Notes under the pieces: generated by a model
The model's database searches: none
Told to the model about the DNA's origin: nothing
Seen by the model: the letters and a program-made list of their open reading frames with translations, nothing else
In this document: piece after piece, positions 1-64,000 of the stretch
Layout: each line of letters opens with the position of its first letter
How positions within the stretch are numbered: position 1 is the stretch's first letter
DNA from: Planctomycetia bacterium
GTDB taxonomy: Bacteria > Planctomycetota > Planctomycetia > Pirellulales > UBA1268
Direction of reading: 5' to 3'
NCBI GenBank assembly: GCA_037129475.1
Contig: JBAXUY010000002.1
Location: 50,170-114,169, forward strand
DNA length: 64,000 nucleotides
Program-made: the position numbers and the translations under genes

Positions 1-729
1 CGGGCGGAACCCGGCCTCGTCGAGCCTGCCCGCGAGCAGCGGCAGGAACGCCGGCACCCACACCGCGCCGTGTCGAAACGTGACCGGCGGCTGGAAGCGT
101 GGGCCCGCCGCCACGAGCGACCCGCGTTGCATGCCGTGCCCTGCCTCCGGGCCCACGACGCCGGCCACGAGCACCGTGCCGGCCCGCAGTTCGAAGGCCG
201 CTGCCGGTCCGCAGTCGCCGCCGATCGCGAGGATGCCGCGTCGCATCCGGGCGCCGGCGAGGCAGCCCGCGTTGCCGGCGATCGTCACGAGCCCGCCGCG
301 CATGCCATGCCGGCTGCCGGGGAGCGCCGCGGCAGCGTTGTCGCCGGCAGCGCCGGCCACGTGCACCGTGCCGCCGGTCATCTCGCAGGCGAGCCAGTCG
401 CCGGCGTCGCCGTGAATCGTGAGCGTGCCGCCCGCCATGCCTTCGCCGGCATGCCGACCCACGTTCCCCGTCACCACGATCTCGCCCCTCGTCATGCCCG
501 CGGCGAGGCGATGCACGCGGGAGAAGTCGCCGCGGCATTCGATCCGGCCGTCGGCCGCATCTCCCGCGATCCGAAACAACGTGCCAAGGTCGGCGGGGCG
601 CTCATCGGCATGAACGACCAGCCTGCCGAGAGCGTCGGCCGACAGCTGCGCGACCCGATCAGGAACGACGCCGGCCAGGTCGATCGACAAGGCTCCGCAG
701 GTGGCGAGCGGTTCGAGGACGAGCGGCAT
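1..729 (-). CDS. fhcC: Formylmethanofuran dehydrogenase subunit C-like protein (FwdC/FhcC family), 3' end cut by window edge
   Basis: Absent from the ORF track because it runs off the window. My minus-strand translation from the ATG at 729..727 stays open to position 1 (243 codons). It begins MPLVLEPLATCGALSIDLAG. It continues with repeated GXGXG-type units (GEIVVTGNVGRHAGEGMAGGTLTIHGDAGDWLACEMTGGTVHVAGAAGD ... MRGGLVTIAGNAGCLAGARMRRGILAIGGD) typical of FwdC. Confidence 0.65.
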   Translation of the reverse strand, partial: MPLVLEPLATCGALSIDLAGVVPDRVAQLSADALGRLVVHADERPADLGTLFRIAGDAADGRIECRGDFSRVHRLAAGMTRGEIVVTGNVGRHAGEGMAGGTLTIHGDAGDWLACEMTGGTVHVAGAAGDNAAAALPGSRHGMRGGLVTIAGNAGCLAGARMRRGILAIGGDCGPAAAFELRAGTVLVAGVVGPEAGHGMQRGSLVAAGPRFQPPVTFRHGAVWVPAFLPLLAGRLDEAGFRP

Positions 730-820
730 GCGGAGGGGCCTTCTCCGGGTAAACGTGCGGGGCCGCGGAGAGGCGTGCTCCCCGCGGCCCCGATGATACC
801 GTGTGCCGGCGTCCGGCAGG

Positions 821-1312
821 CTACTTCGTGAGCACGGGCACCTTCCGCGACGTGGCCGACGGCGACTTCGTGAGTTCGACCATCAGCACGCCCTTGTCGT
901 AACGGGCCGTGACCTTCGCCGGGTCGACCGACTCGGGCAGGGGGATCGCCCGGCTGAAAGCGCCGTAGTGGCTCTCGCAGTGCGACCAGCCCTCGCCCGA
1001 CTCCTCGGTGCACGACTTCTTCTCACCGGAGATCATGAGCCGGTCGCCCGACACGCTCACGTCGACGTCCTTCGGGTCGATGCCCGGCAACTCTGCCCGC
1101 ACGCGGATCTGTTTGTCGGTCTCCGAGAGATCGATCGCCGGCATCCACTGCCCCGGCTCCGAGGCCTCGAACCAGCCGGGCGTAAAGCCCGTCGGCCGGC
1201 TGAAGAAGCCCTCGAACAGACGGTTCATCTCGTTGCGAAAATCGGCCAGGGTGGCGAGGCTGCCCCCCTCCATGCCGGTGGTGCGCTTCGTGCGAAAAGG
1301 AATCAAACTCAT
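821..1312 (-). CDS. Hsp20/alpha-crystallin family small heat-shock protein
   Basis: ORF 821..1417 trimmed to the internal ATG at 1312 (MSLIPFRTKR...), which has AAGGAG 8 nt upstream. Alpha-crystallin core: PAIDLSETDKQIRVRAELPGIDPKDVDVSVSGDRLMISGEKK ... GAFSRAIPLPESVDPAKVTARYDKGVLMVEL. Confidence 0.9.
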   Translation of the reverse strand: MSLIPFRTKRTTGMEGGSLATLADFRNEMNRLFEGFFSRPTGFTPGWFEASEPGQWMPAIDLSETDKQIRVRAELPGIDPKDVDVSVSGDRLMISGEKKSCTEESGEGWSHCESHYGAFSRAIPLPESVDPAKVTARYDKGVLMVELTKSPSATSRKVPVLTK

Positions 1313-1376
1313 GAGACGGTCTCCTTTTCTTCGGAAGGGTGAAACGGAACACGACAAGACAACTGGGCAGGTCGCC

Positions 1377-1396
1377 GGCCCGTGGTTCCACGGGCC
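1377..1396 (-). terminator. GC-rich hairpin just downstream of the middle Hsp20 gene
   Basis: GGCCCGTGG-TT-CCACGGGCC, a perfect 9 bp stem about 20 nt after the stop at 1417..1419. No clear U-tract, so terminator function is uncertain. Confidence 0.3.
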
Positions 1397-1416
1397 CGCG
1401 CCGGGGTCCTCCGACA

Positions 1417-1809
1417 TCAGCCCGCGCGGACCTCGACCTTGCGTGGACGCACGGCCGCGAGCCGCGGCACGTGGATCGTGAGCACGCCGTGGCGATACGT
1501 GGCCGTGATCTGCGAGGCGTCGAAGTCGTCGCCCAAACGGAACGACCGCCGATAGTCGCCGATGCCATATTCCTGACGGATGGCGCGGCCGGGCAGTTCG
1601 CGGGCCGGCACCTTCGCGTGGAGCGAGAGCACGCCGTCCTCGAACGACACGTCGATGCCATCGGTGCGGGCACCGGGGATGTCGGCAACGATCAACACCT
1701 CCGGGCCGCAGTCGCAGATGTCGACGTTGGGCTGGTAGGTGAGGGTGGTTTCAGCCTGGGCCGGCGCGGCTCCGGCCCGTTCTTCGGTCTTCGTGATGGT
1801 GGGAGTCAT
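1417..1809 (-). CDS. Hsp20/alpha-crystallin family small heat-shock protein
   Basis: 130 aa ORF with GGAGA upstream of the ATG. Motifs: NVDICDCGPEVLIVADIPGARTDGIDVSFEDGVLSLHAKV ... YRRSFRLGDDFDASQITATYRHGVLTIHVP. Confidence 0.9.
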   Translation of the reverse strand: MTPTITKTEERAGAAPAQAETTLTYQPNVDICDCGPEVLIVADIPGARTDGIDVSFEDGVLSLHAKVPARELPGRAIRQEYGIGDYRRSFRLGDDFDASQITATYRHGVLTIHVPRLAAVRPRKVEVRAG

Positions 1810-1853
1810 GGATTGTTTCTCCGAACGGGAAAGGTGGGGGTGATGGAACGGGG

Positions 1854-2348
1854 TCAGGCCGAGCGGACCTGCACCTTGTGGGGCTGGGCCTCGGGCGCCT
1901 TCGGGCAGGTCACGGTGAGCACGCCGTCGGTGAGCCGCGCCTCCACCCGGGCGGCGTCGACCGCCACGGGCAGTGTGATCCGCCGCTCGAAGGTGCCGGT
2001 GCCACGTTCGCGACGGTGCCAGGTGACGGCGGGCTTCCGTTCGCCGTTGCCTTTCCCGCCGGTCGGCTCGGTCGTGGGGCCCTGCGGCTCCGGCCGCGAG
2101 CCTTTCAAGACGAGTTCGTCACCCGTCACGGCGATGTCGACACCGCCCGCGTCGAGGCCGGGCACTTCCGCCTCGACCACGATGGCGTCGTCGGTTTCAC
2201 GGACGTTGACGGCGGGGAACGCGGTCGTCGACGGCTGGCTGCCCCAGCCGTGCAACGGCGGGGCCGCCACGAGGTTGCCCCAGAGGCGATCAAACTCGTC
2301 GCGCAGTTCGTCGAGTGGGTGCGCGAAGCCCGTACGGTAGGTCTGCAT
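1854..2348 (-). CDS. Hsp20/alpha-crystallin family small heat-shock protein
   Basis: ORF 1854..2459 trimmed to the ATG at 2348 (MQTYRTGF...), which has GGAG 6 nt upstream. The ATG at 2360 is an alternative. Motifs: PAVNVRETDDAIVVEAEVPGLDAGGVDIAVTGDELVLKG ... GTFERRITLPVAVDAARVEARLTDGVLTVTCPK. Confidence 0.85.
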   Translation of the reverse strand: MQTYRTGFAHPLDELRDEFDRLWGNLVAAPPLHGWGSQPSTTAFPAVNVRETDDAIVVEAEVPGLDAGGVDIAVTGDELVLKGSRPEPQGPTTEPTGGKGNGERKPAVTWHRRERGTGTFERRITLPVAVDAARVEARLTDGVLTVTCPKAPEAQPHKVQVRSA

Positions 2349-2790
2349 CGCTGACTCCATGAACAGGGAGGGAAAGAACAGGCAAAACCGCGGTTCTGCT
2401 TTCCGGCCGCCGTCCATGGAACGCGATGAATCATTCGCGCGGACCGCACCGAAAAACAAATCGCCGCCGGCCGTGGGGCACGAAAAAGCAAAGTCCGTGC
2501 CAACGGCGCGGCGTTGGTGTTCGGCCGTGCACGCGGCAAAAAACCCCCGAAGAAACGGCCGGCGCGCCGCCCCGTCGGCCTCCTCGTGAAACTCTGCGGG
2601 TCGTGACGGCTGTCAGGTTGGCAGCACCCCGAAATCACCTCTGGCAGCCGGAGCGGACGGTTGTGGGGGGGTCGGGAACGCCATAGACTGCTGGCCTGTG
2701 AACGGACTCGCTTGACGCGAGCATGGCATCCACCCGGCGGCGGGTGGTCGTGCCGGCCGGAATCGTCACTCTCGTCGCAATGGATTTCTC

Positions 2791-3375
2791 ATGCGTTTCA
2801 CGCTCCTCGACCGCGTCGTCGCCATCGATCCAGGCAAGAGCATCACCGCGATCAAGACACTCTCGCTCTCCGAGGAATACCTCGCCGACCACTTCCCGCG
2901 GTTTCCCGTGATGCCGGGCGTGCTGATGCTCGAGGCGATGACGCAGGCAGCCGCCTGGACGATCCGGCTTGCCGAAGACTTCGCCCACAGCATCGTGGTG
3001 CTCCGATCGGCGAAGAACGTGAAGTATGGCGATTTCGTCGAGCCGGGCCGGGTGCTCACGGTGACGGCCGAGGTGCTCTCGCAGGACGCGACGACCACGA
3101 AGGTGAAGGCGAGCGGCACCGTCTCGAGCGCCGGCGGCGAGCGCACGAGCCTGACGGCCCGCCTCGTGCTCGAGCGCTACAACATGGCCGACCGTCTCCC
3201 GCACGGCGATGCGATCGACGCCCGCGTGCGATCCGAGATGCGGAAACTGTGGGCCGTTCTCCACCCGGCCGGCCGGTCGGGGGGGACGCCGCGGCGGATG
3301 GTCTACGGAGCGGGTGCAGGAGGTCTCGTCGACGCTCCGCTGCCCGTCGCCGGGGCGGCGACGTTTGCCCGCTGA
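2791..3375 (+). CDS. FabZ/FabA-like 3-hydroxyacyl-ACP dehydratase (hotdog fold)
   Basis: The N-terminal 130 aa resemble FabZ: LSEEYLADHFPRFPVMPGVLMLEAMTQAAAW ... VKYGDFVEPGRVLTVTAEV. The C-terminal 50 aa or so are low-complexity. Confidence 0.7.
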   Translation: MRFTLLDRVVAIDPGKSITAIKTLSLSEEYLADHFPRFPVMPGVLMLEAMTQAAAWTIRLAEDFAHSIVVLRSAKNVKYGDFVEPGRVLTVTAEVLSQDATTTKVKASGTVSSAGGERTSLTARLVLERYNMADRLPHGDAIDARVRSEMRKLWAVLHPAGRSGGTPRRMVYGAGAGGLVDAPLPVAGAATFAR

Positions 3376-3551
3376 GAGGCGCATGGCCCGGCGGAACCGG
3401 CGTCGGCAGGCTGATTTTTGCGGGTTTTTCGCCCACGGGCGTAGAAATCGGTGCTTTTCGGGTTTCCACGTGGCGGCGCCGACATTACCTTGTGTCGCAG
3501 TCAACATGATTCCTGTTTCGTCTCGTTCCCCGTTTTCGAGGTGCCAGTTCG

Positions 3552-3938
3552 ATGCCGTCGCGCGATGAAATTTACGAAAAGGTCAAGGCCGCCCTGGTGG
3601 ACGCCCTCGGCGTCGATGACGACGAAGTCTCGCCCGCGGCGACCATGGTGGGAGATCTCGGTGCCGAGTCGATCGACTTCCTCGACATCGTGTTCCGCCT
3701 CGAGAAGGCCTTCGGCATCAAGATTCCGCGCGGCGAACTGTTTCCCGAAGACGTGCTCTCGAGCTCCGAATTCGTGACCAACGGCAAGGTCAACGCGGCC
3801 GGTATCGCCGCCCTCAAGGCCCGCATGCCGTTCGCCGATCTGGCGAAGTTCGAGGCCAACCCCAGCGTGCAAAACTTTGCCAACACGCTCACCGTGGAAG
3901 ACATGGTGCGCTACGTGCAGGGCAAGTTGGCGGCCTGA
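3552..3938 (+). CDS. Acyl carrier protein, unusually long (128 aa)
   Basis: ACP helix II region GDLGAESIDFLDIVFRLEKAFGIKIP carries the Ser attachment site in an ESID context (DSL-like). It is followed by a C-terminal extension of about 60 aa. GAGGTG lies upstream of the ATG. Confidence 0.8.
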   Translation: MPSRDEIYEKVKAALVDALGVDDDEVSPAATMVGDLGAESIDFLDIVFRLEKAFGIKIPRGELFPEDVLSSSEFVTNGKVNAAGIAALKARMPFADLAKFEANPSVQNFANTLTVEDMVRYVQGKLAA

Positions 3939-3939
3939 C

Positions 3940-4440
3940 ATGCGCTGGTTTTGGATCGATCGTTTCGACGAGTTCGTCCGCGGCAAGCATGCCACGGCCG
4001 TGAAGAACGTGTCGCTCGCCGAAGAGCACATGCACGACCACTTCCCGGGCGTGGCCTTGATGCCGAACTCGCTCGTCGTGGAGGGCATGGCCCAGACGGC
4101 CGGGCTGCTCGTGGCCGACGCCATCGAGTTCAACCGCCGGGTCGTGCTCGCGAAGGTGGCAGGGGCCGAATTTCATTTCGACGCCGTGCCCGGCGACACG
4201 CTGCGGTTCGAGGCGACGATCCTCGACCTCAAGCCGACCGGCTCGCTCTGCAAGGTGACGAGCACGGTGGGTGAGCGGTTGCAGGGCGAGGCGGAGTTGT
4301 TCTTCGCCCACCTCGAGCCGGGGGAAGGGGTGCCGAAACTGTTCGAGCCCGACGAACTGCTCCAGTGGCTCGACCAGATGCACATCTACGACGTGGGGCG
4401 CGACGAAGCCGGGCGGCCGCTCGCGCGGCCCGATTGGTGA
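3940..4440 (+). CDS. FabZ/FabA-like dehydratase (second hotdog-fold protein)
   Basis: ORF 3877..4440 trimmed to the ATG at 3940, 1 nt after the ACP stop. MRWFWIDRFDEF ... LAEEHMHDHFPGVALMPNSLVVEGMAQTAGLL ... matches the FabZ-type active-site region. Confidence 0.7.
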   Translation: MRWFWIDRFDEFVRGKHATAVKNVSLAEEHMHDHFPGVALMPNSLVVEGMAQTAGLLVADAIEFNRRVVLAKVAGAEFHFDAVPGDTLRFEATILDLKPTGSLCKVTSTVGERLQGEAELFFAHLEPGEGVPKLFEPDELLQWLDQMHIYDVGRDEAGRPLARPDW

Positions 4441-4493
4441 GTCATCAGGCCGGCGTGCACGCGAGGCCGTCGGCACGGGAAGGAAGCGAGCGA

Positions 4494-5783
4494 GTGGCCG
4501 GCAGACGCAGGGTGGTGATCACTGGAATGGGGCTCGTCACGCCGCTCGGCGTGCGCGTGGAGGAACTCTGGAAGAATCTCATGGCCGGCGCCTCGGGCGT
4601 GGGCCTGACCACCGTCTTCGACGCCTCGCGGTTTCCCACGAAGATCTCGGCCGAGGTTCGCAACTGGGACATCACCGACGAGGGGCAGGACGCCAAGCAC
4701 TGGCACTTCTGCGGTCGGCATACGAAGTTCGCTGCGGGTGCGGCCCTCCAGGCGATGCGTGATGCCGGCTTGGAGAAGGGCCTGCCCGCCGATCCCACAC
4801 GGCTCGGCGTGTATCTCGGCAGCGGCGAGGGGCAGCAGGATTTCGATTCCTTCACGAGCATGATGATGGCCGCGATCTCGGGCGACACGCTCGACGTGGC
4901 CAAGTTCACGAAGCTCGGCCTCGAGACGCTCCATCCGCTCTCCGAAGTGGAGCAGGAGCCGAACATGCCCGCCGGCCACCTCGCCGGCATGTTCGACGCC
5001 CAGGGTCCGAATCTCAACTGCCTCACGGCCTGTGCCGCGTCGAGCCAGGCGATCGGCGAGGCGGCCGAGCTCGTGCGCCGCGGCGACGCCGACGTGATGC
5101 TCTCCGGCGGCACGCACTCGATGATCCATCCCTTCGGCGTGACGGGCTTCAACCTGCTCACGGCCCTCTCCACCCGCAACGACGAGCCGACGCGGGCGAG
5201 TCGTCCCTTCGACAACGAGCGAGACGGCTTCGTGCTCGGTGAGGGGGCCGCGATGGTGGTGCTCGAGGAGCTCGAGCATGCGAAGAAACGGGGCGCGAAG
5301 ATCCACGGTGAACTGCTCGGCTACGGGTCGACGGCCGACGCCTACCGGATCACCGACACACATCCCGAGGGCCGTGGGGCCGCCGCCTGCATCACGATGG
5401 CGCTCAAGGACGCCGGCCTCGGCACGCACGACATCCACTACATCAACGCCCACGGCACGAGCACCGACGTCAACGACAAGGTCGAGACGCTCGCCATCAA
5501 GAAGGTGTTCGGGGAGCACGCCTACAAGATCCCCGTGTCGAGCACGAAGAGCATGATGGGACACCTGATCGCGGCCGCTGGCGCCACCGAACTGATCGTC
5601 TGCCTGCTGGCGATCCGCGACGGCATGCTGCCGCCGACGATCAACTACGAACATCCCGACCCCAACTGCGACCTCGACTACGTGCCGAACAAGTCGCGCC
5701 CGGGGAAGTGCGACCGCGCCCTCTCCAATAGCTTCGGGTTCGGCGGCCAAAACATCGCGCTGATCGTGGGCCGCTACGCGTAG
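4494..5783 (+). CDS. fabF: Beta-ketoacyl-ACP synthase II-like condensing enzyme
   Basis: Motifs: RRVVITGMGLVTPLG, active-site Cys in LTACAASSQAIGEA, NAHGTSTDVND, SSTKSMMGHLIAAAGA, NSFGFGGQN. Start placed at the GTG at 4494 after GGAAGGAAG. The GTG at 4437 (GTGA overlap with the upstream stop) or 4365 are alternatives. Confidence 0.9.
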   Translation: MAGRRRVVITGMGLVTPLGVRVEELWKNLMAGASGVGLTTVFDASRFPTKISAEVRNWDITDEGQDAKHWHFCGRHTKFAAGAALQAMRDAGLEKGLPADPTRLGVYLGSGEGQQDFDSFTSMMMAAISGDTLDVAKFTKLGLETLHPLSEVEQEPNMPAGHLAGMFDAQGPNLNCLTACAASSQAIGEAAELVRRGDADVMLSGGTHSMIHPFGVTGFNLLTALSTRNDEPTRASRPFDNERDGFVLGEGAAMVVLEELEHAKKRGAKIHGELLGYGSTADAYRITDTHPEGRGAAACITMALKDAGLGTHDIHYINAHGTSTDVNDKVETLAIKKVFGEHAYKIPVSSTKSMMGHLIAAAGATELIVCLLAIRDGMLPPTINYEHPDPNCDLDYVPNKSRPGKCDRALSNSFGFGGQNIALIVGRYA

Positions 5784-5792
5784 GCGCCGTCT

Positions 5793-5838
5793 GGCACGCT
5801 TCCCGCGTGCCGTTTGTGGGGCAAGCGTCCCGCTTGCC
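5793..5838 (+). terminator. Two tandem hairpins after the fabF-like gene
   Basis: GGCACGC-TTCCC-GCGTGCC (5793..5811) and GGCAAGC-GTCCC-GCTTGCC (5820..5838), each followed by GTTYGTG. The C:G to A:T change between copies is compensated. They begin 10 nt after the stop. Confidence 0.4.
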
Positions 5839-5943
5839 GTTCGTGAGCCCCCCAGTCTGCCCAGCCTCGCGCCCGCAGGGTTTTCTCAACCGGTGCGACC
5901 GATGCGGCCGATACAACCCCTGAACCCTCAGGGAACCAGACCC

Positions 5944-6381
5944 ATGAAACGCGCCACCGGGCTTCTTTTGGCTGTCGCCGTGATCGGCATGTCGAGCGGC
6001 TGCTCGATCATCGACCGGCTCTTTCTCCTCAACACCGACGGCCCCTACGGCCACCACGCCCAGGGTGGCGGCGGATGCCGCGACGGGGCGTGCGAGAACG
6101 GCCAGTGCCAGGTCGGCGGGCCGTGCGAATCGTGCGGTCCCGGTGGCTGTCAGCCCGGCTGCCGCGACTGCGCCGCCGGCCACTGCAAGAAGCACGTCGG
6201 GCGGTATGGCGGCCTGGCCAAGCATCATCTTTCGCCCGCCGAGCGGGCGGCGCTCGCGGCCTCCGACTACGGGGCCACGCAGCCGGCCGGCCCGCCCACC
6301 GGCGCCGTCGCCTATCCGTATTACACGACCCGCGGCCCGCGCGACTTCCTCGCGAAGAACCCGCCCTCGATCGGGCCGTGA
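5944..6381 (+). CDS. Cys/Gly-rich lipoprotein, unknown function
   Basis: ORF 5893..6381 trimmed to MKRATGLLLAVAVIGMSSGC (signal peptide plus lipobox-like SSGC). Ten Cys lie in GGGGCRDGACENGQCQVGGPCESCGPGGCQPGCRDCAAGHC. C-terminal motif: YPYYTTRGPRDFLAKNPPSIGP. Confidence 0.6.
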   Translation: MKRATGLLLAVAVIGMSSGCSIIDRLFLLNTDGPYGHHAQGGGGCRDGACENGQCQVGGPCESCGPGGCQPGCRDCAAGHCKKHVGRYGGLAKHHLSPAERAALAASDYGATQPAGPPTGAVAYPYYTTRGPRDFLAKNPPSIGP

Positions 6382-6478
6382 TCGGGCCGCGGCCCGACTG
6401 CTCTCCTTTGCCGTGATCCAGCGCCGCCGATAGGCTTGCCGCCTGTCGGCGGTGTCGTTTTTGCAGGTGGAGGTATCC

Positions 6479-7984
6479 ATGCAGGGGAAGCAGGGCGGCG
6501 GTGTGGCGGCGGACGGTCGGCTTTCATTCACCGGCTGGCTCGTGTGCGCGATCGCGGCGATCGGGTTCGCGTTCGACATCTATGAGCTCCTGATGCTGCC
6601 GCTGATCATCAAGCCGGCGATCCAGGAGCTTTCGAAGCCGGAGATCGCGAGCCTCGTGGCGGGCGGCATGTCGCAGGCCGATGCCACGGCCCTGTGGATC
6701 CCGGGCGGCAAGAGCTACGTCGGCTGGGCGCGGACGCTGTTTTTCGTGCCGGCGATCGCCGGCGGCGTGTTCGGCCTCCTCGGCGGCTACCTCACCGATC
6801 TTCTGGGGCGCCGCCGCGTGCTCACGTTCAGCATCCTGCTCTATGCCTTCGCGGCGCTGGCGGCCGGCTTCGCCACGTCGCTGCCGCAGCTGCTCGTCTT
6901 TCGCTGCCTCGTGTTCATCGGCGTGTGCGTGGAGTTCGTGGCGGCAGTGGCGTGGCTGGCCGAGCTCTTCCCCGACCGCGAGCAGCGCGAGCGGGCCCTC
7001 GGCTGGACGCAGGCGTTTTCATCGCTCGGCGGTCTGCTCGTGGGCACGGCCAACATCCTCGCCGCGCGATTCGCCGACATCCTGCCGGCCATCCACGGCG
7101 GCCACGACGCCTGGCGCTACACGCTGATCTCGGGCGTGATCCCGGCGCTGCCGCTGATCCTCATCCGGCCGTTCCTCCCCGAAAGCCCCGTGTGGGCAGA
7201 GAAGAAGGCGGCCGGCACGCTCAAGCGGCCGAGCATCCGCGAGCTCTTCAGCCCGGCGCTCGTCCGCACGACGGTGCTCACGACGCTCGTGTTCGCGGCC
7301 AGCTACGGCATCGCGTTCGGCGCGATCCAGCAGCTGCCGCAGATCCTCGGCGGCCCGAAGGGGCATGCGGCGATTCTCGCGACCGCGAAGGCGGCGCAAG
7401 ACGAGGCCGTCGCCGCTGCGGAGCAGGCGGGCAAGCCCGCGTTGCCAGCCGGCAAGCTCAAGAGCATCGCGGGCAATGCCACCGACGAGGCGGTGGCCGG
7501 CGTCACGATCTTCCAGGAGGTGGGTGGCCTCGTCGGCCGCGTGCTGCTGGCGTGGGCCGCGCTCCGGGTGCTGAGCCGGCGGGCGCTCCTGCGGATGTTC
7601 CAGATTCCGGCGCTCGTCGTGGTGCCGGCGCTCTTCTGGTGGATTTCCACGCAGCTCACGAATAGCGACTCGCTGCCCTGGATCAAGGCGGGCATCTTCG
7701 TGGCCGGCCTGCTCACGGTGGCCCAGTTCAGCTTCTGGGGCAACTACATCCCGCACGTCTTCCCGACGCACCTTCGCGGCACGGGCGAGAGCTTCGCGGC
7801 CAACATCGGCGGCCGCGTGCTCGGCACGGCTGCCGCCTGGCTCACGCTCACGTTCTCGGCGGCCACGCCGCCCGATCCGATGCGGATCGCCGTCGTGGGC
7901 GCGATCGTGGCCGGCCTCTATGCCCTCATGGGCGCGATCCTCACGCAGTGGCTCCCCGAGCCCGACTCCTCGCTCGAGCACTGA
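6479..7984 (+). CDS. MFS transporter
   Basis: The ATG at 6479 is preceded by GGTGGAGGT. The protein is polytopic and hydrophobic, with an MFS loop motif (GGYLTDLLGRRRVL) and 12 or more predicted helices by eye. Confidence 0.85.
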   Translation: MQGKQGGGVAADGRLSFTGWLVCAIAAIGFAFDIYELLMLPLIIKPAIQELSKPEIASLVAGGMSQADATALWIPGGKSYVGWARTLFFVPAIAGGVFGLLGGYLTDLLGRRRVLTFSILLYAFAALAAGFATSLPQLLVFRCLVFIGVCVEFVAAVAWLAELFPDREQRERALGWTQAFSSLGGLLVGTANILAARFADILPAIHGGHDAWRYTLISGVIPALPLILIRPFLPESPVWAEKKAAGTLKRPSIRELFSPALVRTTVLTTLVFAASYGIAFGAIQQLPQILGGPKGHAAILATAKAAQDEAVAAAEQAGKPALPAGKLKSIAGNATDEAVAGVTIFQEVGGLVGRVLLAWAALRVLSRRALLRMFQIPALVVVPALFWWISTQLTNSDSLPWIKAGIFVAGLLTVAQFSFWGNYIPHVFPTHLRGTGESFAANIGGRVLGTAAAWLTLTFSAATPPDPMRIAVVGAIVAGLYALMGAILTQWLPEPDSSLEH

Positions 7985-8215
7985 GGAGCACAGGATTCAG
8001 ACCGTCAGTGACCGTGGCCGACGTTGAAACGGTGACGGGCTGACGCCCGTCCTCCGTCTGGCGGCGCGGCCTTGCGGTGGAGCGTCGCGGGTTTTCGCCG
8101 GTCGGCTGGGCCGACGTGAGACGGCGTGGCAGTCGTTGATTGCGAGTCGGCGCTCCCGCGGGCTATCCTGCAGGTCGTCACCCATGAGCGGTGACCGCGT
8201 CGTGGGAGTCGATCC

Positions 8216-8782
8216 ATGAGATGGTGTGTGTGCGTCTACTGGGCTTTCATGTGGCTGGCGGTGCCGGTCGGTGGCCGGCTCACGGCCGAGGATGCGGCCC
8301 CTGCGGTCGCTGGCTCCACGCTCGAGGATCTCGACTGGATGGTCGGCGATTGGGTGCTCGTGCCGGACGACGAGGCGAAGACCAAGCAGGCGGGCGCGAT
8401 GCGGATGACGGTGCGGTGGGACGAAGGCCGCGCGTTTCTCATCCGCGAAGCCACGCTCACGCCGCCGGAGGAGTCTGGCGAGCCGGTCGTCACGCTCCAG
8501 CAACGGATCGGCTGGGATCCGCTCGTCGACCGGATCCGGTCGTGGAGCTTTTCGAGTGACGGCAGCCGGGGGGAGGCCACGTGGATTCGGGATGGCGGCT
8601 CGTGGATCGTGCGGGGCACGGCCGTGCTCCCCGATGGCACGCAGACGAGCTCCATCAATATCTACACGTTCGACGGCAAGGACCGCTGCACGTGGCGCGT
8701 CGTGCGGCCGGCGTTGGCCGCCGACGATGATCCGCCCACGCGGGCCACGTGGGTTCGCACCCCTGGGAGCACCGCCCCATGA
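8216..8782 (+). CDS. Hypothetical secreted protein
   Basis: 188 aa ORF with a hydrophobic N-terminus (MRWCVCVYWAFMWLAVPVGG) and a beta-rich body. No family recognised with confidence. Confidence 0.55.
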   Translation: MRWCVCVYWAFMWLAVPVGGRLTAEDAAPAVAGSTLEDLDWMVGDWVLVPDDEAKTKQAGAMRMTVRWDEGRAFLIREATLTPPEESGEPVVTLQQRIGWDPLVDRIRSWSFSSDGSRGEATWIRDGGSWIVRGTAVLPDGTQTSSINIYTFDGKDRCTWRVVRPALAADDDPPTRATWVRTPGSTAP

Positions 8783-9528
8783 GCATCGTGACGACGCTTC
8801 GACGCCGGCTCGCCGCAGGATGGCTGTTCCGTGTCAGCCGCTGCGTAGCCGTGGCCATCGCCATCTTCTCCACGGGTTACCCGGCGGCCGTGGCTGCCGA
8901 CGGCGCGCCCGACCGCGAAGCGTGCGATCTGGTCCGCAAGGCCGACATCATGCACGGGGCCCAGTGGCAGCGGGCGATCGCCGAACTCGGCAGTTGGCTC
9001 ACGACGCAGACCGTCTACACGCCAGCGGAAGTGCGGCGGATCAAGGTGCGGTTCAACGAGCAGGTGGCGGCGATGTCGTCGTACGAGCTCGAGTATCTGC
9101 TCGACTCGGTCGAACAGAAGATGCGGTTGCTCGATACGCCCGAGGCCCGCGACGCCAAGGCCTGGCTCGGCGAATACCTCTCGGCCATGTCCGACGCCCG
9201 GCGGGCCCGTGAGCTGCGCAACGTCCCCAACCTCCTCGACATGAACGCGGCCCAGCTCTGGGAGGAGATCCAGCGGATCGATCGGAAGCGCGGAGCGCTC
9301 CAGCAGCGTCAGCAGGGCGTGGCGGCGCGGCAGAACGCACTCGTCGATCGGGCGACGGCGAATCGCCAAGCGTCGGCCGACGCCGCGCGGGCCACGGCCG
9401 AGCGGCTCCGCGCCACCCCGGCGCAGGCGCCCGCCCGTCAGGGAGGCGGTGCACTGCCGTTCTCCGACGTGCCGCAGCGGCAGATGTCGATCGGCGTGGG
9501 GCCGATGGGCGCCTTCATTCAGATGTGA
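8779..9528 (+). CDS. Hypothetical secreted/coiled-coil protein
   Basis: The ATG at 8779 overlaps the upstream stop (ATGA). N-terminal signal-like segment VAVAIAIFSTGYPAAVAA. The C-terminal half is Gln/Arg/Ala-rich and helical. Confidence 0.5.
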   Translation: MSIVTTLRRRLAAGWLFRVSRCVAVAIAIFSTGYPAAVAADGAPDREACDLVRKADIMHGAQWQRAIAELGSWLTTQTVYTPAEVRRIKVRFNEQVAAMSSYELEYLLDSVEQKMRLLDTPEARDAKAWLGEYLSAMSDARRARELRNVPNLLDMNAAQLWEEIQRIDRKRGALQQRQQGVAARQNALVDRATANRQASADAARATAERLRATPAQAPARQGGGALPFSDVPQRQMSIGVGPMGAFIQM

Positions 9529-10774
9529 CGGGCGGCTGTGACGCGCGGCCGACGTCGAGGCACGTGAGCGTGGTATCGTCGCGCAGGTAGAGCCGCCCGG
9601 AGGCGAGGGCGGGCAGGGCCCGCACGGTGCCGGCGAGCGGCCGGGCGCGGGCGAGGATCGTGACGCCCGCCGGAGTCGCGGTCATGAGCACGAGGTCGCC
9701 ATCGGTCTTCGCGGCGAGCAGTTTGCCGTCGGCGGCGACGAGCGTGCCGTAGCCGAAGTTCGCCTCGCGCCACGCCGCGCGACCGGTGCCGAGATCGACG
9801 CACACGAGATCGGCCGGCGGAAGATCGTCGCGGCCGTCGATGCCATAGGCATGGCCTCCGCTCACGATCGGCGTGCAGTATTGGGTGGCGAGCGCGTCGG
9901 CTCCCTCCCAGCGTTTCGTGAAGCCCGTCGCGTCGAACGTCGCGCACACCGAGCCGATGCCATACGAGGCCGTGACGAGGAGTCGGCCGTCGGGCAGGAC
10001 GACCGGCGTGGCGGCGTTGACCGTCGGTCCGCGCTGGCCGAAGGGAAACTGCCAGCGGATCGCCCCCGATTCGGGGTCGAGAAGCAGGCAGGCGTAGCGC
10101 GTGACCATGAGCACGTGGGGCGTGCCGGCGATCGTGACGGCGACGGGGGCCGCGTAGCTCGCGGGCTCGGCGGTTTTCGTCCATACGGTGTCGCCCGTCG
10201 CCAGGGAAAACGCCACGATCCCCGCCTCGGACCGCGAACCACCCACGTTCACGATCACGTGATCGGCCACGACGAGTGGCGTCGAGCCGGCGCCGAAATA
10301 GCCCTCGGGGGCGCGGAAGTCGCGATGCGTGTCGCGGAGCCAGAGCCGCTTGCCCGTGGCGGCGTCGACACAGCGCAGCGCGCCCTGCGCACCGAACGCG
10401 ATCACGCGGCCGTCGTGGACGAGTGGCACACAGAGCGGCCCGTCGCCGCCACCCACCTGCGGCGCGAACGACGTCGGCTGCTCATCGGCCCAGAGTGATT
10501 CACCCGTGGCGGGATCGAGCGCTTCGAGCACCTCGGCGTCGGCGACGCGGTGCAAGAGCACCACACGGCCGCCGGCCACGGCCACGCCCGCATAGCCACG
10601 GCCCACGGGCTTCGACCACATCGCCCGCGGGCCGCCTGCGGGCCAGGTATCGGCAAGCCGCTCGTCGGCCGCGGCCACGCCGTTGCGCTCGGGCCCGAGG
10701 ATCTGCGGCCACTCGCCGGCACGGCACGCGGCCGTCGCCCACAGCACGGCGGCGAGGCAGGCCGCGGGCCTCAT
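9515..10774 (-). CDS. PQQ-like beta-propeller repeat protein (BamB-like fold)
   Basis: ORF 9515..11239 trimmed to MRPAACLAAVLWATAACRA (signal peptide) at 10774. Repeated units such as GRVVLL...ALDPATGESLW, GRVIAFGAQGALRCVDAATGKRLW and LLLDPESGAIRWQ are typical of PQQ-propeller repeats. Confidence 0.8.
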   Translation of the reverse strand: MRPAACLAAVLWATAACRAGEWPQILGPERNGVAAADERLADTWPAGGPRAMWSKPVGRGYAGVAVAGGRVVLLHRVADAEVLEALDPATGESLWADEQPTSFAPQVGGGDGPLCVPLVHDGRVIAFGAQGALRCVDAATGKRLWLRDTHRDFRAPEGYFGAGSTPLVVADHVIVNVGGSRSEAGIVAFSLATGDTVWTKTAEPASYAAPVAVTIAGTPHVLMVTRYACLLLDPESGAIRWQFPFGQRGPTVNAATPVVLPDGRLLVTASYGIGSVCATFDATGFTKRWEGADALATQYCTPIVSGGHAYGIDGRDDLPPADLVCVDLGTGRAAWREANFGYGTLVAADGKLLAAKTDGDLVLMTATPAGVTILARARPLAGTVRALPALASGRLYLRDDTTLTCLDVGRASQPPVTSE

Positions 10775-11196
10775 TCGACGAGCGTGCGCGGAGCCCGCGG
10801 CGCGTCGTCGGGCAGCGTAGGCACGGTCCAGATCACGTAGAGTCCGCAGGCGACGAGGCCGATCGCGGCATACTTGAGCCACCACGGCAGGCTGTTGAGC
10901 ACGAGGCTCGTGGCTACGACCGCGGCCACGAGGAGGATCGTGCGATACTTCACGCTCTTGCGGATACCGTGGTAGTGCTGCCAGTCGTCGAGCGTGGGGC
11001 CGAACCACTTCGAGCGGTGCAGCCAGGCGTGGATCCGCGGCGAACCGCGGTAGAAGCACCAACTCGCGAGGAGCAAAAACGGCGTAGTGGGCAGGAGCGG
11101 CAGGATCGAGCCGAGCACGGCCAGGCCGACGCACGTCCAGCCGCCCACCACGTAGAGAAAGCTCGTCAGCGGGTCGGTGGTGGGCTTGAGATCCAT
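10771..11196 (-). CDS. YbaN/DUF454 family inner-membrane protein
   Basis: 141 aa with the motif LGSILPLLPTTPFLLLASWCFYRGSPRIHAWL characteristic of DUF454. Its stop overlaps the start of the downstream propeller gene (ATGA). Confidence 0.8.
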   Translation of the reverse strand: MDLKPTTDPLTSFLYVVGGWTCVGLAVLGSILPLLPTTPFLLLASWCFYRGSPRIHAWLHRSKWFGPTLDDWQHYHGIRKSVKYRTILLVAAVVATSLVLNSLPWWLKYAAIGLVACGLYVIWTVPTLPDDAPRAPRTLVE

Positions 11197-11259
11197 GGGC
11201 GTCCAGGCCGGCGAAGCGGGTGTTCGAGCATCGTATCACGCGGACGTGCGCGGGGCTGT

Positions 11260-11288
11260 TTGTGGGAAAAACGCCGAGTTCCTATGCT
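11260..11288 (+). promoter_or_regulatory. Candidate sigma70-type promoter of fba
   Basis: TTGTGG-17 nt-TATGCT about 60 nt upstream of the ATG at 11349. GAGGAG Shine-Dalgarno at 11336..11341. Confidence 0.3.
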
Positions 11289-11348
11289 TTTGCACGGTCT
11301 GCCTGCCCGCCTGCTCGATATCCCGCCTTCGCCTGAGGAGTTTCCACC

Positions 11349-12398
11349 ATGCCGCTCGTCCCCATGCGCATCCTGCTCGACCACGCCGCCGAACATGGCT
11401 ACGGCCTCGCCGCCTTCAACGTCAACGACATGGAGCAGATCCAGGCGATCATGGAGGCGGCCAACGAGACCGACAGCCCCGTGATCGTGCAGGCCTCGCG
11501 GGGCGCGCGCAGCTACAGCCAGGACAACTACCTCCGGCATCTCATGCTCGCCGCGGCGGAACTCTATCCGAAGATCCCGATCGCGATGCACCAGGACCAC
11601 GGCAACTCGCCGGCCACCTGCCAGAGCGCGATCGACAACGGCTTCACGAGCGTGATGATGGACGGCTCGCTCAAGGAAGACGGCAAGACCCCGGCCGACT
11701 TCGACTACAACGTGAAGGTGACGAAGGAGGTCGTGGGGCTGGCCCACCGGCAGGGCGTGTCGGTGGAGGGCGAGCTCGGCTGCCTCGGGTCGCTCGAGAG
11801 CGGCGAGGGCGAGGCCGAGGACGGCCACGGCGCGAGTGGAAAACTCTCCCACGACCAACTGCTCACCGACCCCGACGAGGCGGCGCGATTCGTGGCGTCC
11901 ACCGGCGTCGACGCGCTGGCCGTGGCAATCGGCACGAGCCACGGTGCCTACAAGTTCACCCGCAAGCCCGACGGTGATGTGCTCGCGATGAAGCGGATCG
12001 AGGAGATCCACCGCAAGCTCCCCAACTGCCACCTCGTGATGCACGGCTCGTCGAGCGTGCCGCAGGATCTCCAGGACGTCATCAACAAGTACGGCGGCAA
12101 GATGCCGCAGACATGGGGCGTGCCCGTCGAGGAGATCCAGAAGGGCATCAAGCACGGCGTCCGCAAGATCAACGTCGACACCGACTGCCGCATGGCGATC
12201 ACGGGCGCGATCCGCAAGGTGCTCTTCGAGTCGCCCGAGAAGTTCGACCCGCGCGACTACCTGAAGCCGTCGCGCGAGGCGATGAAGAAGGTGTGCGGCG
12301 AGCGCATGGTGCAATTCGGTCAGGCCGGCAACGCCGGCAAGGTGAAGTGCATCACGCTGGCAGAAATGGCTGGGCGTTACGCGCGCGCCGGCTCGTGA
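11349..12398 (+). CDS. fba: Class II fructose-1,6-bisphosphate aldolase
   Basis: [38 protein letters not shown]...[14 protein letters not shown]...MHQDHG...[14 protein letters not shown]...[10 protein letters not shown]. Full-length match to the class II FBA pattern. Confidence 0.95.
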
Positions 12399-12442
12399 CT
12401 GCCCAGACCCTCTCGCTTGACGTTCGCTGCGTTGGCCGCGCG

Positions 12443-12690
12443 CCGGCTTCGGGCTCCCCATATCCCGTCGCCGGACGTTCACTGCGCCCATCCATGGGCT
12501 CCGTTCACTCGGAGTGACAGGCGCTGCGCCATCCTGGCTCCGCTGGTCACTCACGCCGGCTCCCGGGACGTGGGGAGCCCGAAGCCTCCCCCGTAGCGAC
12601 AGAGCTCCAGCTCTGTCGATCGACAGGCCTGGAGGCCCGTAGCGAACGTCCGGCGAGACGGTACGGGGTAACCCCGAGCCGGCGCACGCG
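12443..12690 (+). repeat. Composite structured intergenic element, copy A (long-range stem, embedded REP, inverted partial arm)
   Basis: The 5' arm GGCTTCGGGCTCCCCA (12445..12460) pairs with TGGGGAGCCCGAAGCC (12571..12586). It is followed by a REP unit. An inverted partial copy of the 5' arm region lies at 12644..12690. About 70 percent identical by eye to 36098..36277. Confidence 0.6.
12593..12648 (+). repeat. REP-like two-hairpin palindromic element (copy a, 3' hairpin degenerate)
   Basis: GTAGCGACAGAGCT-CC-AGCTCTGTCG-AT-CGACAGGCCTGGAGGCCCGTAGCG. Confidence 0.75.
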
Positions 12691-12771
12691 AGTTCGCTGG
12701 AATGTAGATGGCTAGCCGGTGGAAAGCTGCATTGCGGCGGGTTGCCCAGTCGCCCTATAGTCCCGCCCCTC

Positions 12772-13812
12772 ATGGACGCCCCCCGCCCCTCCGCCGACCC
12801 GACGGATGCCGACCTGCTCACGCACGGCCGGGAGATTCTCCGTGCCGAGGGAGAGGCGATCCTGCGGTCGGCGGACGCACTCGGCGATGCGTTCGCCCGC
12901 GCGGTGCGGATCGTGGCCGACTGCACCGGTAGCGTGGTGGTGACGGGCATCGGCAAGGCGGGGCTCGTGGCGCGGAAGATCTCGGCAACGCTCGCGTCCA
13001 CCGGCACGCCGAGCCACTTTCTCCATCCCGCCGAGGCGATGCATGGCGACCTCGGGGCGCTGCGGCGCGACGACGTCGTGCTCGCGCTCTCGCAGTCGGG
13101 TGAGACCGAGGAGATCGTGCGGCTCGTGCCGCACGTGGTGGCCCGCCGCGTGCGGATCGTCGCGCTCACCGGCTCGGCGCAGAGCACGCTTGGCCGTGCG
13201 GCAGACGTCGTCGTGCCGACCGGCAGCGTGCGCGAGGCGTGCACGCTCGGCCTCGCGCCCAGCACGAGCACGTCGCTGATGCTCGCCCTCGGCGACGCGC
13301 TGGCGCTCGTGACGAGCGGCCTGCGGCAGTTCACGCGTGAGGAGTTCGCGGCCCGGCATCCCGGGGGCAGTCTCGGCCGGCAGTTGATGCGCGTCGAGGA
13401 TGCGATGCGGCCGATTGCCCAGTGTCGGACGGCCCACCCGGCCGACACGGTGCGCGACGTCTTCGTACGGCCGCTGCCGGTCCGGCGCACCGGGGCGGTG
13501 ATGATCGTCGACGACGCCGGACGGCTTGCCGGCATCTTCACCGACAGCGACCTGGCCCGGCTCTTCGAACGGCGCAACGACGCGGCCCTCGACCATCCGA
13601 TCGGTCGCGTGATGACCGTCCGGCCCGCGACGATCCCGCATGGCACCCGGCTCAGCGACGCCCTCGCGATCCTCGAGGCGCGGCGCTTGAGCGAACTGCC
13701 GGTGCTCGACGGGGTGGGCCGCGTCGTCGGCCTGCTCGACATCGTCGATCTCGTCGGCATGGTGCCGCCGGAGATGGTGGATCTGCCCCTCACCACGCCC
13801 GCCGCCGCCTGA
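12772..13812 (+). CDS. kdsD: Arabinose-5-phosphate isomerase (KpsF/GutQ/KdsD family; SIS plus tandem CBS domains)
   Basis: VVVTGIGKAGLVARKISATLASTGTPSHFLHPAEAMHGDLG ... SQSGETEE, followed by CBS-like repeats. Start placed at the ATG at 12772 (the ORF track starts at the TTG at 12742). Confidence 0.9.
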   Translation: MDAPRPSADPTDADLLTHGREILRAEGEAILRSADALGDAFARAVRIVADCTGSVVVTGIGKAGLVARKISATLASTGTPSHFLHPAEAMHGDLGALRRDDVVLALSQSGETEEIVRLVPHVVARRVRIVALTGSAQSTLGRAADVVVPTGSVREACTLGLAPSTSTSLMLALGDALALVTSGLRQFTREEFAARHPGGSLGRQLMRVEDAMRPIAQCRTAHPADTVRDVFVRPLPVRRTGAVMIVDDAGRLAGIFTDSDLARLFERRNDAALDHPIGRVMTVRPATIPHGTRLSDALAILEARRLSELPVLDGVGRVVGLLDIVDLVGMVPPEMVDLPLTTPAAA

Positions 13813-13842
13813 TCAGTGGGGCTGCCGGGCACCGACCTTTCC

Positions 13843-14397
13843 ATGAAATCAGCCGCGAATCTTCACGATGCGCTCCACGCGCGGCTCGCGCAGGTGAAGC
13901 TGCTCCTTGTCGACGTCGACGGCGTGCTCACCGAGGGGGGCGTGACGTGGACGAACGAGGGGATCGAGCAGAAGACGTTCCACATCCGTGACGGCCTCGG
14001 CATCCGGCTCTGGCAGCGGGCCGGTGGCCGCACGGGAATCGTCACCGGCCGGGCGAGCCGCGTCGTGCAACTGCGGGCCGAGGAACTCGGGATCGGGATC
14101 GTGAAGCAGGGGGTCGAGGACAAGCTCGACACCACGGCGGCCATCCTCGCCGAGTGCGGTGTGTCGTGGGAGCAGACGGCCTTCGTCGGCGACGACCTCC
14201 CCGACCTCGCCGTGATGATGCGGTGCGGCGTGGGCGTGGCGGTGGCGAATGCGTGCCCCGAGGTGCTCGAGGTGGCGGCGATCGTGACCCGGCTACCCGG
14301 CGGGCAGGGGGCCGTGCGCGAGGTGATCGAGCAATTGCTCAAGGCCCGCGGCAGTTGGGAGGCGATCGTGCGCCGCTATCAGCCGCTGGCGGCCTGA
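13843..14397 (+). CDS. kdsC: KDO-8-phosphate phosphatase (HAD-IIIA, KdsC family)
   Basis: LLLVDVDGVLTEGGV ... HIRDGLGIRLWQRAG...GIVTGR ... KQGVEDKL ... AFVGDDLPDLAVM matches the KdsC pattern. ATG at 13843. Confidence 0.85.
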   Translation: MKSAANLHDALHARLAQVKLLLVDVDGVLTEGGVTWTNEGIEQKTFHIRDGLGIRLWQRAGGRTGIVTGRASRVVQLRAEELGIGIVKQGVEDKLDTTAAILAECGVSWEQTAFVGDDLPDLAVMMRCGVGVAVANACPEVLEVAAIVTRLPGGQGAVREVIEQLLKARGSWEAIVRRYQPLAA

Positions 14398-14421
14398 CGA
14401 AAGCGAAACGGGCGGGCCCTC

Positions 14422-17400
14422 ATGGAACATCGCCTCGGACGCACGCTGCGGGTGTTTCTCATCGCGCTCTGCGCGGCGGGGTTCTACCGGCTGGCCATCG
14501 TGCCGTGGGTGGAGCCGCGGGTCGCGGACACGGCGACGGCGCTCGAACTCTCACCGGAGCAGGCGGCTGCGATCCGGGCACGGGCCGACAAACGGCTGGC
14601 GGCCCTCGGAGACGTGTTTCCCGAGGGTTCCTGGGAACGCGACGATCCGATCGTGCTCGAGAGTCGGCAGATGCGGCTCCTCTTCAAGCAATACCATTCG
14701 CTGCCCGACGGCCGCGTGAATCTCGTGCCGTGCACGCTCGTGATGCTCTCCGATCGCAACCGTTCGGCCGAGGGCGAAGGAGCCGGCCGGACGATCGTGC
14801 TGCGGGCCCCGCAGGGGGCGGTGCTCGAGTTCGACGAGCCGCTCGACCTACGGCAGGGCCGGCTCGCGAAGCTCATCGGCGGCAGCCTCCGGGGGCAGGT
14901 GACGATCCGCGGCACGGCCACGGGCCCCGACGCCGACGACGAGATCGAGATCGTGACCCGCGACGTCGAACTCGCGGAACTCGAGATCCGCACCAGCGAG
15001 ATGGTGCAGTTTCGCTACGGCCGGTCGACCGGCAGCGGCCGGGCCCTCGTGGCGGCCCTGCTGCCGAAGGCGGGCGGTGCGGGCGGCCCCGGGATGAGCG
15101 GTCCGAACATCGGCGGCGTCGATTCGATCCGGCTCGATCGCGACGTGAGGATGCGACTCGAAGGGTTTTCCTCCGGGCTGCTTTCCGGGCCGGACACCCC
15201 GCGGCCGACGGCCACGGGCACCGCCGGGCCGGGCACCGACCAGCCGCCCGTGCTCGTCAGTTGCCGCGGCGCGCTGTGCATGAACGTGTCGGCCAACGTG
15301 ATCACGTTCGAGGACAAGGTCGACGTCGTGCGCACCGCGGCGGGTGGAGCCACCGATCAACTGTCGTGCGATCTGCTGGCGATCATGCTTGCGCGGGGCG
15401 AGGCCGACCCGGGCCCTGGAGCCGCCGCGGGGGGGCTGAAGCCGGTGGAGATTCAGGCGCGCGGCACGCCCGTGATCGCCCGCTCGACCGCGGCGGAGCT
15501 CGAGGCGAAGGGGGCGAGGCTGGGCTACGAGATCGCCACGCGACGGATTCTCCTCGACGGCGAGGAGCCGGTGTCGCTCGTGCTTCAGGGCACCGAGATG
15601 CAGGCCCGCTCGATCGACTATTGCCCCGGCCCGCCGGGTGACCCGGGCTCGCTGATGGCCGTCGGCCCCGGCCTGCTCACGGCGCGGTCGCCGGGGTCGC
15701 CGCCGGTGCAGGCCCGGTGGCAGAAGTGGCTGCGGATGCGGCCCGACGGTGCTGGGCATGTCGCGTCGCTCGCGGGCGAAGCCGACGTGACGATCGAGGG
15801 GCAGGGCCGGCTGAGCGCCGCCGAGATGCACCTCTGGCTCGATGTCACGCGCGGCACGGCCGACGCGCCACCGCGTGCGAACCCTGCCGGTCCGCATCTG
15901 GCCGGCGTGAAACCCGCGCGAATGCTCGCCCGCGGCATGGTGGAGATCGACACCGAGCCGCTGACGGCGCGCACCGAGCGGATGGAGCTGTGGTTCAAGC
16001 ACGTGGCGGCAGCGGCTCCGACGCCGGCCGCCGCAGGGGGAAGCGTGGCCGCACCGCCGGTCGCTGCGGCAGCCGGTGGTGCCGGGCCACAGCCAGTCGC
16101 GCCGGCGAAGCAAGCCGACCCCACACTCCCCGCTCGCGGCAAGATGATTGCCACCGGCGGGCTCGTCCGCGGTCTCATCAGCATGGCCCCGAACAACAAC
16201 CAGATCGAGGAGATCTCGCTCGAGAACCAGGTGCAGCTCGTCGAGGAGCCGCGGGGGCTGGCGGCGGCCGCACCGGCGGAGCCGGCGCTGGCGATCTCGG
16301 GCGACCAGTTGCAACTCTCGCGGCCCACGCGGTTCGACGCGCGGGCCGTGGTCTCGGGGCGGCCGGCGAAGGTGCAGGGCCGCGGCCTCGACCTCGAAGG
16401 GCCGCTCGTCGAGTTTGATCGGGGGCGCAATCGCCTGCTCGTGGACGGAGCCGGTACGCTCGGCCTGCCGATGACGGGCGCAGCGAGTGGGTTTGAATCG
16501 CTGGGCATGATCGGCGGGGCTGCACCGCCGTCGGCTCCCCCCGCGGGCGCCCCTGCCGGCCGGCTCGTCGTGGCCTGGCAGGGACGGATGGACTTCGACG
16601 GACTGACGGCCCGGTTCGTCGATCGCGTGACGACGACGAGCGGTGCGACGGCCCTTCACGCCGGATCGCTCGACGTCGTGTTCACCCAGCCGATGGACTT
16701 CAGCGCCGATGGCATGCAGCGCGGTGCGCCGCGGGCCGACGTGGCGAGGATCGCCTGCGGCAGCGGCGTGCGGATCGAGAGCCAGTCGGCGGCTGCGGAC
16801 GGCTCGCGGTCACTCGAAAAACTGTTCGTGCGCGACCTCGTGCTCGACCGCGCGACGGGCGACGTGTCGGGCACCGGACCGGGCCGGCTCACGAGCACGC
16901 GATTCGGCCAGGGCCCGGCGCTTGGGATGCCGGCAGTCGCCGCGCCGGGTCAGCCCGCTCCGGCGGCCCCTCCGCCGCGGCCCGACGAACTCACGTATCT
17001 GGGCGTCGATTTCCAGAAAGGGCTGCGCGGCAACATGAACCGCCGGCAGATGGAGTTTCATCAGCGGGTGGAGGCGATCTGGGGCCCCGTGGCCGGCTGG
17101 GCTGACACGCTCGACCCGCACGCCCCGGGCGGACTCGCACCGCGGGCGGTGGCGATCACGAGCGACGTGCTCGGCGTGGCCCAGGCCCCGCCCGCGCCGG
17201 GACAGCGGCGCACGAGCATCGAGTTGATGGCCGGCGGCAACGTGCTCGTGGAGGGAGAGTCGTTCACGGCGCGCAGCGCACGCCTCAGTTGGAGCGAGGC
17301 CAAGGACCTGCTCGTGTTCGAGGGCGACGGCCGCAGCGACGCGCAGCTCTTCCGGCAGGTGAAGGTGGGCGCGCCGATGTCGAGCGCGTCGGCCGGCAAG

Positions 17401-17553
17401 ATCCTCTACTGGCGGGCGCTCAACCGTGTCGACGTGGACGACGCCCGGTTCCTCGACCTCGACCAGCTCGGAGGCGGAGCCGGCGGCCCGCGGCTCCCCG
17501 GCTTCGGCTCTGCTCCCGCCCAGCCCGTCAGCCGCCCGCTCCCGGGCACCTGA
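14422..17553 (+). CDS. Giant membrane-anchored periplasmic protein, candidate LptC/LptA (OstA-like) multi-module protein
   Basis: 1,043 aa with an N-terminal TM helix (LRVFLIALCAAGFYRLAIVPWV). Several beta-rich modules are separated by Pro/Ala/Gly linkers (AAAAPTPAAAGGSVAAPPVAAAAGG; APGQPAPAAPPPRPDE). The C-terminal module GGNVLVEGESFTARSARLSWSEAKDLLVFEGDG resembles OstA/LptA. The gene sits directly after kdsD-kdsC. Confidence 0.5.
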   Translation: MEHRLGRTLRVFLIALCAAGFYRLAIVPWVEPRVADTATALELSPEQAAAIRARADKRLAALGDVFPEGSWERDDPIVLESRQMRLLFKQYHSLPDGRVNLVPCTLVMLSDRNRSAEGEGAGRTIVLRAPQGAVLEFDEPLDLRQGRLAKLIGGSLRGQVTIRGTATGPDADDEIEIVTRDVELAELEIRTSEMVQFRYGRSTGSGRALVAALLPKAGGAGGPGMSGPNIGGVDSIRLDRDVRMRLEGFSSGLLSGPDTPRPTATGTAGPGTDQPPVLVSCRGALCMNVSANVITFEDKVDVVRTAAGGATDQLSCDLLAIMLARGEADPGPGAAAGGLKPVEIQARGTPVIARSTAAELEAKGARLGYEIATRRILLDGEEPVSLVLQGTEMQARSIDYCPGPPGDPGSLMAVGPGLLTARSPGSPPVQARWQKWLRMRPDGAGHVASLAGEADVTIEGQGRLSAAEMHLWLDVTRGTADAPPRANPAGPHLAGVKPARMLARGMVEIDTEPLTARTERMELWFKHVAAAAPTPAAAGGSVAAPPVAAAAGGAGPQPVAPAKQADPTLPARGKMIATGGLVRGLISMAPNNNQIEEISLENQVQLVEEPRGLAAAAPAEPALAISGDQLQLSRPTRFDARAVVSGRPAKVQGRGLDLEGPLVEFDRGRNRLLVDGAGTLGLPMTGAASGFESLGMIGGAAPPSAPPAGAPAGRLVVAWQGRMDFDGLTARFVDRVTTTSGATALHAGSLDVVFTQPMDFSADGMQRGAPRADVARIACGSGVRIESQSAAADGSRSLEKLFVRDLVLDRATGDVSGTGPGRLTSTRFGQGPALGMPAVAAPGQPAPAAPPPRPDELTYLGVDFQKGLRGNMNRRQMEFHQRVEAIWGPVAGWADTLDPHAPGGLAPRAVAITSDVLGVAQAPPAPGQRRTSIELMAGGNVLVEGESFTARSARLSWSEAKDLLVFEGDGRSDAQLFRQVKVGAPMSSASAGKILYWRALNRVDVDDARFLDLDQLGGGAGGPRLPGFGSAPAQPVSRPLPGT

Positions 17554-17556
17554 GGC

Positions 17557-18879
17557 TCACGCGCCGAGGCGGGCGGCGAGCTCCTCGAGCGGCACGCCCT
17601 TCGTCTCGGGCACCATCGTGAGCACCCACGCGAGCTGCAGCACCATCATCCCGCAGAAGAACGCGAACACCGCGCTCGGCGGAAAGAGCGTCACGAGCGT
17701 CGGGAACACCGTCGTGATCAGGGCCGCCATGATCCAGTGCGTGGCACAGCCCACCGCCTGTCCCTTCGCCCGGAAGCGATCGGGGAAGATTTCCGAGATA
17801 AACACCCAGATGACCGCCCCCTGGCCCACGGCGTGGGCCGCGATGAAGGCGAAGATGCAGGCCGGCACGATCGCGAACGTGCCCGTGGCGAACGCCCAGG
17901 CGCAGAGGCCGAGCGAGGCGATGTAGCCGAGCGAACCGACCACGAGCAGCGTGCGCCGGCCGAGCCGGTCGATGAGCCACACGCCCACGAACGTGAACAC
18001 GAGATTCGCAATCCCGATGCCCACCGACTGCAGGAGCGCCGCCTTTTCGCCGAGCCCCGCCATCTCGAAGATTCGCGGCGCGAAGTAGAGCACGGCGTTG
18101 ATTCCCGAGAGCTGGTTGAAGAACGCGATCAGAAAGGCGAGCAGGAGCGGCCGCCCGAGTCGCCCGGGGTTCGCGGTGGTGCCTGCGAAGGGTCGCGAGG
18201 CGGCCACGATCCGGTCGGCCGTCGCCGCGCGGTCCACGCTCGACGCCCGCGGATTCATCCGCGCGAGCACCGCGATCGCCCGGTCGCGATCGCCAGGTGC
18301 ATCGCGCAGCAGAAGCCAACGCGGGCTTTCCGGAATCACGAGGACGGCGAGCGTGTAAGCGAACGCGGGAAACGCCTCGGCACCCAGCATCCACCGCCAG
18401 TCGTTCGGTACGCCCTCGAGCAGGTAGTTGGAGAGAAAGGCCGCGAGGATGCCGAGCACGATGTTGAACTGGAACATGCCGGCCAGCCGTCCGCGGGATG
18501 CCGGAGGCGAGATCTCAGAGATGTAGAGAGGCGAGGTGATCGTCGAGATGCCCACGCCGAGACCGCCGATGAACCGGGCCACGATGAACGACCAGACGTC
18601 CGTGGCGAGGCCACTCCACACGGCCGATACGAAGTAGAGGGCACCGATCCAGAAGAGCGTGGGCCGCCGGCCGAGCCGGTCGGTGGGCCAGGCGCCGAAC
18701 ATCGCTCCGAGCACCGTGCCGTAGAGGGCCGAGGCCATCGCCACGCCGTGGAGCGCGGGGCTCAGGCCCCAGAGCGACTGGATGGTCTTCTCCGCGCCAG
18801 AGATCACGACCGTGTCGAATCCGAACAGAAAGCCGGCCAGCGCCGACACGATCGACCAGACGACGATGGATCCGTTCAC
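17557..18879 (-). CDS. MFS sugar porter family transporter
   Basis: LAGFLFGFDTVVISGA, DRLGRRPTL, PESPRWL and a C-terminal PETKG motif are all sugar-porter signatures. Confidence 0.9.
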   Translation of the reverse strand: MNGSIVVWSIVSALAGFLFGFDTVVISGAEKTIQSLWGLSPALHGVAMASALYGTVLGAMFGAWPTDRLGRRPTLFWIGALYFVSAVWSGLATDVWSFIVARFIGGLGVGISTITSPLYISEISPPASRGRLAGMFQFNIVLGILAAFLSNYLLEGVPNDWRWMLGAEAFPAFAYTLAVLVIPESPRWLLLRDAPGDRDRAIAVLARMNPRASSVDRAATADRIVAASRPFAGTTANPGRLGRPLLLAFLIAFFNQLSGINAVLYFAPRIFEMAGLGEKAALLQSVGIGIANLVFTFVGVWLIDRLGRRTLLVVGSLGYIASLGLCAWAFATGTFAIVPACIFAFIAAHAVGQGAVIWVFISEIFPDRFRAKGQAVGCATHWIMAALITTVFPTLVTLFPPSAVFAFFCGMMVLQLAWVLTMVPETKGVPLEELAARLGA

Positions 18880-18909
18880 GGGGCCCCTTTTTTCAAGAAG
18901 CGGAGAAGT

Positions 18910-19740
18910 CTAACCGATCCGACGCGATTCCTTGTCGAGGGCGGCCACGACGAACTCGATCGCCACTCCGCCCATGCGGCGCTCAAAGGCCGCCCGGTCC
19001 TCGCCCGGGGGCCCCTCCAGCACCGCCTCGTGCGGAATGCCGAGCGCCACGAGTTTGCCGTGGAGCCTGCCGGCGCCGTCGTGCCAGTGGAGATCATCCG
19101 GGCTGCTTGCAAACCACTGGTGGCGCGGCCAGTTGAGCGGATGGACGTGGAGGATCGCCGTGTCTTGCCTGGCCCGCTCGACGTCGCCAAACGTTTCCCA
19201 GAGCGTGTCGAAGAGCTCGCCATCATCGCGGTCGGCCGCCTGCCGCATCCCGAGGTGAAAATCGAGGGCCGGCGCGACGGCGGCTGCGATCGGAAACACG
19301 CCGGGATGTCGGTAGGCCAGCCGCAACGCACCCTGGCCCCCCATCCCGACTCCGACGAGCGCGATACCCGGCGGCTGCACGCCGAACCGCGCGTTGATCT
19401 CGGCGACGACGGAGTTGCACACGAACCGCTCAGGCGACATGCCGCGGTCGAACGTGGGCAGGATCCGGTCGAGCCACCAGGAGCGTCCCGCGAGCGGTGC
19501 GATCGTCGGCAGGCCGGCCGACTCCACCGCGGCGCGGAGATCATCGGCCTGTGCGAATGGCACACCGTCGAGGTCATGCAGAAAGATGACCGCCCGGCCC
19601 GGGAGCGCCTCGGGGGGCGCAAACACCTCGCACGAATGGCCGGCGACGGTCACGCGCGACCAGTGCAGACGGGGCGGGATCGTCATGACGGGTGGGTCCT
19701 GGGGCGGCATTCCTGCGGCCCTGAAATCTGATACGCTCAT
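18910..19740 (-). CDS. Esterase D/putative-esterase family alpha/beta-hydrolase-like protein (nucleophile Ser apparently replaced by Gly)
   Basis: GRAVIFLHDLDG ... IALVGVGMGGQGALRLAYRHPGVFP aligns with the family motif G-x-S-M-G-G-x-G-A-L but reads G-V-G-M-G-G. Alternative starts at 19710 or 19686. Confidence 0.65.
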   Translation of the reverse strand: MSVSDFRAAGMPPQDPPVMTIPPRLHWSRVTVAGHSCEVFAPPEALPGRAVIFLHDLDGVPFAQADDLRAAVESAGLPTIAPLAGRSWWLDRILPTFDRGMSPERFVCNSVVAEINARFGVQPPGIALVGVGMGGQGALRLAYRHPGVFPIAAAVAPALDFHLGMRQAADRDDGELFDTLWETFGDVERARQDTAILHVHPLNWPRHQWFASSPDDLHWHDGAGRLHGKLVALGIPHEAVLEGPPGEDRAAFERRMGGVAIEFVVAALDKESRRIG

Positions 19741-19748
19741 GCCCGATC

Positions 19749-20303
19749 ATGCGCACGCTACTCTCGTCCGCACAACTCGCCGAGGGAATTGAACGGCTCG
19801 CGGCCGAGGTGCGCAGCGAAACGATCGAAAAACCGCTCACCGTGATCGGGGTGCTCACCGGGTCGATCATGGTCGTGGCCGACCTGATCCGGCGGCTCGA
19901 GGGGCCCGTGCAGCTCAACATGGTGTGGGCCAGCAGCTACCGCGGCACGGCCACGTCGCCCGGCCGTCTCGACCTGCGGCTTGACCTCCTGCCCGATCTC
20001 ACCGGGCACGACGTGCTCGTCGTCGACGACATTTTCGACTCCGGCCGCACGATGCAGGCGCTCATGGAGGAATTGCGGCGGCTCGGCGCCGCGCGGGTGC
20101 GATCGCTCGTGCTCCTGCGGAAGCAGGGACGGGCCGAGGTGGCGATGGAGCCCGACTTCGTGGGCTTCGACATCCCCGACGCGTTCGTCGTGGGGTATGG
20201 CCTCGATTTCGACGGACTGTGGCGGCACTTGCCGTATCTCGCGGCACTCGACGACGACGACATCGCCCGCCACACCGCAGCCACCGCCGGTGCGGGCGGA
20301 TGA
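19749..20303 (+). CDS. hpt: Hypoxanthine phosphoribosyltransferase
   Basis: VIGVLTGSIMVVADLIR ... SSYRG ... PRPP-binding site VLVVDDIFDSGRTM ... FVVGYGLDF. Confidence 0.9.
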   Translation: MRTLLSSAQLAEGIERLAAEVRSETIEKPLTVIGVLTGSIMVVADLIRRLEGPVQLNMVWASSYRGTATSPGRLDLRLDLLPDLTGHDVLVVDDIFDSGRTMQALMEELRRLGAARVRSLVLLRKQGRAEVAMEPDFVGFDIPDAFVVGYGLDFDGLWRHLPYLAALDDDDIARHTAATAGAGG

Positions 20304-21391
20304 CCGGGCAGCCGCCGAGGGCGATGCTCATGGTCGCGCGCGGGCTCGACCCCGTGGGTACCGGCCGCCAGATCGAACTCGCGGCGGAAGCATTTCGTGC
20401 CGCCGGATGGAATGTGGCACTCGCGGTGGGCACGGTGGACGGCTCCGTGCCCACGCGGCTCGCGGCACGTGGGTTCCCGGTACACCGCATCGGCTTCCGG
20501 CCCGAGTTCGATACTGCCGTGGCGCTGCGGCTTGCGGGATTGTGTCGCAGGCTGAAGCCGTCGGTGATGCACGCCTGGGGCCGATCAGCGGCGCTTTGCA
20601 CGGGCGCGATCCGGCCGCTCGGCGGCCGCGTCGCGGCTGTCGCGCATCTGGCCACGGGGCCTCGATCGCGCCGGCTCGGGTGGGCCCTCGCGCGGCTCGA
20701 CCGCGTGATCACGGTGTCGGCCGGCGTCGCGGGCCGCTGCGAAGCGGTTGGCGTGCGATCGGGCCGGATCGACATCCTGCCACCCGGCATCGACCCTGCT
20801 GAGCCGGCGGGGCTGTCGAGGGAGGAACTGGCCGCACGGCTCGGCCTCCGCACCGACACGCAGTGGACGCTGTGCGTCGCCCCGCTCACGTGGGAAGCCC
20901 GGCTCGAGCGGCTGTTGTGGGCAATCGATCAACTGGCCGTCGTTCACCGTGGCGTCGAGCACGTGCTCGTGGGGCGGGGACCGCTCGCGGCTCGGATGCA
21001 CAGAAGGGCCCGGGTGCAGCATCTCGCCGAACGGCTGCACGTCGTGCCGCACTGCGACGCCCTGCCCGATCTGGTGCGGGCCAGCCAGCTCGTCTGGCAG
21101 TCGGGCGACGTGGCCTACGGCGGTGCGATCCTCGATGCCATGGCTTGCGGCGTGCCGGCCGTCGCCGTGGCGAGTGATGCCGCGCGGCAACTGATCGCCG
21201 ACGGCGTGACGGGGCGCGTCGTGGCGGCCGACCCGGAGAGTGAGTTTCCGCGGCGGGCGTTCAACGTGCTCGAGGATGCAGAGCTGGCCACACGCTACGG
21301 CGACGCGGCACGGGTGCGTGTTGCCGGGCAGTTTTCCGCCGGGCCGGCGCTCGCGCGGCACGTCGAGGCGGTGGAACGGCTGGTGGCGTAG
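20300..21391 (+). CDS. Glycosyltransferase family 1 (GT4-like)
   Basis: The ATG at 20300 overlaps the hpt stop (ATGA). The N-terminal Rossmann half reads LMVARGLDPVGTGRQIELAAEAFRAAGWNV. The C-terminal half carries a GT1-type EX7E-like region (YGGAILDAMACGVPAVAV ... LIADGVTGRVV). Confidence 0.8.
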   Translation: MTGQPPRAMLMVARGLDPVGTGRQIELAAEAFRAAGWNVALAVGTVDGSVPTRLAARGFPVHRIGFRPEFDTAVALRLAGLCRRLKPSVMHAWGRSAALCTGAIRPLGGRVAAVAHLATGPRSRRLGWALARLDRVITVSAGVAGRCEAVGVRSGRIDILPPGIDPAEPAGLSREELAARLGLRTDTQWTLCVAPLTWEARLERLLWAIDQLAVVHRGVEHVLVGRGPLAARMHRRARVQHLAERLHVVPHCDALPDLVRASQLVWQSGDVAYGGAILDAMACGVPAVAVASDAARQLIADGVTGRVVAADPESEFPRRAFNVLEDAELATRYGDAARVRVAGQFSAGPALARHVEAVERLVA

Positions 21392-21442
21392 GGACGGAGC
21401 TCCAGCTCTGTCCGTTCGACAGGCCTGGAGGCCTGTCGCTAC
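21388..21442 (+). repeat. REP-like two-hairpin palindromic element (copy b, most complete in this orientation)
   Basis: GTAGGGACGGAGCT-CC-AGCTCTGTCC-GTT-CGACAGGCCT-GG-AGGCCTGTCG-CTAC. It lies between convergent genes. The TAG of the glycosyltransferase (21389..21391) and the stop of fhcA (CTA on the plus strand, 21439..21441) are both inside it. Confidence 0.85.
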
Positions 21443-22938
21443 GCCGTCAGTGTCTGGCCTGATGGCAGAGCCTTCACCTCGCCGTCCTCGGCCACGAGCA
21501 TGCCTGCCTTGTACGCCCGGGCAGGCATCGAAAACATCCGCGCGAGATCGCTATTCGGCCGATAGAGGGTGATGTCGGCATCGGCCCCGACGCCGAGATG
21601 GCCCTTGTGCGCGAGGCCCGCGATCCGGGCGGGTGCGGCCCGCGTCACGATGCACAGTTCCTGGAGCGAGTATTCGCGGCTGATTCCGGCGAGCGGGCTT
21701 CGCTTCCGCACCGCGGGATGGATGCGAGCGATCGCCTCTCGGCGGAAGGCCTCGTCGCCCAAGAGCTGCATCAGTACGGGATACGCCGTGAAGTGGGCGC
21801 CGTTCGGATGGTCGGTCGAGAGGGCCACCCGCCACGGATCGGTGACGGTGAGAAACCACTCGAGGCCGATCGCCCACTGCCAGGCATGGATCAGGCTCTT
21901 TTCCTTGTACGCGATCGGCAGCACGCCGCAGCCACCCTCGAGATGCAGGTCGTGCGACATCCAGGGCGTGCCGGTGGCATGGGCGAGATGCTCCGCGGCG
22001 GCCGAGTCGCCCGTCATCGCCACCGTGTCGCCGAACAGGATCTGCCCGACGTCGAGCGTAAGTGTGTCATTGGCGTTGAAGTGTTCCACGAGCGGGGCGA
22101 CGCCCGACCCGAACGAGCCCTCGTCGAGATCGCCTCCTGAATAACTGTGGAACTGCACGTGGGCGAGATGGGCAGGCAGACCGTCGAACGTGCGCATCGT
22201 CTCGAGCATCGTCCGCCAGTTGCCCGGTAGTCCAAGATTCGCCGTGTGCACGTGGAGCGGATGCGGCAGGCCGATGGCCTGCACCGCTCGTGCGAGCCGG
22301 TCGAGGATCTGTCGGGGGGTGACCTGCCGGTCAGGGAGCGGCGTGTCGAGATCGTGATGGTCGCCGCGCCGACCGTGCTTCCAGAACGACGGCCCGCCCG
22401 GATTCGCCACCTTCACGGCCCAGCCCCTGCCGGCCCGCACTTTCTTGGCGAGCAGGGCCTCGCAGCGGGGCACGTCGTTGGCCGCGAGGGCGTCGAGCAT
22501 GTCGGCGTCGTCGGCCGCGAGGAGATAGATGCCCTTGTCGAGGATCGGCAGCTCGTCGAGCTCTGCGTGGGCGATCGCAGCCGCGCCGGTGGCGATCGCG
22601 GCGTCGAACACGGTGGTGTAGCCGAGGGCGGCGTAGAGGCCGCCCGTCGCGTGGATCGTGGGCACGGCGGCCGGGTGGGGAGAACGGTGGCGGGCGAGGT
22701 GGGGCGCGATCCGCCGGCCCGCGTTCACCTTCGGGCCCGCGACGTGGCTGTGGAGATCGACGCCACCCGGCATCACGACGAGCCCCGCGGCATCGACGGC
22801 AGTGAAGGCAGCCGGGTCGGTCGGTCGCCCGACGATCTTCCCGCCTTCGATCCAGATGTCAGCCACGACGCCGTCACGGTCGTTGGCCGGATCGTGGATC
22901 GTGCCACCGCGCAGGACGAACCGGTGCGTCGCGTTCAT
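21439..22938 (-). CDS. fhcA: Formylmethanofuran dehydrogenase/formyltransferase-hydrolase complex subunit A (amidohydrolase)
   Basis: ORF 21439..23301 trimmed to MNATHRFVLRGGTIHDPAN ... VVMPGGVDLHSHVAGPKVN ... LPHPLHVHTANLG ... AHLAHVQFHSY ... STDHPNG ... GADADITLY. Full-length FwdA/FhcA pattern. Confidence 0.85.
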   Translation of the reverse strand: MNATHRFVLRGGTIHDPANDRDGVVADIWIEGGKIVGRPTDPAAFTAVDAAGLVVMPGGVDLHSHVAGPKVNAGRRIAPHLARHRSPHPAAVPTIHATGGLYAALGYTTVFDAAIATGAAAIAHAELDELPILDKGIYLLAADDADMLDALAANDVPRCEALLAKKVRAGRGWAVKVANPGGPSFWKHGRRGDHHDLDTPLPDRQVTPRQILDRLARAVQAIGLPHPLHVHTANLGLPGNWRTMLETMRTFDGLPAHLAHVQFHSYSGGDLDEGSFGSGVAPLVEHFNANDTLTLDVGQILFGDTVAMTGDSAAAEHLAHATGTPWMSHDLHLEGGCGVLPIAYKEKSLIHAWQWAIGLEWFLTVTDPWRVALSTDHPNGAHFTAYPVLMQLLGDEAFRREAIARIHPAVRKRSPLAGISREYSLQELCIVTRAAPARIAGLAHKGHLGVGADADITLYRPNSDLARMFSMPARAYKAGMLVAEDGEVKALPSGQTLTA

Positions 22939-23840
22939 CGACGGCCTCCGTGCGTCTGCACGCCGATGGCCGCCAGCAACGCTCGCAGCGGTTCCACGTC
23001 GGCTGGCATGCGGATGACGGTCAGGGCCTCGCCGCGGCGTGTGATGGCATCTGCGACGGCCTCGGCGAGCCGGCCGACGGCGACGACGCAGTCGACCTCG
23101 CCCCGTTCCACGAGCCGGCGGGCCGAAGCTTCGCCGGGAAGGAACCGGCCGCCATCGCGATCGGCCCGCGCGATCGCCCCGGCGGCACCGTACCGCCACG
23201 TGCACGTCGCAGCCGCAGCGGCATGGTCGGCCGCCCCGAGGGGAATCTCGAAGGCAGGTTTTGCATGGGCGATCTCGCGGACGAGATGCGTGATGGCCCA
23301 CGGCTCGAGCCCGAGCGCATCGGCCGAATCATCGGTCACGAGCGCCACACACGAGGCCTTCGCGATCGCCGCCCGTGCGGCGACGCATGCCTCGACCAAC
23401 GGGCCGCGCGCCGTGGGCGGCTCACCGCCGCGCACGAGATGCTGGAGAAGCCGCGCCGCTTCGACCGACGACGCCGGTGTCGGCGGCATCCGCAGAACCA
23501 CGGCACGCTGCGGCAGGAGTGCGGCGACCGCCGGATGCGTGGCAGCCGGGTCGCAGCCCCAGAGGATCACGAGATCGGCGCGATCACGCATTTCTTCGAC
23601 ATCGGCCGTCACGGCCCCGGCCCGGGCGATCGTCGGGCCTGCCGGCCGATCGACGTCGGCTGCCCCGAAGTCGATCGCCGCCCCGAGGGCCTCGGCGAGG
23701 TCGCAGGCCGCCCGGATGGCTTCGGCTGATGCGCCGCGCAGCCCCGTGAGAAGCACACGGCGGGCGTGTGTGAGTTGCGCGGCGCGCCGGTCGGGGTCGC
23801 CCGTGGGAAGCGGAGCCTGAGTCGCCGCGCGCGGCATCAT
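22935..23840 (-). CDS. fhcB: Formylmethanofuran dehydrogenase subunit B-like protein (FhcB/FwdB family)
   Basis: ORF 22935..24131 trimmed to the ATGATG at 23840. It shows the FwdB-like pattern LLTGLRGASAEAIRAACDLAEALGAAIDFG...VTADVEEMRDRADLVILWGCDP. ATGA overlaps link it to both neighbours. Confidence 0.6.
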   Translation of the reverse strand: MMPRAATQAPLPTGDPDRRAAQLTHARRVLLTGLRGASAEAIRAACDLAEALGAAIDFGAADVDRPAGPTIARAGAVTADVEEMRDRADLVILWGCDPAATHPAVAALLPQRAVVLRMPPTPASSVEAARLLQHLVRGGEPPTARGPLVEACVAARAAIAKASCVALVTDDSADALGLEPWAITHLVREIAHAKPAFEIPLGAADHAAAAATCTWRYGAAGAIARADRDGGRFLPGEASARRLVERGEVDCVVAVGRLAEAVADAITRRGEALTVIRMPADVEPLRALLAAIGVQTHGGRR

Positions 23841-24865
23841 GACTTCGGCAGCACCCAGATGTTGCGATAGCGCACGGGATTGGTGTGGTTCTGCAGGTGC
23901 AGCGGCCCCGTGGGCTGCTCTTGTTTCTGAGGGCCGCCGGGGGTGATCTTGGGCACTTCCACGTCGTCCTGGATCACGACACCATTGTGCCGCACGGTCA
24001 TGCGAGCCGGCTTCACCTTGGCGCCGTTCTCGAACCGTGGCGCCGTGAAGTCGATGTCGTAGGTCTGCCACGAAAGCGGCGGCAGGCACATGTTCACGCT
24101 CGGGGCCGCCACGGAGTAGACACCGCCGCACTCGTTGTTTTTCCCTTCGAGCCCGAAGCTGTCGAGCATCTGCACCTCGTAGCAGCCCTGTACGTAGGCC
24201 CCGCTATTGCCGCGCTTCTGGCCGCGCTCGTGCGGCTGATACGGAAGACAAAACTCGACGTGCCAGCGGGCGTCGCCGAAGGAATCGGCCGTCGTGACCC
24301 CTTCCATCAACAGTCCGTCATCGGTGATCCGTGGGCTCACGAGCGTCTTCGTCTCATCGACCGGACCGGCCCCGTCGAAGATCACGATGGCACCGGCCGG
24401 TGGTTTCTCACCGAGCGTGGGGCTCTTCCGCTCGACCTTTGGAAACGACGCCACCGCGTTGCCGTCGTCACCCAGCATCACAACGGCCCCGTCGCGAATC
24501 TCGCCGCGCCGCTTCTGGCCGGTCCAGTCGACACCCTCGAGCGTGACGACGGCCTTGCCCCCGGCGTCGGTCCGCGTGCCCTTGCCAACGACCTTGTTCG
24601 GCCGGCTCCAGCCGTCACCGGGAAGCCCACCGGGATACGCGACCACGTCGAACGCGCCCTCGCCGAGGGCCACGACCTGAATGCCGAGCCGCAGGGGCTG
24701 GCCGTCGATCGACGCCTCGCCGGCGTATTCGCCCTGGAGGGCGAAATCAGCGTCGGCCCTGGAAGCATCCGTGAACACGGGCTTGTCGGCCGCGGCTGCC
24801 GGCGCGAGCGGGGCGATGGATGCCATGAGGCAGACGGCGAGGAACAGCCGGGCGGGCGAAAGCAT
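23837..24865 (-). CDS. DUF1080 (3-keto-disaccharide hydrolase-like, concanavalin-type) secreted protein
   Basis: ORF trimmed to MLSPARLFLAVCLMASIAPLAPAAAA (signal peptide) at 24865. C-terminal DUF1080 signature: WHVEFCLPY...NSGAYVQGCYEVQMLDS...ECGGVYS...WQTYDIDF...ARMTVRHNGVVIQDDVE...GPLHLQNHTNPVRYRNIWV. Confidence 0.8.
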   Translation of the reverse strand: MLSPARLFLAVCLMASIAPLAPAAAADKPVFTDASRADADFALQGEYAGEASIDGQPLRLGIQVVALGEGAFDVVAYPGGLPGDGWSRPNKVVGKGTRTDAGGKAVVTLEGVDWTGQKRRGEIRDGAVVMLGDDGNAVASFPKVERKSPTLGEKPPAGAIVIFDGAGPVDETKTLVSPRITDDGLLMEGVTTADSFGDARWHVEFCLPYQPHERGQKRGNSGAYVQGCYEVQMLDSFGLEGKNNECGGVYSVAAPSVNMCLPPLSWQTYDIDFTAPRFENGAKVKPARMTVRHNGVVIQDDVEVPKITPGGPQKQEQPTGPLHLQNHTNPVRYRNIWVLPKS

Positions 24866-24930
24866 GAAAGATCTCCAGGGAGAAGACAGTATGCGCCACG
24901 CCCGGAGCAGCGAGAAAGGGATGCCGCGAA

Positions 24931-26283
24931 TCAGGCGAGGCCGGTGAGCGGGCCGTCGCCGCAGTAGTCGGGGTTGCCGAACCGCACGAGCGACGTGTGA
25001 CCCATCGCGTGGGCCAGGGCCAGATGGAGCCGGTTGTGCGGCACGCCCGGGAACTGCAGGGCCCGGCCCATCTGGAACCCGAGGCCGTTGCCGATCATCA
25101 CCCAGGGGATGTCGTCGAGGGAATGGGAGTTGCCCTCGCCGAGTTCGTTCGTCCAGAGGATCGTGGTGTGGTCGAGGAGCGAGCCCGAGCTGCCCGGTTC
25201 GGGTGTTTCCGCGAGCCGCTTGGCCAGATGCGCGATCTCGCCCGCATACCAGGTGTTGATCTTCGTGAGCTTCTCCTGGGCGGCTTCGTTCGTATTCGGC
25301 TCGTGGGAGAGCTCGTGCTGCCCCTCGTCGATGCCGAGCCACTTCATGTGGGGCTGGCCGACCGAGTTGGTGAACTGCAGCGTCATGACGCGGGCGAAGT
25401 CGGCCGCCAGCGACGACACGACGAGTTCGATCTGCATCCGGCTGATCTTCGGCATCCGGTCGTTCTGTTCGACGATGCCCTGCTCGAGCACAGGCACGGA
25501 ATGCCCCACACTCTCCGTGTGGTTCGCCAGTTCCTGCTCGAAGTCGCGCACGAGCGCCGTGTGCTCCTCGAGAATCCGTCGGTCTTCGGCCGGCAGCGCC
25601 CCGGCCACCTTGGCCAGGTCTTCACGCAACTCGTCGAGCACGCTCTGCATGCTCTCGCGATCCTTCATCTGGCCGTAGAGTTTGTGGAACATCTGGTAGG
25701 GGTCGTCGATCGGAGCGACGGGCTTGTTGGGCCCGGCGTAGACCATGCGTGTCCACGTGTCGGCACGATTGGGTACGAGCACGCCGAACTCCAGCGAGCC
25801 GAAGCGGGTGGCCGTCTCGGGCCCCGTCTGGAGGTGGTTCTTGATCTCCTGGTCGATCGAGAGGCCGCTCGACCATCCCGCGGGCGTCTCGCCCCCGCCC
25901 TGGATGTTGCCGGGGAACAGTTCGATGCCGGTGAGCAGGCAGCCCATGCCGCGCATGTGGCGGTCGCCGTCGCCGCCGACCTTGTCGTGCACGCCTCGGA
26001 GCGTGAGCAGCCGGTCGCGATACGGTTCGAAGGGCTGGAGGATCGGCGGCAGTTCGGCAGGCACCTGTACGGGGCCGGGCGTGAGAAACGGCCCCGGGGT
26101 CATCGGCCAGAAGTTTTTCTTCACCACGCCGTCGGGGCTGAACACGATCACGAGCCGCCGCTTTTCCGGTGCGCCCGCCGCCGCCGCAAGACTCGGCAGG
26201 TTGCCCAGGAAGGGGAGCACTCCCGCACCGACGCCGAGCGTGCGGAGCAGATCGCGGCGCGAAAGCCGGGCGAATCTGGTCAT
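24931..26283 (-). CDS. DUF1552 family protein with Tat-type signal
   Basis: [26 protein letters not shown] (twin-arginine) ... QHELSHEPN ... [15 protein letters not shown]. This family is typically paired with DUF1592-type proteins in Planctomycetota. Confidence 0.8.
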
Positions 26284-28646
26284 GGCTGTGATTCCGGAGG
26301 CCGAGCCTGCGCCTGGGCCACGTCGAACTTCGGCGGTGTCGCCGCCATGGAAATGATATCGACGAGGAGCCGGCGAATGTCGAATCCGCCTTTTTTGAAC
26401 GACGCACGCAGATTTTCCAGCGTGTCGGGCCCCCAGGCCCGCATCGGCTGCTTCACGAGGGCATGGAACAGGCTTTGCACGAAGGCCTCCTGCGCATCGC
26501 GGCTCGAGGCCACATAGGTGGCGAGTTCGCGGGCCCCCTTGAATGTGGCCTCCGGACCCTCGCGCGGCAGGTAGGAGCCAGAGGCATCGACCGGCTTCTC
26601 CGTGGTGCCGTGCTTCTCCGCGGCGCGATGGCGGCCGATCGCATCGAACTCCTCGAGGGCGAATCCAAGCGGATTGATCATCGTGTGGCAGGTCTGGCAG
26701 GCCACGGCGCTCGTCTGCAGGGCCACGCGCTCACGCGTGGTGAGATCGGGATGCTGCTCGGGCGCGAGGGGGGCCACCGCCTCCTCCGGCGGCTTGAGCA
26801 CGTTGCCGAGCACACTTCGCGCGAGGAACACGCCGCGATGGATCGGGGAGGTCGCGGCCGTGTAGGAGAGCACGCTCATCATGTAGGGATGGGAGAGCAC
26901 ACCACCGCGGCGGCCGTCATCGAGCCGCACCCGCTGAAACGGTGCATCGGCCGGCAGTGTCGCTCCGTAGAGCGGGGCAAGCCGGCCGTTCAGGTAGACC
27001 GTGTCGTCGGTGAAGAGCCGGCGGAAGTCGGTGTCCGACGGCGCCCCGGATGCGCCGAGAACGTCGTCGAGGAAGAGCAGCAGGCTCGTCCGCAGGTCTG
27101 CTGCCACCTCGGGCGAGAAGCCGGCGTAGAGGTCCTTGTCTTTGGCGAGTTCCGGACCGTGGTCGATCCGAAGCCAGGTGAGGAGAAAGTCGCGGAGCTT
27201 GGCCTGCGTGCGTCGGTCGGCCACCATCCGCTCGGCCTGGGCTCGGATCTGCTCGGGCGTGGCGAGTTGGTTGTGGGCGGCGGCCGTCCAGAGCGGCTGG
27301 TCGGGGATCGAATCCCACAGTCCGAACGACAGCCGGGCCGCCGTGTCAAACGGGTCGGTGTCGCCGCCCGCGCCCGGCTCCCGAAACAGGAACCGCGGCG
27401 ACCCGAGGACGAGGAGCAGCGACCGCTTCAAGCCGGTGTCGAGGTCGGGGGCATCGCCGAACGCGCGATCGACGACGAGCGTCTTGAGTTCGGGCGCGAG
27501 CGGCCGGCGGAATGCCCGCTCGGCGAACGTGGCCGCAAAGGCCCGAAGCTTCTCCGCGCGGTCGGCGGCGTCACGCTTCACGCCCGCGAGGTGCTCGATG
27601 TGGTCGAGGACGTAGGCCGCCGTCTCGCTCGCAGCCGCCGTGGCCGCCTGGAACCAGTCCTTCGAGACGGATGTGCCGCGCTCGTACCCGATCGACTTGT
27701 CGTCGGGCGGGAAGGGCGTGGCGAGCACGAACACCTGGGGGCTGTCGCGGGGGATGAGGCAGCTTGCCGGAACCGTTTCAAGGACGCCCGCCGGAGGCTT
27801 CCAGAGAAGCTCGACCGAGGCATGCGCCGGCAGTTCGTGCTTCGTGTTGTCGACGCCCTGGTTGGCTTTCGAGAACTCGAGCCGCAGCGGATACGTCCGG
27901 CCACCGAGCAGGAAGATCGTGCCGCGATGCTCCGTCGCATCGCCCGACTTCACGTAGGCATCGATGAGCGGTGGTTCGTACCAGGCCGTATTGAGCGCGA
28001 GCTTGGCGGAGTGGGCCGTGCGGACCACGAACTCGTAGTGCCCCGTCTCGGGCGGCACGAGCGAGCCCGTCCAGCGGATCGCGAACCGGTTGGGCTCGAA
28101 CCGCTCCGGGTCGGGGCCCTCGACGCCGAAGTCGAAGGCCACCTGCGGATCGACCTGCTCGTAGACGAGGTTCTTGCCGCGGTCGAAGTCGCGGCCCATG
28201 AAATACTCTGCTCGCAGGCCGCGCTGCGCATCGACGCCCGGGCCGCGGCCGCGGAAGCTGGCGACGAGGTCGGCGACGACGTTGCGGTATTGCCGCACGG
28301 TGAGCCGCGAGAGGTCGACACGGGCCGGACGGTTGCGGTCGCGGGCCACCGGCGAATAGAAGGCGCCGTGGATGTATTCGGCGACCTGCCTGGCCGCAAC
28401 GCCGGTCACCTTCGAGGGGTCGTCCTCCGGCATCGTTTCGTCGATGTAGGCAGCGAGTTGGTTGACCGAGCGGTCACCCACGAGCGGGTCGGGGACGTCG
28501 GTCGTGCCGGCGCCCGTGTCGCCATGGCAGCGGGCGCAATGCTCCTTGTAGACGGCCAGGCCGGGATGGTCGGCAGACCATGCCGGGCGGCAGATGATCG
28601 CCGCCATGGCGATGGAGGCCAGCATCAGAATGCAGGTGGAACGCAT
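26280..28646 (-). CDS. Cytochrome c domain / PA14-like / DUF1592-DUF1595-DUF1588-DUF1587-DUF1585 family protein
   Basis: ORF 26280..30101 trimmed to [25 protein letters not shown] at 28646. Heme motif CARCH. PA14-like segment [20 protein letters not shown]...[19 protein letters not shown] second Cys pair reads CQTCH. Its stop overlaps the DUF1552 start (ATGA). Confidence 0.8.
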
Positions 28647-28706
28647 GCGGCAAGACTCGGAATATACTCCATGGTATTGTTCGTCGTTCGCATCGGGAAA
28701 CATCGC

Positions 28707-30035
28707 ATGATTCCGCAGGGCAAGGCTCAGACTGGCAGATTGCGGCGCCGTACGTTCACGGGCTTCGTAGCGGGCTTGCCCGGGTTTTTCGCCACGCACG
28801 GTTTCGGGGCGGCTCCGGCGGAGGGCCCGTCCGACAAGCTCAATCTCGCCATCGTCGGCATCGGCGGGCAGGGAGCCGCGAACCTCAAGGACCTGAAGCA
28901 GCAGAACATCGTCGCCCTCTGTGACGTCGACGAGCAGCGGGGCGCGAAGGCGTTCGAGGAGTTCCCGCAGGCGCGCCGCTTCACCGACTTCCGCACGATG
29001 TTCGACAGCCTCGAGAAGGAGATCGACGGCGTCGTGATCAGCACGCCTGACCACACCCACTTTCATCCCGCCTGGTGGGCGATCGAGCGCGGCAAGCACG
29101 TGTACCTGGAGAAACCACTGGCGCACGAAGTGGACGAGGTGCGGCGGATCACCGAGGCTGCCCGGGCGAAGAAGCTGGCTACGCAGCTTGGTTCGCAGCG
29201 GCACGCGCTCCCGGGGCTGCGGGCTGGGGTCGAGTTCGTGAAGGCCGGCACGATCGGCACCGTGACCGAAGTCCACTCGTGGGTCGCGAGCAAGCGGGGC
29301 ATGCCGAAGCCGCCGGGGCCGGCGGCCCAGCCTCCGGCCACGCTCGACTGGGATCTGTGGCTGGGGCCCGTCGCCGAGCGGCCCTACACCGCCGGCTTTG
29401 CACCGTATGACTGGCGGTTCTGGTGGGAGTTCGGCACTGGCGAAACGGGCAACTGGGGCTGCCACATCCTCGATATCCCGTTTTGGGCGCTCGACCTCGC
29501 GCATCCCGTGCGCGTGTCGGGCAGCGGACCCACGCCAGATCCCGACCGCACGCCGACGCAGCTCACCAGCCGGCTCGACTTCCCGGCCCGCACTGCGGCC
29601 GACGGCAAGGCGCTGCCCGCCGTGAGCGTGCACTGGTATCAGGGGGTGCCACCCGTGATCGCCACATGTGGCATCGACGTCGAAGCGGTCAAGAAGAAAA
29701 ACACACTGTTCATCGGCACACAGGGGATGCTCCTGTGCGGGTTCGACGACTGGCGGCTGCTGCCGGAGCCGAAGTTCACCGACGTGAAGGCCGCGCCGCA
29801 GACACTCCCCCCGTCGCCGGGCTTCCGCCGCGAGTGGGTCGATGCCTGCCGCGGCGGCCCGCCCGCGACCTGCAATTTCGACTACACCGGCCCGCTCTCC
29901 GAGAGCGTGCTCCTCGCGAACATCGCCTACCGCGTGCAGGGCGAGTTCACGTGGGATGCAGCTGCGATGAAAAGCGACCGGGCCGACGTGAACGCGCTCT
30001 TGCGCCGGGCCTACCGCAAGGGCTGGGAGGTCTGA
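28707..30035 (+). CDS. Gfo/Idh/MocA family oxidoreductase with Tat-type signal
   Basis: ORF 26463..30035 trimmed to MIPQGKAQTGRLRRRTFTGFVAG. Rossmann motif LNLAIVGIGGQGAANL. Also ISTPDHTHFHPAWWAIERGKHVYLEKPL. Confidence 0.85.
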   Translation: MIPQGKAQTGRLRRRTFTGFVAGLPGFFATHGFGAAPAEGPSDKLNLAIVGIGGQGAANLKDLKQQNIVALCDVDEQRGAKAFEEFPQARRFTDFRTMFDSLEKEIDGVVISTPDHTHFHPAWWAIERGKHVYLEKPLAHEVDEVRRITEAARAKKLATQLGSQRHALPGLRAGVEFVKAGTIGTVTEVHSWVASKRGMPKPPGPAAQPPATLDWDLWLGPVAERPYTAGFAPYDWRFWWEFGTGETGNWGCHILDIPFWALDLAHPVRVSGSGPTPDPDRTPTQLTSRLDFPARTAADGKALPAVSVHWYQGVPPVIATCGIDVEAVKKKNTLFIGTQGMLLCGFDDWRLLPEPKFTDVKAAPQTLPPSPGFRREWVDACRGGPPATCNFDYTGPLSESVLLANIAYRVQGEFTWDAAAMKSDRADVNALLRRAYRKGWEV

Positions 30036-30036
30036 C

Positions 30037-31524
30037 TCACCGCACCTTCTGGTCGGGCAGCGCCGTCTGGATGCCCTCGTCGAGCGGCATCCGGTCGGCA
30101 TCGGGCGTGAGGCGGTGGGCGGCGAGCAGGGCGGTGAGTCGGCGTTCGAGATCGGCCCGCGTGGCCGCGTGGGCCGGATTGGCGGCGAGATTCACGAGCT
30201 CGCCGGGGTCGGCAGTGAGGTCGTAGAGTTCCGGCAGATGGCGGTCGGGCGTGCCGTCGCCGTGGGGATAGCGGATGAACTTCCAGCGGTCGGTGCGGAT
30301 ACCGCGGATGTTCGGCGTGTACGGAAACTGCTTTTCGTAGTTGTATTCGTAGAGCCATTCCGTGCGCCACGGCGCAGCCGAGCCGGCGAGCAGGCCCAGC
30401 CATGAGCGACCGTCGATGTCGTCGATCGCGGGAGCTCCGCAGGCGGCGAGGATGCTCGGCGCCACGTCGGCCGTGAGCACCTGCTCGCGCACGACCCGGC
30501 CGGCCGGCAGTCCCGGACCGCGGGCGATGAGCGGGATCCGGATGCTTGGCTCGTGCATCGTCCGCTTGTCGACCATCCCGTGTTCCCCTTCGAGGAGCCC
30601 GTTGTCGCCCATGAAAACAATGAGCGTGTTGTCCCACTGATTCGTCGCCTTCAGGAAGTCGACGAGCCGCCCCACGCTGTCGTCGACCGAGAGCACCGTG
30701 CCCCAGTAGGCATGCACCATGTTCTCGAAGTCCTTGACACCTTCCGGGCTCGTGTCCGGAAACGACTTTCGCCAGTCGAAGAGGGGGCCGTAGATGCCGT
30801 GCCATGTGGGAAGCCGCTGCCGGATCCAGTCGGGCTTGCCGTCGAGGCGGAACGCACTGGTGGGATAGGGCACGCGGACGTCGTCGAACGCGTGCTCGTA
30901 CTTGTGCTCGGGAAAATAAAACGAGTGGGGGGCCTTCTGGCCGACGCAGAGCGCCCACGGCTGGCCTGCCTGCCGCCCTTTCAGCCAGTCGAGCGCGTAG
31001 TCGGTGACGACGGTCGTGTAGTAGCCCTCCGGCGTCTCGCGGCGCTTGCCGTTGACGTTCCACTCCGTGTCGAAGTACTTCCCCTGGCCGGCGTGCGACA
31101 CGAACCAGTCGAAGCCGGGCCGCGGGGCGTCGTTGTCTTCGCCCATGTGCCACTTGCCGACATACGCCGTCGCGTAGCCCTGCTCGTGGAGGCGGGATGG
31201 CCAGTGCGGCAGCGCGGCGGGCAGTTCCGTGAAGTTGTTGCGGACGCCGTGGCGATGGGCGTAGAGCCCGGTGAGGATGCTCGCCCGGCTCGGCGAGCAG
31301 AGCGACGTCGTGCAGAACGCGTTGGCGAACCGCGCGCCGTCGGCTGCGAGGGCGTCGATCTGCGGCGTCTTCACGTGCTTCGATCCATAGCAGCCGAGCG
31401 CATCGGGCCGCAGATCGTCGCAGAGGATGAAGAGCACGTTCGGGGCTTGCGTCGGCTCGGCAGCGGTCGCAACCGGGACGAGCAGAGCAACGAGACACCA
31501 GAGGGCCGCAGGCATGGCTCTCAT
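30037..31524 (-). CDS. Sulfatase (formylglycine-dependent, type I)
   Basis: Signal peptide, then NVLFILCDDLRPDALGCYG ... the C-x-P-x-R formylglycine motif in TTSLCSPSRASILTG ... GKWHMG. Confidence 0.9.
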   Translation of the reverse strand: MRAMPAALWCLVALLVPVATAAEPTQAPNVLFILCDDLRPDALGCYGSKHVKTPQIDALAADGARFANAFCTTSLCSPSRASILTGLYAHRHGVRNNFTELPAALPHWPSRLHEQGYATAYVGKWHMGEDNDAPRPGFDWFVSHAGQGKYFDTEWNVNGKRRETPEGYYTTVVTDYALDWLKGRQAGQPWALCVGQKAPHSFYFPEHKYEHAFDDVRVPYPTSAFRLDGKPDWIRQRLPTWHGIYGPLFDWRKSFPDTSPEGVKDFENMVHAYWGTVLSVDDSVGRLVDFLKATNQWDNTLIVFMGDNGLLEGEHGMVDKRTMHEPSIRIPLIARGPGLPAGRVVREQVLTADVAPSILAACGAPAIDDIDGRSWLGLLAGSAAPWRTEWLYEYNYEKQFPYTPNIRGIRTDRWKFIRYPHGDGTPDRHLPELYDLTADPGELVNLAANPAHAATRADLERRLTALLAAHRLTPDADRMPLDEGIQTALPDQKVR

Positions 31525-31578
31525 GACATGATCCGGAAGCCGCCTTCGGGGGGACGGGTACGAAGCCCGACTCTCGCG

Positions 31579-32604
31579 TCAATTGCGGGAGAATTCCGGC
31601 TTCGCGAAGACGAGCTTGCCGGCTGACGTTTGGAGCGTGCTCGTGACGCTCGCGTGCACGAGCCGGCCGATCTGGTCGCGGCCGCCTTCCACCACGACCA
31701 TCGTGCCGTCGTCGAGGTAGCCCACGCCCTGGCCGGGGCCTTCACCGGGCTTCACGAGCCGCACGTCGACCATGTCTCCGGCAACGAACGTGGGCTTGAG
31801 CGAGAGGGCGATGTCGTTGATGTTCAGCGCCTGCACGGAGCGGACGCCTGCGATCTTCACCACGTTCGGATCGTTGGTGATGATCCGCCCGCCGAGCTGC
31901 CGGGCCATCGCCACCACGCGTTGCTCCTCGGAGCTGTCGGCGTCGGTTTCGTCGACCGGTGCGAGCACCTCGATGTCGACCGTCTTGTTTTCCCGCAGGT
32001 GTGCCAGTACGTCGAGGCCGCGGCGGCCCCGCAGCCGCCGCTGCTTGTCGGGCGAATCGGCCGCCTGCTGGAGCTCGTCGACCACGAACGACGGCACGAC
32101 GAACCGGCTTTGAAACAGCCCCGTCTCGGCGAGGTCGGCGACGCGGCCGTCGACGACGGCGCTGGCGTCGAGGATGTTGGGCCGCAGACCCTTCACGTCG
32201 CGGGCGAACTCGACGTAGGGAATCAGGAAGCGGAAGTCGTCGCGGGTCTGGAGGAGCAGGCTTGTGCAGATGTAGCAGAGGATCATGCCGAGGATGAGCG
32301 GGAGCCAGGACGCCACCGGGTTGTCGGAATTCGCGGCCAGAATCGGAGTCAGCGCGAGCACCGCGATGTAGGTGAGAAAGACACCCACGAGCAGGCCGAA
32401 GTAAATGGCCGTGATCACGGTGAGATCCTTGCGCCGCAGCGATGAATCGATGCCGATCACCGTCAGCGGCAGGGCGATCATGCCGAGAAGAACCGCCCAC
32501 GGCACCCAGGCGGGCGCCTGACGGATCATGGGGGTGCTGAACATGAGGACGGCGATGCCGACCGAGACCGCCACGAAGATCGCCCGCAGGACGACGAGTG
32601 CCAT
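31579..32604 (-). CDS. PIN/TRAM domain membrane protein (YacL-like)
   Basis: Four N-terminal TM helices, a PIN-like core (ILDASAVVDGRVADLAETG...VVPSFVVDELQ...ITNDPNV) and a C-terminal TRAM-like beta domain (GDMVDVRLVKPGEGPGQGVGYLDDGTMVVVEGG). Confidence 0.8.
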   Translation of the reverse strand: MALVVLRAIFVAVSVGIAVLMFSTPMIRQAPAWVPWAVLLGMIALPLTVIGIDSSLRRKDLTVITAIYFGLLVGVFLTYIAVLALTPILAANSDNPVASWLPLILGMILCYICTSLLLQTRDDFRFLIPYVEFARDVKGLRPNILDASAVVDGRVADLAETGLFQSRFVVPSFVVDELQQAADSPDKQRRLRGRRGLDVLAHLRENKTVDIEVLAPVDETDADSSEEQRVVAMARQLGGRIITNDPNVVKIAGVRSVQALNINDIALSLKPTFVAGDMVDVRLVKPGEGPGQGVGYLDDGTMVVVEGGRDQIGRLVHASVTSTLQTSAGKLVFAKPEFSRN

Positions 32605-32613
32605 GCCGAAAGT

Positions 32614-33762
32614 CTAGCAGAGGCGCCGGGCATGGTCTTGTTCGAGATATCTGTCAGTCATGCCGGCCAGGTAGTCGGCCGTGCTGCGTGGCACGCCCCA
32701 CTCGGCGGCCCGGGCGCGAAACCTGGCGGGCAACTCGTCGGGATGGGTGACGTACCAGTCGAAGAGTTGTGAAAGTTTTTCCTGGGCGGCGGCCCGCACG
32801 GTCATCACGTGGTCGCTGCGGTAGACCCGTTGGAAGAGAAAGATTTCGAGCTGCTTCTTGCCGGCGGCCACGGCCGGGCTGTGAGACACCACCCGCACGC
32901 CACGGCCACCGTCGAGGCCATCGAACACAGCCCGCACGCGGGCCACCGAGTCGATACCCAGGCGGTCGATCGTGGCTCGGCTCTCGGCCACGAGATCGGC
33001 CACTTGCAGATCGACGAGCTCGTGGAGCATCGCCCGGCGGAGTGTCGCTTCGTCGAGCGATCCTGCCTGATCGCGGGCCCGGGAGGCGGCTTCGGCGATG
33101 AGCGGCAGTTCGAGCAGCTCGTCGAGCCTGACGAGTCCCAGTTCGATGGCGTCGTCGGCATCGTGGGTGTCGTAGGCGATCGAGTCGGCCGCATCGACGG
33201 CCTGCGTTTCGAGAAGGGGCGCCGGGGCCTTGCCGTCGCGCTTCCGCGTGGCCTGGGCGTCGAGCACCTCGCGCGAAAGATTGAGCCCCGGATACCGCGC
33301 GTAACGGATCTCGAGCAACTCCATGATCCGCAGGGCCTGGGCGTTGTGATTGAAGCCGCCCTCGTTCCGGAGCAATTCGGCGAGCGTGTCTTCGCCGGCG
33401 TGGCCGAGCGGCGGATGGCCGATGTCGTGGCCGAGGGCGAGCGTCTCGACGAGGTCTTCGTTGAGCGCGAGCGCCCGGGCGAGCGTGCGGGCGATGCTCG
33501 TCACTTCGAGCGTGTGGGTGAGCCGGCTGCGGTGGTAGTCGCCTTGATTGCCTGTGAACACCTGCGTCTTGTGGGCGAGTCGGCGAAACGCGGCCGAGTG
33601 CACGATCCGATCGCGGTCGCGCTGATACGGGCTGCGAAACGGATGAACCGGCTCGGCGTGCACGCGGCCAGCCGAATCGGCAGAGTGCATCGCCCAGGGC
33701 CCGAGCAGGTGCGCCTCGCGGCGCTTCCAGCTCGTGAGATCCGCCCAGTCGATCGGCGTCAT
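32614..33762 (-). CDS. dGTP triphosphohydrolase-like HD-domain protein
   Basis: ORF 32614..35181 trimmed to MTPIDWADL at 33762. FRSPYQRDRDRIVHSAAFRRLAHKTQVF...RLTHTLEVTSIARTLA...ALGHDIGHPPLGHAGE...DAADSIAYDTHDADD. Confidence 0.85.
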   Translation of the reverse strand: MTPIDWADLTSWKRREAHLLGPWAMHSADSAGRVHAEPVHPFRSPYQRDRDRIVHSAAFRRLAHKTQVFTGNQGDYHRSRLTHTLEVTSIARTLARALALNEDLVETLALGHDIGHPPLGHAGEDTLAELLRNEGGFNHNAQALRIMELLEIRYARYPGLNLSREVLDAQATRKRDGKAPAPLLETQAVDAADSIAYDTHDADDAIELGLVRLDELLELPLIAEAASRARDQAGSLDEATLRRAMLHELVDLQVADLVAESRATIDRLGIDSVARVRAVFDGLDGGRGVRVVSHSPAVAAGKKQLEIFLFQRVYRSDHVMTVRAAAQEKLSQLFDWYVTHPDELPARFRARAAEWGVPRSTADYLAGMTDRYLEQDHARRLC

Positions 33763-34310
33763 CGCGGTGCCTCCGCAGCGGCGGCGACGAGTTGCTCCCA
33801 GAGGCTGTCGAGCGCCTGCGGCAGCACGCGCACGCCCGCGGTGGTCGGCATGAAGTTCACGTCGCCGGGCCAGCGGGGCACGATGTGCCAGTGGAGATGC
33901 CCGGGAAGGCCGGCCCCCGCCACGCTGCCGAGGTTGAGCCCGAGGTTGAATCCCTGGGCCTGCATCGAGCGTTCGATGACGCCGCACCAGCGCACGAGCC
34001 CATGCTGCAGGTCGAGCAGTTCGTCGGCGGAGAGGGCCTCGAGCGTGGCCCGGTGGTCGAGCGGGGCGACGAGCAGGTGGCCGTTGGAGTAGGGAAAGCG
34101 GTTGACCACCACGACGCTCCTCGGCGTCGTGCCGACGACACCGAGCGCCCGGTGATCGGTCGGTGCCGCCGCCGCCGCCCGGCAGAGAAAACAGTCGCGA
34201 TCGGCCCCCGCACGCCAGGCTGCCGGCTCCACCGGTTCCGGCGGCGTGCCCTTCTCGTGCCCCTGCACGTATCCCAGCCGCCACGGTGCCCAGAGGGTTT
34301 CGAAGGACAT
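33759..34310 (-). CDS. HIT family protein (Ap4A phosphorylase-like)
   Basis: ORF trimmed to MSFETLWAPWRLGYV at 34310. Histidine triad GLPGHLHWHIVPRW. Its stop overlaps the dGTPase-like start (ATGA). Confidence 0.85.
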   Translation of the reverse strand: MSFETLWAPWRLGYVQGHEKGTPPEPVEPAAWRAGADRDCFLCRAAAAAPTDHRALGVVGTTPRSVVVVNRFPYSNGHLLVAPLDHRATLEALSADELLDLQHGLVRWCGVIERSMQAQGFNLGLNLGSVAGAGLPGHLHWHIVPRWPGDVNFMPTTAGVRVLPQALDSLWEQLVAAAAEAPR

Positions 34311-34330
34311 GGGGATGATGGTACCGGCAC

Positions 34331-34406
34331 GTAGGGACAGGGCTCCAGCCCTGTCCACCGACCACGTAGGGACGGAGCTCCAGTTGGCCTGGAGGCCTGT
34401 CGCGAC
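34331..34406 (+). repeat. REP-like element (copy c, rearranged/duplicated)
   Basis: GTAGGGACAGGGCT-CC-AGCCCTGTCC is a perfect 10 bp stem carrying an A>G and T>C compensated pair relative to other copies. It is followed by GTAGGGACGGAGCTCCAG fused to TTGGCCTGGAGGCCTGTCGCGAC. It lies in the divergent HIT/scpA intergenic region. Confidence 0.75.
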
Positions 34407-34452
34407 GGGCTTCGGCATTGACACGCCGACGCCGCGGGCGGCAAATGGCCCC

Positions 34453-35223
34453 ATGGAATTCAAGGTTGCCACCGACGTCTTCTCCGGGCCGATGGACCTG
34501 CTGCTCTACCTCGTGAAGAAGCACGAAGTCGACGTCACGCAGGTGCCGATCGCCCGGATCGCCGAGGAGTTCGTGGCCTACCTCGACGTGCTCGAGGATC
34601 TGGCGATCGACCAGGTGGGTGAGTTCGTGGAATTCGCGAGCGTGCTCCTCGAGATCAAGGCCCGGGCGCTCGTGCCGCGGCCCGAAGAGCAGCCGGAGGA
34701 GACGGTGGAGCCGGCTCGCGAAGACCTCGTGCGCCGGCTCCTCGAATACAAGCAATACCGCGACGCCGCCGTGATGCTCGAAGATCGGGCCCGGCAGTGG
34801 GAATTGCGGTTTCCGCGCCTGGCGACCGACGAGCCCACCCGGCGCTCGAACCCTGTGGAGGTGACGATCGGCGACGTGCAGGTGTGGGATCTCGTGGGGG
34901 CGATGGCCCGCGTGCTCCGCAAGCGCGAGAAAAGGAAGCCCCGCCAGATCGTCCAGGACGACACCCCGATCGAAGTGCACATCGAACGGGTCGACGCCCT
35001 CGTGCACGAGCGAGGAAGGGTCGCTTTCTCGGAGTTGCTCGATGCCGATATGCCGCGGAGCCGGCTGATGGGTATCTTTCTGGCGGTGCTCGAGCTCACG
35101 CGCCGGGGCCGGCTCTCGACGCGACAGGACAAACTGTTCGACGAGATCTGGCTCGAGCCGCGGGCGGCCGCACCCGTGCACGCTGCCGCCGCGCCGGCGA
35201 ACCCGTCCCCAGAGCCCTCATGA
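34453..35223 (+). CDS. scpA: Segregation and condensation protein A
   Basis: ORF 34246..35223 trimmed to MEFKVATDVFSGPMDLLLYLVKKHEVDVTQVPIARIAEEFVAYL ... EFASVLLEIKARALVP ... IFLAVLELTRRG. Confidence 0.85.
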   Translation: MEFKVATDVFSGPMDLLLYLVKKHEVDVTQVPIARIAEEFVAYLDVLEDLAIDQVGEFVEFASVLLEIKARALVPRPEEQPEETVEPAREDLVRRLLEYKQYRDAAVMLEDRARQWELRFPRLATDEPTRRSNPVEVTIGDVQVWDLVGAMARVLRKREKRKPRQIVQDDTPIEVHIERVDALVHERGRVAFSELLDADMPRSRLMGIFLAVLELTRRGRLSTRQDKLFDEIWLEPRAAAPVHAAAAPANPSPEPS

Positions 35224-36059
35224 TCGACAACGCCCCGCTCCGCTCGCTCGTCCACAAGGGGCTCACGATCGAGGGCTACTCCCGCGCGGCGGTGCAGAGC
35301 TACTGGCGGATCCCTGAATTGAAATTGGGGTTCGACCTGGGCGCGCAGCCGTGGAGCTTCATGGCCACGAGCACGTGGTTTCTCACCCACACGCACCTCG
35401 ATCACATCGCGGCCCTGCCCGTGTACGTGGCCCGGCGGCGAATGATGAAGATGGAGCCGCCCACGATCTACATGCCGGAGAGCGCGATCGAGCCGATCGA
35501 GAAGCTCTTGAAGGCGGTGAGCCGGCTCGACCGCGGCCGCCTCCCCTGCACGCTCCTGCCCGCCCGGCCGGGCGACGAGATCGAGCTCTCGCGGGAGCAC
35601 GTGGTGACGGTGTCGGGCACCTGCCACACGCTGCCGAGCGTGGGATTCGTGGTGTGGGAGCGGCGGCGGAAGCTCAAGCACGAGTTTCAGGGGCTGCCCG
35701 GCGACAAGATCCGTGATCTCCGGCTCTCGGGGGTCGACGTGACGCACGAGGTGCGCACGCCGCTCGTGGCCTATCTCGGCGACAGCTCCCCGGAGGGGCT
35801 CGACCGCTGTCCGGCGATGTTCGAGGCCATGGTATTGATCACGGAGCTCACCTTCGTGGCCCACGCCCACCGCAAGGAGAAGATCCACAAGTTCGGCCAC
35901 ATGCACCTCGACGACCTGCTCGCCCGCCGCGAGCGGTTTCACAACGAGGTGATCATCGCCACGCACTTCTCCACGCGCTACACCGACGACCGCATCCGCC
36001 GGATCCTCGCCAAGAAGCTCCCCGACATGCTCGACGGCCGCCTGCACGTTTGGCTCTAG
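35220..36059 (+). CDS. MBL-fold metallo-hydrolase (RNase Z-like)
   Basis: The ATG at 35220 overlaps the scpA stop (ATGA). HxHxDH motif in WFLTHTHLDHIAALP. Further His/Asp ligands lie in TCHTLPSVGF and KFGHMHLDD. Confidence 0.8.
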   Translation: MIDNAPLRSLVHKGLTIEGYSRAAVQSYWRIPELKLGFDLGAQPWSFMATSTWFLTHTHLDHIAALPVYVARRRMMKMEPPTIYMPESAIEPIEKLLKAVSRLDRGRLPCTLLPARPGDEIELSREHVVTVSGTCHTLPSVGFVVWERRRKLKHEFQGLPGDKIRDLRLSGVDVTHEVRTPLVAYLGDSSPEGLDRCPAMFEAMVLITELTFVAHAHRKEKIHKFGHMHLDDLLARRERFHNEVIIATHFSTRYTDDRIRRILAKKLPDMLDGRLHVWL

Positions 36060-36097
36060 AACGGGCTTCAGCGTGGCTTGGCCTCGACGCGCCCAGT

Positions 36098-36277
36098 CCG
36101 GCTCGGGGCTACCCATGCTCCATCGCCGGACGTTCGCCGCGGCCCTCCCGGCCTCGGCTCACTCGACTTCGACTGCGCTTCGGCATCCTGCCTGCGCTTG
36201 TCTGCATACGCCGGCGATTGGAGCACGGATAGCCCCGAGCCTCCCCTCTTCGTAGCGACAGAGCTCCAGTTCTGTCG
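36098..36277 (+). repeat. Composite structured intergenic element, copy B (ends in a single REP hairpin)
   Basis: The 5' arm GGCTCGGGGCTA (36100..36111) pairs with TAGCCCCGAGCC (36230..36241), the same 142 nt span as copy A. It ends with GTAGCGACAGAGCT-CC-AGTTCTGTCG (36252..36277). Confidence 0.6.
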
Positions 36278-36295
36278 GTCTGTCACAATGCACGC

Positions 36296-37450
36296 ATGAA
36301 CGCTCCCCGCCATGCCTACGTGCACGTCCCGTTCTGTCGCCACCGGTGCGGCTATTGCGATTTCACGCTCGTGGCGGGGCGAGACGATCTGATCGAGCGG
36401 TATTTCGCGGCGCTCGCGATCGAAATCGAGCGAATCTCGAATGTGCCCGACGCGACGTCTGCTTCGGCGTGTCTGGAGCTAGACACGCTCTATCTTGGCG
36501 GCGGCACGCCTTCGCATCTCGGGCCCGACGGTCTACGGAAGCTCTTTGCATTGCTGCGCGAGCGGCTCGTGCCTGCCGCAGGGGCGGAGGTGACCGTGGA
36601 GGCGAATCCACTCGATGTGACCGGCGACTTCGTAACCGCCTGTCGCGATCTCGGCGTTACGCGCGTGAGTCTCGGGGGGCAGTCGCTCGATGCCGCCACG
36701 CTCCGGGCGCTCGACCGCGATCATGCGCCCGCCGACGTGCAGGGGGCCGTGAGCCGGCTGATCGACGCCGGCCTCGTCGTGAGCCTCGACCTGATGACGG
36801 CCGCGCCGGGGCAGACGCTCGCCGGGGCGGAAGGCGATCTGGCTGCCGCGGCTGCGCTCGACGTACAGCATGTGTCGGTCTACTGCCTCACGTGGGAGCA
36901 GGGGACGGCGTTCGAGTCGGCGCGGCGGCGGGGTGACCTCGTGCCGGCAGAGGAGTCGCTCGAGCGGGCAATGTTCGAGACGGCGATCGATCGGCTCGAG
37001 GCCGCCGGCTTCGAGCACTACGAGGTGAGCAACTTCGCCCGTTCGGGCTTCCGCTGCCGGCACAACGAGGCCTACTGGGACTGCCGGCCGTGGGAGGCGT
37101 TTGGCCCGGGAGCGGCCCGCTTCGACGGCCGGACGCGGATCACGAACCATCGCAGCACGACGACCTGGATCGCGAAGACGCTCGCGGGGGAGGATGCGAC
37201 GGGCGAGATCGACGCGATGACCGCCGAACAGGCGGCCCGGGAGCGGATCGTGGTGGGGTTGCGCCGCCGCGATGGCATCGACCGCGAGGCCTTTCACGCG
37301 GTGAGCGGGTTCGACCTCGACGTGCTGGCCGGACCGGCGATCGCCCGCTGGGTGGAGCGAGGGCTGGCGACCGACGATGGCGCGCGCGTGCGGCTCACGC
37401 GGGCGGGGCTGCTCGTGTCCGACGCGCTGTGGGCCGACGTGCTCACGTAG
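36296..37450 (+). CDS. hemW: Radical SAM heme chaperone HemW (oxygen-independent coproporphyrinogen oxidase-like)
   Basis: YVHVPFCRHRCGYCDF (CxxxCxxC) ... LYLGGGTPS ... EANP ... RVSLGGQS ... YEVSNFAR...CRHNEAYW. Confidence 0.9.
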   Translation: MNAPRHAYVHVPFCRHRCGYCDFTLVAGRDDLIERYFAALAIEIERISNVPDATSASACLELDTLYLGGGTPSHLGPDGLRKLFALLRERLVPAAGAEVTVEANPLDVTGDFVTACRDLGVTRVSLGGQSLDAATLRALDRDHAPADVQGAVSRLIDAGLVVSLDLMTAAPGQTLAGAEGDLAAAAALDVQHVSVYCLTWEQGTAFESARRRGDLVPAEESLERAMFETAIDRLEAAGFEHYEVSNFARSGFRCRHNEAYWDCRPWEAFGPGAARFDGRTRITNHRSTTTWIAKTLAGEDATGEIDAMTAEQAARERIVVGLRRRDGIDREAFHAVSGFDLDVLAGPAIARWVERGLATDDGARVRLTRAGLLVSDALWADVLT

Positions 37451-40400
37451 GGACGGAGCTCCAGCTCTGTCCTCCGACAGGCCTGGAGGCCCGTCGCTGC
37501 GCCCGGCGTCGCCGGGCCGCCCACGCCGCACAGGCTGCTCCGATTCCGACGAGCACGATCGTGGCCGGCTCGGGCACCACGATGATGTCGAGCGACGTGC
37601 CGCTTGCACCCACGCGCACGTAGACGTCCTTGCTTGGCAGAGCGGTGCCGCTCCAGCCGCCGGTGCCGTTCGTACCGCTGAGATTGATCGTGAACAGGCT
37701 CGTCAGGTTCATGCCCGCCGTGGCCGAGCCGAAGCCACCGGGCAGCACGAGGCTCGACAGGCTGTCGAAGCGAACGATCGGGAACACATACTGAGTGTTC
37801 GCGACGAAGTTCTGCGGCGCACCGTTCACGTCCGGTCCCGTCGAGGAGAGCGTCCAGAGGTTGAGGTTGAACGTGGACGAGTTCGACAGCCCTGACAGGT
37901 CGAGCGTGCCGCCCGTGCCGACCTGGATCAGGTCCCAGCCATTCACGTTGCCGGCGGTGCCCGAGACATCGAACAACTGCCAGTTGTAATTGCCGCCGGC
38001 CGCAAACACGGCGCCCGCACTCGTGATCGTGCCGGGCGAGTTGCCCGGCGTGATCGTGCCGCCGCTGCCCACCGTGATCGTGCCCACCGTGCCGCTGCCG
38101 GCGAGGATCGCCCCCGCGTTGATGTCGACCGCCGAGGCGAGGCTCGCGCCGGACTGCACGAACACCGTACCGGCATTGATGTCGAGCGGCCCGGTGAACG
38201 TGCTCGCTCCGGTGAACCTCACGAGGCCCGCACCGTTCTTGGCGAGCGTCCGCCCCGAGCCGGTCTCGCCGAGCGACGCGATCGTGACGTTGGTCACGGC
38301 GTTGATCGCCGAGTTGGCGGTGAGCGTGCCCGAGCCGGTGAAGGTAAAGGCGCCGTTCTCGGTCTCGTTGCCGATCGCCACACTGCCACCGAGCGACCAG
38401 GGGGTCGAGATGGTGCGTGCATCGGTGCCCGTGCTCGACAGCGTGCCGCCGTTGAGGGCGGCGGCCAAGCCGAGGGCGGCGTCGGCGCCGATCCGGATTC
38501 GGCCCGCGGAGAGCGTCGTCCCGGCCTGCGAGTTGGGAGTCGTGAGCGTGAGCGTCGCGGCCCCCGCCTTGGTGAGCGTGTAGCCGCTCACGGCGTTCAT
38601 CGAGACGTCACTGTCGAGCGTGACCGTGCTCGCGGCGAGCAGCTGGACGCCGTTGGAGAACGAGAGCAGGCCCGAGTCGGTCGTGTCGCCGAGCGTCGTG
38701 CTGCCGTTCAGGGCGACGAGATTCGCGAGGTCGCGGGGCGCGGTGCCGGTGCTCGAGAGCCGGCCGCCGGCGAGCGTGACGGTGCCGGCCGTGCCGAGCG
38801 CGTTGTCGGCGCCCAGCCGCAGCCGGCCCTCGGTGAGCGTCGTGCCGCCGGAGTAGCTGCTCGCGGCGGTGAGCGTGAGCGTGCCCGCGCCCGCCTTCGT
38901 GAGCGAGTACGTGCTGCCGGCGGCCTGGGTGATCTGGCCCATCTGTACCTCGCTCAGGAGCGCGAGGGTGCTGCTTGAGAGCAGCGTCGAGGTGCCGGTG
39001 AACGCGAGCGGGCCGTTGTCGACCGTGTCGCCGAGCGTCGAGCTCCCGTTGAGCGTCATGGCGTTGGCGATCGTGCGGGTGGCCGAGCCGGTGCCGGAGA
39101 GCGTGCCGCCGGCGAGCGACACGGTGCCGGTGCTCAAGGCGCCGTCGTTGCCCGCCCGTACGCGGCCCGCGGCGAGGATCGTGTTGCCGTGGGTGTTGGA
39201 GCCCGTCAGCGTGAGCGTGCCCGTGCCCGACTTCGTGAACGCCTGGCTCGTGCCGGCGAGCTTGGCCATCGTCACGTCGCTCACGAAGCTCACCGTCGAG
39301 GTCGTGGTGAGCGTCGTCGTGCCGGTGAACGCGAGGGGCGCGATGTCGGTGGCGTCCCCGAACGTGGCCAGGCCCGTGAGCGACACGGCGTTGCCGATCG
39401 TGCGGGCCGCGGAGCCCGTGCCAGACAGGATGCCGCCGGTGGTGAGCGTGAGCGTGCCGGTGGCGCCGAGGGCGTAGTCGTCGCCGAGCTGGAGCCGGCC
39501 CGCGTTCACGGTCGTGTTGCCGTAGGCGTTGGAGCCGGTGAGCGTGAGCGAGCCGGTGCCGCTCTTCGTGAGGGCGAACGTGCTGCCCGAGGTCTGGGTG
39601 AGCGAACCGATCGTCACGTTGCTCAGGGCGCCGATCGTGGAGCTGGCGACGAGCCGGAGCTGGTTGAGCGTCAGGTCGCCCGTGTCGGCGGCGTCGCCGA
39701 GCGTCACCGAGCCGGTGAGCGTGACCTGGTTGGCGATCGTCCGGGCGGCGGCGCCGTCGCTCGACAGGGCCCCGGTGGTGAGCGCGACCGTGCCAGACGA
39801 GCCGAAGGCGGCGTCGCTGGCGACGCGGATCCGGCCGGCGGTGAGCGTGGTGTTGCCGTAGTCGCCGGTGCCGGTGAGCGTGAGCGCGGCCGTGCCGGCC
39901 TTCGTCAGGTTGAAGCCCTGCCCCGCGATCGGGCCCATCGTCACGCTGCTGGCGATGCCCACCGTGGAGCTGGCGAGCAGGGTCGTCGTGCCGGTGAGGG
40001 CGAGCGTGCCGGAGTCGGTCGTATTCCCGAGCGTCACGCTGCCGCTTTGGATCGTGATCGCATTGGCGATCGAGCGGGCGACCGTGCCGGTGCCGGAGAG
40101 CGTGGTGCCGGCGGCGAGCGAGAGCGTGCCGGAGCCGAGGGCCGTGTCGCTGCCGAGCCGGAGAATGCCCGTGCTCAAGATCGTGTTTCCGTAGTTGCCG
40201 GAGCCGATGAGCGTGAGCGTGGCTGAACCGCTCTTCGTGAGGTCGAATCCGGCAGACGTGCCCGTGACGTTCGCGAGCGTGACGCCGCTCAACACCGTGA
40301 GCGTCCGGCTGCCGGTGAGCGTGGACGTGCCGGCGAACGTGAGGGCCGCCGTGTCGGTGGCCGCACCGAGTGTCACGTTGCCGTCGAACACGACCGGCCG

Positions 40401-43400
40401 GGAGATCGTGCGGGCGGTCGTGCCGGTGCCCGTCACCGTGACGCCCCCCGCGAACGTCGCCGTGCCGGTCGTGCCGAGCGCGTTGTCGTTGCCGAGACGG
40501 AGCACGCCGGCATTCACCACCGTGTTGCCGTAGGCATTGGAGGCGGAGAGCGTGAGCGTGCCGTTGCCCGCCTTCGTGAGCGCGTTCGAGCCGCCCGAGA
40601 CGGCGCCCGAGAGCGTCACGCTGCTCGACACCGTGAGCGTACGGTCGGCCGAGAACGAGGTCGTGCTCGAGAACGTGAGCGGCGCGGTGTCGCCCGAGGC
40701 GGCGCCGAGCGTGGCATTGCCGGCGAGCACGAGCGGCCGGGCGACGATGAGGGCGGTGGCGCCCGTGCCGGTGAGCGTGACGCCCTGGTTGAGCGTGACG
40801 GTTCCGGAACCGCCGAGGGACGTCGCATTGCCGATCCGTACCGTGCCTTCAGCGATCGTGGTGCCCGCCTGCCCGCCCGTCCCCGTGATCGTGAGCGTGC
40901 CCAGGCCCGCCTTCGTGAACAGGTACGTTCCGGAGACGACGTTCATCGTGGCGTTGCTCGCGAACGTCACCGTGCTCGCGGCGGTGAGCGTCGAGGTGCC
41001 CGTGAAGGAGAGCGCGCCGTTGTTGGTCGCGTCGCCGACCGTGACGGTGCCGCCGAGCGACACGGGGTTGGCGACCGAGCGGGCCGTGGCCCCGTCGCTC
41101 GAAAGCGTGCCGCCCGCGAGCGTCACCGCGCCGGTGCTGCCGAGGGCGAAGTCGCCGCCGAGCAGGATCCGGCCGGCTGAGAGCGTCGTGCCGCCGTAGG
41201 AGTTCGACCCGGAGAGCGTGAGCGTGCCGGCGCCGGCCTTCGTGAGCGTGCGGCTCGTGCCGTCGTTGCCGATGTTGCCCGAGAACACCACGTCGCTCGG
41301 CAGCGTGATCGTGGCGTTGGCCGTCATCGTCGCCGGGCCGGTGAACGAGAGCGTGGCGTTGTCGGTCGTGTCGCCGAGGGTCACGCTGCCGGCGAGGCCG
41401 ACCGAGTTGCCGAACGACCGCGGGTCGGAGCCGACGCCGGAGAGCGTGCCGCTCGTGAGCGTGAGCGTGCCCGAGCCGAAGGCGGTGTTCGAGCCCGCGC
41501 GAACCTCGCCGGCCGCGAGCGTGAAGCCGCCCGTGAAGGTGTTGCCGCCGTTGATCGTGAGCGAGCCGGCCCCCGACTTCGAGAGGCCGAGCCCGCCCGA
41601 GAGCGTGCCCGACAGGACGGCGTCGCTCGCCGCGACGAGCGACTGCACGCCCGAGCCGGTGCCGTTGCCGGAGAGCGTGAGCGTGCCCGAGTTGACGGCG
41701 TCGCCGAGCGTCGTGGTGGCCGAGATCACGAAGTCGTTGGCGAGCGTGCGGGCGGTCGTGCCGTCGCTCGTGAGGCCGCCGCCGGCGAACGTCACCGTGC
41801 CCGACCCGAGCGGGCTGTCGGCCCCGAGCTGGAGCAGGCCGCCCTGCACGTTCACGGCGCCGCTGCCGCTGCTCGTGCCGCTGGCGAGCAGCGTGCCCGA
41901 GGCGAGCGTCGTGGGGCCGCCGTAGGTGTTGGTGCCCGAGAGCACGAGCAGGCCCGCGCCCGTCTTCGTGAAGCCGTTCGCGTCACCAGTGCCGCTGCCG
42001 ATGGGGCCGGAGAGCCTCACGGTGCCGTCGTTGGAAATCGTGGTGGTCGTGACGAGCGTCGTCGGCCCGGCGAACGTGAGGCTGCCGGTCGAGGTGCCGC
42101 CGAGCGTGACGGGGCCCTCCACGCGAAACTCGCCGCCGTAGGTGCGGGCCCCCGCGTCGGTGCTCTGGATCACGACGGTGCCGGTGGAGCCCGAGAGCGC
42201 CGTGCCCTTCGCGGTGAGCGAGCCGGCCACGCCGCCGAGCACGTTCGACCCGGGGCCGATCGCGAGCACGCCCTGCTGGATCTCGGTGCCGCCGACGTAG
42301 GTGTTGGCGGTGTTGGTCATCGTGAGCACCTGGCTCGCATCGGAGCCGCTGAAGACGAGCTTCAGGCTGCCGGCGGAACCCGAGTCGGTGAACGTGGGCG
42401 TGAGCGTGCCGCCGGCGGTGAGCGTGAGCGTGCTCGCGGAGCCACTCGAGTTGGTGACGATGCCCGTGCCGCTCACCGATTCGAACGAGTCGGAGTAGCC
42501 GGCGAGGTCGAACGTGCCGGAGAGGCCGCTCACGCCCGTGAGGATCTGGTTCGACGCCCCGAGCTTCACGGTCGCGCCGGCCGCCACGGAGGCGATCGCG
42601 TCGGTCTGGCCGGCCCTGGTGCTCGAGAGCACGAGCGTGCCGCCCTTCACCGTCCAGTCGGTTTCCACGGCATTCGTCGACGAGCCGGAGAATTCGACCG
42701 TGCCCCCGGTGACGCGGAGTTCCCCCGGAAGGTTCGCCGTGCCCGTCGTCCGGTTGATCGCGCCCGAGAGCGTGAGCCTGCTGCCCGGGGCGCTCGACAG
42801 TTCCACGATTCCGCCCGCCGTCTGGTAGACGGTGCCGGTGACCGTCTGATCGACGGGCGTGGAGAGTTGCAGCGTGCCGACGTTGCCCGAGTAACTCGAC
42901 GCCGTGAACTGGCCCGTCGGGGCGGGGGCCGTGGCCGAGAGCGACAGGACGAGCGTGCCATAGTCGACTTTCGTCGCACCCGAGTATGCGGCCGTGGCCG
43001 AGAGCGTTCCGGCACCGGTCTTGGAGAGACCACCTGAGCCGGTGATCGGCGTGGCGAAGTTCACCGTCTGGCCGTTGGTGTGGATGCTCGCCTGCTTGCC
43101 GCTGGCCACCGCGGCGAACTTGCCCGAGAGGTCGGTGTTCGTGCCGCTGTAGAAGAGCGTGCCGCCTTGGAAGTCGATTTCGTTGCCCGTGGCACCGGTC
43201 ACGTTCGCGAGCTGGTTGTCGTTCGAGAAGTCGAGATAGCCGGAGATGAGCGTGACGTCGCCCGTGAACGTGTTGGCCGAGCCGAGCCGGACGCGGCCGC
43301 CGCCGCCGTCGCCGCGGATCACGACCTGCGTGGGGTTCGTTCCGTCGGCGATCGCCGGGGCGAACGTGAGCACGCCCTGGCCGCCGCCGAGCCGGTAGGT

Positions 43401-44033
43401 CTGCGTGCCGCCCGCGTCGGTGTAGGGCGTGAACGATCCGTTGTAGGTGAGCGTGGAGGCCGAGCCAAGCGACAGGTTCGCGATGTTCGTGAGCCCGGCG
43501 TAGTCGCGTTTGTTGAAGTCGATCGTTTCGTTCGTGCTGCTCGCCGTGATCGCGAGGGCGCCGTTGGGGTTGTCGTTGATCCGGTTGCTGGCGAGCCATG
43601 AGGTGACGCTGCCGTAGGGGCCCGACGCGGAGAGGGCACCTCCGGAGAGGGTCACGTTGCCCTCCGCGGGGAACGCGGTGCCGGACGAGAACGTGACCAG
43701 ACCGTTGCCGATCACGGTGCCGCCGGAGTACGTGTTCGTGCCGGAGAGCGTGAGCGACGAGCCCCCCAGCTTCTGGAGCGTCGCGGAGCCCGACACCGGT
43801 CCTGAAATCGTGATCGAGTTGCCGGCGTTGATCGTGCGGGTGCCGGTGCCGGCGAGCGCGAACGGGCCGGTGAACGTGAGCCCGCCCGACACGCCGCTGC
43901 CTGTCGATCCGGCGGTGATGCTGCCGGACAGCGTCACGCCGTTGGCGATCGTGCGGTTCGAGCCGGTGGAGTAGATGTAGCCGCTCGAGAGCACGAGCGC
44001 GTCGGATCCGAGCGCGGCGTCGTTGCCGAGCAC
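37443..44033 (-). CDS. Giant autotransporter-associated beta-strand repeat protein, C-terminal portion with PEP-CTERM anchor (downstream part of a frameshifted gene)
   Basis: 2,196 aa ORF with no signal peptide and a GTG start inside repeat sequence. Dozens of units of the type LTKxGxGTLTLSGSNxYxGxTxxxxGxLxLG. C-terminus VVPEPATIVLVGIGAACAAWAARRRR is a PEP-CTERM motif. It is contiguous with the upstream ORF if one G is added at 44041..44048. Confidence 0.85.
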   Translation of the reverse strand: MLGNDAALGSDALVLSSGYIYSTGSNRTIANGVTLSGSITAGSTGSGVSGGLTFTGPFALAGTGTRTINAGNSITISGPVSGSATLQKLGGSSLTLSGTNTYSGGTVIGNGLVTFSSGTAFPAEGNVTLSGGALSASGPYGSVTSWLASNRINDNPNGALAITASSTNETIDFNKRDYAGLTNIANLSLGSASTLTYNGSFTPYTDAGGTQTYRLGGGQGVLTFAPAIADGTNPTQVVIRGDGGGGRVRLGSANTFTGDVTLISGYLDFSNDNQLANVTGATGNEIDFQGGTLFYSGTNTDLSGKFAAVASGKQASIHTNGQTVNFATPITGSGGLSKTGAGTLSATAAYSGATKVDYGTLVLSLSATAPAPTGQFTASSYSGNVGTLQLSTPVDQTVTGTVYQTAGGIVELSSAPGSRLTLSGAINRTTGTANLPGELRVTGGTVEFSGSSTNAVETDWTVKGGTLVLSSTRAGQTDAIASVAAGATVKLGASNQILTGVSGLSGTFDLAGYSDSFESVSGTGIVTNSSGSASTLTLTAGGTLTPTFTDSGSAGSLKLVFSGSDASQVLTMTNTANTYVGGTEIQQGVLAIGPGSNVLGGVAGSLTAKGTALSGSTGTVVIQSTDAGARTYGGEFRVEGPVTLGGTSTGSLTFAGPTTLVTTTTISNDGTVRLSGPIGSGTGDANGFTKTGAGLLVLSGTNTYGGPTTLASGTLLASGTSSGSGAVNVQGGLLQLGADSPLGSGTVTFAGGGLTSDGTTARTLANDFVISATTTLGDAVNSGTLTLSGNGTGSGVQSLVAASDAVLSGTLSGGLGLSKSGAGSLTINGGNTFTGGFTLAAGEVRAGSNTAFGSGTLTLTSGTLSGVGSDPRSFGNSVGLAGSVTLGDTTDNATLSFTGPATMTANATITLPSDVVFSGNIGNDGTSRTLTKAGAGTLTLSGSNSYGGTTLSAGRILLGGDFALGSTGAVTLAGGTLSSDGATARSVANPVSLGGTVTVGDATNNGALSFTGTSTLTAASTVTFASNATMNVVSGTYLFTKAGLGTLTITGTGGQAGTTIAEGTVRIGNATSLGGSGTVTLNQGVTLTGTGATALIVARPLVLAGNATLGAASGDTAPLTFSSTTSFSADRTLTVSSSVTLSGAVSGGSNALTKAGNGTLTLSASNAYGNTVVNAGVLRLGNDNALGTTGTATFAGGVTVTGTGTTARTISRPVVFDGNVTLGAATDTAALTFAGTSTLTGSRTLTVLSGVTLANVTGTSAGFDLTKSGSATLTLIGSGNYGNTILSTGILRLGSDTALGSGTLSLAAGTTLSGTGTVARSIANAITIQSGSVTLGNTTDSGTLALTGTTTLLASSTVGIASSVTMGPIAGQGFNLTKAGTAALTLTGTGDYGNTTLTAGRIRVASDAAFGSSGTVALTTGALSSDGAAARTIANQVTLTGSVTLGDAADTGDLTLNQLRLVASSTIGALSNVTIGSLTQTSGSTFALTKSGTGSLTLTGSNAYGNTTVNAGRLQLGDDYALGATGTLTLTTGGILSGTGSAARTIGNAVSLTGLATFGDATDIAPLAFTGTTTLTTTSTVSFVSDVTMAKLAGTSQAFTKSGTGTLTLTGSNTHGNTILAAGRVRAGNDGALSTGTVSLAGGTLSGTGSATRTIANAMTLNGSSTLGDTVDNGPLAFTGTSTLLSSSTLALLSEVQMGQITQAAGSTYSLTKAGAGTLTLTAASSYSGGTTLTEGRLRLGADNALGTAGTVTLAGGRLSSTGTAPRDLANLVALNGSTTLGDTTDSGLLSFSNGVQLLAASTVTLDSDVSMNAVSGYTLTKAGAATLTLTTPNSQAGTTLSAGRIRIGADAALGLAAALNGGTLSSTGTDARTISTPWSLGGSVAIGNETENGAFTFTGSGTLTANSAINAVTNVTIASLGETGSGRTLAKNGAGLVRFTGASTFTGPLDINAGTVFVQSGASLASAVDINAGAILAGSGTVGTITVGSGGTITPGNSPGTITSAGAVFAAGGNYNWQLFDVSGTAGNVNGWDLIQVGTGGTLDLSGLSNSSTFNLNLWTLSSTGPDVNGAPQNFVANTQYVFPIVRFDSLSSLVLPGGFGSATAGMNLTSLFTINLSGTNGTGGWSGTALPSKDVYVRVGASGTSLDIIVVPEPATIVLVGIGAACAAWAARRRRAQRRASRPVGGQSWSSVPT
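37447..37500 (+). repeat. REP-like two-hairpin element (copy e)
   Basis: GTAGGGACGGAGCT-CC-AGCTCTGTCC-TC-CGACAGGCCTGGAGGCCCGTCGCTGC. It contains the hemW TAG (37448..37450). On the other strand it is translated as the last 18 codons of the giant protein. Confidence 0.85.
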
Positions 44034-47000
44034 GAGCGAGCCCCCCCCTGCACGTTCGTCGTGCCGTTCTTACCAGCTCCGGCCGACGCACTGACGATGA
44101 GGGTGCCGGCTGACACGTTCGTGGTGCCGCTGTAGGTGTTGGCTCCGTTGAGCGTGAGCGTCGAGTTGCCGGCCTTCGTGAAGCCGTAGCTGCCGGTGAG
44201 CGGGCCCGTGAGCGTCACGTCGGCGCCGAGGGTGAGCGTGCGGTCGCCGGTGAGCACGCCCGTGCTGGAGAGCGTGAGGGCGGCGTTGTTCGTGCCGCTG
44301 CCGAACGTCGTGTTGCCGTCGAAGCTCACGCGCGAGTTGCCGAGCGCCTGGGCCACGGTGCCCGACGTGGCCAGCGTGCCGCCCCCGAGCGAGAGGGTGC
44401 CCGTGCCGAGAGCCGTGCCCGAGCCCACGAGCGTGGTGCCGGCGTTCAGCGACACCGGGCCGGAGTAGCCCGTGTTGGTGCCGGTGACGAGGAGCGTGCC
44501 GGCCCCGGCGTGCACGAACGTGCCGCTCCCGGCGAGCGTGGTGGCGAGCGTGGTCGTACCCGAGGCGGCCGTGGCGGTGCCCGAGGTGAACCGGAGCGTG
44601 CCGGTGTTCACGAGGTCGCCGGGGCCGGAGAGCGCGAGCGTGGTGACGGTGGTGTTGCCGGAGCCGGAGAACGTGCCGCCGGCGACCGTGAGGCTCGTGG
44701 CGGTGTTGGTGACCATGTTGGCGAACACGCCGCCGGCGTTGATCGTCACGTCGCCCGCGACGCCGTTGGTCGCGGAGTTGAGGAGCGTGCCCGAGCCGCT
44801 CACCGCGATCGCCCCGTTGAGCTTCGTGCCCGAGCCACTCACGGCGAGCGTGCCTTCGCTGACGGTGCCGCCGCCACCGAACGAACTCGTGCCGTTCAGG
44901 GTGAGCGTGCCGGTGCCTGTCTTCGTGAACGCGTTGCTGCCGGTGAGGCCGCGGGTGAAGAGCACGTCGCTGGCGAACGAGAGGGTGCCGCTGCCGACGA
45001 GCGAGCTCGTGCCGGTGAACGTGAGCGAGCCGGTGTTGACGGCGTCGCCGAGCGTCGAGTTGCCCGTGAACTGCACGGAGTTGTTGGCAATGCTGCGTGC
45101 CGTCGCCCCGTTGGAAGAGAGCTGGATCCCGCCGATCGAGAGGGCTCCGGTGCCGAAGGCCGTGCCCGTGGCGAGTTGCACGAGACCTGAACCGCCGAGC
45201 GTGGCGGTGCCCGAGTAGCCGGTGTTGGCCGTGTTCATCACGAGCGTGGCGCTGCCGCTGCGGTCGAAGCTGCTCGTGCCGCTGATCGGCGCGGTGAATG
45301 CGACCGTGCCACTGGTCGCCGTGACGTTGATCCCGTTCGTGGCCGTGATCGTGCCGGTGTTGAGCAGCGAGCCGCCGGCGCCCTGAACCTGGAGCCGGCC
45401 GACCGTCGTGCTCACGGTGGTCGCGAACGCGCCGCCGTCGAGCGTGACCGTGCCTGAGAGGGCATTCGCCCCAGCCGACGAATTCGTCAGTGTGCCGGAC
45501 GTGTTGACCAAGACGTTGCCAGTGAGCGTGGAAGAGGCGGCCAAGGTGAGCCCGCCACCAGTGATCGTCGTGCCACCAAAGCCGTTGGAGCCGCTCAGGG
45601 TGAGCGTGCCGGCCCCGGCCTTCGTGAAGGCGCCGGTGCCCGAGAGCCGGGTGAACGCGACGTCGCTCGCGAGCGTGAGCGTGCGGTCGCCGACGAGCGT
45701 GCCGGTGCCGGAGGCGAACGTGAGCGTGCCGGTGTTCACGGCGTCGCCGAGCATCGTGTCGGCGACGACCCGGATCTGCGTGTTGGCGAACGTGCGGGCC
45801 GTCGTGGAGTTCGACGAGAGCTGGGCGCCCTCGAGCGTGAGGAGGCCCGTGCCGAGCGAGGAGTTGTTGCCGGCCTGCACGAGTCCTGCGCTCCCGGTCG
45901 ACACGGTGGCCGTGTATGCGGCGAGGCTGCCGCTCATCACGAGCGTGCCGGTGCCGGTGCGGGTGAAGGAGCCGCTCGATCCGGACAGCGGCGCCGAGAA
46001 CGTGGTCGTGCCGCTCGCCGCCGTGACGTTGATCGCCGTGGCGGTGAGCGTGCCCGTGTTCGTCACCGCGCCGCCGCCGCCGCCGAGGGTGAGCGTGCCG
46101 AGCGAGGTGGCGCTCGCCCCGGTAAACGTGCCGCCATTCACCGTGACGTTGCCCGTGATGCCGTTGGCGACGCTGTTGGTGAGCGTGCCGGCCTTGAGCG
46201 TGACGGAGCCTGACACCGAGCCGCCCGCGCCGATCGTGAGGTTGCCCGCGCCGTCCTTCGTGAGCGTGCCGCCGTTGCCCAGCACGGAGTTGATCGCCGC
46301 GGCACCGGCGTTGTTGACCGCGTAGGAGCCGGCGGAGAGCGTGCCGGTGGAGACCGTGCCGCCCGTCAGCGAAAACGACGCGAGCGTCTGGGAGAAGCCG
46401 CCGAGGTCGAACGTGCCGCCCGACATCGAGAGCGTGCCGGTCGTCAGGAGCCTGTCGGCACCGCCGAGCTTGAGCGTGCCGGCGGAGATCGACGTCGAGC
46501 CGGTGTAGGTGTTGGCCGCGTTCAGGAGCAGGAGGCCGGCGCCGTTGTTCGCCAGCGACATCGATCCTGTGAGGACGCTGCCGATCGTGGCCGTGCCGGA
46601 GGCGAAGTTGGCCGTGAAGGGCCCGTTGACCGTGAGCGTGCCGCTCGTGATCGCGCTCGTGCCGCTCGTCACCGACCCCGAGGCGAGCGTCTGGGAGTTG
46701 CCCGCCCCGAGGTCGAACGTGCCGGCGCCCGTGATCGAGAGCGTGCCGGTGCTGGCCAGTACGTTGCTGCCCCCGAGTTTCAGCGTGCCGCCGGCGAGCG
46801 TGGTCGCGCCGGTGTAGGTGCTCGTGCCGTTGAGCAGGAGCGTGCCGGCGCCGCTCTTCGTGAGCCCGGCGGCACCGGCCAGTGTGGCATTCACCGTGGC
46901 CGTGCCCGTGGCGACGCTGGCGGAGAAGGAGCCCGTTGCGGTCAGCGTGCCGCTCGTGATCGTGCTCGTGCCGCTCGTGATGTTCAGGGCGGCAAGCTGC

Positions 47001-48568
47001 TGCGACTTGGCGTTTAGATCGAGTGTCGCGGCGCCCAGCGACAGCGTGCCGGTCGTGATGAGCCTGTTGTTGTCGCCCAGTTGCAGGGTGCCGGCACTCA
47101 CCGTCGTGAGGCCGGTATAGGTGTTGGAGCCATTGAGCAGGAGCGTGCCGGCGCCGGTCTTCGTGAGCGTCTTGCCTGAACCCGCGAGGACGGTACCCAC
47201 GGTGACGGTGCCCGAGGCGTTGCTGAAACTGAAGCCGGTGCTTCCGGTCGTCAGCGTTCCGCCCGTCACCGTGCCCGCCCCGGTGGCGCTGAAATTGCCG
47301 ATCGTCTCGGAGAAGCCGCCGAGATCGAACGTGCCGCTGGCCAGCGTGACGTTCGCCGTGTCGGCGATCCGGTTGCTCGCGCCCAGCTTGAGCGACCCCG
47401 CATTGATCGTGTAGTCGCCCGTGGACGTGTTGCTGCCGGACAGCACGAGCGTGCCGGCGCCGCTCTTGGCGAACGTGCCCGACCCCGCGAGGACCGTCGC
47501 GAGCGTGTTCGTGCCGGAGTCGATCTGGAACGAAAATCCGTTCGAGGCCGAGATCGTGCCGGAGCCGATGCCGACGTTCGTGGCGTTGAACTGGGCGAAC
47601 GACTGGGTGCCGGTCATCACGAGCGAGCCGCTCGTCATCGTGAGCGTGCCGCTGCCGGAGCCGAGGGCGTTGGCGACGCCGAGCGTGAGCGTGCCGCCGC
47701 CGCTCACGGTGGTCGTGTCCGTGTAGGTGTTGGTCGCGCTCAGCGTGAGGTTGCCGGAGCCCGTCTTCGTGAGGCCGCCCGAGCCGGCGAGGACGGTGCC
47801 GACCGTGGCCGTGCCGGCGTCGTTCGTGAATGAGTAGTTGCTGGCGGTGAGCGAGCCCCCGACGAGGCCGACGCCGGCGGACGCGGAGAACGTGCCTGAC
47901 GAGACGTTGAAACCCGTGAGATCGAGCACGCCGCCCGACATCGTGACGGCGCCGGTCGAGGGAAGCGCGACGTCCGAGGCCGCCTTCAGCGTGCCCGACG
48001 TGATCGTCGTGCCGCCCGAGTAGGAGTTGTTGCCGGAGAGCGCGAGCGTGCCCGGCCCGCTCAGCGTGAGCCCTCCCGCTCCGGCGATCACGCCCGACAG
48101 CGTGAGGGCGTTCGCGGAACTGTTGGTCACGAGGAGCGTGTCGTTGAGGCGCAGTTCCGCCGAAATCGTGTTGCTGCCGCTCGCGGCCGTCTGGTTCAGG
48201 ATGGCCGAGCCGGACGACGTGACGTCGAACGTGAGCTTGTTCGCGGGGGCCGCCGACGAGATCGTGTACGCCGCCGTCCCGGTGGGATCGCCGAGATCGA
48301 GCCTGCCGAGCGTCACAGGCCCGTTGAGCGAGATCGTTTGCCCACCAGTGATGTCGGCCGTGACGCTCGCCCAAGCGCCGACAGCATTCGGCGCAGTGCC
48401 GGTGCTCCACAACGAACCCGTTGTCCAAAGAAATGCACCACTGCCCGTCTGCAGCCACGTCACCTGCGCACTCGCCTCCGGCAGCCCCACGAGGGCCGCG
48501 ATCGCAAGGAGCAGGCCGCGGAGGGAGGCGGAGCGGAGGAAACCCATCCGTCGAAGGTCGTATGGCAT
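43934..48568 (-). CDS. Giant autotransporter-associated beta-strand repeat protein, N-terminal portion with signal peptide (upstream part of a frameshifted gene)
   Basis: ORF 43934..48691 with the start placed at MPYDLRRMGFLRSASLRGLLLAIAALVGLPEASAQ (ATG at 48568, alternative at 48547). The same repeat family continues throughout. The last 37 aa or so after the G8 tract (ARSCSATTPRSDPTRSCSRAATSTPPARTARSPTA) look like out-of-frame translation. Confidence 0.85.
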   Translation of the reverse strand: MPYDLRRMGFLRSASLRGLLLAIAALVGLPEASAQVTWLQTGSGAFLWTTGSLWSTGTAPNAVGAWASVTADITGGQTISLNGPVTLGRLDLGDPTGTAAYTISSAAPANKLTFDVTSSGSAILNQTAASGSNTISAELRLNDTLLVTNSSANALTLSGVIAGAGGLTLSGPGTLALSGNNSYSGGTTITSGTLKAASDVALPSTGAVTMSGGVLDLTGFNVSSGTFSASAGVGLVGGSLTASNYSFTNDAGTATVGTVLAGSGGLTKTGSGNLTLSATNTYTDTTTVSGGGTLTLGVANALGSGSGTLTMTSGSLVMTGTQSFAQFNATNVGIGSGTISASNGFSFQIDSGTNTLATVLAGSGTFAKSGAGTLVLSGSNTSTGDYTINAGSLKLGASNRIADTANVTLASGTFDLGGFSETIGNFSATGAGTVTGGTLTTGSTGFSFSNASGTVTVGTVLAGSGKTLTKTGAGTLLLNGSNTYTGLTTVSAGTLQLGDNNRLITTGTLSLGAATLDLNAKSQQLAALNITSGTSTITSGTLTATGSFSASVATGTATVNATLAGAAGLTKSGAGTLLLNGTSTYTGATTLAGGTLKLGGSNVLASTGTLSITGAGTFDLGAGNSQTLASGSVTSGTSAITSGTLTVNGPFTANFASGTATIGSVLTGSMSLANNGAGLLLLNAANTYTGSTSISAGTLKLGGADRLLTTGTLSMSGGTFDLGGFSQTLASFSLTGGTVSTGTLSAGSYAVNNAGAAAINSVLGNGGTLTKDGAGNLTIGAGGSVSGSVTLKAGTLTNSVANGITGNVTVNGGTFTGASATSLGTLTLGGGGGAVTNTGTLTATAINVTAASGTTTFSAPLSGSSGSFTRTGTGTLVMSGSLAAYTATVSTGSAGLVQAGNNSSLGTGLLTLEGAQLSSNSTTARTFANTQIRVVADTMLGDAVNTGTLTFASGTGTLVGDRTLTLASDVAFTRLSGTGAFTKAGAGTLTLSGSNGFGGTTITGGGLTLAASSTLTGNVLVNTSGTLTNSSAGANALSGTVTLDGGAFATTVSTTVGRLQVQGAGGSLLNTGTITATNGINVTATSGTVAFTAPISGTSSFDRSGSATLVMNTANTGYSGTATLGGSGLVQLATGTAFGTGALSIGGIQLSSNGATARSIANNSVQFTGNSTLGDAVNTGSLTFTGTSSLVGSGTLSFASDVLFTRGLTGSNAFTKTGTGTLTLNGTSSFGGGGTVSEGTLAVSGSGTKLNGAIAVSGSGTLLNSATNGVAGDVTINAGGVFANMVTNTATSLTVAGGTFSGSGNTTVTTLALSGPGDLVNTGTLRFTSGTATAASGTTTLATTLAGSGTFVHAGAGTLLVTGTNTGYSGPVSLNAGTTLVGSGTALGTGTLSLGGGTLATSGTVAQALGNSRVSFDGNTTFGSGTNNAALTLSSTGVLTGDRTLTLGADVTLTGPLTGSYGFTKAGNSTLTLNGANTYSGTTNVSAGTLIVSASAGAGKNGTTNVQGGARSCSATTPRSDPTRSCSRAATSTPPARTARSPTA
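44041..44048 (-). repeat. G8 homopolymer (C8 on the plus strand) at the junction of the two giant ORFs
   Basis: The coding strand reads AAC GTG CAG GGG GGG GCT CGC TCG. With 9 G it reads Q G G G S L V L G N D A A L G, which is exactly the frame of ORF 37443..44033. Confidence 0.9.
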
Positions 48569-48918
48569 GGTGGAACGCGGGAGGTGGGGTCGGGGCGGGA
48601 TTGAGGGGTGGGCAAGACGAACGGGCTGGGCTGACAACTCTGCCCGGTAAAACTCTGCGGTGTCGTTCATGGCTCGAGAATCAGCGATCACGCACCCGAA
48701 GGCGTGAACTGACGAGCGAAACGAGGGCCGACGACCGCGGGGAGAGGCTTACAACCAGAACGACCGGAACAATCCGTTCCGATCACACCGGCTATCGCCG
48801 ATAAGAACACTGCCGCAAAAGAAGGCCAGCGATTCTGCTCAGGCAGAACACGTTGACGGGTGCGTGCAGTAGCGTTTCCTTGGGAATCTTGGGGGCGGAT
48901 CGTTCCGCCGACCCATGT

Positions 48919-48946
48919 AGGGTACGTGGCCATTCCGGTGTGTCAA
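48919..48946 (-). promoter_or_regulatory. Candidate promoter of the giant surface-protein gene
   Basis: The minus strand reads TTGACA-16 nt-TACCCT, with an A/T-rich stretch (AAAATCAATTTCAGGCAATCCAAATTC) directly upstream. It lies in the least GC-rich patch of the window, about 350 nt upstream of the start codon. Confidence 0.35.
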
Positions 48947-49232
48947 GAATTTGGATTGCCTGAAATTGATTTTGCGCGATCCGACAATCCCGTGCGCAAA
49001 CCGTTGCTGTGCAATGCTTTCCGGGGGCGCCGCCCTGCCGAATTCACCCGCGAGAGGGGGTGATGGCTATGCTCGCGCATCCGATTGCCCCGCTGTGCGC
49101 GGCCTGCGGCTGCGGGGGTTCATCGACCTCGATTCTGATGGCTTCGTGGCCGAGGTGAAGAAGATCCGCGGCAAGAAAAACCCGCTCTCCACGGCCGCAG
49201 TCACAAGCCTGCGGGAGGAGTTCGCCGGCGCC

Positions 49233-49346
49233 GCGATCGCCCGCCGGGTGGAGCAGGGGCTTGCCACCGACGACGGCTCGCGCGTGCGGCTCACGCGGGC
49301 GGGGCTGCTCGTGTCCGACGCGCTGTGGGCCGACGTGCTCACGTAG
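49233..49346 (+). pseudogene. Duplicated 3' fragment of hemW (last 37 or so codons), fused to unrelated upstream sequence
   Basis: It encodes AIARRVEQGLATDDGSRVRLTRAGLLVSDALWADVLT, against AIARWVERGLATDDGARVRLTRAGLLVSDALWADVLT at the hemW C-terminus. The DNA is identical over 49279..49368 versus 37383..37472. No hemW-like sequence lies upstream of 49233. Confidence 0.7.
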
Positions 49347-49454
49347 GGACGGAGCTCCAGCTCTGTCCATCCGACAGGCCTGGAGGCCCGTCGCTACGTT
49401 CATTCGACAGGCCTGGAGGCCTGTCGCTACGTCGGTCTGGAGGCCCGTCGCTAC
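49343..49454 (+). repeat. REP-like element cluster (copy f: hairpin 1 plus three copies of hairpin 2)
   Basis: GTAGGGACGGAGCTCCAGCTCTGTCC, then CGACAGGCCTGGAGGCCCGTCGCTAC, CGACAGGCCTGGAGGCCTGTCGCTAC and a truncated GGTCTGGAGGCCCGTCGCTAC. The pntB stop (CTA on the plus strand, 49451..49453) is inside the last unit. Confidence 0.85.
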
Positions 49455-50881
49455 GAGAGGGCGGCGGTGAGGTCGAGAATCGCCTTCTTGCCGTCGGCGA
49501 AGTACATGAGCGTGTTGTCGGCGGCGAAGAGGGGATTGGGGATCCCCGCGAAGCCGGGCGAGAGCGATCGCTTCACCACGACCACTGTCTTCGCCTTGTC
49601 GACGTCGAGGATCGGCATCCCTGCGATCGGGCTCTTGGGGTCGGTGCGGGCCGATGGGTTCACCACGTCGTTGGCCCCGATCACGATCGCCACGTCGGTC
49701 TCCGGGAACGTGGGGTTGATGTCGTCCATCTCCCGGAGCTTCTCGTAGGGGATGTCGGCCTCCGCGAGGAGCACGTTCATGTGGCCCGGCATCCGGCCGG
49801 CTACGGGATGGATCGCGTACTCCACCGTCGTGCCCCGCTTCTCGAGGGCGTTCGCCAGCTCGCGGACGGCGTGCTGGGCCTGGGCCACGGCGAGGCCGTA
49901 GCCGGGCACGATCACCACCCGCTCGGCCCCTTCGAGCACCATCGCGATCTCCTCGGCGCTCGCGCTCTTCACCTTGCCCGCGTAGACGTCGTCGGCGTTC
50001 GCCGCCGTCGTCGTGCCGAGGCCACCGAAGAGCACGCCTGCGAGCGAGCGGTTCATCGCCTGGCACATGATCGCCGTGAGGATCAGCCCCGAGGCACCCA
50101 CCAGCGAGCCGGCGATCACGAGCACCGAGTTGTCGATCACGAAGCCGGCCGCGGCCGCGGCGAGGCCCGAATAACTGTTGAGAAGACAGATCACGACCGG
50201 CATGTCGGCCCCGCCGATCGGCATCGTGAGCGTGCAGCCCAAGGCGCTGCCCACGATCACGAGCAGCCAGAAGAGCAGGTTCGACGACGGGTTGGCACAC
50301 ACGCCCCAGATGAGCAGGAGCGTGGCGACGGCGAGGCCGAGGTTGATCCAATGGCGGTTGGGATCGGTCCACGCCTTCTTGAACTGCGGCAGCTCCTCGA
50401 GCTTGCCGAAGGCCACGAGGCTGCCCCAGAACGTGACGGCGCCGATCAGGCCGGTGAGCGCCGTGGCGATCGCGAACTGCGTCCAGGCGGGGAGCGGCGT
50501 GGCTGCGGCCTTGGCCGCGGCCGTGGCGTTCCAGAGCTCGGCGCCGGCCACGAGCGTGGAGGCCGCGCCGCCGAAGCCGTTCAAGAGCGCCACCATCTGC
50601 GGCATGCCCGTCATCGGATACTTGAGCGCCATCACCGCCCCGATCGCGCCGCCGATCGCTGCGGCAATCCCGAGCATCACGAGCGGCCAGGCGCCCTGGG
50701 CCGCCACGCTCTGCATCACGGGCTTCTCGAAGCAGGCTGCGAGGATCGCGATCGCCATGCCGGCGGCGCCGAGGTAGTTGCCCTTCACGGCCGTGCGTGG
50801 GCCCGTCATGAGCTTGAACGCCACGATGAACAGCATCGAGGCGGTGAGATACGCGAGGTTGATCCAGGCTTGGCTCGACAT
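49451..50881 (-). CDS. pntB: NAD(P) transhydrogenase subunit beta
   Basis: Full-length PntB pattern: an N-terminal polytopic domain and a C-terminal NADP(H) domain (VIVPGYGLAVAQAQH...HPVAGRMPGHMNVLLAEA...VIGANDVVNP). Confidence 0.95.
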   Translation of the reverse strand: MSSQAWINLAYLTASMLFIVAFKLMTGPRTAVKGNYLGAAGMAIAILAACFEKPVMQSVAAQGAWPLVMLGIAAAIGGAIGAVMALKYPMTGMPQMVALLNGFGGAASTLVAGAELWNATAAAKAAATPLPAWTQFAIATALTGLIGAVTFWGSLVAFGKLEELPQFKKAWTDPNRHWINLGLAVATLLLIWGVCANPSSNLLFWLLVIVGSALGCTLTMPIGGADMPVVICLLNSYSGLAAAAAGFVIDNSVLVIAGSLVGASGLILTAIMCQAMNRSLAGVLFGGLGTTTAANADDVYAGKVKSASAEEIAMVLEGAERVVIVPGYGLAVAQAQHAVRELANALEKRGTTVEYAIHPVAGRMPGHMNVLLAEADIPYEKLREMDDINPTFPETDVAIVIGANDVVNPSARTDPKSPIAGMPILDVDKAKTVVVVKRSLSPGFAGIPNPLFAADNTLMYFADGKKAILDLTAALS

Positions 50882-50902
50882 GCTGGTCTACTTCTTCCTG
50901 GG

Positions 50903-51250
50903 CTACTTCTTTTTGGGCTGGAACATTTCGAGCATGCGGTGGGTGACGACGAAGCCGCCCGCCACGTTGATCATCGCGAGCACGACGGCGAGGAACCCGA
51001 GCAGCGTGCCGGCACCGGTCGCGAGGGCGCCTGCCACCACGATCGCGCCCACGGCCGTGATCCCCGAGATCGCGTTCGAACCGCTCGTGAGCGGCGTGTG
51101 GAGCCGCTGCGGCACTTTCGTGATCACCTCGAAGCCCACCCACATCGCGAGCAGGAACACGGTGAGCAGCCGGATGAACCGCGAGGCGGAATCCTCGGGC
51201 AGGGCAGCCTCGGCGAAAAGCAGGGGAACGATGAGCGACGGCATCGGCAA
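50903..51250 (-). CDS. pntAB: NAD(P) transhydrogenase subunit alpha, part 2 (membrane)
   Basis: 115 aa with three TM helices. HTPLMS-like TPLTSGSNAISGI ... NVAGGFVVTHRMLEMF. Confidence 0.9.
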   Translation of the reverse strand: MPMPSLIVPLLFAEAALPEDSASRFIRLLTVFLLAMWVGFEVITKVPQRLHTPLTSGSNAISGITAVGAIVVAGALATGAGTLLGFLAVVLAMINVAGGFVVTHRMLEMFQPKKK

Positions 51251-51292
51251 GGCTCCGCGGACAAATGGACGAGGGAGGTTCTCAGGTGCTGG

Positions 51293-52483
51293 CTAGGCGG
51301 CGGGGGCGGGGACGAGTGGCGGCAGGCCGGCCCGCTCGCGGACCTTCGGGTGCACGAGCTGCCCGCCTTTCGCCACGAGCGTGTCGCGGTAGATCTCGTC
51401 GTCGGCCGAGACGTCGGGGAAGCCGCACTTGGCGAGATGGCCGAGGAACGTGGCCACGTTCTTGGCGTACAGCTGGCTCGTGTGAAACGGCACCTCCGCG
51501 GCGAGGTTCGTGGGGCCGAGGATCGTGACGCCGTCGAGGATCACGGAGTCATCGGCGACGGAGCCCTCGCAGTTGCCGCCGCGCTCGGCCGCCATGTCGA
51601 CGATCACGCTGCCCGGCCGCATCCGGGCCACCATCTCGCGGGTCACGAGCACCGGGGCCTTTTGGCCGGGGATCAAGGCCGTGCAGATCACGATGTCGCT
51701 GTCGGCCACGACCTTGCCGAGGAGCTCACGCTGCTTCGCGTAAAACTCCTCGCCCATCGCCTTCGCATACCCGCCGGCCGCTTCGCTCGCGCCCGTCTCG
51801 AGCGGCAGCTCCACGAACTTCGCCCCGAGGCTCTGCACCTGCTCCTTCACGGCGGGCCGCACGTCGTAGGCGCTCACTTGCGCCCCGAGCCGCTTGGCCG
51901 TGGCGATCGCCTGGAGGCCGGCGACGCCGGCGCCCAGGATCAGCGCCTTCGCGGGCGTGACGGTGCCGGCGGCCGTCGTCATCATGGGCAGGATGCGGGG
52001 CAGGGCGGTGGCGGCCACGAGCACGGCGCGATAGCCCGCGATGTTGGCCTGGCTCGAGAGCACGTCCATGCTCTGGGCCCGCGTGATCCGCGGCACGAGT
52101 TCGAGCGAGAAGAGCGTGGCGCCTTTTTCAGCCGCCTCGCGGCAGGCGTCGGGCGTGGAGAGCGGGTCGCAGAGGCCGATGATCACGAGGCCGGGGCGGA
52201 TGCGGTCGCGGTCGGCGCACCACGAGTCGCCGCAGGCGCCGGCCGTGCGGATCGCGAGCACGCAGTCGGACGCGAACACGGCCTCGTGCGACACGATCTC
52301 GGCGCCGGCCGCGCGATAGGCGTCGTCGGAGAAGCCGGCGGCGGCGCCTGCTCCGCTCTCGACGAGGATCTCGATCCCGCCGGGCAGCGTGGCGCAGGCC
52401 TTCTTCAAGGGCGCGATGGCGGCCGGCACGAGGGCCACGCGGCGCTCCCCCGGAAATGTCTCTTTCGCGACGGCAACCTTCAT
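51293..52483 (-). CDS. pntAA: NAD(P) transhydrogenase subunit alpha, part 1 (NAD(H)-binding)
   Basis: MKVAVAKETFPGERRVALVP ... RITRAQSMDVLSSQANIAGYRAV ... ILGAGVAGLQAIATAKRLGA. Confidence 0.95.
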   Translation of the reverse strand: MKVAVAKETFPGERRVALVPAAIAPLKKACATLPGGIEILVESGAGAAAGFSDDAYRAAGAEIVSHEAVFASDCVLAIRTAGACGDSWCADRDRIRPGLVIIGLCDPLSTPDACREAAEKGATLFSLELVPRITRAQSMDVLSSQANIAGYRAVLVAATALPRILPMMTTAAGTVTPAKALILGAGVAGLQAIATAKRLGAQVSAYDVRPAVKEQVQSLGAKFVELPLETGASEAAGGYAKAMGEEFYAKQRELLGKVVADSDIVICTALIPGQKAPVLVTREMVARMRPGSVIVDMAAERGGNCEGSVADDSVILDGVTILGPTNLAAEVPFHTSQLYAKNVATFLGHLAKCGFPDVSADDEIYRDTLVAKGGQLVHPKVRERAGLPPLVPAPAA

Positions 52484-52645
52484 GGCAGCACAGCCTGTGG
52501 CAGGAGGAACGAACGGCGGAGACGCCTCGGGGATTGGCGGCCAGTGTGATCCGCCGCACCGAGGCTGGCAACACCGCGGCCGGCCGGCGGTTTTCCACGG
52601 CGGAAAGAGGCGTTTTCAGTCTTCGCCGCGTGGCGTCGTGGCCGC

Positions 52646-52674
52646 TTGCCGGGGTGTCGGGGCATTGGTAGCAT
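52646..52674 (+). promoter_or_regulatory. Candidate sigma70-type promoter of rplM-rpsI
   Basis: TTGCCG-17 nt-TAGCAT, about 65 nt upstream of the rplM ATG. Confidence 0.35.
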
Positions 52675-52738
52675 CCGGGGCTCTCCGAGAAGAGCGGCGA
52701 AGGCCGCACCATCCGCAGTCAGGACAGGTACGAGATCG

Positions 52739-53173
52739 ATGAAGACATTCATGGCGAAGCCGGGCGAGGTCGAGCAGCGATGGTGGCTGGTCGATGCCAA
52801 CGACAAGATCGTCGGCCGGCTGGCGAGCGAGATCGCGATGCTGCTCATGGGCAAGCACCGCCCCACCTACACCCCCCACGTCGACACCGGCGACTTCGTC
52901 GTGGTGATCAACGCCGACAAGGTGCAGTTCACCGGCAAGAAGTGGCAGCAGAAGGAATACCGCTGGTACACGGGATACCAAGGTCTGAAGTCGGAAACCG
53001 CGGAGCACCGGCTGCAGCGGCGGCCCGAGCTGATCCTCGAGGAGGCCGTGCGGCGCATGCTGCCAAAGTCACGTCTCGGTCGCGTGATGCTCGACAAGCT
53101 CAAGGTCTACGCCGGCACCGATCATCCGCACCAGGCCCAGCAGCCCGAGGCCCTCGAGATCGGCGCGAAGTAG
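52739..53173 (+). CDS. rplM: 50S ribosomal protein L13
   Basis: [62 protein letters not shown]... Confidence 0.97.
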
Positions 53174-53223
53174 TCCACCAGTCACCTCCGGAATTCACGC
53201 GAAGGAATCAAAGGAATCATTCG

Positions 53224-53643
53224 ATGGCCGCCGAGCAGACCGCAAAATCCGTCCGCACCACCGACATCCTGGCCACGGGCCGCCGCAAGACGGCCGTCGC
53301 TCGCGTGCGGCTTCGCAACGGTTCGGGCAAGATCTCGGTCAACGGCCGCGCGTTGGACGCATATTTTCCGGCAGTGAAGGATCGCGTGCTCGTCTCGGGA
53401 GCGCTCGAGACGGTCGGCAAGCAGTCGGCCGTGAACATCGACATCACGGTGGACGGCGGTGGGGCATCCGGCCAGGCCGGCGCCTGCCGCCTCGGCATCG
53501 CCCGGGCGCTGAAGGCGTTCGACTCGGAACTCGCCGAGCCGCTTCGCCACAGCAAACTGCTGACGCGCGACGGCCGCATGAAGGAACGCAAGAAGTACGG
53601 CCTCCGTGGCGCCCGCCGCGGCACGCAGTTCAGCAAGCGATAG
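53224..53643 (+). CDS. rpsI: 30S ribosomal protein S9
   Basis: ATGRRKTAVARVRL ... GGGASGQAGACRLGIARAL ... LTRDGRMKERKKYGLRGARRGTQFSKR. Confidence 0.97.
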   Translation: MAAEQTAKSVRTTDILATGRRKTAVARVRLRNGSGKISVNGRALDAYFPAVKDRVLVSGALETVGKQSAVNIDITVDGGGASGQAGACRLGIARALKAFDSELAEPLRHSKLLTRDGRMKERKKYGLRGARRGTQFSKR

Positions 53644-53893
53644 CCTTTCGAGATTCTCGGCGGATTGCCATCGAGAAGGCCGGGCAGCCGATAACGACCC
53701 GCCCTCGGAGCCGAAGAGAGGCATGCTCGAGGGATGCTTCACGGAACGGCATGGCATCCTGCCGTCCGTTCCTTGGCCGACCTCCGTTGGCTGGTGCTGA
53801 CCCGGCCCTCCGGCCCTGGCGCGGAACAAGTCCTCAACGACTCCCTTCGTCTGCGCGTGCCCCCGACCGACTCCGCCGAACGTTCTTGGCGCT

Positions 53894-53947
53894 GTAGCGA
53901 CAGGCCTCCAGGCCTGTCGCTCGACAGAGCTGGAGCTCTGTCGCTAC
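53894..53947 (-). repeat. REP-like two-hairpin element (copy g, inverted orientation, both stems perfect)
   Basis: The plus strand reads GTAGCGACAGGCCT-CC-AGGCCTGTCGC-T-CGACAGAGCT-GG-AGCTCTGTCGCTAC, the reverse complement of the arrangement at the other loci. Confidence 0.85.
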
Positions 53948-54083
53948 GGAGCCGGCGCAGGCTTCGAAGAGCGCCGGGCGGCACAACCGGCATATCTGGC
54001 CCAGAGGGCGGATTTCTTCCGGTCGGATGCCGAAGGCATACTCATGGGGTAGGCCGACCCCAGTTCCCGGAGGATGCCCTGCC

Positions 54084-54911
54084 ATGTCGATTTCCACGCG
54101 GCTTGCCGCCGTCGCCGCCGCGATCGTTGTCGCCGGAGCTGCGATTCCCGCCGCGGCCCGTGAGCCGGCCGCCCGCTCGCTCGCCTCGCCGGCCGCCGAC
54201 GTGCAGGACGTGCTCGAAGCCGAGGCAGCCGGGCTCGTGGCCGTGCGCTACGTGCCGAACGACTCGCGCTCGGCCCAGATCATCGTCACCAATCGTTCGC
54301 AGAAGCCGCTCACGCTGCGGCTGCCCACCGCCTTCGCCGGCGTGCCGGTGCTCGCCCAGATGATGGGCATGGGTGGCGGTGGTGGTGGTGGCGCCGGGTT
54401 CGGGGCCGGCGGCATCGGCGGCGGCGCCCAGGCGATGGGGGGTGGCGGTATGGGCGGCGGCATGGGGGGCATGGGCGGCGGCATGGGCGGCGGCGGCATG
54501 GGCGGCATGGGTGGCGGTGCGTTTTCGATTCCGCCCCAGAAGACCCGCGTGCTCCGGGTGACGACCGTGTGTTTGGAACACGGCAAGCCGGAGCCCTCGC
54601 CCAGGTATCCCTACAAACTCACTGAAGTCGAGAGCTTTTCGAACGATCCGAAGCTCGCGCTCGTGCTCGAGCGGCTCGGTCGTGGTGAACTGCCGCAGAA
54701 GGTCGCGCAGGCTGCGGCCTGGCATCTCTCGAGCGGGCTTTCGTGGGAGCAGTTGGCGGCTGAGAAGATCGACCACGCCGGCGGCGTGCCCGACGAGGCC
54801 TATTTCAATCCGGCCGAACTGCTCGCCGCCCACCGGGTCGTCGAGCAGGTGACGCAGACCGTCGCCCAGAGGCAGCCTGCGGCCGTCTCATCCGCGACGG
54901 GCGCTCAGTAG
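54084..54911 (+). CDS. Secreted protein with an internal Gly/Met-rich low-complexity insert
   Basis: ORF 54027..54911 trimmed to MSISTRLAAVAAAIVVAGAAIPAAA (signal peptide). Nucleotides 54360..54518 encode QMMGMGGGGGGGAGFGAGGIGGGAQAMGGGGMGGGMGGMGGGMGGGGMGGMGGG between ordinary globular-looking sequence. Confidence 0.7.
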   Translation: MSISTRLAAVAAAIVVAGAAIPAAAREPAARSLASPAADVQDVLEAEAAGLVAVRYVPNDSRSAQIIVTNRSQKPLTLRLPTAFAGVPVLAQMMGMGGGGGGGAGFGAGGIGGGAQAMGGGGMGGGMGGMGGGMGGGGMGGMGGGAFSIPPQKTRVLRVTTVCLEHGKPEPSPRYPYKLTEVESFSNDPKLALVLERLGRGELPQKVAQAAAWHLSSGLSWEQLAAEKIDHAGGVPDEAYFNPAELLAAHRVVEQVTQTVAQRQPAAVSSATGAQ

Positions 54912-55954
54912 TCGCCGCCGATCGCTTCGCCGCCGGCCCGCGAGCCGAGGGCCTGCCATGTCGCGAGGTCGATTCCTGAGCCGATCGACCGGACCGAGCC
55001 GTCCATCATCGCCGCATTCACCATGTCGCGATGATGGCTCCGCGAGGTGACGACGGCCCGAGTGACTGCTGTCGCCGTGGTGCCCTCGCGCGGGCCGCAG
55101 ACGTCGACGTCGTACTCGCGTCCGTCAGAGTGCGTGTATGGGACGGCTGTGTTGGGCGGAAACGTCGTGGTGAGGCCGATGTGAAGCGCACGGCCGCAGA
55201 CCCATTCGGTGTGCCCCAACTCTGCAAAGGTGCCGCCGGCTGCGAGGGCACCGGCGGCGGCGGGGCTCGTCGGCGTCGACGTCGGCATGCTTGAAACCTC
55301 CTGCGATCGGGGCGTCCGCGCCTTCACCTCAGCGAGCGCGAGCGTCTTGCTCAGGCCGTCGACGTAGGCCGCGGGCCGAAGCCTTTTGAAGGGAGCGAAT
55401 GCCCCGCCGCCGTCGGGCCGCGATGCGACGCTGGCGTCGAGCACCAGATACGGCCCGACGTTGAGGCCGTAGTTCAGCGGGAAGTGCTTGGGTAAGCCGT
55501 TGGCATCAAGCACGGGCGTGGCTTTGGTCTCACCCGGGCAGACGAGCACGTCGACACGGAGGGCGGCGACGCCGTTGGGTGGGAACAGGCTCATGTTGGA
55601 GCCGCTGCTGTAAGGCTGCGAGAAATCGATCTTTCGAAATAGCGTGTCGCCCTCGAGGTAGGGCAGCATCACCGACTGGCCCGACCACGGCGCCGAGCCC
55701 ACCGCGACGCCGTCCTGGCACGACGGCGGAAACACACGCTGGGAGTTCTCGTAGGTATGGAGCGCCATGCCCAGCTGCCGGAGATTGTTCTGGCAGGCGC
55801 TGCGTCTGGCCGCCTCCCTGGCACTCTGCACGGCCGGGAGCAAGAGCCCCACCAGCATGCCGATGATCGCGATCACGACGAGCAGTTCAACGAGACTGAA
55901 GCCCGTCTTGGCTCCCGTGCACCAGGTCGCGGAGGCGGCGCTGTTTTTTCGCAT
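54905..55954 (-). CDS. DUF1559 protein with prepilin-type N-terminal cleavage/methylation domain
   Basis: GFSLVELLVVIAIIGMLVGLLLPAVQSAREAARRSACQNNLRQLGMALHTYE ... the C-terminal part includes HHRDMVNAAMMDGSV (H-x9-DG-like). This is a hallmark planctomycetal family. Confidence 0.9.
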   Translation of the reverse strand: MRKNSAASATWCTGAKTGFSLVELLVVIAIIGMLVGLLLPAVQSAREAARRSACQNNLRQLGMALHTYENSQRVFPPSCQDGVAVGSAPWSGQSVMLPYLEGDTLFRKIDFSQPYSSGSNMSLFPPNGVAALRVDVLVCPGETKATPVLDANGLPKHFPLNYGLNVGPYLVLDASVASRPDGGGAFAPFKRLRPAAYVDGLSKTLALAEVKARTPRSQEVSSMPTSTPTSPAAAGALAAGGTFAELGHTEWVCGRALHIGLTTTFPPNTAVPYTHSDGREYDVDVCGPREGTTATAVTRAVVTSRSHHRDMVNAAMMDGSVRSIGSGIDLATWQALGSRAGGEAIGGDY

Positions 55955-56126
55955 CGGTTGGTTCCGAAAATACGCAACGCAAAGAAATTGAGAATCAATC
56001 TCAACTCGCGTATTCTAGGTTTGTCGTCGATCGTGTCAACAACGCTTGACGCGAGCCCTTCACTCTCGAGCGTTTGCCGGTACAACGAAAGCACTTACGT
56101 CAACACCGCAGCGGGGACTGACAAGC

Positions 56127-57053
56127 ATGCATGCCGAGCCGGGAACGAGCCGCGGTGCCGGCGATCAGGAAGTGATCGTCGCGGCCCGCAACCTCTCGAA
56201 GACCTACCGGGATTTCTGGGGCCGCAGCAAAAAGGTGGCGCTCAAACCGCTCGACCTCGAGATTCGTCGCGGCGAGATCTTCGGTCTCTTGGGCCCCAAC
56301 GGCTCGGGCAAGACCACCACGATGAAACTCCTGCTCGGACTCATCTTCCCGACATCCGGCGAGGCGCTCGTGTTCGGCCGCGACGCCACCGACGTCTCGA
56401 AGAACGAACGGATCGGCTACCTGCCGGAGGAGACGTATCTCTACAAGTTTCTTGACGCCGAAGAGACGCTCGACTTCTACGGCCGGCTCTTCGACATGCC
56501 GCCGGAGGAACGGAAGCGCCGGGCCGATGCCCTGATCGCGATGGTGGGGTTGTCGCGCGACAAGAAGCGGCAGCTCAAGGAATACTCCAAGGGCATGACG
56601 CGCCGCATCGGCATCGCCCAGGCCCTGATCAACGATCCGGAGCTGGTCCTGCTCGACGAGCCGACGAGCGGTCTCGATCCGATCGGCACCCGTGAGATGA
56701 AGGATCTCATCATCGACCTCAAGAAGCGGGGCAAGACGGTGATCATGTCGTCGCACCTGCTCGCCGACGTGGAAGACGTGTGCGATCGCATCGCCGTCCT
56801 CCACCAGGGAGAGCTCAAGGAGCTCGGTCGGGTGGAGGATCTGCTGCGCGTCACCGACGTCACGCAGATTCGGGCCCGCGGACTGCCGGCCGCGGCCGTG
56901 GACGAGGTGCGGGCGGTGCTCCAGCGGCACGGTGGTGCCGACATCGAGATCGGCAACCCCACCACGACGCTCGAGGAGCTGTTTCTCGAGGTGGTGCGCG
57001 ACACGGAGGCCCGCCCCGGCCGGCGGGCCCGGCAGGCCGACAAACACGGGTGA
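56127..57053 (+). CDS. ABC transporter ATP-binding protein
   Basis: Walker [14 protein letters not shown]-loop, signature YSKGMTRR, Walker [13 protein letters not shown] and the H-loop SSHLL. Start placed at the ATG at 56127. Confidence 0.9.
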
Positions 57054-57089
57054 GCGGAGGGCCCACCGGCCCGGCGCTGCGGACGACAC

Positions 57090-58916
57090 ATGGTGCTCGA
57101 AGAGGAAATCCCGAAGTTCACCGCCTGGATCGGGCCCGCGCTCGTCTCCTGGCTGTTCGTGGCCGGCCTCGTGGCGGTGTTCGCCGCCGCCCTCGCCTGG
57201 CTCGTGCAGTCGGCGCTCTACGGGCCGCTGGCCGCCGGCGACCGCGTCTATCGCGGCGTGCTCGGCACACTCGCCGATCTGGCCGGAATGTCGCCGCGAC
57301 GCATCTGGGCGCTGGCACGGCTGGCTGTGCAGGAGTCGCTGCGGCGCAACGTGCTCGTGGTGCTCGGCCTGTTTGCCGTGATCGTGCTCTTCGCCGGCTG
57401 GTTTCTCGACCCGGCGAGCGTGAACCCCGGCAAGCTCTATCTCGGGTTCATCCTTTCGGCGACGAACCTGCTCGTGTGCCTCGTCGTGCTCGTGCTCTCG
57501 GTCTTCAGCCTGCCGGCCGACATCAAGGCGAAGGCGATCCAGACGGTGACCACGAAGCCCGTGCGCACCGGCGAGATCGTGCTGGGCCGGATGCTCGGCT
57601 TCGCGCTCGTCGGCACCGTGCTGCTCGCCTTGATGGGGGGCGTCGGCTGGGCATTCGTCGTGCGCAGCGTGCGGCACGAACATGATCTGCTTGCCGATGA
57701 CGTGCTCGACATGAAGGCCGACGATGGCTCTGTCACCGGCTTCGAGGGCCGCACGAGCCTCGCCCGCGGCCATCGCCACCGCGTGGACCTCGGCCCCGAC
57801 GGCACGGGTCGCACCGACACCGTCCAGGGGCATCGGCACACCGTCCGCGCCGTCGAGACGGCGGCCGGCAGGGCCTACGAGGTGGGGCCGCCGGAAGGCC
57901 TGCTCGAAGCCCGCAAGCCGCTGCGCGGCACGCTCCGGTTTCTGGATCGCCAGGGGAAGCCGAGCACGAAGGGGATCAGCGTCGGCGCCGAGTGGTCGTA
58001 TCGCCAATACATCGAGGGCGGATCGCTCGCAGCCGCGATCTGGACGTTCGACGGCGTGACGGAGCGGGAGTTTCCCGACGGCCTGCCGCTCGAGATGATC
58101 GTGCGGGTGTTCCGCACCTACAAGGGCGAGATCGAGAAGGGGATCGCCGGCAGCGTGCGGGTGCGCAATCCGGCCAACGGGCTCCAGTGCGACCCGATCT
58201 ACTTCACCGCCAAGGAGTTCACGATCGACTCGCTGTTGATTCCGCGGCAACTCGCCGCGACCACCACCGACGGCGGCACGCGGCAGGTCGACCTGTTCGG
58301 CGACATCGTCACCGACGGCCGCGTCGAGGTCGTGCTCCAGTGCCTCGAGCCCGCGCAGTACTACGGCGTCGCCCAGGCCGACTTCTACCTCCGCCGGGGC
58401 AGCGGGTCGTTTCTGGCCAACTACGCCAAGAGCTGTCTCGGCATCTGGTTCTCGATGCTCATCGTCACGGCCCTCGGCGTGATGTTCAGCACGTTCCTCG
58501 CCGGGCCGGTCGCCCTCCTGGCGGCGCTGTCGGTCGTGCTCGTCGGGCAGTTTCGCGAGTTTATCCAGCGGCTCTTCGAAAGCCAGGTGACCGGGGACAG
58601 CAAGATCGTGCCCGGGGGCGGCCCGATCGAGTCGCTCTACCGGATCGTGACGCAGACGAGCATCACGCTCGAGCTCGATCCGAGCCCGGCAGTGACCGCG
58701 ATGAAGGCGATCGACACGGTGCTGCTCGCCCCGATGCGACTGGGGGCGGCGCTGTTTCCATCGCTCTCGTCGCTTGGAACGGGCGATTTTTTGGCGGGCG
58801 GATTCGACATCCCATGGGACCTCCTCGGGGCCCACGCCATGGAGACGCTCGGCTATCTCGTCGCCTTCTTCATCGTGGGTGCGGTGTGCCTCAAGGCCCG
58901 GGAGGTGGCGGCATGA
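57090..58916 (+). CDS. ABC-2-type permease-like polytopic membrane protein with a large extracytoplasmic insert
   Basis: 608 aa. TM clusters at both ends flank an insert of about 250 aa that contains the duplicated motif RGHRHRVDLGPDGTGRTDTVQGHRHTV. It directly follows the ATPase gene. Confidence 0.65.
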   Translation: MVLEEEIPKFTAWIGPALVSWLFVAGLVAVFAAALAWLVQSALYGPLAAGDRVYRGVLGTLADLAGMSPRRIWALARLAVQESLRRNVLVVLGLFAVIVLFAGWFLDPASVNPGKLYLGFILSATNLLVCLVVLVLSVFSLPADIKAKAIQTVTTKPVRTGEIVLGRMLGFALVGTVLLALMGGVGWAFVVRSVRHEHDLLADDVLDMKADDGSVTGFEGRTSLARGHRHRVDLGPDGTGRTDTVQGHRHTVRAVETAAGRAYEVGPPEGLLEARKPLRGTLRFLDRQGKPSTKGISVGAEWSYRQYIEGGSLAAAIWTFDGVTEREFPDGLPLEMIVRVFRTYKGEIEKGIAGSVRVRNPANGLQCDPIYFTAKEFTIDSLLIPRQLAATTTDGGTRQVDLFGDIVTDGRVEVVLQCLEPAQYYGVAQADFYLRRGSGSFLANYAKSCLGIWFSMLIVTALGVMFSTFLAGPVALLAALSVVLVGQFREFIQRLFESQVTGDSKIVPGGGPIESLYRIVTQTSITLELDPSPAVTAMKAIDTVLLAPMRLGAALFPSLSSLGTGDFLAGGFDIPWDLLGAHAMETLGYLVAFFIVGAVCLKAREVAA

Positions 58917-60433
58917 CCACGCCGACGACATCGTGGCTTGGACTGCGGCGGGAAACGCTGGTCGCACTCGTCGCGATCGCGGTGCTGCTCGTGCCGCTCT
59001 CGGTCTTGAGCCAGCCGGCCGATTCGTCGAGCCCCGGCGGCTTTCTGGCGCGGCAGCGGGCGAAGTTCGGCCTCTCGCAAGCGAACCTCGGAGAGGTCGA
59101 TCCCACGAGCGAGACGATGCGGCTGGCGACGCTCGGCCTCAAGAACGTGGCCGTGACGCTGCTCTGGGACCGGGCCAACCACTACAAGAAGGTGGAGGAT
59201 TGGACGAACCTCTCGGCGGCGCTCGAGCAGATGACGAAGCTCCAGCCCAACTTCTATTCCGTGTGGGACTTCCAGGCCCACAATCTCTCCTACAACATCT
59301 CCGTCGAGTTCGACGACTACCACGATCGCTACGCCTGGGTCATGAAGGGGATCGAGTTTCTCCGGCAGGGCATCGCCCTCAACCAGCGTGAGCCACGCCT
59401 GCTCGGCCGGATGGGCTGGTTCATCGGCCAGAAGATCGGCCGGGCCGACGAGAAGAAGCAGTATCGGCGGCTGTTCAAGGCCGACGACGACTTCCACGAG
59501 CGCGACCGCCCCGGCCGCACGCTCCCCGAACGCGACAACTGGCTCGTGGCACGGGAAAAATACCTGGCCGCGCAGCAACTGGCCGATTCCGGTGCGCCGC
59601 TCAAGACGACGCCGCTCATCTTCCACAGCGAGCCGATGATGACCGCGATCAACTACGCCCGGGCTCTCGAAGAGGAAGGCGTGTTCGGCGAGACGGCCCG
59701 CGAGGCCTGGAAACTGGCCGGCGACGAGATGCGGCGGTTTTCGGTGCGGGAGATTCCGACGAGCTGGGACGTGCCGATTCGGCTCGGCATGCGGGAGGCC
59801 GAACTGGCCCGTGCCACAAAGCTCGGCGAGGAACTCGAGACGCTGCTCCCCGGCCTCTTCAAGGAAATCCAGGATCGCAAGCGGTCGGCGCTGTCCGCCG
59901 ATCAGCGCAAGGCGATCGACACGCCCGCGATCGATCGGACCGAGGCCCAGCAGCAGACCGCCGCGGAGGCCGAGGCGTCCCTCGCCGTGACGTGGCCGAT
60001 GGTGGCCCGCGAGGCGCCGGCCGACGTCCGCGACAAGGCCCGGGAACTCTCCCGCCAATACACGGAGGCCTCCGAAACGGCCGAGATCATCGCCCGCTAC
60101 CGCGACATCGTGAACTTCGATTTTTGGCGGGCGTCCTGCGAGGTGGAGGTGACGGAGCCGGCGCTCCGGGCCCGCGAGATGGTGTGGCAGGCGGAACGTG
60201 AGTTCGAAAACGCGCGGCTCCTGCCCGCGAAACAAGCCTACGAGCAGGCCTTCGCGGCCTGGCGCGAGGTGCTCGACGCCTCCTCCGTGCTCAAGGCCGA
60301 CGACCTCACGGGGGACGACCTCACGGAGATGATCGATCGCTACCGCAAGGTGCTCGACCAGCTCGACGAGAAGTTTCCACAGCCGTTCATCCTCCAGGAC
60401 GTGCTCGACAGATCGAGGCGAACGGGCCAGTGA
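58913..60433 (+). CDS. Membrane-anchored helical protein of unknown function
   Basis: The ATG at 58913 overlaps the permease stop (ATGA). N-terminal TM (LVALVAIAVLLVPLSVL), then an alpha-helical body. The C-terminal motifs RYRDIVNFDFW, AWREVLD, IDRYRKVL and FILQDVLDRS are shared with the next gene. Confidence 0.7.
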   Translation: MTTPTTSWLGLRRETLVALVAIAVLLVPLSVLSQPADSSSPGGFLARQRAKFGLSQANLGEVDPTSETMRLATLGLKNVAVTLLWDRANHYKKVEDWTNLSAALEQMTKLQPNFYSVWDFQAHNLSYNISVEFDDYHDRYAWVMKGIEFLRQGIALNQREPRLLGRMGWFIGQKIGRADEKKQYRRLFKADDDFHERDRPGRTLPERDNWLVAREKYLAAQQLADSGAPLKTTPLIFHSEPMMTAINYARALEEEGVFGETAREAWKLAGDEMRRFSVREIPTSWDVPIRLGMREAELARATKLGEELETLLPGLFKEIQDRKRSALSADQRKAIDTPAIDRTEAQQQTAAEAEASLAVTWPMVAREAPADVRDKARELSRQYTEASETAEIIARYRDIVNFDFWRASCEVEVTEPALRAREMVWQAEREFENARLLPAKQAYEQAFAAWREVLDASSVLKADDLTGDDLTEMIDRYRKVLDQLDEKFPQPFILQDVLDRSRRTGQ

Positions 60434-60567
60434 CGGCCGGCTCGTCGGCACGGCGATGTGCCAGGTGTCCGGCATCACGGATCCCGCATGATTTCAGCGG
60501 TGGCGATGCATTGATTGCCGGCGCGCGAACTTTCCCTGGCCGTGATCCGTAGAGTTGCCATCACAGC

Positions 60568-60602
60568 AGACGGACACATGACCTGGGGCAGGTCGTCCGT
60601 CT
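60568..60602 (+). terminator. Imperfect hairpin between the two paralogous genes
   Basis: AGACGGAC-ACAT-GACCTG-GGG-CAGGTC-GTCCGTCT followed by TGATT. The next gene has its own AAAGGAG Shine-Dalgarno. Confidence 0.3.
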
Positions 60603-60639
60603 TGATTGGGGACCCACGCTTTCGCGAAAGGAGTGCGCC

Positions 60640-61482
60640 ATGGCCACCGTCGTCGCCCCTGCTCACCGCCACCATGCCTTCTGGTTGAGAATCGTCGAGG
60701 ATCTCGCGTTGGTATTCACCGTTGCGGCCGTCGCCTGGTTTGGCTTCGTCGGCGTCGTCGTCAAGCCCACGTCGTGGCGGGACGCGTTGCCGCGGTTGGG
60801 CATGAACGCCAGTCCTCAGGCCATCGAGCCGCTCTCGATCGTCGCCGCCAGCAGGCCGATGCTGGCCGCCGTGGCGGCCGCCACGTCGCTCGAGGAGCGC
60901 GGTGTCTTCGGAGCGGAGGCCGCGGCCGCCTGGCGATCGGCCCTCGACGAGTGCCGCAGGTTGGCAGTGCAGCCGATCGCGCGGTCCCACGGGGAGCCGG
61001 TGCTCTTGTGGCTGCTGGAGGCTGAACGCGAGCGGGCGGAGGAACTCGCCGGGCTCATCTCCGCGGCCGCGACATCTCCGGAGAACGTCGCGGCGTTGAC
61101 CGTGCTGCGTGCCGAGGCGATTTCCAACGCGGACCACATCCAGCGCTACCGGGACATCGTGAATTTCGACCACTGGAAGGCCGTCTGCGAACTCGGTGTC
61201 TCGGCGGACGGGCTGGAGGCGCGGGAGGCGGGCTGGATGGCGACGCACGCCGATGACGAGGGCCGGCTGGGCGAGGCGCAGGATGCCCACGAGGCCTCGT
61301 TCAGAGCATGGCGGCGGGTGCTCGATGCACAACCAACGCTCCTCGACGACGCGCTCGTGGTGGAGGACCTTGCGGGTCAGATCGACCGCTATCGCACGGT
61401 ACTCGCCGAGAAGGGCGTCGCGTTTCCCGCGTCGTTCATCCTCCAGGATGTCGTCGCTCGCAGCAGTGCGCCTGCCGGCTGA
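60640..61482 (+). CDS. Truncated paralog of the preceding gene (C-terminal-half homolog)
   Basis: 280 aa. It shares EERGVFG-E-A--AW, RYRDIVNFDHW, AWRRVLDA, IDRYRTVL and FILQDVVARS, in the same order, with residues 270..506 or so of the 58913..60433 product. Confidence 0.65.
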   Translation: MATVVAPAHRHHAFWLRIVEDLALVFTVAAVAWFGFVGVVVKPTSWRDALPRLGMNASPQAIEPLSIVAASRPMLAAVAAATSLEERGVFGAEAAAAWRSALDECRRLAVQPIARSHGEPVLLWLLEAERERAEELAGLISAAATSPENVAALTVLRAEAISNADHIQRYRDIVNFDHWKAVCELGVSADGLEAREAGWMATHADDEGRLGEAQDAHEASFRAWRRVLDAQPTLLDDALVVEDLAGQIDRYRTVLAEKGVAFPASFILQDVVARSSAPAG

Positions 61483-62772
61483 TCAGGCCCGCGTCACCAG
61501 GAGCTTGTCGATCCGGCGGCCGTCCATGTCGACGACCTCGATCGACAGGCCCTGCCACTGCGTCTTGTCGCCGGTGGCGGGAATCCGCTCCAGCAGCGCG
61601 AGCACGAGGCCGGACACGGTGGAGTAGTCGCGGGGCAGGGCGTCGAGCTTGATCTCGAACCGCTCGGCAAGCGCCTCGATGCCGGCACCGCCGTCGACGA
61701 GCCATGAGCCGTCGTCGCGCCGCACGAAGGCGGTCTCCTTGTCACCCCGGTGCTCGTCGTGGATCTCGCCGACGAGTTCCTCGAGCACGTCCTCGAGCGT
61801 CACGAGCCCCTCGGTGCCGCCGTATTCATCGAGCACGATCGCGAGCTGGTTCTTCTCCTTCTGGAAGAGCTCGAGCAGCCGGTCGAGCGGCATCGTTTCG
61901 GGCACGAACACCGCCCGGTGCATCATCTTGCGGAGTTCGATCGGCCAGCCCATCCAGTTGTTCCGCAGCACGTCCTTGAGCGACACGTAGCCGAGGATGT
62001 GATCGAGCGACCCCTCGTAGACGGGCAGCCGCGAGTAGCCCGCCATGGCGATTGCGCCGAGCACCTCTCCCGGCGGCGTGTCGATGTCGAGGGCGTCGAG
62101 GTCGATGCGCGGACGCATGATGTCACGAACCGTCCGCTCGCCGAGCCGCAGGGCCTCCGTCGCCACCGCCTGCTCCACCGCCTCGAGCACCCCCTCGGCA
62201 CGGCCGGCCTCCAGCAGGTGCTCGATGTCGTCCACCGACACGCTCGGCCCGTCGTGCTTGTGCGCACCGAGCAGGAACAGCACGGCCGAGGTGGCGGAGC
62301 TGAGCCCCCACACGAGCGGCTTGGTCAAGCCGGCGAATCGTTGCATGAAGGGGGCGACGAGTCGGGCGATCGACTCGGCCTGGCGCAACGCGAGCCGTTT
62401 CGGCACGAGCTCGCCGAGCAGAAGCGTGAAGAAGGAGAAGATCGCCACGAACACCGTGAGGGCGATCGGCTGGGCCGCACCCGCGAGGCCGCGCGGGCTG
62501 TTCGCGGCGATCAGCGCCGCCATGTCGCTCACGAGCCGGTCGCCGCCGTAGGCGGCCGCGAGGGTGCCGACGAGCGTGATGCCGATCTGCACCGTGGGCA
62601 AAAACTTGTCGGGGCTCGAGGCGAGTTCGAGTGCCTTGCGCGCGGCGTCGTCGCCGCCATCGGCCATCTGTCGCAGCCGCCCGCGGCGGCTGGCCACGAT
62701 CGCCATCTCCGCCCCGGAAAAAAATCCGTTGGCCAGGATGAGCGCGAGAACGATGAGCAGTTCCTGGAGCAT
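61483..62772 (-). CDS. Hemolysin-family/CNNM protein (DUF21-CBS pair-CorC_HlyC)
   Basis: LALILANGFFSGAEMAIVS-type DUF21 N-terminus ... VRDIMRPR ... a CBS pair ... C-terminal transporter-associated domain (GDKTQWQGLSIEVVDMDGRRIDKLLV). Confidence 0.9.
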   Translation of the reverse strand: MLQELLIVLALILANGFFSGAEMAIVASRRGRLRQMADGGDDAARKALELASSPDKFLPTVQIGITLVGTLAAAYGGDRLVSDMAALIAANSPRGLAGAAQPIALTVFVAIFSFFTLLLGELVPKRLALRQAESIARLVAPFMQRFAGLTKPLVWGLSSATSAVLFLLGAHKHDGPSVSVDDIEHLLEAGRAEGVLEAVEQAVATEALRLGERTVRDIMRPRIDLDALDIDTPPGEVLGAIAMAGYSRLPVYEGSLDHILGYVSLKDVLRNNWMGWPIELRKMMHRAVFVPETMPLDRLLELFQKEKNQLAIVLDEYGGTEGLVTLEDVLEELVGEIHDEHRGDKETAFVRRDDGSWLVDGGAGIEALAERFEIKLDALPRDYSTVSGLVLALLERIPATGDKTQWQGLSIEVVDMDGRRIDKLLVTRA

Positions 62773-62784
62773 GGTGGTGCGGCG

Positions 62785-63942
62785 TCAGCCGGCGGCGTGG
62801 TCGCGGCGCGTGATTGCGAGGTTGTCGCGGTGAATCACCTCGTCGTACGGGCAATAGCCGAGCGCGTCGGCGATGCGTTCCGTCTTGAGGCCTGCGATCC
62901 GCCGGAGCTCGGCGACGGAATAGTTGACGAGTCCCCGGGCGAACTCGCTGCCGTTTTCGGCGGCGAGGGCGACCACGTCGCCCGTGGCGAAGTCGCCCTC
63001 CAGTCGCCGCACGCCCGCAGCCAGAAGGCTGCGCCCGTGGGCGACGACGGCGTCGCGGGCCCCGTCATCGACGATCACCCGCCCGCGGGCGTCGGCAGAC
63101 CAGCCGAGCCAGCGCTTCCAGGCGGGCATCGTGACGCCCCTGGCGAGGAACGCGGTGCCGACGTCCTCCGCGGCCATCAACCGCTCGAGCACGCGGTCGT
63201 CGCGGCCGGAGGCGATCACGCAGTGGCTGCCCGCCTCGGTGGCGATGCGGGCAGCCGCGATCTTGCTCGCCATGCCCCCTTTCGACACACCCCCGAGCCG
63301 GTCGCGGGCGAGCGCCTCGATGCGGCCGTCGATCCGCTCGACGACGGGCACCCGGGCCGCACCCGGATCGGAGGGATGGCGGTCGAACACGCCGTCGACG
63401 TCCGACAGGAGCACGAGCAGGTCGGCCCCGAGGAGCGTCGTCACGAGGGCGGCGAGGCGGTCGTTGTCGCCGAAACTCGTGCGGAGTTCCTCGACGCTGA
63501 CGGTGTCGTTCTCGTTGATGACCGGGATCACGCCGTAGTCGAGCAGGGCCCGGAGCGTATTGCGGATGTTGAGATAGCGGACCCGGTCCTGGAAGTCGTC
63601 GGCAACCAGGAGCACCTGCGCGGCGTGCCGATTCCGCCCACGGAACGCCCGCTCGTAGGCCTCGATCAGGCTGCTCTGGCCGATCGCCGCCACGGCCTGC
63701 AGGTGGGCGAGTTCCTGGGGCCGCGTCGAGAGGCCCATCCGGCCCATGCCCGCTCCGACCGCACCGGAGCTCACGAGCACGACACGCCTCCCCTGTGCGA
63801 GGAGGGCGTCGAACTGCCGGCCGAGTGACTCGATCCGGGCACCGTCGAGCAAGCCGTCGCTGCCGGTGAGCACGCGAGTGCCGACCTTCACGATGACCAG
63901 TCGGGAGGTGTCGGCGAGGGTCCGGCGCGACGGATCAGCCAT
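62785..63942 (-). CDS. proB: Glutamate 5-kinase (with C-terminal PUA domain)
   Basis: LVIVKVGTRVLT ... VLVSSGAVGAGMG ... PVINENDTV ... FGDNDRLAALV ... GGMASKIAAARIA ... PUA-like GDVVAL...ARGLVNYS. Confidence 0.95.
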   Translation of the reverse strand: MADPSRRTLADTSRLVIVKVGTRVLTGSDGLLDGARIESLGRQFDALLAQGRRVVLVSSGAVGAGMGRMGLSTRPQELAHLQAVAAIGQSSLIEAYERAFRGRNRHAAQVLLVADDFQDRVRYLNIRNTLRALLDYGVIPVINENDTVSVEELRTSFGDNDRLAALVTTLLGADLLVLLSDVDGVFDRHPSDPGAARVPVVERIDGRIEALARDRLGGVSKGGMASKIAAARIATEAGSHCVIASGRDDRVLERLMAAEDVGTAFLARGVTMPAWKRWLGWSADARGRVIVDDGARDAVVAHGRSLLAAGVRRLEGDFATGDVVALAAENGSEFARGLVNYSVAELRRIAGLKTERIADALGYCPYDEVIHRDNLAITRRDHAAG

Positions 63943-64000
63943 GGACGTTGAAACGACGGAGAATCGAGCCGCAGGAAAACCCGAATCCTACCCACCCGGT

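Follow-up and report, generated by a model that had tools for sequence, protein, structure and literature searches.

A direct repeat of the hemW 3' end bracketing a giant PATR/PEP-CTERM gene in a Pirellulales genome: a probable recombination scar rather than a pair of attachment sites

Main finding

The window analysed here, a 64-kb stretch of DNA (64,000 nucleotides) from a metagenome-assembled genome (MAG) of Pirellulales, carries a direct repeat composed of the last 41 codons of hemW and an adjoining REPIN, the two copies bracketing an 11.9-kb cassette with a giant surface-protein gene. This repeat is considered to be a recombination scar and not a pair of att sites, with a probability of about 0.6; in the same reading, the duplication would be specific to this genome and would result from one illegitimate and one homologous join.

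Extent and identity of the repeat

The left copy of the direct repeat was located at 37326-37500 and the right copy at 49222-49397 (both plus strand) by pairwise alignment and exact check. BLASTN of the hemW 3' end against the window recovered the duplication (123 nt, 91.9% identity, E = 3e-47) and detected no third copy in the 64 kb. The repeat is composite: its hemW part of ~125 nt is present at two sites only, its REPIN part of ~55 nt is present five times in the window, and in both copies the right boundary is the REPIN end. In the right copy the hemW-derived sequence starts at 49222-49224, slightly to the left of the position 49233 given initially, and no hemW sequence lies upstream of 49222, in agreement with its earlier description as an orphan 3' fragment.

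The 90-nt perfect core reported initially (37383-37472, equal to 49279-49368) was found again by exact check, and the match can be extended at neither end; no longer exact repeat exists in the window, the second-longest being 29 nt and made of REP elements. On the 3' side, the core is followed in the right copy by an additional base (A at 49369), beyond which come 26 identical bases, one G/A mismatch and two matches, up to 37500 and 49397; what had been taken for an indel with a neighbouring substitution is more accurately an indel only. On the 5' side, the ~55 nt of the orphan are hemW-like and ~82% identical to the resident copy, with 10-11 mismatches in the first 55-57 nt, or 13 in 61 nt; between 37337-37382 and 49233-49278 the 7 mismatches counted previously were obtained again. 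The repeat is a mosaic, with 0/90 mismatches in the core beside 10/55 at the 5' edge: for 7 differences distributed evenly over 136 nt, the probability of finding all 7 in the first 46 would be ~5e-4 by simple arithmetic. The juxtaposition of 90 identical nucleotides with an edge differing at 10-13 of 55-61 positions is attributed to a later exchange of sequence between the copies.

REP and REPIN elements

In both copies the terminal ~55 nt (37446-37500 and 49342-49397, plus strand) are a dispersed REP doublet and not a hemW-specific sequence. The left element was recognised as a REPIN (two GTAG-tagged REPs in inverted orientation) from its dispersed copies and its hairpin fold, the right one from dispersed copies and the exact check. 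Five such doublets were located in the 64 kb (at 12598, 21393, 37446, ~49342-49348 and 53899), and a degenerate REP pattern gave 21 matches in the window, against 1.3 expected by chance. The REPs, for example CGTAG(G/C)GAC(G/A)GAGCTCCAGCTCTGTC with its inverted partner, are imperfect palindromes with a terminal GTAG, which corresponds to the published definition of such REPs (PMC3733652), and the doublet forms one long hairpin (-19.4 kcal/mol, z = -3.9). Pattern matches and folding identified one more REP unit and one partial unit at 49398-49455 (plus strand).

The hemW TAG stop (37448-37450) falls within the GTAG tag of the adjoining REP, the final GTAG tag, which is on the minus strand, provides the pntB stop (49451-49453), and the REPIN at 37446-37500 separates the hemW stop from the conserved C-terminus of the giant protein, whose ORF reads through it for ~20 extra codons. 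GTAG-tagged REPs are known from Planctomycetes; they frequently provide TAG stops and may be located within ORFs (PMC3733652). The stops of hemW and pntB and the read-through of the giant ORF conform to this published behaviour. No REPIN was found at this position in the relatives L081 and L019.

Transposition was considered as an origin of the duplication, the REPIN and ~125 nt of hemW being moved as a unit to the REP cluster beside pntB by a REP-associated transposase (RAYT) or by REP-targeted single-strand transposition. The precise termination of the repeat at the REPIN end, the REP cluster at the target site and the GTAG tag that RAYT enzymes recognise (PMC3733652) agree with such a transfer, but the four other REPINs of the window have no flanking sequence in common, the left end of the orphan is a microhomology junction and neither a REP nor a GTAG site, the divergent 5' edge is left unexplained, and a non-systematic look at the 64-kb window identified no RAYT gene. 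Transfer as a unit is considered highly improbable.

The orphan hemW fragment and its junction

The resident hemW gene, encoding the radical SAM heme chaperone (36296-37450, plus strand; Pfam Radical_SAM and HemN_C), is intact and 100% identical to P0001, the protein named HemW by NCBI in a Planctomycetia MAG. The orphan fragment (49222-49346, plus strand), delimited by alignment, consists of 41 codons and the stop, and still gives a partial Pfam HemN_C match (E = 2e-4). It is fused in frame with an internal fragment of an Eco57I-family type IIG restriction-modification (RM) methyltransferase gene (49106-49233, plus strand; 90.6% nucleotide identity to positions 1188-1315 of locus L086), and the chimeric ORF corresponds to P0121, an 83-aa hypothetical protein in the source MAG. 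The RM fragment comprises 128 nt (~42 codons) and is cut off at both ends. Its 55 phmmer hits include P0122 (83% identity) and P0137, a protein of 550 aa with Eco57I, N6_Mtase and TaqI_C domains and a PglX-like similarity (NCBIfam), of which it matches residues 453-494; it was assigned to this family by its homology to the C-terminal region of Eco57I/N6_Mtase/TaqI_C proteins, and is not considered as a functional gene because only ~42 codons are left. Between the cassette end and the RM fragment lies a 45-nt filler (49061-49105), for which neither the window nor the fetched loci gave a match.

At the switch from RM to hemW sequence, the RM homologues run on as '...EFAGTVEPAQ...' and the window turns to the hemW reading '...EFAGAAIARR...', the sequence common to both sides being GAGTTCGCCGGC(G/A)CCG. 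A three-way alignment placed the microhomology at 49218-49233 (plus strand; GAGTTCGCCGGCGCCG), a sequence common to the RM gene and the hemW alleles with one or two mismatches. The left edge of the orphan is a microhomology junction (GCCGGCGCCG) of ~10 nt (6-12 nt) with the RM fragment, and since it lies in the middle of the RM reading frame with ~10 nt of microhomology, this boundary is interpreted as an illegitimate joint and not as an element terminus.

The 5' part of the orphan differs at 10/55 positions from the resident copy, at 10/55 from L088 and at 6/55 from L019. When polarised with L088 and L019, changes are placed on both the resident and the orphan branches: CGA and GCG codons are derived in the resident copy, and in the orphan a derived W-to-R change affects a Trp present without exception in the 45 other hemW sequences of the comparison. 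That the 5' part of the orphan lies at about the same distance from the resident copy, L088 and L019 was counted against the scar reading.

The giant gene and its cassette

The bracketed segment contains the giant PATR ORF, a conserved upstream region of 0.5 kb, the 45-nt filler and the 128-nt RM fragment. The giant gene (37443-48570, minus strand; ~3,700 codons, with the start at ~48570 read by eye from the sequence) encodes a PATR-repeat PEP-CTERM surface protein with a signal peptide. Pfam PATR (PF12951) is matched in 11 and 9 stretches of its two ORFs (E = 1.6e-41 and 2.1e-44) and PEP-CTERM (PF07589) with E = 5e-6, which together identify a PATR/PEP-CTERM protein; its C-terminus reads VPEP...RRRR before the REPIN-encoded residues (~20). 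The two ORFs (37443-44033 and 43934-48691) result from a -1 frameshift mapped with the L081 and L089 orthologues to a C8 tract of the plus strand (44041-44048; G8 on the coding minus strand), which is the sole homopolymer of at least 8 nt in the 64 kb. G9 instead of G8 would restore the orthologous reading frame, and a sequencing or assembly error explains this homopolymer frameshift as well as a phase-variable tract does.

The right end of the cassette is a conserved non-coding region upstream of the giant gene (48789-49060; 81.7% identity to L081 18348-18620 and 81% to L089), in which a 73-nt block (48809-48881) is nearly invariant in three genomes, with one or two substitutions; the upstream region of 0.5 kb is conserved in L081 and L089. 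The alleles of the giant gene itself differ much more from one another than those of the flanking genes do. In tetranucleotide usage the block is far from its flanks, but it consists of an internally repetitive gene rich in Gly, Ser and Thr, and its GC content is similar to theirs (0.70-0.72, against 0.67-0.70 in the flanks).

Synteny in related genomes

The gene convergent with hemW on the far side of the cassette is pntB, encoding the beta subunit of NAD(P) transhydrogenase (49451-50881, minus strand; Pfam PNTB, E = 7e-178, and synteny), which is the ancestral direct neighbour of hemW. The arrangement to be looked for according to the initial annotation, hemW directly followed by pntB where the block is absent, was found as the commonest state, in 27 of 60 related Pirellulales loci (convergent pntB, gap below 300 nt). 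The cargo of this gap in relatives is either the giant PATR/PEP-CTERM cassette or a small RHH and PIN-like gene pair. The neighbourhood is made up of housekeeping genes (HD-domain hydrolase, HIT, ScpA, pntAB, rplM/rpsI).

The databases contained no genome of the same species: after the source itself, the next-best hemW match is 91% identical; this closest relative, L088, is devoid of the giant gene. Three populations have a giant PATR gene at this site, and the hemW duplication was found in none of them. The complete loci L081 (hemW 90% identical) and L089 (84%) contain hemW, the giant gene and pntB; neither has a further hemW fragment, and self-BLAST of 87 loci gave secondary hits only in the REP sequence 3' of the hemW stop. 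L088 corresponds to L081 minus positions 11149-18631, the indel ending (L081 18632) just past the conserved upstream region. With L088 and 27 empty loci lacking it and L081 and L089 possessing it, the giant gene is regarded as a cassette that is either present or absent in the REP-rich gap separating the two convergent genes. Because L081 and L089 carry this gene at the same site without the hemW duplication, cassette and duplication are considered as separate events.

The initial annotation had read the repeats as attL/attR of a site-specific integration. An RM element, perhaps with the giant gene, would then have integrated into the hemW 3' end and brought a replacement for it, integrase and cargo being deleted later. 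Several features point in this direction: most relatives lack the segment between the direct repeats, the right copy forms an orphan 3' end beside the ancestral neighbour pntB, the Eco57I-family defence-gene fragment lies just inside the right repeat, and the identical core with its divergent upstream arm resembles an att core. However, cargo and repeat do not always occur together, since L081 and L089 hold the giant gene at the same site without the repeat, and single-copy empty sites exist (27). The repeat boundaries are not element termini, the RM-to-hemW junction being a mid-ORF microhomology joint and the repeat stopping exactly at the REPIN boundary. Sequence outside the core is not unrelated to the target: the divergent arm is hemW-like, which is unexpected for an attP arm. 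ORF and Pfam content of the bracketed segment reveals neither tyrosine or serine recombinase nor excisionase and leaves no room for one or its remnant, in line with the earlier remark that no integrase, excisionase or transposase lies inside; we also know of no element family targeting hemW, which counts in the same direction. Integrase-type att sites, and with them such an integration, are considered unlikely, the attL/attR interpretation being contradicted by L081/L089, the RM junction, the REPIN end and the hemW-like arm. The evidence agrees with the fallback ideas of the same annotation, namely that REPs are involved and that RecA-mediated deletion has a substrate here.

The presence of both copies on one molecule hangs on the correct assembly of the MAG contig through a highly repetitive 11-kb gene. 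Contigs of co-occurring strains may have been joined via hemW-3'/REPIN sequence or via the repetitive giant gene, the two copies then lying on separate chromosomes; this would agree with the metagenomic source, with the internal repeats and homopolymer frameshift of the giant gene and with the resemblance of the orphan 5' part to another allele. The RM-to-hemW junction must nevertheless be in some real molecule, the order hemW, giant gene, upstream region, pntB is the same in the independent assemblies L081, L087 and L089, and the shared exact stretch is just 90 nt, below typical read length. An assembly artefact is judged very unlikely.

Proposed origin of the duplication

In the preferred reading of a recombination scar, the convergent hemW/pntB gap is a REP-rich hotspot in which cargo is gained and lost, and to which an RM gene fragment was added in the window. 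A patchwork of ~340 nt (49061-49397), seen in this genome only, occupies the place of the RHH/PIN-like pair of relatives, and is composed of the filler, the 128-nt RM fragment, the last 41 hemW codons and the REPIN. The hemW piece would have been attached on its left by an illegitimate join, with ~10 nt of microhomology within the RM reading frame, and on its right by homology in hemW-3'/REP sequences already abutting pntB. It may represent a second allele, derived from 'empty-site' hemW-REP-pntB DNA or from a circularised foreign segment recombining Campbell-style, or may have been copied from the resident gene in REP-primed break repair; in a later step, the two copies would have exchanged sequence by crossover or gene conversion. 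The geometry of the locus (orphan 3' end, mobile-type defence-gene fragment, variable segment) also fits an integrative element, and was counted against the scar reading.

The 166-bp repeats would be long enough for RecA-dependent recombination removing the whole 11.9-kb adhesin cassette, which would leave hemW intact and recreate the hemW-REP-pntB arrangement of most relatives. Purely from this configuration, we infer as plausible that the repeats are a substrate for RecA-mediated scarless deletion of the giant gene, in which case they would offer the strain a cheap route to shed an 11-kb surface-protein gene.

Implications

The convergent hemW/pntB gap is documented here as a gain/loss hotspot in uncultured Pirellulales, with a giant cassette present or absent among close relatives. 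A footprint resembling that of a textbook island (gene 3' end duplicated across an insert) may arise without an integrase, from REPs and illegitimate recombination, which calls for caution in island-prediction rules; the current understanding of mobile elements is unchanged by these findings. It is very doubtful that the giant locus is built for two-level switching, with reversible on/off changes at the poly-G tract and irreversible, scarless loss of 11.9 kb via the REPIN-anchored repeats. If this were true, giant surface-protein cassettes of Planctomycetes would land on, and depart from, REP clusters at convergent-gene ends, and adjacent host sequence could be taken along by REPINs.

Comparison with known systems

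With islands bounded by attL/attR at the 3' end of a tRNA, tmRNA or protein gene, the locus shares repeats derived from a gene 3' end, an intact target gene, an orphan copy beyond a variable segment and empty sites in relatives. It differs by the lack of a recombinase, by a cargo that in other genomes occupies this site with no repeats around it, by boundaries formed by an illegitimate mid-ORF junction and a REPIN end, and by an arm outside the identical core that is homologous to the target yet divergent.

With GTAG REP/REPIN systems (RAYT/TnpA-REP; PMC3733652, PMC3337134), it has in common the GTAG tag followed by an imperfect palindrome, the doublet forming one hairpin, the dispersion at intergenic ends of convergent genes, the donated TAG stop and one copy inside an ORF. 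Here, however, the REPIN is co-duplicated with 125 nt of coding flank, which is no known property of REPIN spread.

Homology-facilitated illegitimate recombination, microhomology-mediated end joining (MMEJ) and synthesis-dependent strand annealing (SDSA) with an ectopic template likewise combine extended homology at one end with 6-12 nt of microhomology at the other. As in these processes, the outcome at the locus is a patchwork of short pieces from unrelated genes, the mechanism being deduced here from the sequence. To our knowledge, natural transformation has not been documented for these Pirellulales.

RecA-dependent deletion and duplication occur between dispersed direct repeats, and REP-mediated rearrangements have been described in enterobacteria. 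In contrast to these, the present repeats are in part coding sequence and not REP alone; as in these, repeats of at least 100 nt with a perfect core bracket a dispensable cassette, and past exchange between the copies is evident from the perfect core.

The hemW–pntB region and its direct repeat

In the window, hemW (36296-37450, + strand; Radical_SAM and HemN_C domains) is convergent with a giant gene (37443 to about 48570, - strand; 20 matched PATR repeat stretches, PEP-CTERM signal and signal peptide), which is followed by pntB, pntA2 and pntA1 (- strand, from 49451). Exact-protein look-ups of hemW and pntB matched no record. The giant gene and its conserved upstream region are hereafter called the cassette, the hemW 3' end (37326-37500) the resident copy, and its counterpart on the right (49222-49397) the orphan.

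The repeat, and its placement in the initial annotation, were borne out by an exact check and by alignment. Positions 37383-37472 and 49279-49368 are the same over 90 nt with zero mismatches, and no exact repeat in the 64-kb window is longer than this core, the runner-up being a REP sequence of 29 nt. The 46 nt on its 5' side contain 7 mismatches, the count obtained previously, and on its 3' side the right copy has one additional A, followed by 26 identical bases and then a single G/A mismatch. When the entire window was searched by BLASTN with the 3' end of hemW, the orphan was the sole second copy (123 nt, 91.9% identity, E = 3e-47); hemW-derived sequence begins there at 49222-49224, slightly to the left of the boundary first drawn. 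The repeat is composite, with a hemW part of about 125 nt (41 codons), the only portion specific to the two sites, and a REPIN at its end.

This REPIN, the last 55 nt or so, is an inverted doublet of GTAG-tagged palindromes that folds as a single long hairpin (z = -3.9); the same doublet is present at 12598, 21393 and 53899, with unrelated flanks, and a degenerate REP pattern gave 21 matches against 1.3 expected. GTAG-tagged REPs are known in Planctomycetes, often donate their TAG as the stop of adjacent ORFs, and are sometimes located within ORFs (PMC3733652). All three properties are present at this locus: the TAG codons of hemW (37448-37450) and pntB (49451-49453, minus strand) both lie within REP GTAG tags, and the giant ORF, whose native stop is lost, continues for about 20 further codons through the left REPIN (37443-37500) after the RRRR of its PEP-CTERM signal. 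Scanning around the left copy for promoters and terminators gave none, and an Rfam search of 35500-50500 gave no match at the gathering threshold and, when permissive, a single sub-threshold DnaX match.

Comparison with related loci

The source is a Planctomycetia MAG (protein P0001). Its locus was compared with 87 related loci, 80 of them with one genome per species and the rest from metagenome contigs, and a census was made of the 60 loci whose hemW is at least 58% identical. The empty site, with pntB within 300 nt of hemW, is found in 27 of these 60. In 6, pntB comes after 0.4-1.1 kb, with an RHH-like gene and a gene for a 142-aa protein in between in five (L008, L083-85, L088) and a 409-nt gap in the sixth (L022); 11 have no pnt operon, the rplM side coming after hemW. 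A giant PATR gene follows hemW in 4 loci, from three populations (L019; L081/L082; L089), and the remaining 12, at contig ends or rearranged, are uninformative. A metagenome scan with the conserved upstream block returned only L087, which is 100% identical to L081 and hence no further population.

In the closest relative, L088 (hemW 91% identical), the order is hemW, RHH-like/142-aa pair, pntB, with the giant gene absent, and its alignment corresponds to L081 without positions 11149-18631. This makes the cassette a clean presence/absence polymorphism, its right end falling at about 49060 in the window. No second hemW fragment is present in L081 or L089, in both of which hemW through pntB is visible, and in self-BLAST of the hemW end across all 87 loci the secondary matches were confined to REP sequence. 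From these alignments, the cassette and the hemW duplication are best read as separate events, and the duplication as specific to the source genome.

REP copies bracket the cassette in L089 as they do in the window; those of L089 belong to a different variant (GTAGGACAGGCTNNAGCCTGTC; L089 11146-11240 and 18138-18162), stand in direct orientation and share 25 identical nt. Cassettes flanked by REPs thus recur at this site.

The conserved gene pair that adjoins pntB in relatives was located at L081 18729-19420, L083 6651-7342, L088 1504-2204 and L008 11300-12003. Its first gene is RHH/RelB-like by weak matches only (E ~0.01-0.03). The second, the 142-aa protein, has a PIN-like N-terminal motif, and searches of Pfam and NCBIfam gave no match confirming it as a PIN toxin. 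The window is without this pair, and a patchwork of restriction-modification (RM) and hemW sequence (49061-49397) occupies its place.

Two of the compared loci, L001 and L019, come from one MAG (RFUD01, isolate WB5_1A_201); these distinct hemW loci share upstream synteny, and one has the giant gene while the other has neither giant gene nor pnt operon, so that two populations are probably mixed in this bin. Elsewhere among the relatives (L012 1889-11889; L025, L026 and L038, downstream of hemW), either 10 kb or more of other sequence comes after hemW, or the order is rearranged and the HD-domain gene is split around hemW, which suggests that additional structural variation exists at the hemW locus.

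The left junction of the orphan

The orphan is joined in frame, on its left, to a peptide ...GFIDLDSDGFVAEVKKIRGKKNPLSTAAVTSLREEFAG. Used as query in a word-indexed protein search, the RM/hemW fusion peptide returned the source's own ORF P0121 alone, and tblastn against plasmids gave no match; only exhaustive phmmer then placed the fragment, in the C-terminal region of type IIG restriction-modification methyltransferases of the Eco57I family. The match lies at residues 453-494 of P0137, a 550-aa protein with Eco57I, N6_Mtase, MmeI_Mtase and TaqI_C domains; another homologue, P0122, is 83% identical to the fragment peptide, and at the nucleotide level 49106-49233 is 90.6% identical to 1188-1315 of L086. 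The fragment is truncated on its 5' side as well, and a 45-nt filler separates it from the conserved region upstream of the giant gene.

At the frame switch, RM homologues read '...EFAGTVEPAQ...' and the window reads '...EFAGAAIARR...', the latter from hemW. The sequence GAGTTCGCCGGCGCCG at 49218-49233 has one or two mismatches to each parent, and the junction is a microhomology-mediated illegitimate joint. P0121 (WCR51_00825; 49098-49349, + strand), annotated in the source MAG as an 83-aa 'hypothetical protein', is a chimera in which the RM fragment runs in frame into the C-terminus of hemW, and it is very unlikely to be a real gene.

The initial annotation had proposed that the two copies are attL and attR, the footprint of site-specific integration at hemW. 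This reading was not supported: a recombinase is absent and there is no space for one, relatives carry the same cargo without the repeats, the boundaries are a mid-ORF microhomology joint and a REPIN end, and the arm beyond the identical core is hemW-like yet divergent. The window has no tRNA or tmRNA gene, which excludes a tRNA-type att site. A test of GC and tetranucleotide composition was confounded by the repetitiveness of the giant gene. The fallbacks offered in the same annotation, namely REP involvement and a substrate for deletion, fit the evidence.

Probable sequence exchange between the copies and possible origins of the fragment

Identity between the copies is mosaic, with 0 mismatches in 90 nt beside 10 in 55 nt (13 in 61 nt). 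Were 7 differences evenly spread over 136 nt, the probability that all fall in the first 46 would be about 5e-4 by our own arithmetic, and the contrast between core and edge is unlikely to have arisen by chance; such a pattern implies that the two copies have undergone crossover or gene conversion with each other.

When the differences were polarised with L088 and L019, changes were found on both branches. At two codons the resident hemW is derived: it reads CGA (Arg) and GCG (Ala), against CAG (Gln) and TCG (Ser) in the orphan, L088 and L019; Gln and Ser are also the residues in L081. The orphan alone has Arg where each of the 45 other hemW sequences compared has Trp, a replacement that would fit the decay of a pseudogene. 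At its 5' edge the orphan differs from the resident copy to about the same extent as the orthologues of other species do. A divergence profile of hemW against L081, L019 and L083 has no recombination breakpoint near 37383 and so does not discriminate between the resident and the orphan 5' edge as the odd one.

The fragment may derive from a second hemW allele, either because an empty-site fragment was imported, one of its ends joining by homology and the other illegitimately, or through Campbell-type insertion of a circularised segment; alternatively, REP-primed break repair may have copied it long ago from the resident gene, its edge having since decayed while its core stayed homogenised. On the right, the series hemW tail, REPIN, REPs and pntB resembles an empty site of which only the right half is present, joined illegitimately on its left to a restriction-modification gene or remnant then present. 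Tandem duplication followed by REP-REP deletion was ranked lower, as it takes more steps and leaves the divergent 5' edge unexplained.

The giant gene and its upstream block

A -1 frameshift splits the giant PATR gene, which is otherwise intact, in a G8 tract of the coding strand (44041-44048, minus-strand coding), the only homopolymer of at least 8 nt in the 64-kb window. G9 would restore ...TNVQGGGSLVLGNDAALG..., matching the orthologues; those of L081 and L089 encode the same glycines by GGC codons, with no homopolymer. Either the frameshift is an error of sequencing or assembly, or the tract is a slipped-strand on/off switch.

Upstream of the giant gene, about 240-310 nt from its start, lies a non-coding block of 73 nt (48809-48881, inside 48789-49060) that hardly differs between three genomes (one or two substitutions; counterparts at L081 18366-18440 and L089 ~17920-17990) whose giant genes are only 64-70% identical. 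The block includes the palindrome TTCTGC-N4-GCAGAA, could form a long stem, and has no match in Rfam; covariation is lacking because the sequence is almost invariant. It may be an operator, promoter or leader of the cassette.

The giant gene (37501-48570 in this comparison) has highly divergent alleles: between the window and L081 it has 64-70% nucleotide identity and the flanks 87-93%; against L019 the values are 82.8% over hemW and the giant gene and 84.8% in the upstream flank. Adhesin alleles therefore do not track the flanking phylogeny, a discordance that would reflect either allele replacement or very fast evolution of the gene.

Possible consequence and relation to known processes

No function of the repeat structure itself is evident. 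The 90-nt perfect core exceeds the minimal length for RecA-dependent exchange, and we infer that recombination between the copies would delete 11.9 kb and recreate the empty-site arrangement of relatives; hemW would be kept whole, since both copies of the core encode the same residues. The locus is an instance of known processes, namely REPINs, illegitimate and homologous recombination, and the turnover of cassettes at a hotspot.

Follow-up and report, generated by a model that had tools for sequence, protein, structure and literature searches.

A pair of very large, overlapping open reading frames (ORFs) on the minus strand of a planctomycete contig raises the question of whether they are two genes, one gene equipped with an on/off switch, or one gene that has been broken. 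The window, meaning the whole 64-kb stretch of DNA that was analysed (69% GC), is a MAG consensus. An earlier interpretation, referred to here as the sequence-only reading, had proposed that a run of eight G's splits a giant PEP-CTERM surface protein and acts as a slipped-strand ON/OFF switch. The split of one gene at the run is borne out by the comparisons below, while the switch is not. On balance, the locus is probably one giant surface-protein gene (~3,707 aa) interrupted by a single, recent, lineage-specific frameshift that arose in the G run via slippage. The features concerned are as follows.

37443..48568, minus strand: the whole gene without the frameshift (G6 form, 3,707 aa; G9 form, 3,708 aa)
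43934..48568, minus strand: the 5' frame as sequenced, 1,544 aa from ATG, with a signal peptide followed by ~1,470 aa of PATR repeats and a tail of 35 aa
48467..48568, minus strand: signal-peptide-like N-terminus, MPYDLRRMGFLRSASLRGLLLAIAALVGLPEASA/Q (basic n-region, LLLAIAALVGL core, ASA/Q), by inspection only
44041..44048, minus strand: G8 homopolymer (C8 on the plus strand), the site of the frame change
43934..44041, minus strand: out-of-frame tail of the 5' frame, ARSCSATTPRSDPTRSCSRAATSTPPARTARSPTA plus stop, from translation
37443..44033, minus strand: the 3' frame, 2,196 aa from the first GTG, without a signal peptide
37503..37577, minus strand: PEP-CTERM sorting signal, VPEPATIVLVGIGAACAAWAARRRR (PF07589 and TIGR02595)

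The layout set out by the sequence-only reading agrees with the coordinates and the minus-strand sequence. The G8 lies at 44041-44048, within GTG CAG GGG GGG GCT, the two ORFs, which are in different frames, share 100 nt, and the downstream ORF starts at a GTG inside a repeat unit. Past the run, the upstream frame continues for 35 aa (~37 aa had been estimated) of Arg/Ser/Thr/Pro-rich sequence and then stops. The G8 behaves in silico as a hypermutable-type tract within an ORF, with its length setting the frame. As had been predicted, adding one G gives a single ORF of 3,708 aa (...TNVQGGGSLVLGND...) and removing two gives one of 3,707 aa (...TNVQGGSLVLGND...); with one G removed or two added, the frames stay unfused. 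In the public record, the 3' frame is annotated as a separate protein, MEI6238905.1.

Both ORFs belong to one repeat family, another point on which the earlier interpretation proved correct. The PATR repeat PF12951 is matched in each (E 1e-44 and 2e-41; 150 and 140 bits, cut-off 27), as is TIGR02601 (151 and 117 bits, cut-off 19.85), with 9-11 repeat stretches per half. The sorting signals are divided between them, as had also been described. A signal-peptide-like N-terminus is found by inspection on the upstream ORF only, and the N-termini of homologues are similar. The PEP-CTERM match is confined to the downstream ORF (PF07589, E 5e-6, 26.8 bits, cut-off 20.7, residues 2153-2176; TIGR02595, 27.2 bits, cut-off 16, residues 2153-2177), where the C-terminal PEP motif, the hydrophobic helix and the basic cluster are present in order; the ~30 aa past the Arg cluster cannot be aligned with the orthologues. 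Once repaired, the protein resembles PEP-CTERM/exosortase proteins (Haft et al. 2006, PMC1569441) in its signal peptide, PATR repeats, VPEP, helix and Arg cluster. As sequenced, it is unlike these proteins (PMC1569441) in that the signal peptide and the sorting signal are on separate polypeptides, and the two come together on one polypeptide only after the run is repaired. A classical type V autotransporter was rejected, as neither half matches the PF03797 beta-barrel translocator and the C-terminus is PEP-CTERM. Source names of the 'fibronectin-binding autotransporter adhesin' type reflect the repeats only.

The strongest case for a single gene comes from its relatives. True orthologues, recovered by a protein search with the 2,196-aa ORF, carry the gene as one ORF of 3,688 aa (P0206), 3,697 aa (P0208) or 3,714 aa (P0207), in keeping with the giant gene of ~3,700 aa that had been claimed. 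A further 17 shorter homologues are also all single ORFs, and 20 of 20 align uninterrupted across the junction. Two separately initiated genes, which the sequence-only reading had named as a finding that would count against it, were seen in none of these 20, and no relative examined has an independent start or signal peptide for the downstream 'gene'. The PEP-CTERM motif is present in all eight homologues inspected, seven of which also have a signal-peptide-like N-terminus. The gene order L13-S9, pntA-pntB, giant gene, HemN-like gene is shared in two of the three orthologues. In locus L003 alone, synteny extends via ScpA, HIT, HD and TRAM to a sulfatase; the contig of L004 stops just beyond the giant gene, and the Logan contig L005 has no neighbours in common. 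With a 449-aa junction query, relatives were at most 36% identical and shorter than 790 aa (matches ~0.66-1.75 times the query length), and a protein search with a 900-aa query found no closer fragment across the junction. A genome scan returned one locus, L001, and a metagenome scan also returned one, L002, on a contig that breaks off 150 nt from the tract. Because intact orthologues of ~3,700 aa exist and the downstream part has no start or signal peptide of its own in relatives, comparison of sequences shows the two ORFs to be parts of a single gene that the G run divides.

Comparison of tract length at orthologous loci, a check that had been recommended alongside the switch, gave little reason to retain it. 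An alignment of the junction DNA that took in L001, L003, L004 and L005 found a homopolymer at the homologous site in none of the four (GGCGGA in L003, GGCGGC in both L004 and L001, AATGGC in L005). Where the window has CAG GGGGGGGC TCG, relatives have CAG GGC GGA TCG, CAA GGC GGC TCG or CAG AAT GGC TCG, and the window is exactly 2 nt longer at the run than each relative, a net +2 against in-frame orthologues. The in-frame length of the family is equivalent to G6, two steps from G8. The form with two G's removed aligns without gaps to 20 of 20 homologues, and the extra Gly of the G9 form (QGGGS) occurs in none. This Gly is also absent from the paralogous internal repeat (codons CAG GGC GGC, peptide VQGGLL), contrary to the earlier suggestion that the G9 product would resemble an intact internal repeat. 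No runs of at least 7 nt occur in the three orthologous genes. In L001, from a second related MAG, the same gene is broken elsewhere, by a 35-nt deletion. The window and L001 also differ over 220 nt past the junction; no gene-conversion donor for this segment was found in the window, and comparison with L003-L005 assigns the odd segment to L001.

The G8 is the longest homopolymer in the 64-kb window and its only run of at least 8 nt. Any G8 is intrinsically prone to slippage. Its presence per se is not beyond chance, and homopolymers are depleted, since dinucleotide shuffles of the window average 4.7 G8/C8 runs against the one observed. The GGG-GGG codon pair is used at one of the 85 Gly-Gly pairs of the giant gene, the one at the tract. 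What is non-random is the position of the frame change, which homology places within the window's single G8.

The giant gene has no second lesion. A single blastp alignment with the 3,688-aa orthologue spans residues 19-3677 at 68% identity, and the further disabling mutations that had been named as another possible refutation of the switch were not found along it. Identity is 72% in the downstream half and 66% in the upstream half, so the former shows no extra divergence, and a search there for relaxed constraint gave no signal. The giant protein evolves fast, with 68% identity against 90-98% for most neighbours and a dN/dS of 0.5. The frame of the neighbours was checked by tblastn of orthologous neighbour genes, a GC3-based frame scan of the whole window being too crude, and no frameshifts were found in 13 syntenic neighbour genes. 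Deposited proteins are matched exactly by all ten ORFs tested, and by coordinates the 7-nt runs at 15429..15435 and 62718..62724 lie inside two exactly matching ORFs.

A plausible route to the frameshift can be proposed from these comparisons. An ancestral CAG GGC GGC would have become CAG GGG GGC by a synonymous C-to-G change, giving a G6 to which replication slippage may then have added two G's. A +2 change of this kind requires a pair of slippage events or a single, less common double step. Provided that the sequence is right, ribosomes beginning at the native start would produce a secreted, unanchored N-terminal fragment of ~1,500 aa with a 35-aa nonsense tail. The 3' two-thirds would go untranslated, or else be produced lacking a signal peptide, and in the latter case the product would presumably be non-functional for that reason. 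The population behind this MAG would then carry a recent loss-of-function allele, and occasional reversion is possible given that the G8 is slippage-prone. The open downstream frame is weak evidence of recency, since another frame of this GC-rich giant gene remains open over 1,462 codons. The 35-nt deletion in L001 is a precedent for breakage of the gene.

Because the relatives are intact and have no G run, a one-off frameshift, whether a real mutation or an assembly error, is most likely rather than an evolved switch, and nothing indicates selection of the tract as a switch. Among known systems, ordinary frameshifted genes (pseudogene or error) are the best-fitting category, with no essential difference. 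The frameshift is a singleton, homology-validated and unconserved, like the ordinary homopolymer frameshifts that occur in MAGs and draft assemblies (Antonov et al. 2013, PMC3711429). As it stands, the locus is an ordinary homopolymer frameshift, and the alternatives that the sequence-only reading itself allowed, a sequencing error or a recent pseudogene, are more likely than its switch.

An assembly or consensus error in a gene that is really intact is the main alternative to a frameshift allele, tenable if somewhat unlikely. Its most plausible form is a true G9 under-called by one base, which would look identical to such an allele. Under-calling by one base is typical of long-read or residual homopolymer errors. 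Several points are consistent with an error: the one frameshift found in the window coincides with its longest homopolymer, the sequence comes from a MAG, and neither a second lesion nor excess divergence downstream is present. The different break in the same repeat gene of another MAG (L001) could be artefactual as well. Antonov et al. (2013, PMC3711429) expected most singleton frameshifts with BLASTp validation to be sequencing errors. However, no frameshift occurs in ~25 kb of coding sequence from neighbouring genes, 7-nt runs included, which argues that the assembly is not indel-prone. From the native G6 equivalent, the error would have to be +2, which is unlikely; to our knowledge, a +2 consensus error from a native G6 would be implausible on any platform. 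Otherwise a true G9 is required, with a Gly found in 0 of 20 homologues, and this would itself need a real expansion of the tract.

An evolved or incipient contingency locus, distinctly improbable here, would change tract length frequently by slipped-strand mispairing, switching the cell from an anchored full-length protein (G9 or G6) to a secreted truncated one (G8 or G7) and back. In Neisseria, Haemophilus, Campylobacter and Helicobacter, there are many tracts per genome, usually near the 5' end or in promoters. Contingency tracts of host-adapted bacteria keep the same position while varying in length, and their ON state gives the native protein length. Neither a multitude of tracts, within the 64-kb window, nor a conserved position, among the relatives examined, is seen for the planctomycete G8, which comes from a free-living organism known from a MAG only rather than from a host-adapted pathogen. 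There is nonetheless a likeness to the loci of these four genera under the criteria used in PMC3711429, namely a coding G/C run of at least 7-8 nt, a surface protein, and a frameshift that decides the full-length product.

The positive support for a contingency switch is tract length and gene class, and nothing beyond. G8 is in the length range where poly-G tracts phase-vary in other bacteria (PMC3711429), and the product is a giant, fast-evolving surface protein. A single lesion, an undecayed downstream half and a tract expanded relative to relatives under any reading would also fit. Against this stand the lack of a tract at the homologous site in all four loci, the orthologous genes without long runs, and the status of the G8 as the sole run of at least 8 nt in a 64-kb window that has fewer homopolymers than its shuffles. 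With 41% of the 11-kb ORF preceding the tract, an OFF state would be costly. In addition, the nearest ON form (G9) brings in a residue foreign to the family, whose native length lies two steps off.

Poly-G switching of repeat-rich surface proteins does occur in the same PVC superphylum, in the PmpG group of Chlamydia (PMC6740158), and this speaks for a switch. These surface proteins are likewise large, repeat-rich and fast-evolving, their poly-G frameshifts lie within the ORF far from the start, and the frameshifted copies are otherwise undecayed. Chlamydia pmp tracts are 13-24 nt in the quoted cases, with positions conserved across paralogues and strains (PMC6740158, BMC Genomics 2019), and their length varies among genomes, with many independent frameshifts. 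The planctomycete gene, in contrast, has a single G8, found in no relative examined. Pmps are also type V autotransporters, whereas the planctomycete protein has PEP-CTERM and no beta-barrel. A literature search found no report of homopolymer phase variation in Planctomycetes. A young but truly phase-variable G8 in a free-living, freshwater-type planctomycete, with sub-populations that switch a ~3,700-aa PEP-CTERM protein between anchored and shed/absent, is a long shot. In that event, the 35-nt deletion in L001 and the hypervariability of the gene would reflect the same selection, for example recognition by phages or grazers. A real mixture of tract lengths would provide, for a free-living planctomycete, a rarely documented example of phase variation at a homopolymer, and true phase variation would provide a handle on why giant PATR/PEP-CTERM proteins outpace their neighbours in evolution.

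Programmed recoding, in which the full-length product would come from a -1 shift of the ribosome on G GGG GGG or from transcripts lengthened by one G through transcriptional slippage, is very unlikely. Formally, G_GGG_GGG fits X_XXY_YYZ, a -1 slip would read ...VQGGGSLVL..., and the 100 nt past the run have a somewhat stronger fold than shuffled sequences (z = -2.2, with 6 out of 200 shuffles equal or better). This fold signal is weak, however, with a first hairpin 1-2 nt past the run rather than the usual 5-9 nt, and no Rfam family is matched within 36000..50000. The site is also unconserved, all relatives being in frame without the heptamer. All-G heptamers and G runs are poor frameshift substrates compared with A/U-rich sites, a further count against recoding at this one.

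Weakest of all, two genuine, separately expressed genes are scarcely credible: the downstream ORF is deposited as its own protein and the G run, 7 nt ahead of the GTG, might pass for a Shine-Dalgarno site, but this ORF has no signal peptide though its sorting signal requires export, its GTG lies within a repeat unit, the upstream ORF terminates in 35 aa of out-of-frame sequence, and the comparative data, with 20 of 20 homologues single ORFs at the junction, contradict such an arrangement. The practical value of the analysis lies here, as the public record lists two proteins (the downstream one MEI6238905.1) for one frameshifted gene of ~3,707 aa, and the locus is best handled as a single disrupted or mis-assembled gene.

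On the minus strand, eight consecutive G's (44041..44048; ...ACG ACG AAC GTG CAG GGG GGG GCT CGC TCG TGC...) lie just upstream of a 100-nt overlap between two large ORFs that occupy different frames:

43934..48568, minus strand, upstream ORF, 1,544 aa from ATG
37443..44033, minus strand, downstream ORF, 2,196 aa from GTG

PATR, or autotransporter-associated beta-strand repeats (PF12951, TIGR02601), are abundant in both halves. By inspection, a signal-peptide-like start is found in the upstream half only, and a PEP-CTERM signal (PF07589, TIGR02595; VPEP, a hydrophobic helix and RRRR) ends the downstream half only. Past the G8 run, the upstream frame continues for 35 Arg/Ser/Thr/Pro-rich residues and then stops. 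The sequence-only reading had described these ORFs, their overlap, repeats, signal peptide, anchor and tail accurately, and its in silico repair also holds: adding one G fuses the frames into one ORF of 3,708 aa and removing two gives one of 3,707 aa, while neither removing one nor adding two yields a single ORF. Alternative frames of this giant gene are open for 1,462 codons (44070..48458, minus strand) and 702 codons (41983..44091, minus strand); since the longer is open by chance, open frames say little about coding in this GC-rich repeat gene.

G8 is the longest homopolymer of the 64-kb window (69% GC), followed by three G7 runs and one A7. Dinucleotide-preserving shuffles give a mean of 4.7 G8/C8 runs versus the one observed; homopolymers are thus depleted in the window, and G8 is unsurprising from composition alone. 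The non-random aspect is that the frame change, as mapped by homology, falls within this single run.

A search with the 2,196-aa ORF returned three proteins of 3,688, 3,697 and 3,714 aa, each with 71% identity over 99% of the query and each carrying PATR and PEP-CTERM. A single blastp alignment joins the repaired window protein to each of them (residues 19-3677, 68% identity). Gene order is common to the window and two of the related contigs, L003 and L004: L13-S9, pntA/pntA2/pntB, the giant gene and a HemN-like radical-SAM gene, the last cut short in L004 by the contig end. In L003, synteny extends further, through ScpA, HIT, HD phosphohydrolase and TRAM protein genes up to a sulfatase, and the Logan contig L005 has no neighbours in common with the window. 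A further 17 homologues are shorter (1,761-2,259 aa). Among eight inspected, all end in the PEP-CTERM motif and seven have a signal-peptide-like N-terminus; P0224 (1,761 aa) starts within repeats. The junction is read straight through in 20/20 homologues, and none of the 20 supports an independent downstream gene. These 20, among them the single-ORF orthologues of ~3,700 aa, confirm the earlier proposal of one gene split at G8, and the possibility of two genuine separate genes is contradicted by every homologue. The downstream ORF is deposited separately as MEI6238905.1 ('autotransporter-associated beta strand repeat-containing protein'), which would be better described as a portion of one frameshifted gene.

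Junction in the window and related contigs (codons; residues)
L003: GTC CAG GGC GGA TCG CTC; VQGGSL
L004: GTC CAA GGC GGC TCG CTC; VQGGSL
L005: GTC CAG AAT GGC TCG CTC; VQNGSL
L001, a closer MAG (88-95% nt identity): GTG GAT GGC GGC AAC CTG; VDGGNL
Window: GTG CAG + GGGGGGGC + TCG CTC; frameshifted, 2 nt longer

The form with two G's removed (VQGGSLVLGND) aligns without gaps to 20/20 homologues, and the extra Gly of the form with one G added (VQGGGSL) occurs in none of them. The internal repeat to which the latter had been likened reads VQGGLL (codons CAG GGC GGC), without the extra Gly. The codon pair GGG-GGG accounts for 1/85 Gly-Gly pairs in the giant gene, at the junction only. The simplest path would be a synonymous GGC-to-GGG change making G6, followed by slippage adding two G's. 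The G8 template would then give an exported PATR fragment of ~1,500 aa without the PEP-CTERM anchor, and the 3' 2,196 codons would be without an export signal. At the level of family expectation, the protein is predicted to be beta-helical, surface or adhesin-like, and sorted by exosortase (for PEP-CTERM sorting, see Haft et al. 2006, PMC1569441).

Ten window ORFs are identical to deposited proteins (MEI62388xx) of a MAG, so the window is a metagenome-assembled consensus. A DUF1559/N-methyl protein and a sulfatase, hallmarks of Planctomycetota, are encoded nearby. The assembly is not generally indel-prone, because tblastn of thirteen syntenic neighbour genes found zero frameshifts, all ten tested ORFs equal deposited proteins (with lengths matching those of their homologues), and two of the ten contain, by coordinates, 7-nt runs (15429..15435 and 62718..62724). 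For this reason a genuine frameshift allele is somewhat favoured. An assembly error ranks second and is less likely. From native G6 it would need an implausible +2. Its plausible form, a true G9 under-called by one, presupposes a real, non-canonical expanded allele. Error nevertheless stays a substantial rival because homology-validated singleton frameshifts are expected to be mostly sequencing errors (Antonov et al., PMC3711429). The frameshift at G8 is of the ordinary homopolymer kind, and the protein belongs to a known family.

The ON/OFF switch proposed from the sequence, in which G8 acts as a homopolymer contingency locus, is improbable and finds no support. The suggested check of tract length in related loci was run, and the homologous site lacks the tract in 4/4 (L001, L003, L004, L005); no run of at least 7 occurs anywhere in three orthologous genes. 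G8 is also the sole run of at least 8 in the window, sits 41% into the 11-kb ORF and is two steps from the native in-frame length. Gene class, tract length and the absence of downstream decay (72% identity to orthologues in the downstream half versus 66% upstream, and no second lesion) would fit a switch, but all three are equally expected from a recent mutation or artefact. The best comparator is Chlamydia PmpG, whose poly-G/C tracts of 13-24 nt occupy conserved sites, differ in length from genome to genome and contain numerous independent frameshifts (PMC6740158), a pattern not visible at G8. Finally, the +1 product could also arise by transcriptional slippage or by programmed -1 frameshifting on G_GGG_GGG, but relatives do not share the site, the fold downstream of it beats shuffles by a modest margin (z = -2.2) and there is no match to an Rfam family.

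The giant protein (gene 37443..48568) is 68% identical to syntenic orthologues (L003, L004, L005) versus 90-98% for most neighbours (range 82-98%), and the gene has a dN/dS of about 0.5 at dS 0.2 against L002 (Ga0214923_10002311). It is a hypervariable surface gene whose surroundings are otherwise conserved. In L001 (RGVT01000154.1), the same gene is frameshifted elsewhere, through loss of 35 nt between CGGCAC direct repeats at L001:4072 (window about 46093..46128); L002 and the window are intact there. Either natural inactivation, here an independent event, has hit this costly surface protein more than once, or MAG assembly of a repeat gene has repeatedly gone wrong. Directly past the junction, ~220 nt of L001 (L001:6101..6320, window 44058..43837) are highly divergent, with flanks matching the window at 93-100% identity. 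Since the window is like L003-L005, the distant orthologues, in this stretch, L001 carries a replaced or mosaic segment. L002, the sole JGI metagenome contig with the gene, ends at a point matching window 44198, 150 nt short of the tract and before the variable segment; strain heterogeneity or repeats may have broken assembly at that point.

A direct repeat of ~175 nt (93% identical) brackets the giant gene:

37328..37501, plus strand, last ~120 nt of the HemN-like gene and the palindromic element after it
49224..49398, plus strand, second copy, between the giant gene's start and pntB, translating to a HemN_C-like fragment

The second copy is absent from L003, and the repeat may have been left behind by cassette replacement or by giant-gene rearrangement. 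The 22-nt palindrome GGACGGAGCTCCAGCTCTGTCC has six window copies when as many as 3 mismatches are allowed, against 0.01 expected from shuffles:

12597..12618, 21392..21413, 34335..34356, 37451..37472, 49347..49368 and 53922..53943

At 37451, the copy underlies, on the opposite strand, the end of the giant ORF, whose final ~30 aa do not align with orthologues. Examined copies sit just beyond gene 3' ends, and the palindrome therefore resembles a dispersed element of the REP or terminator type.
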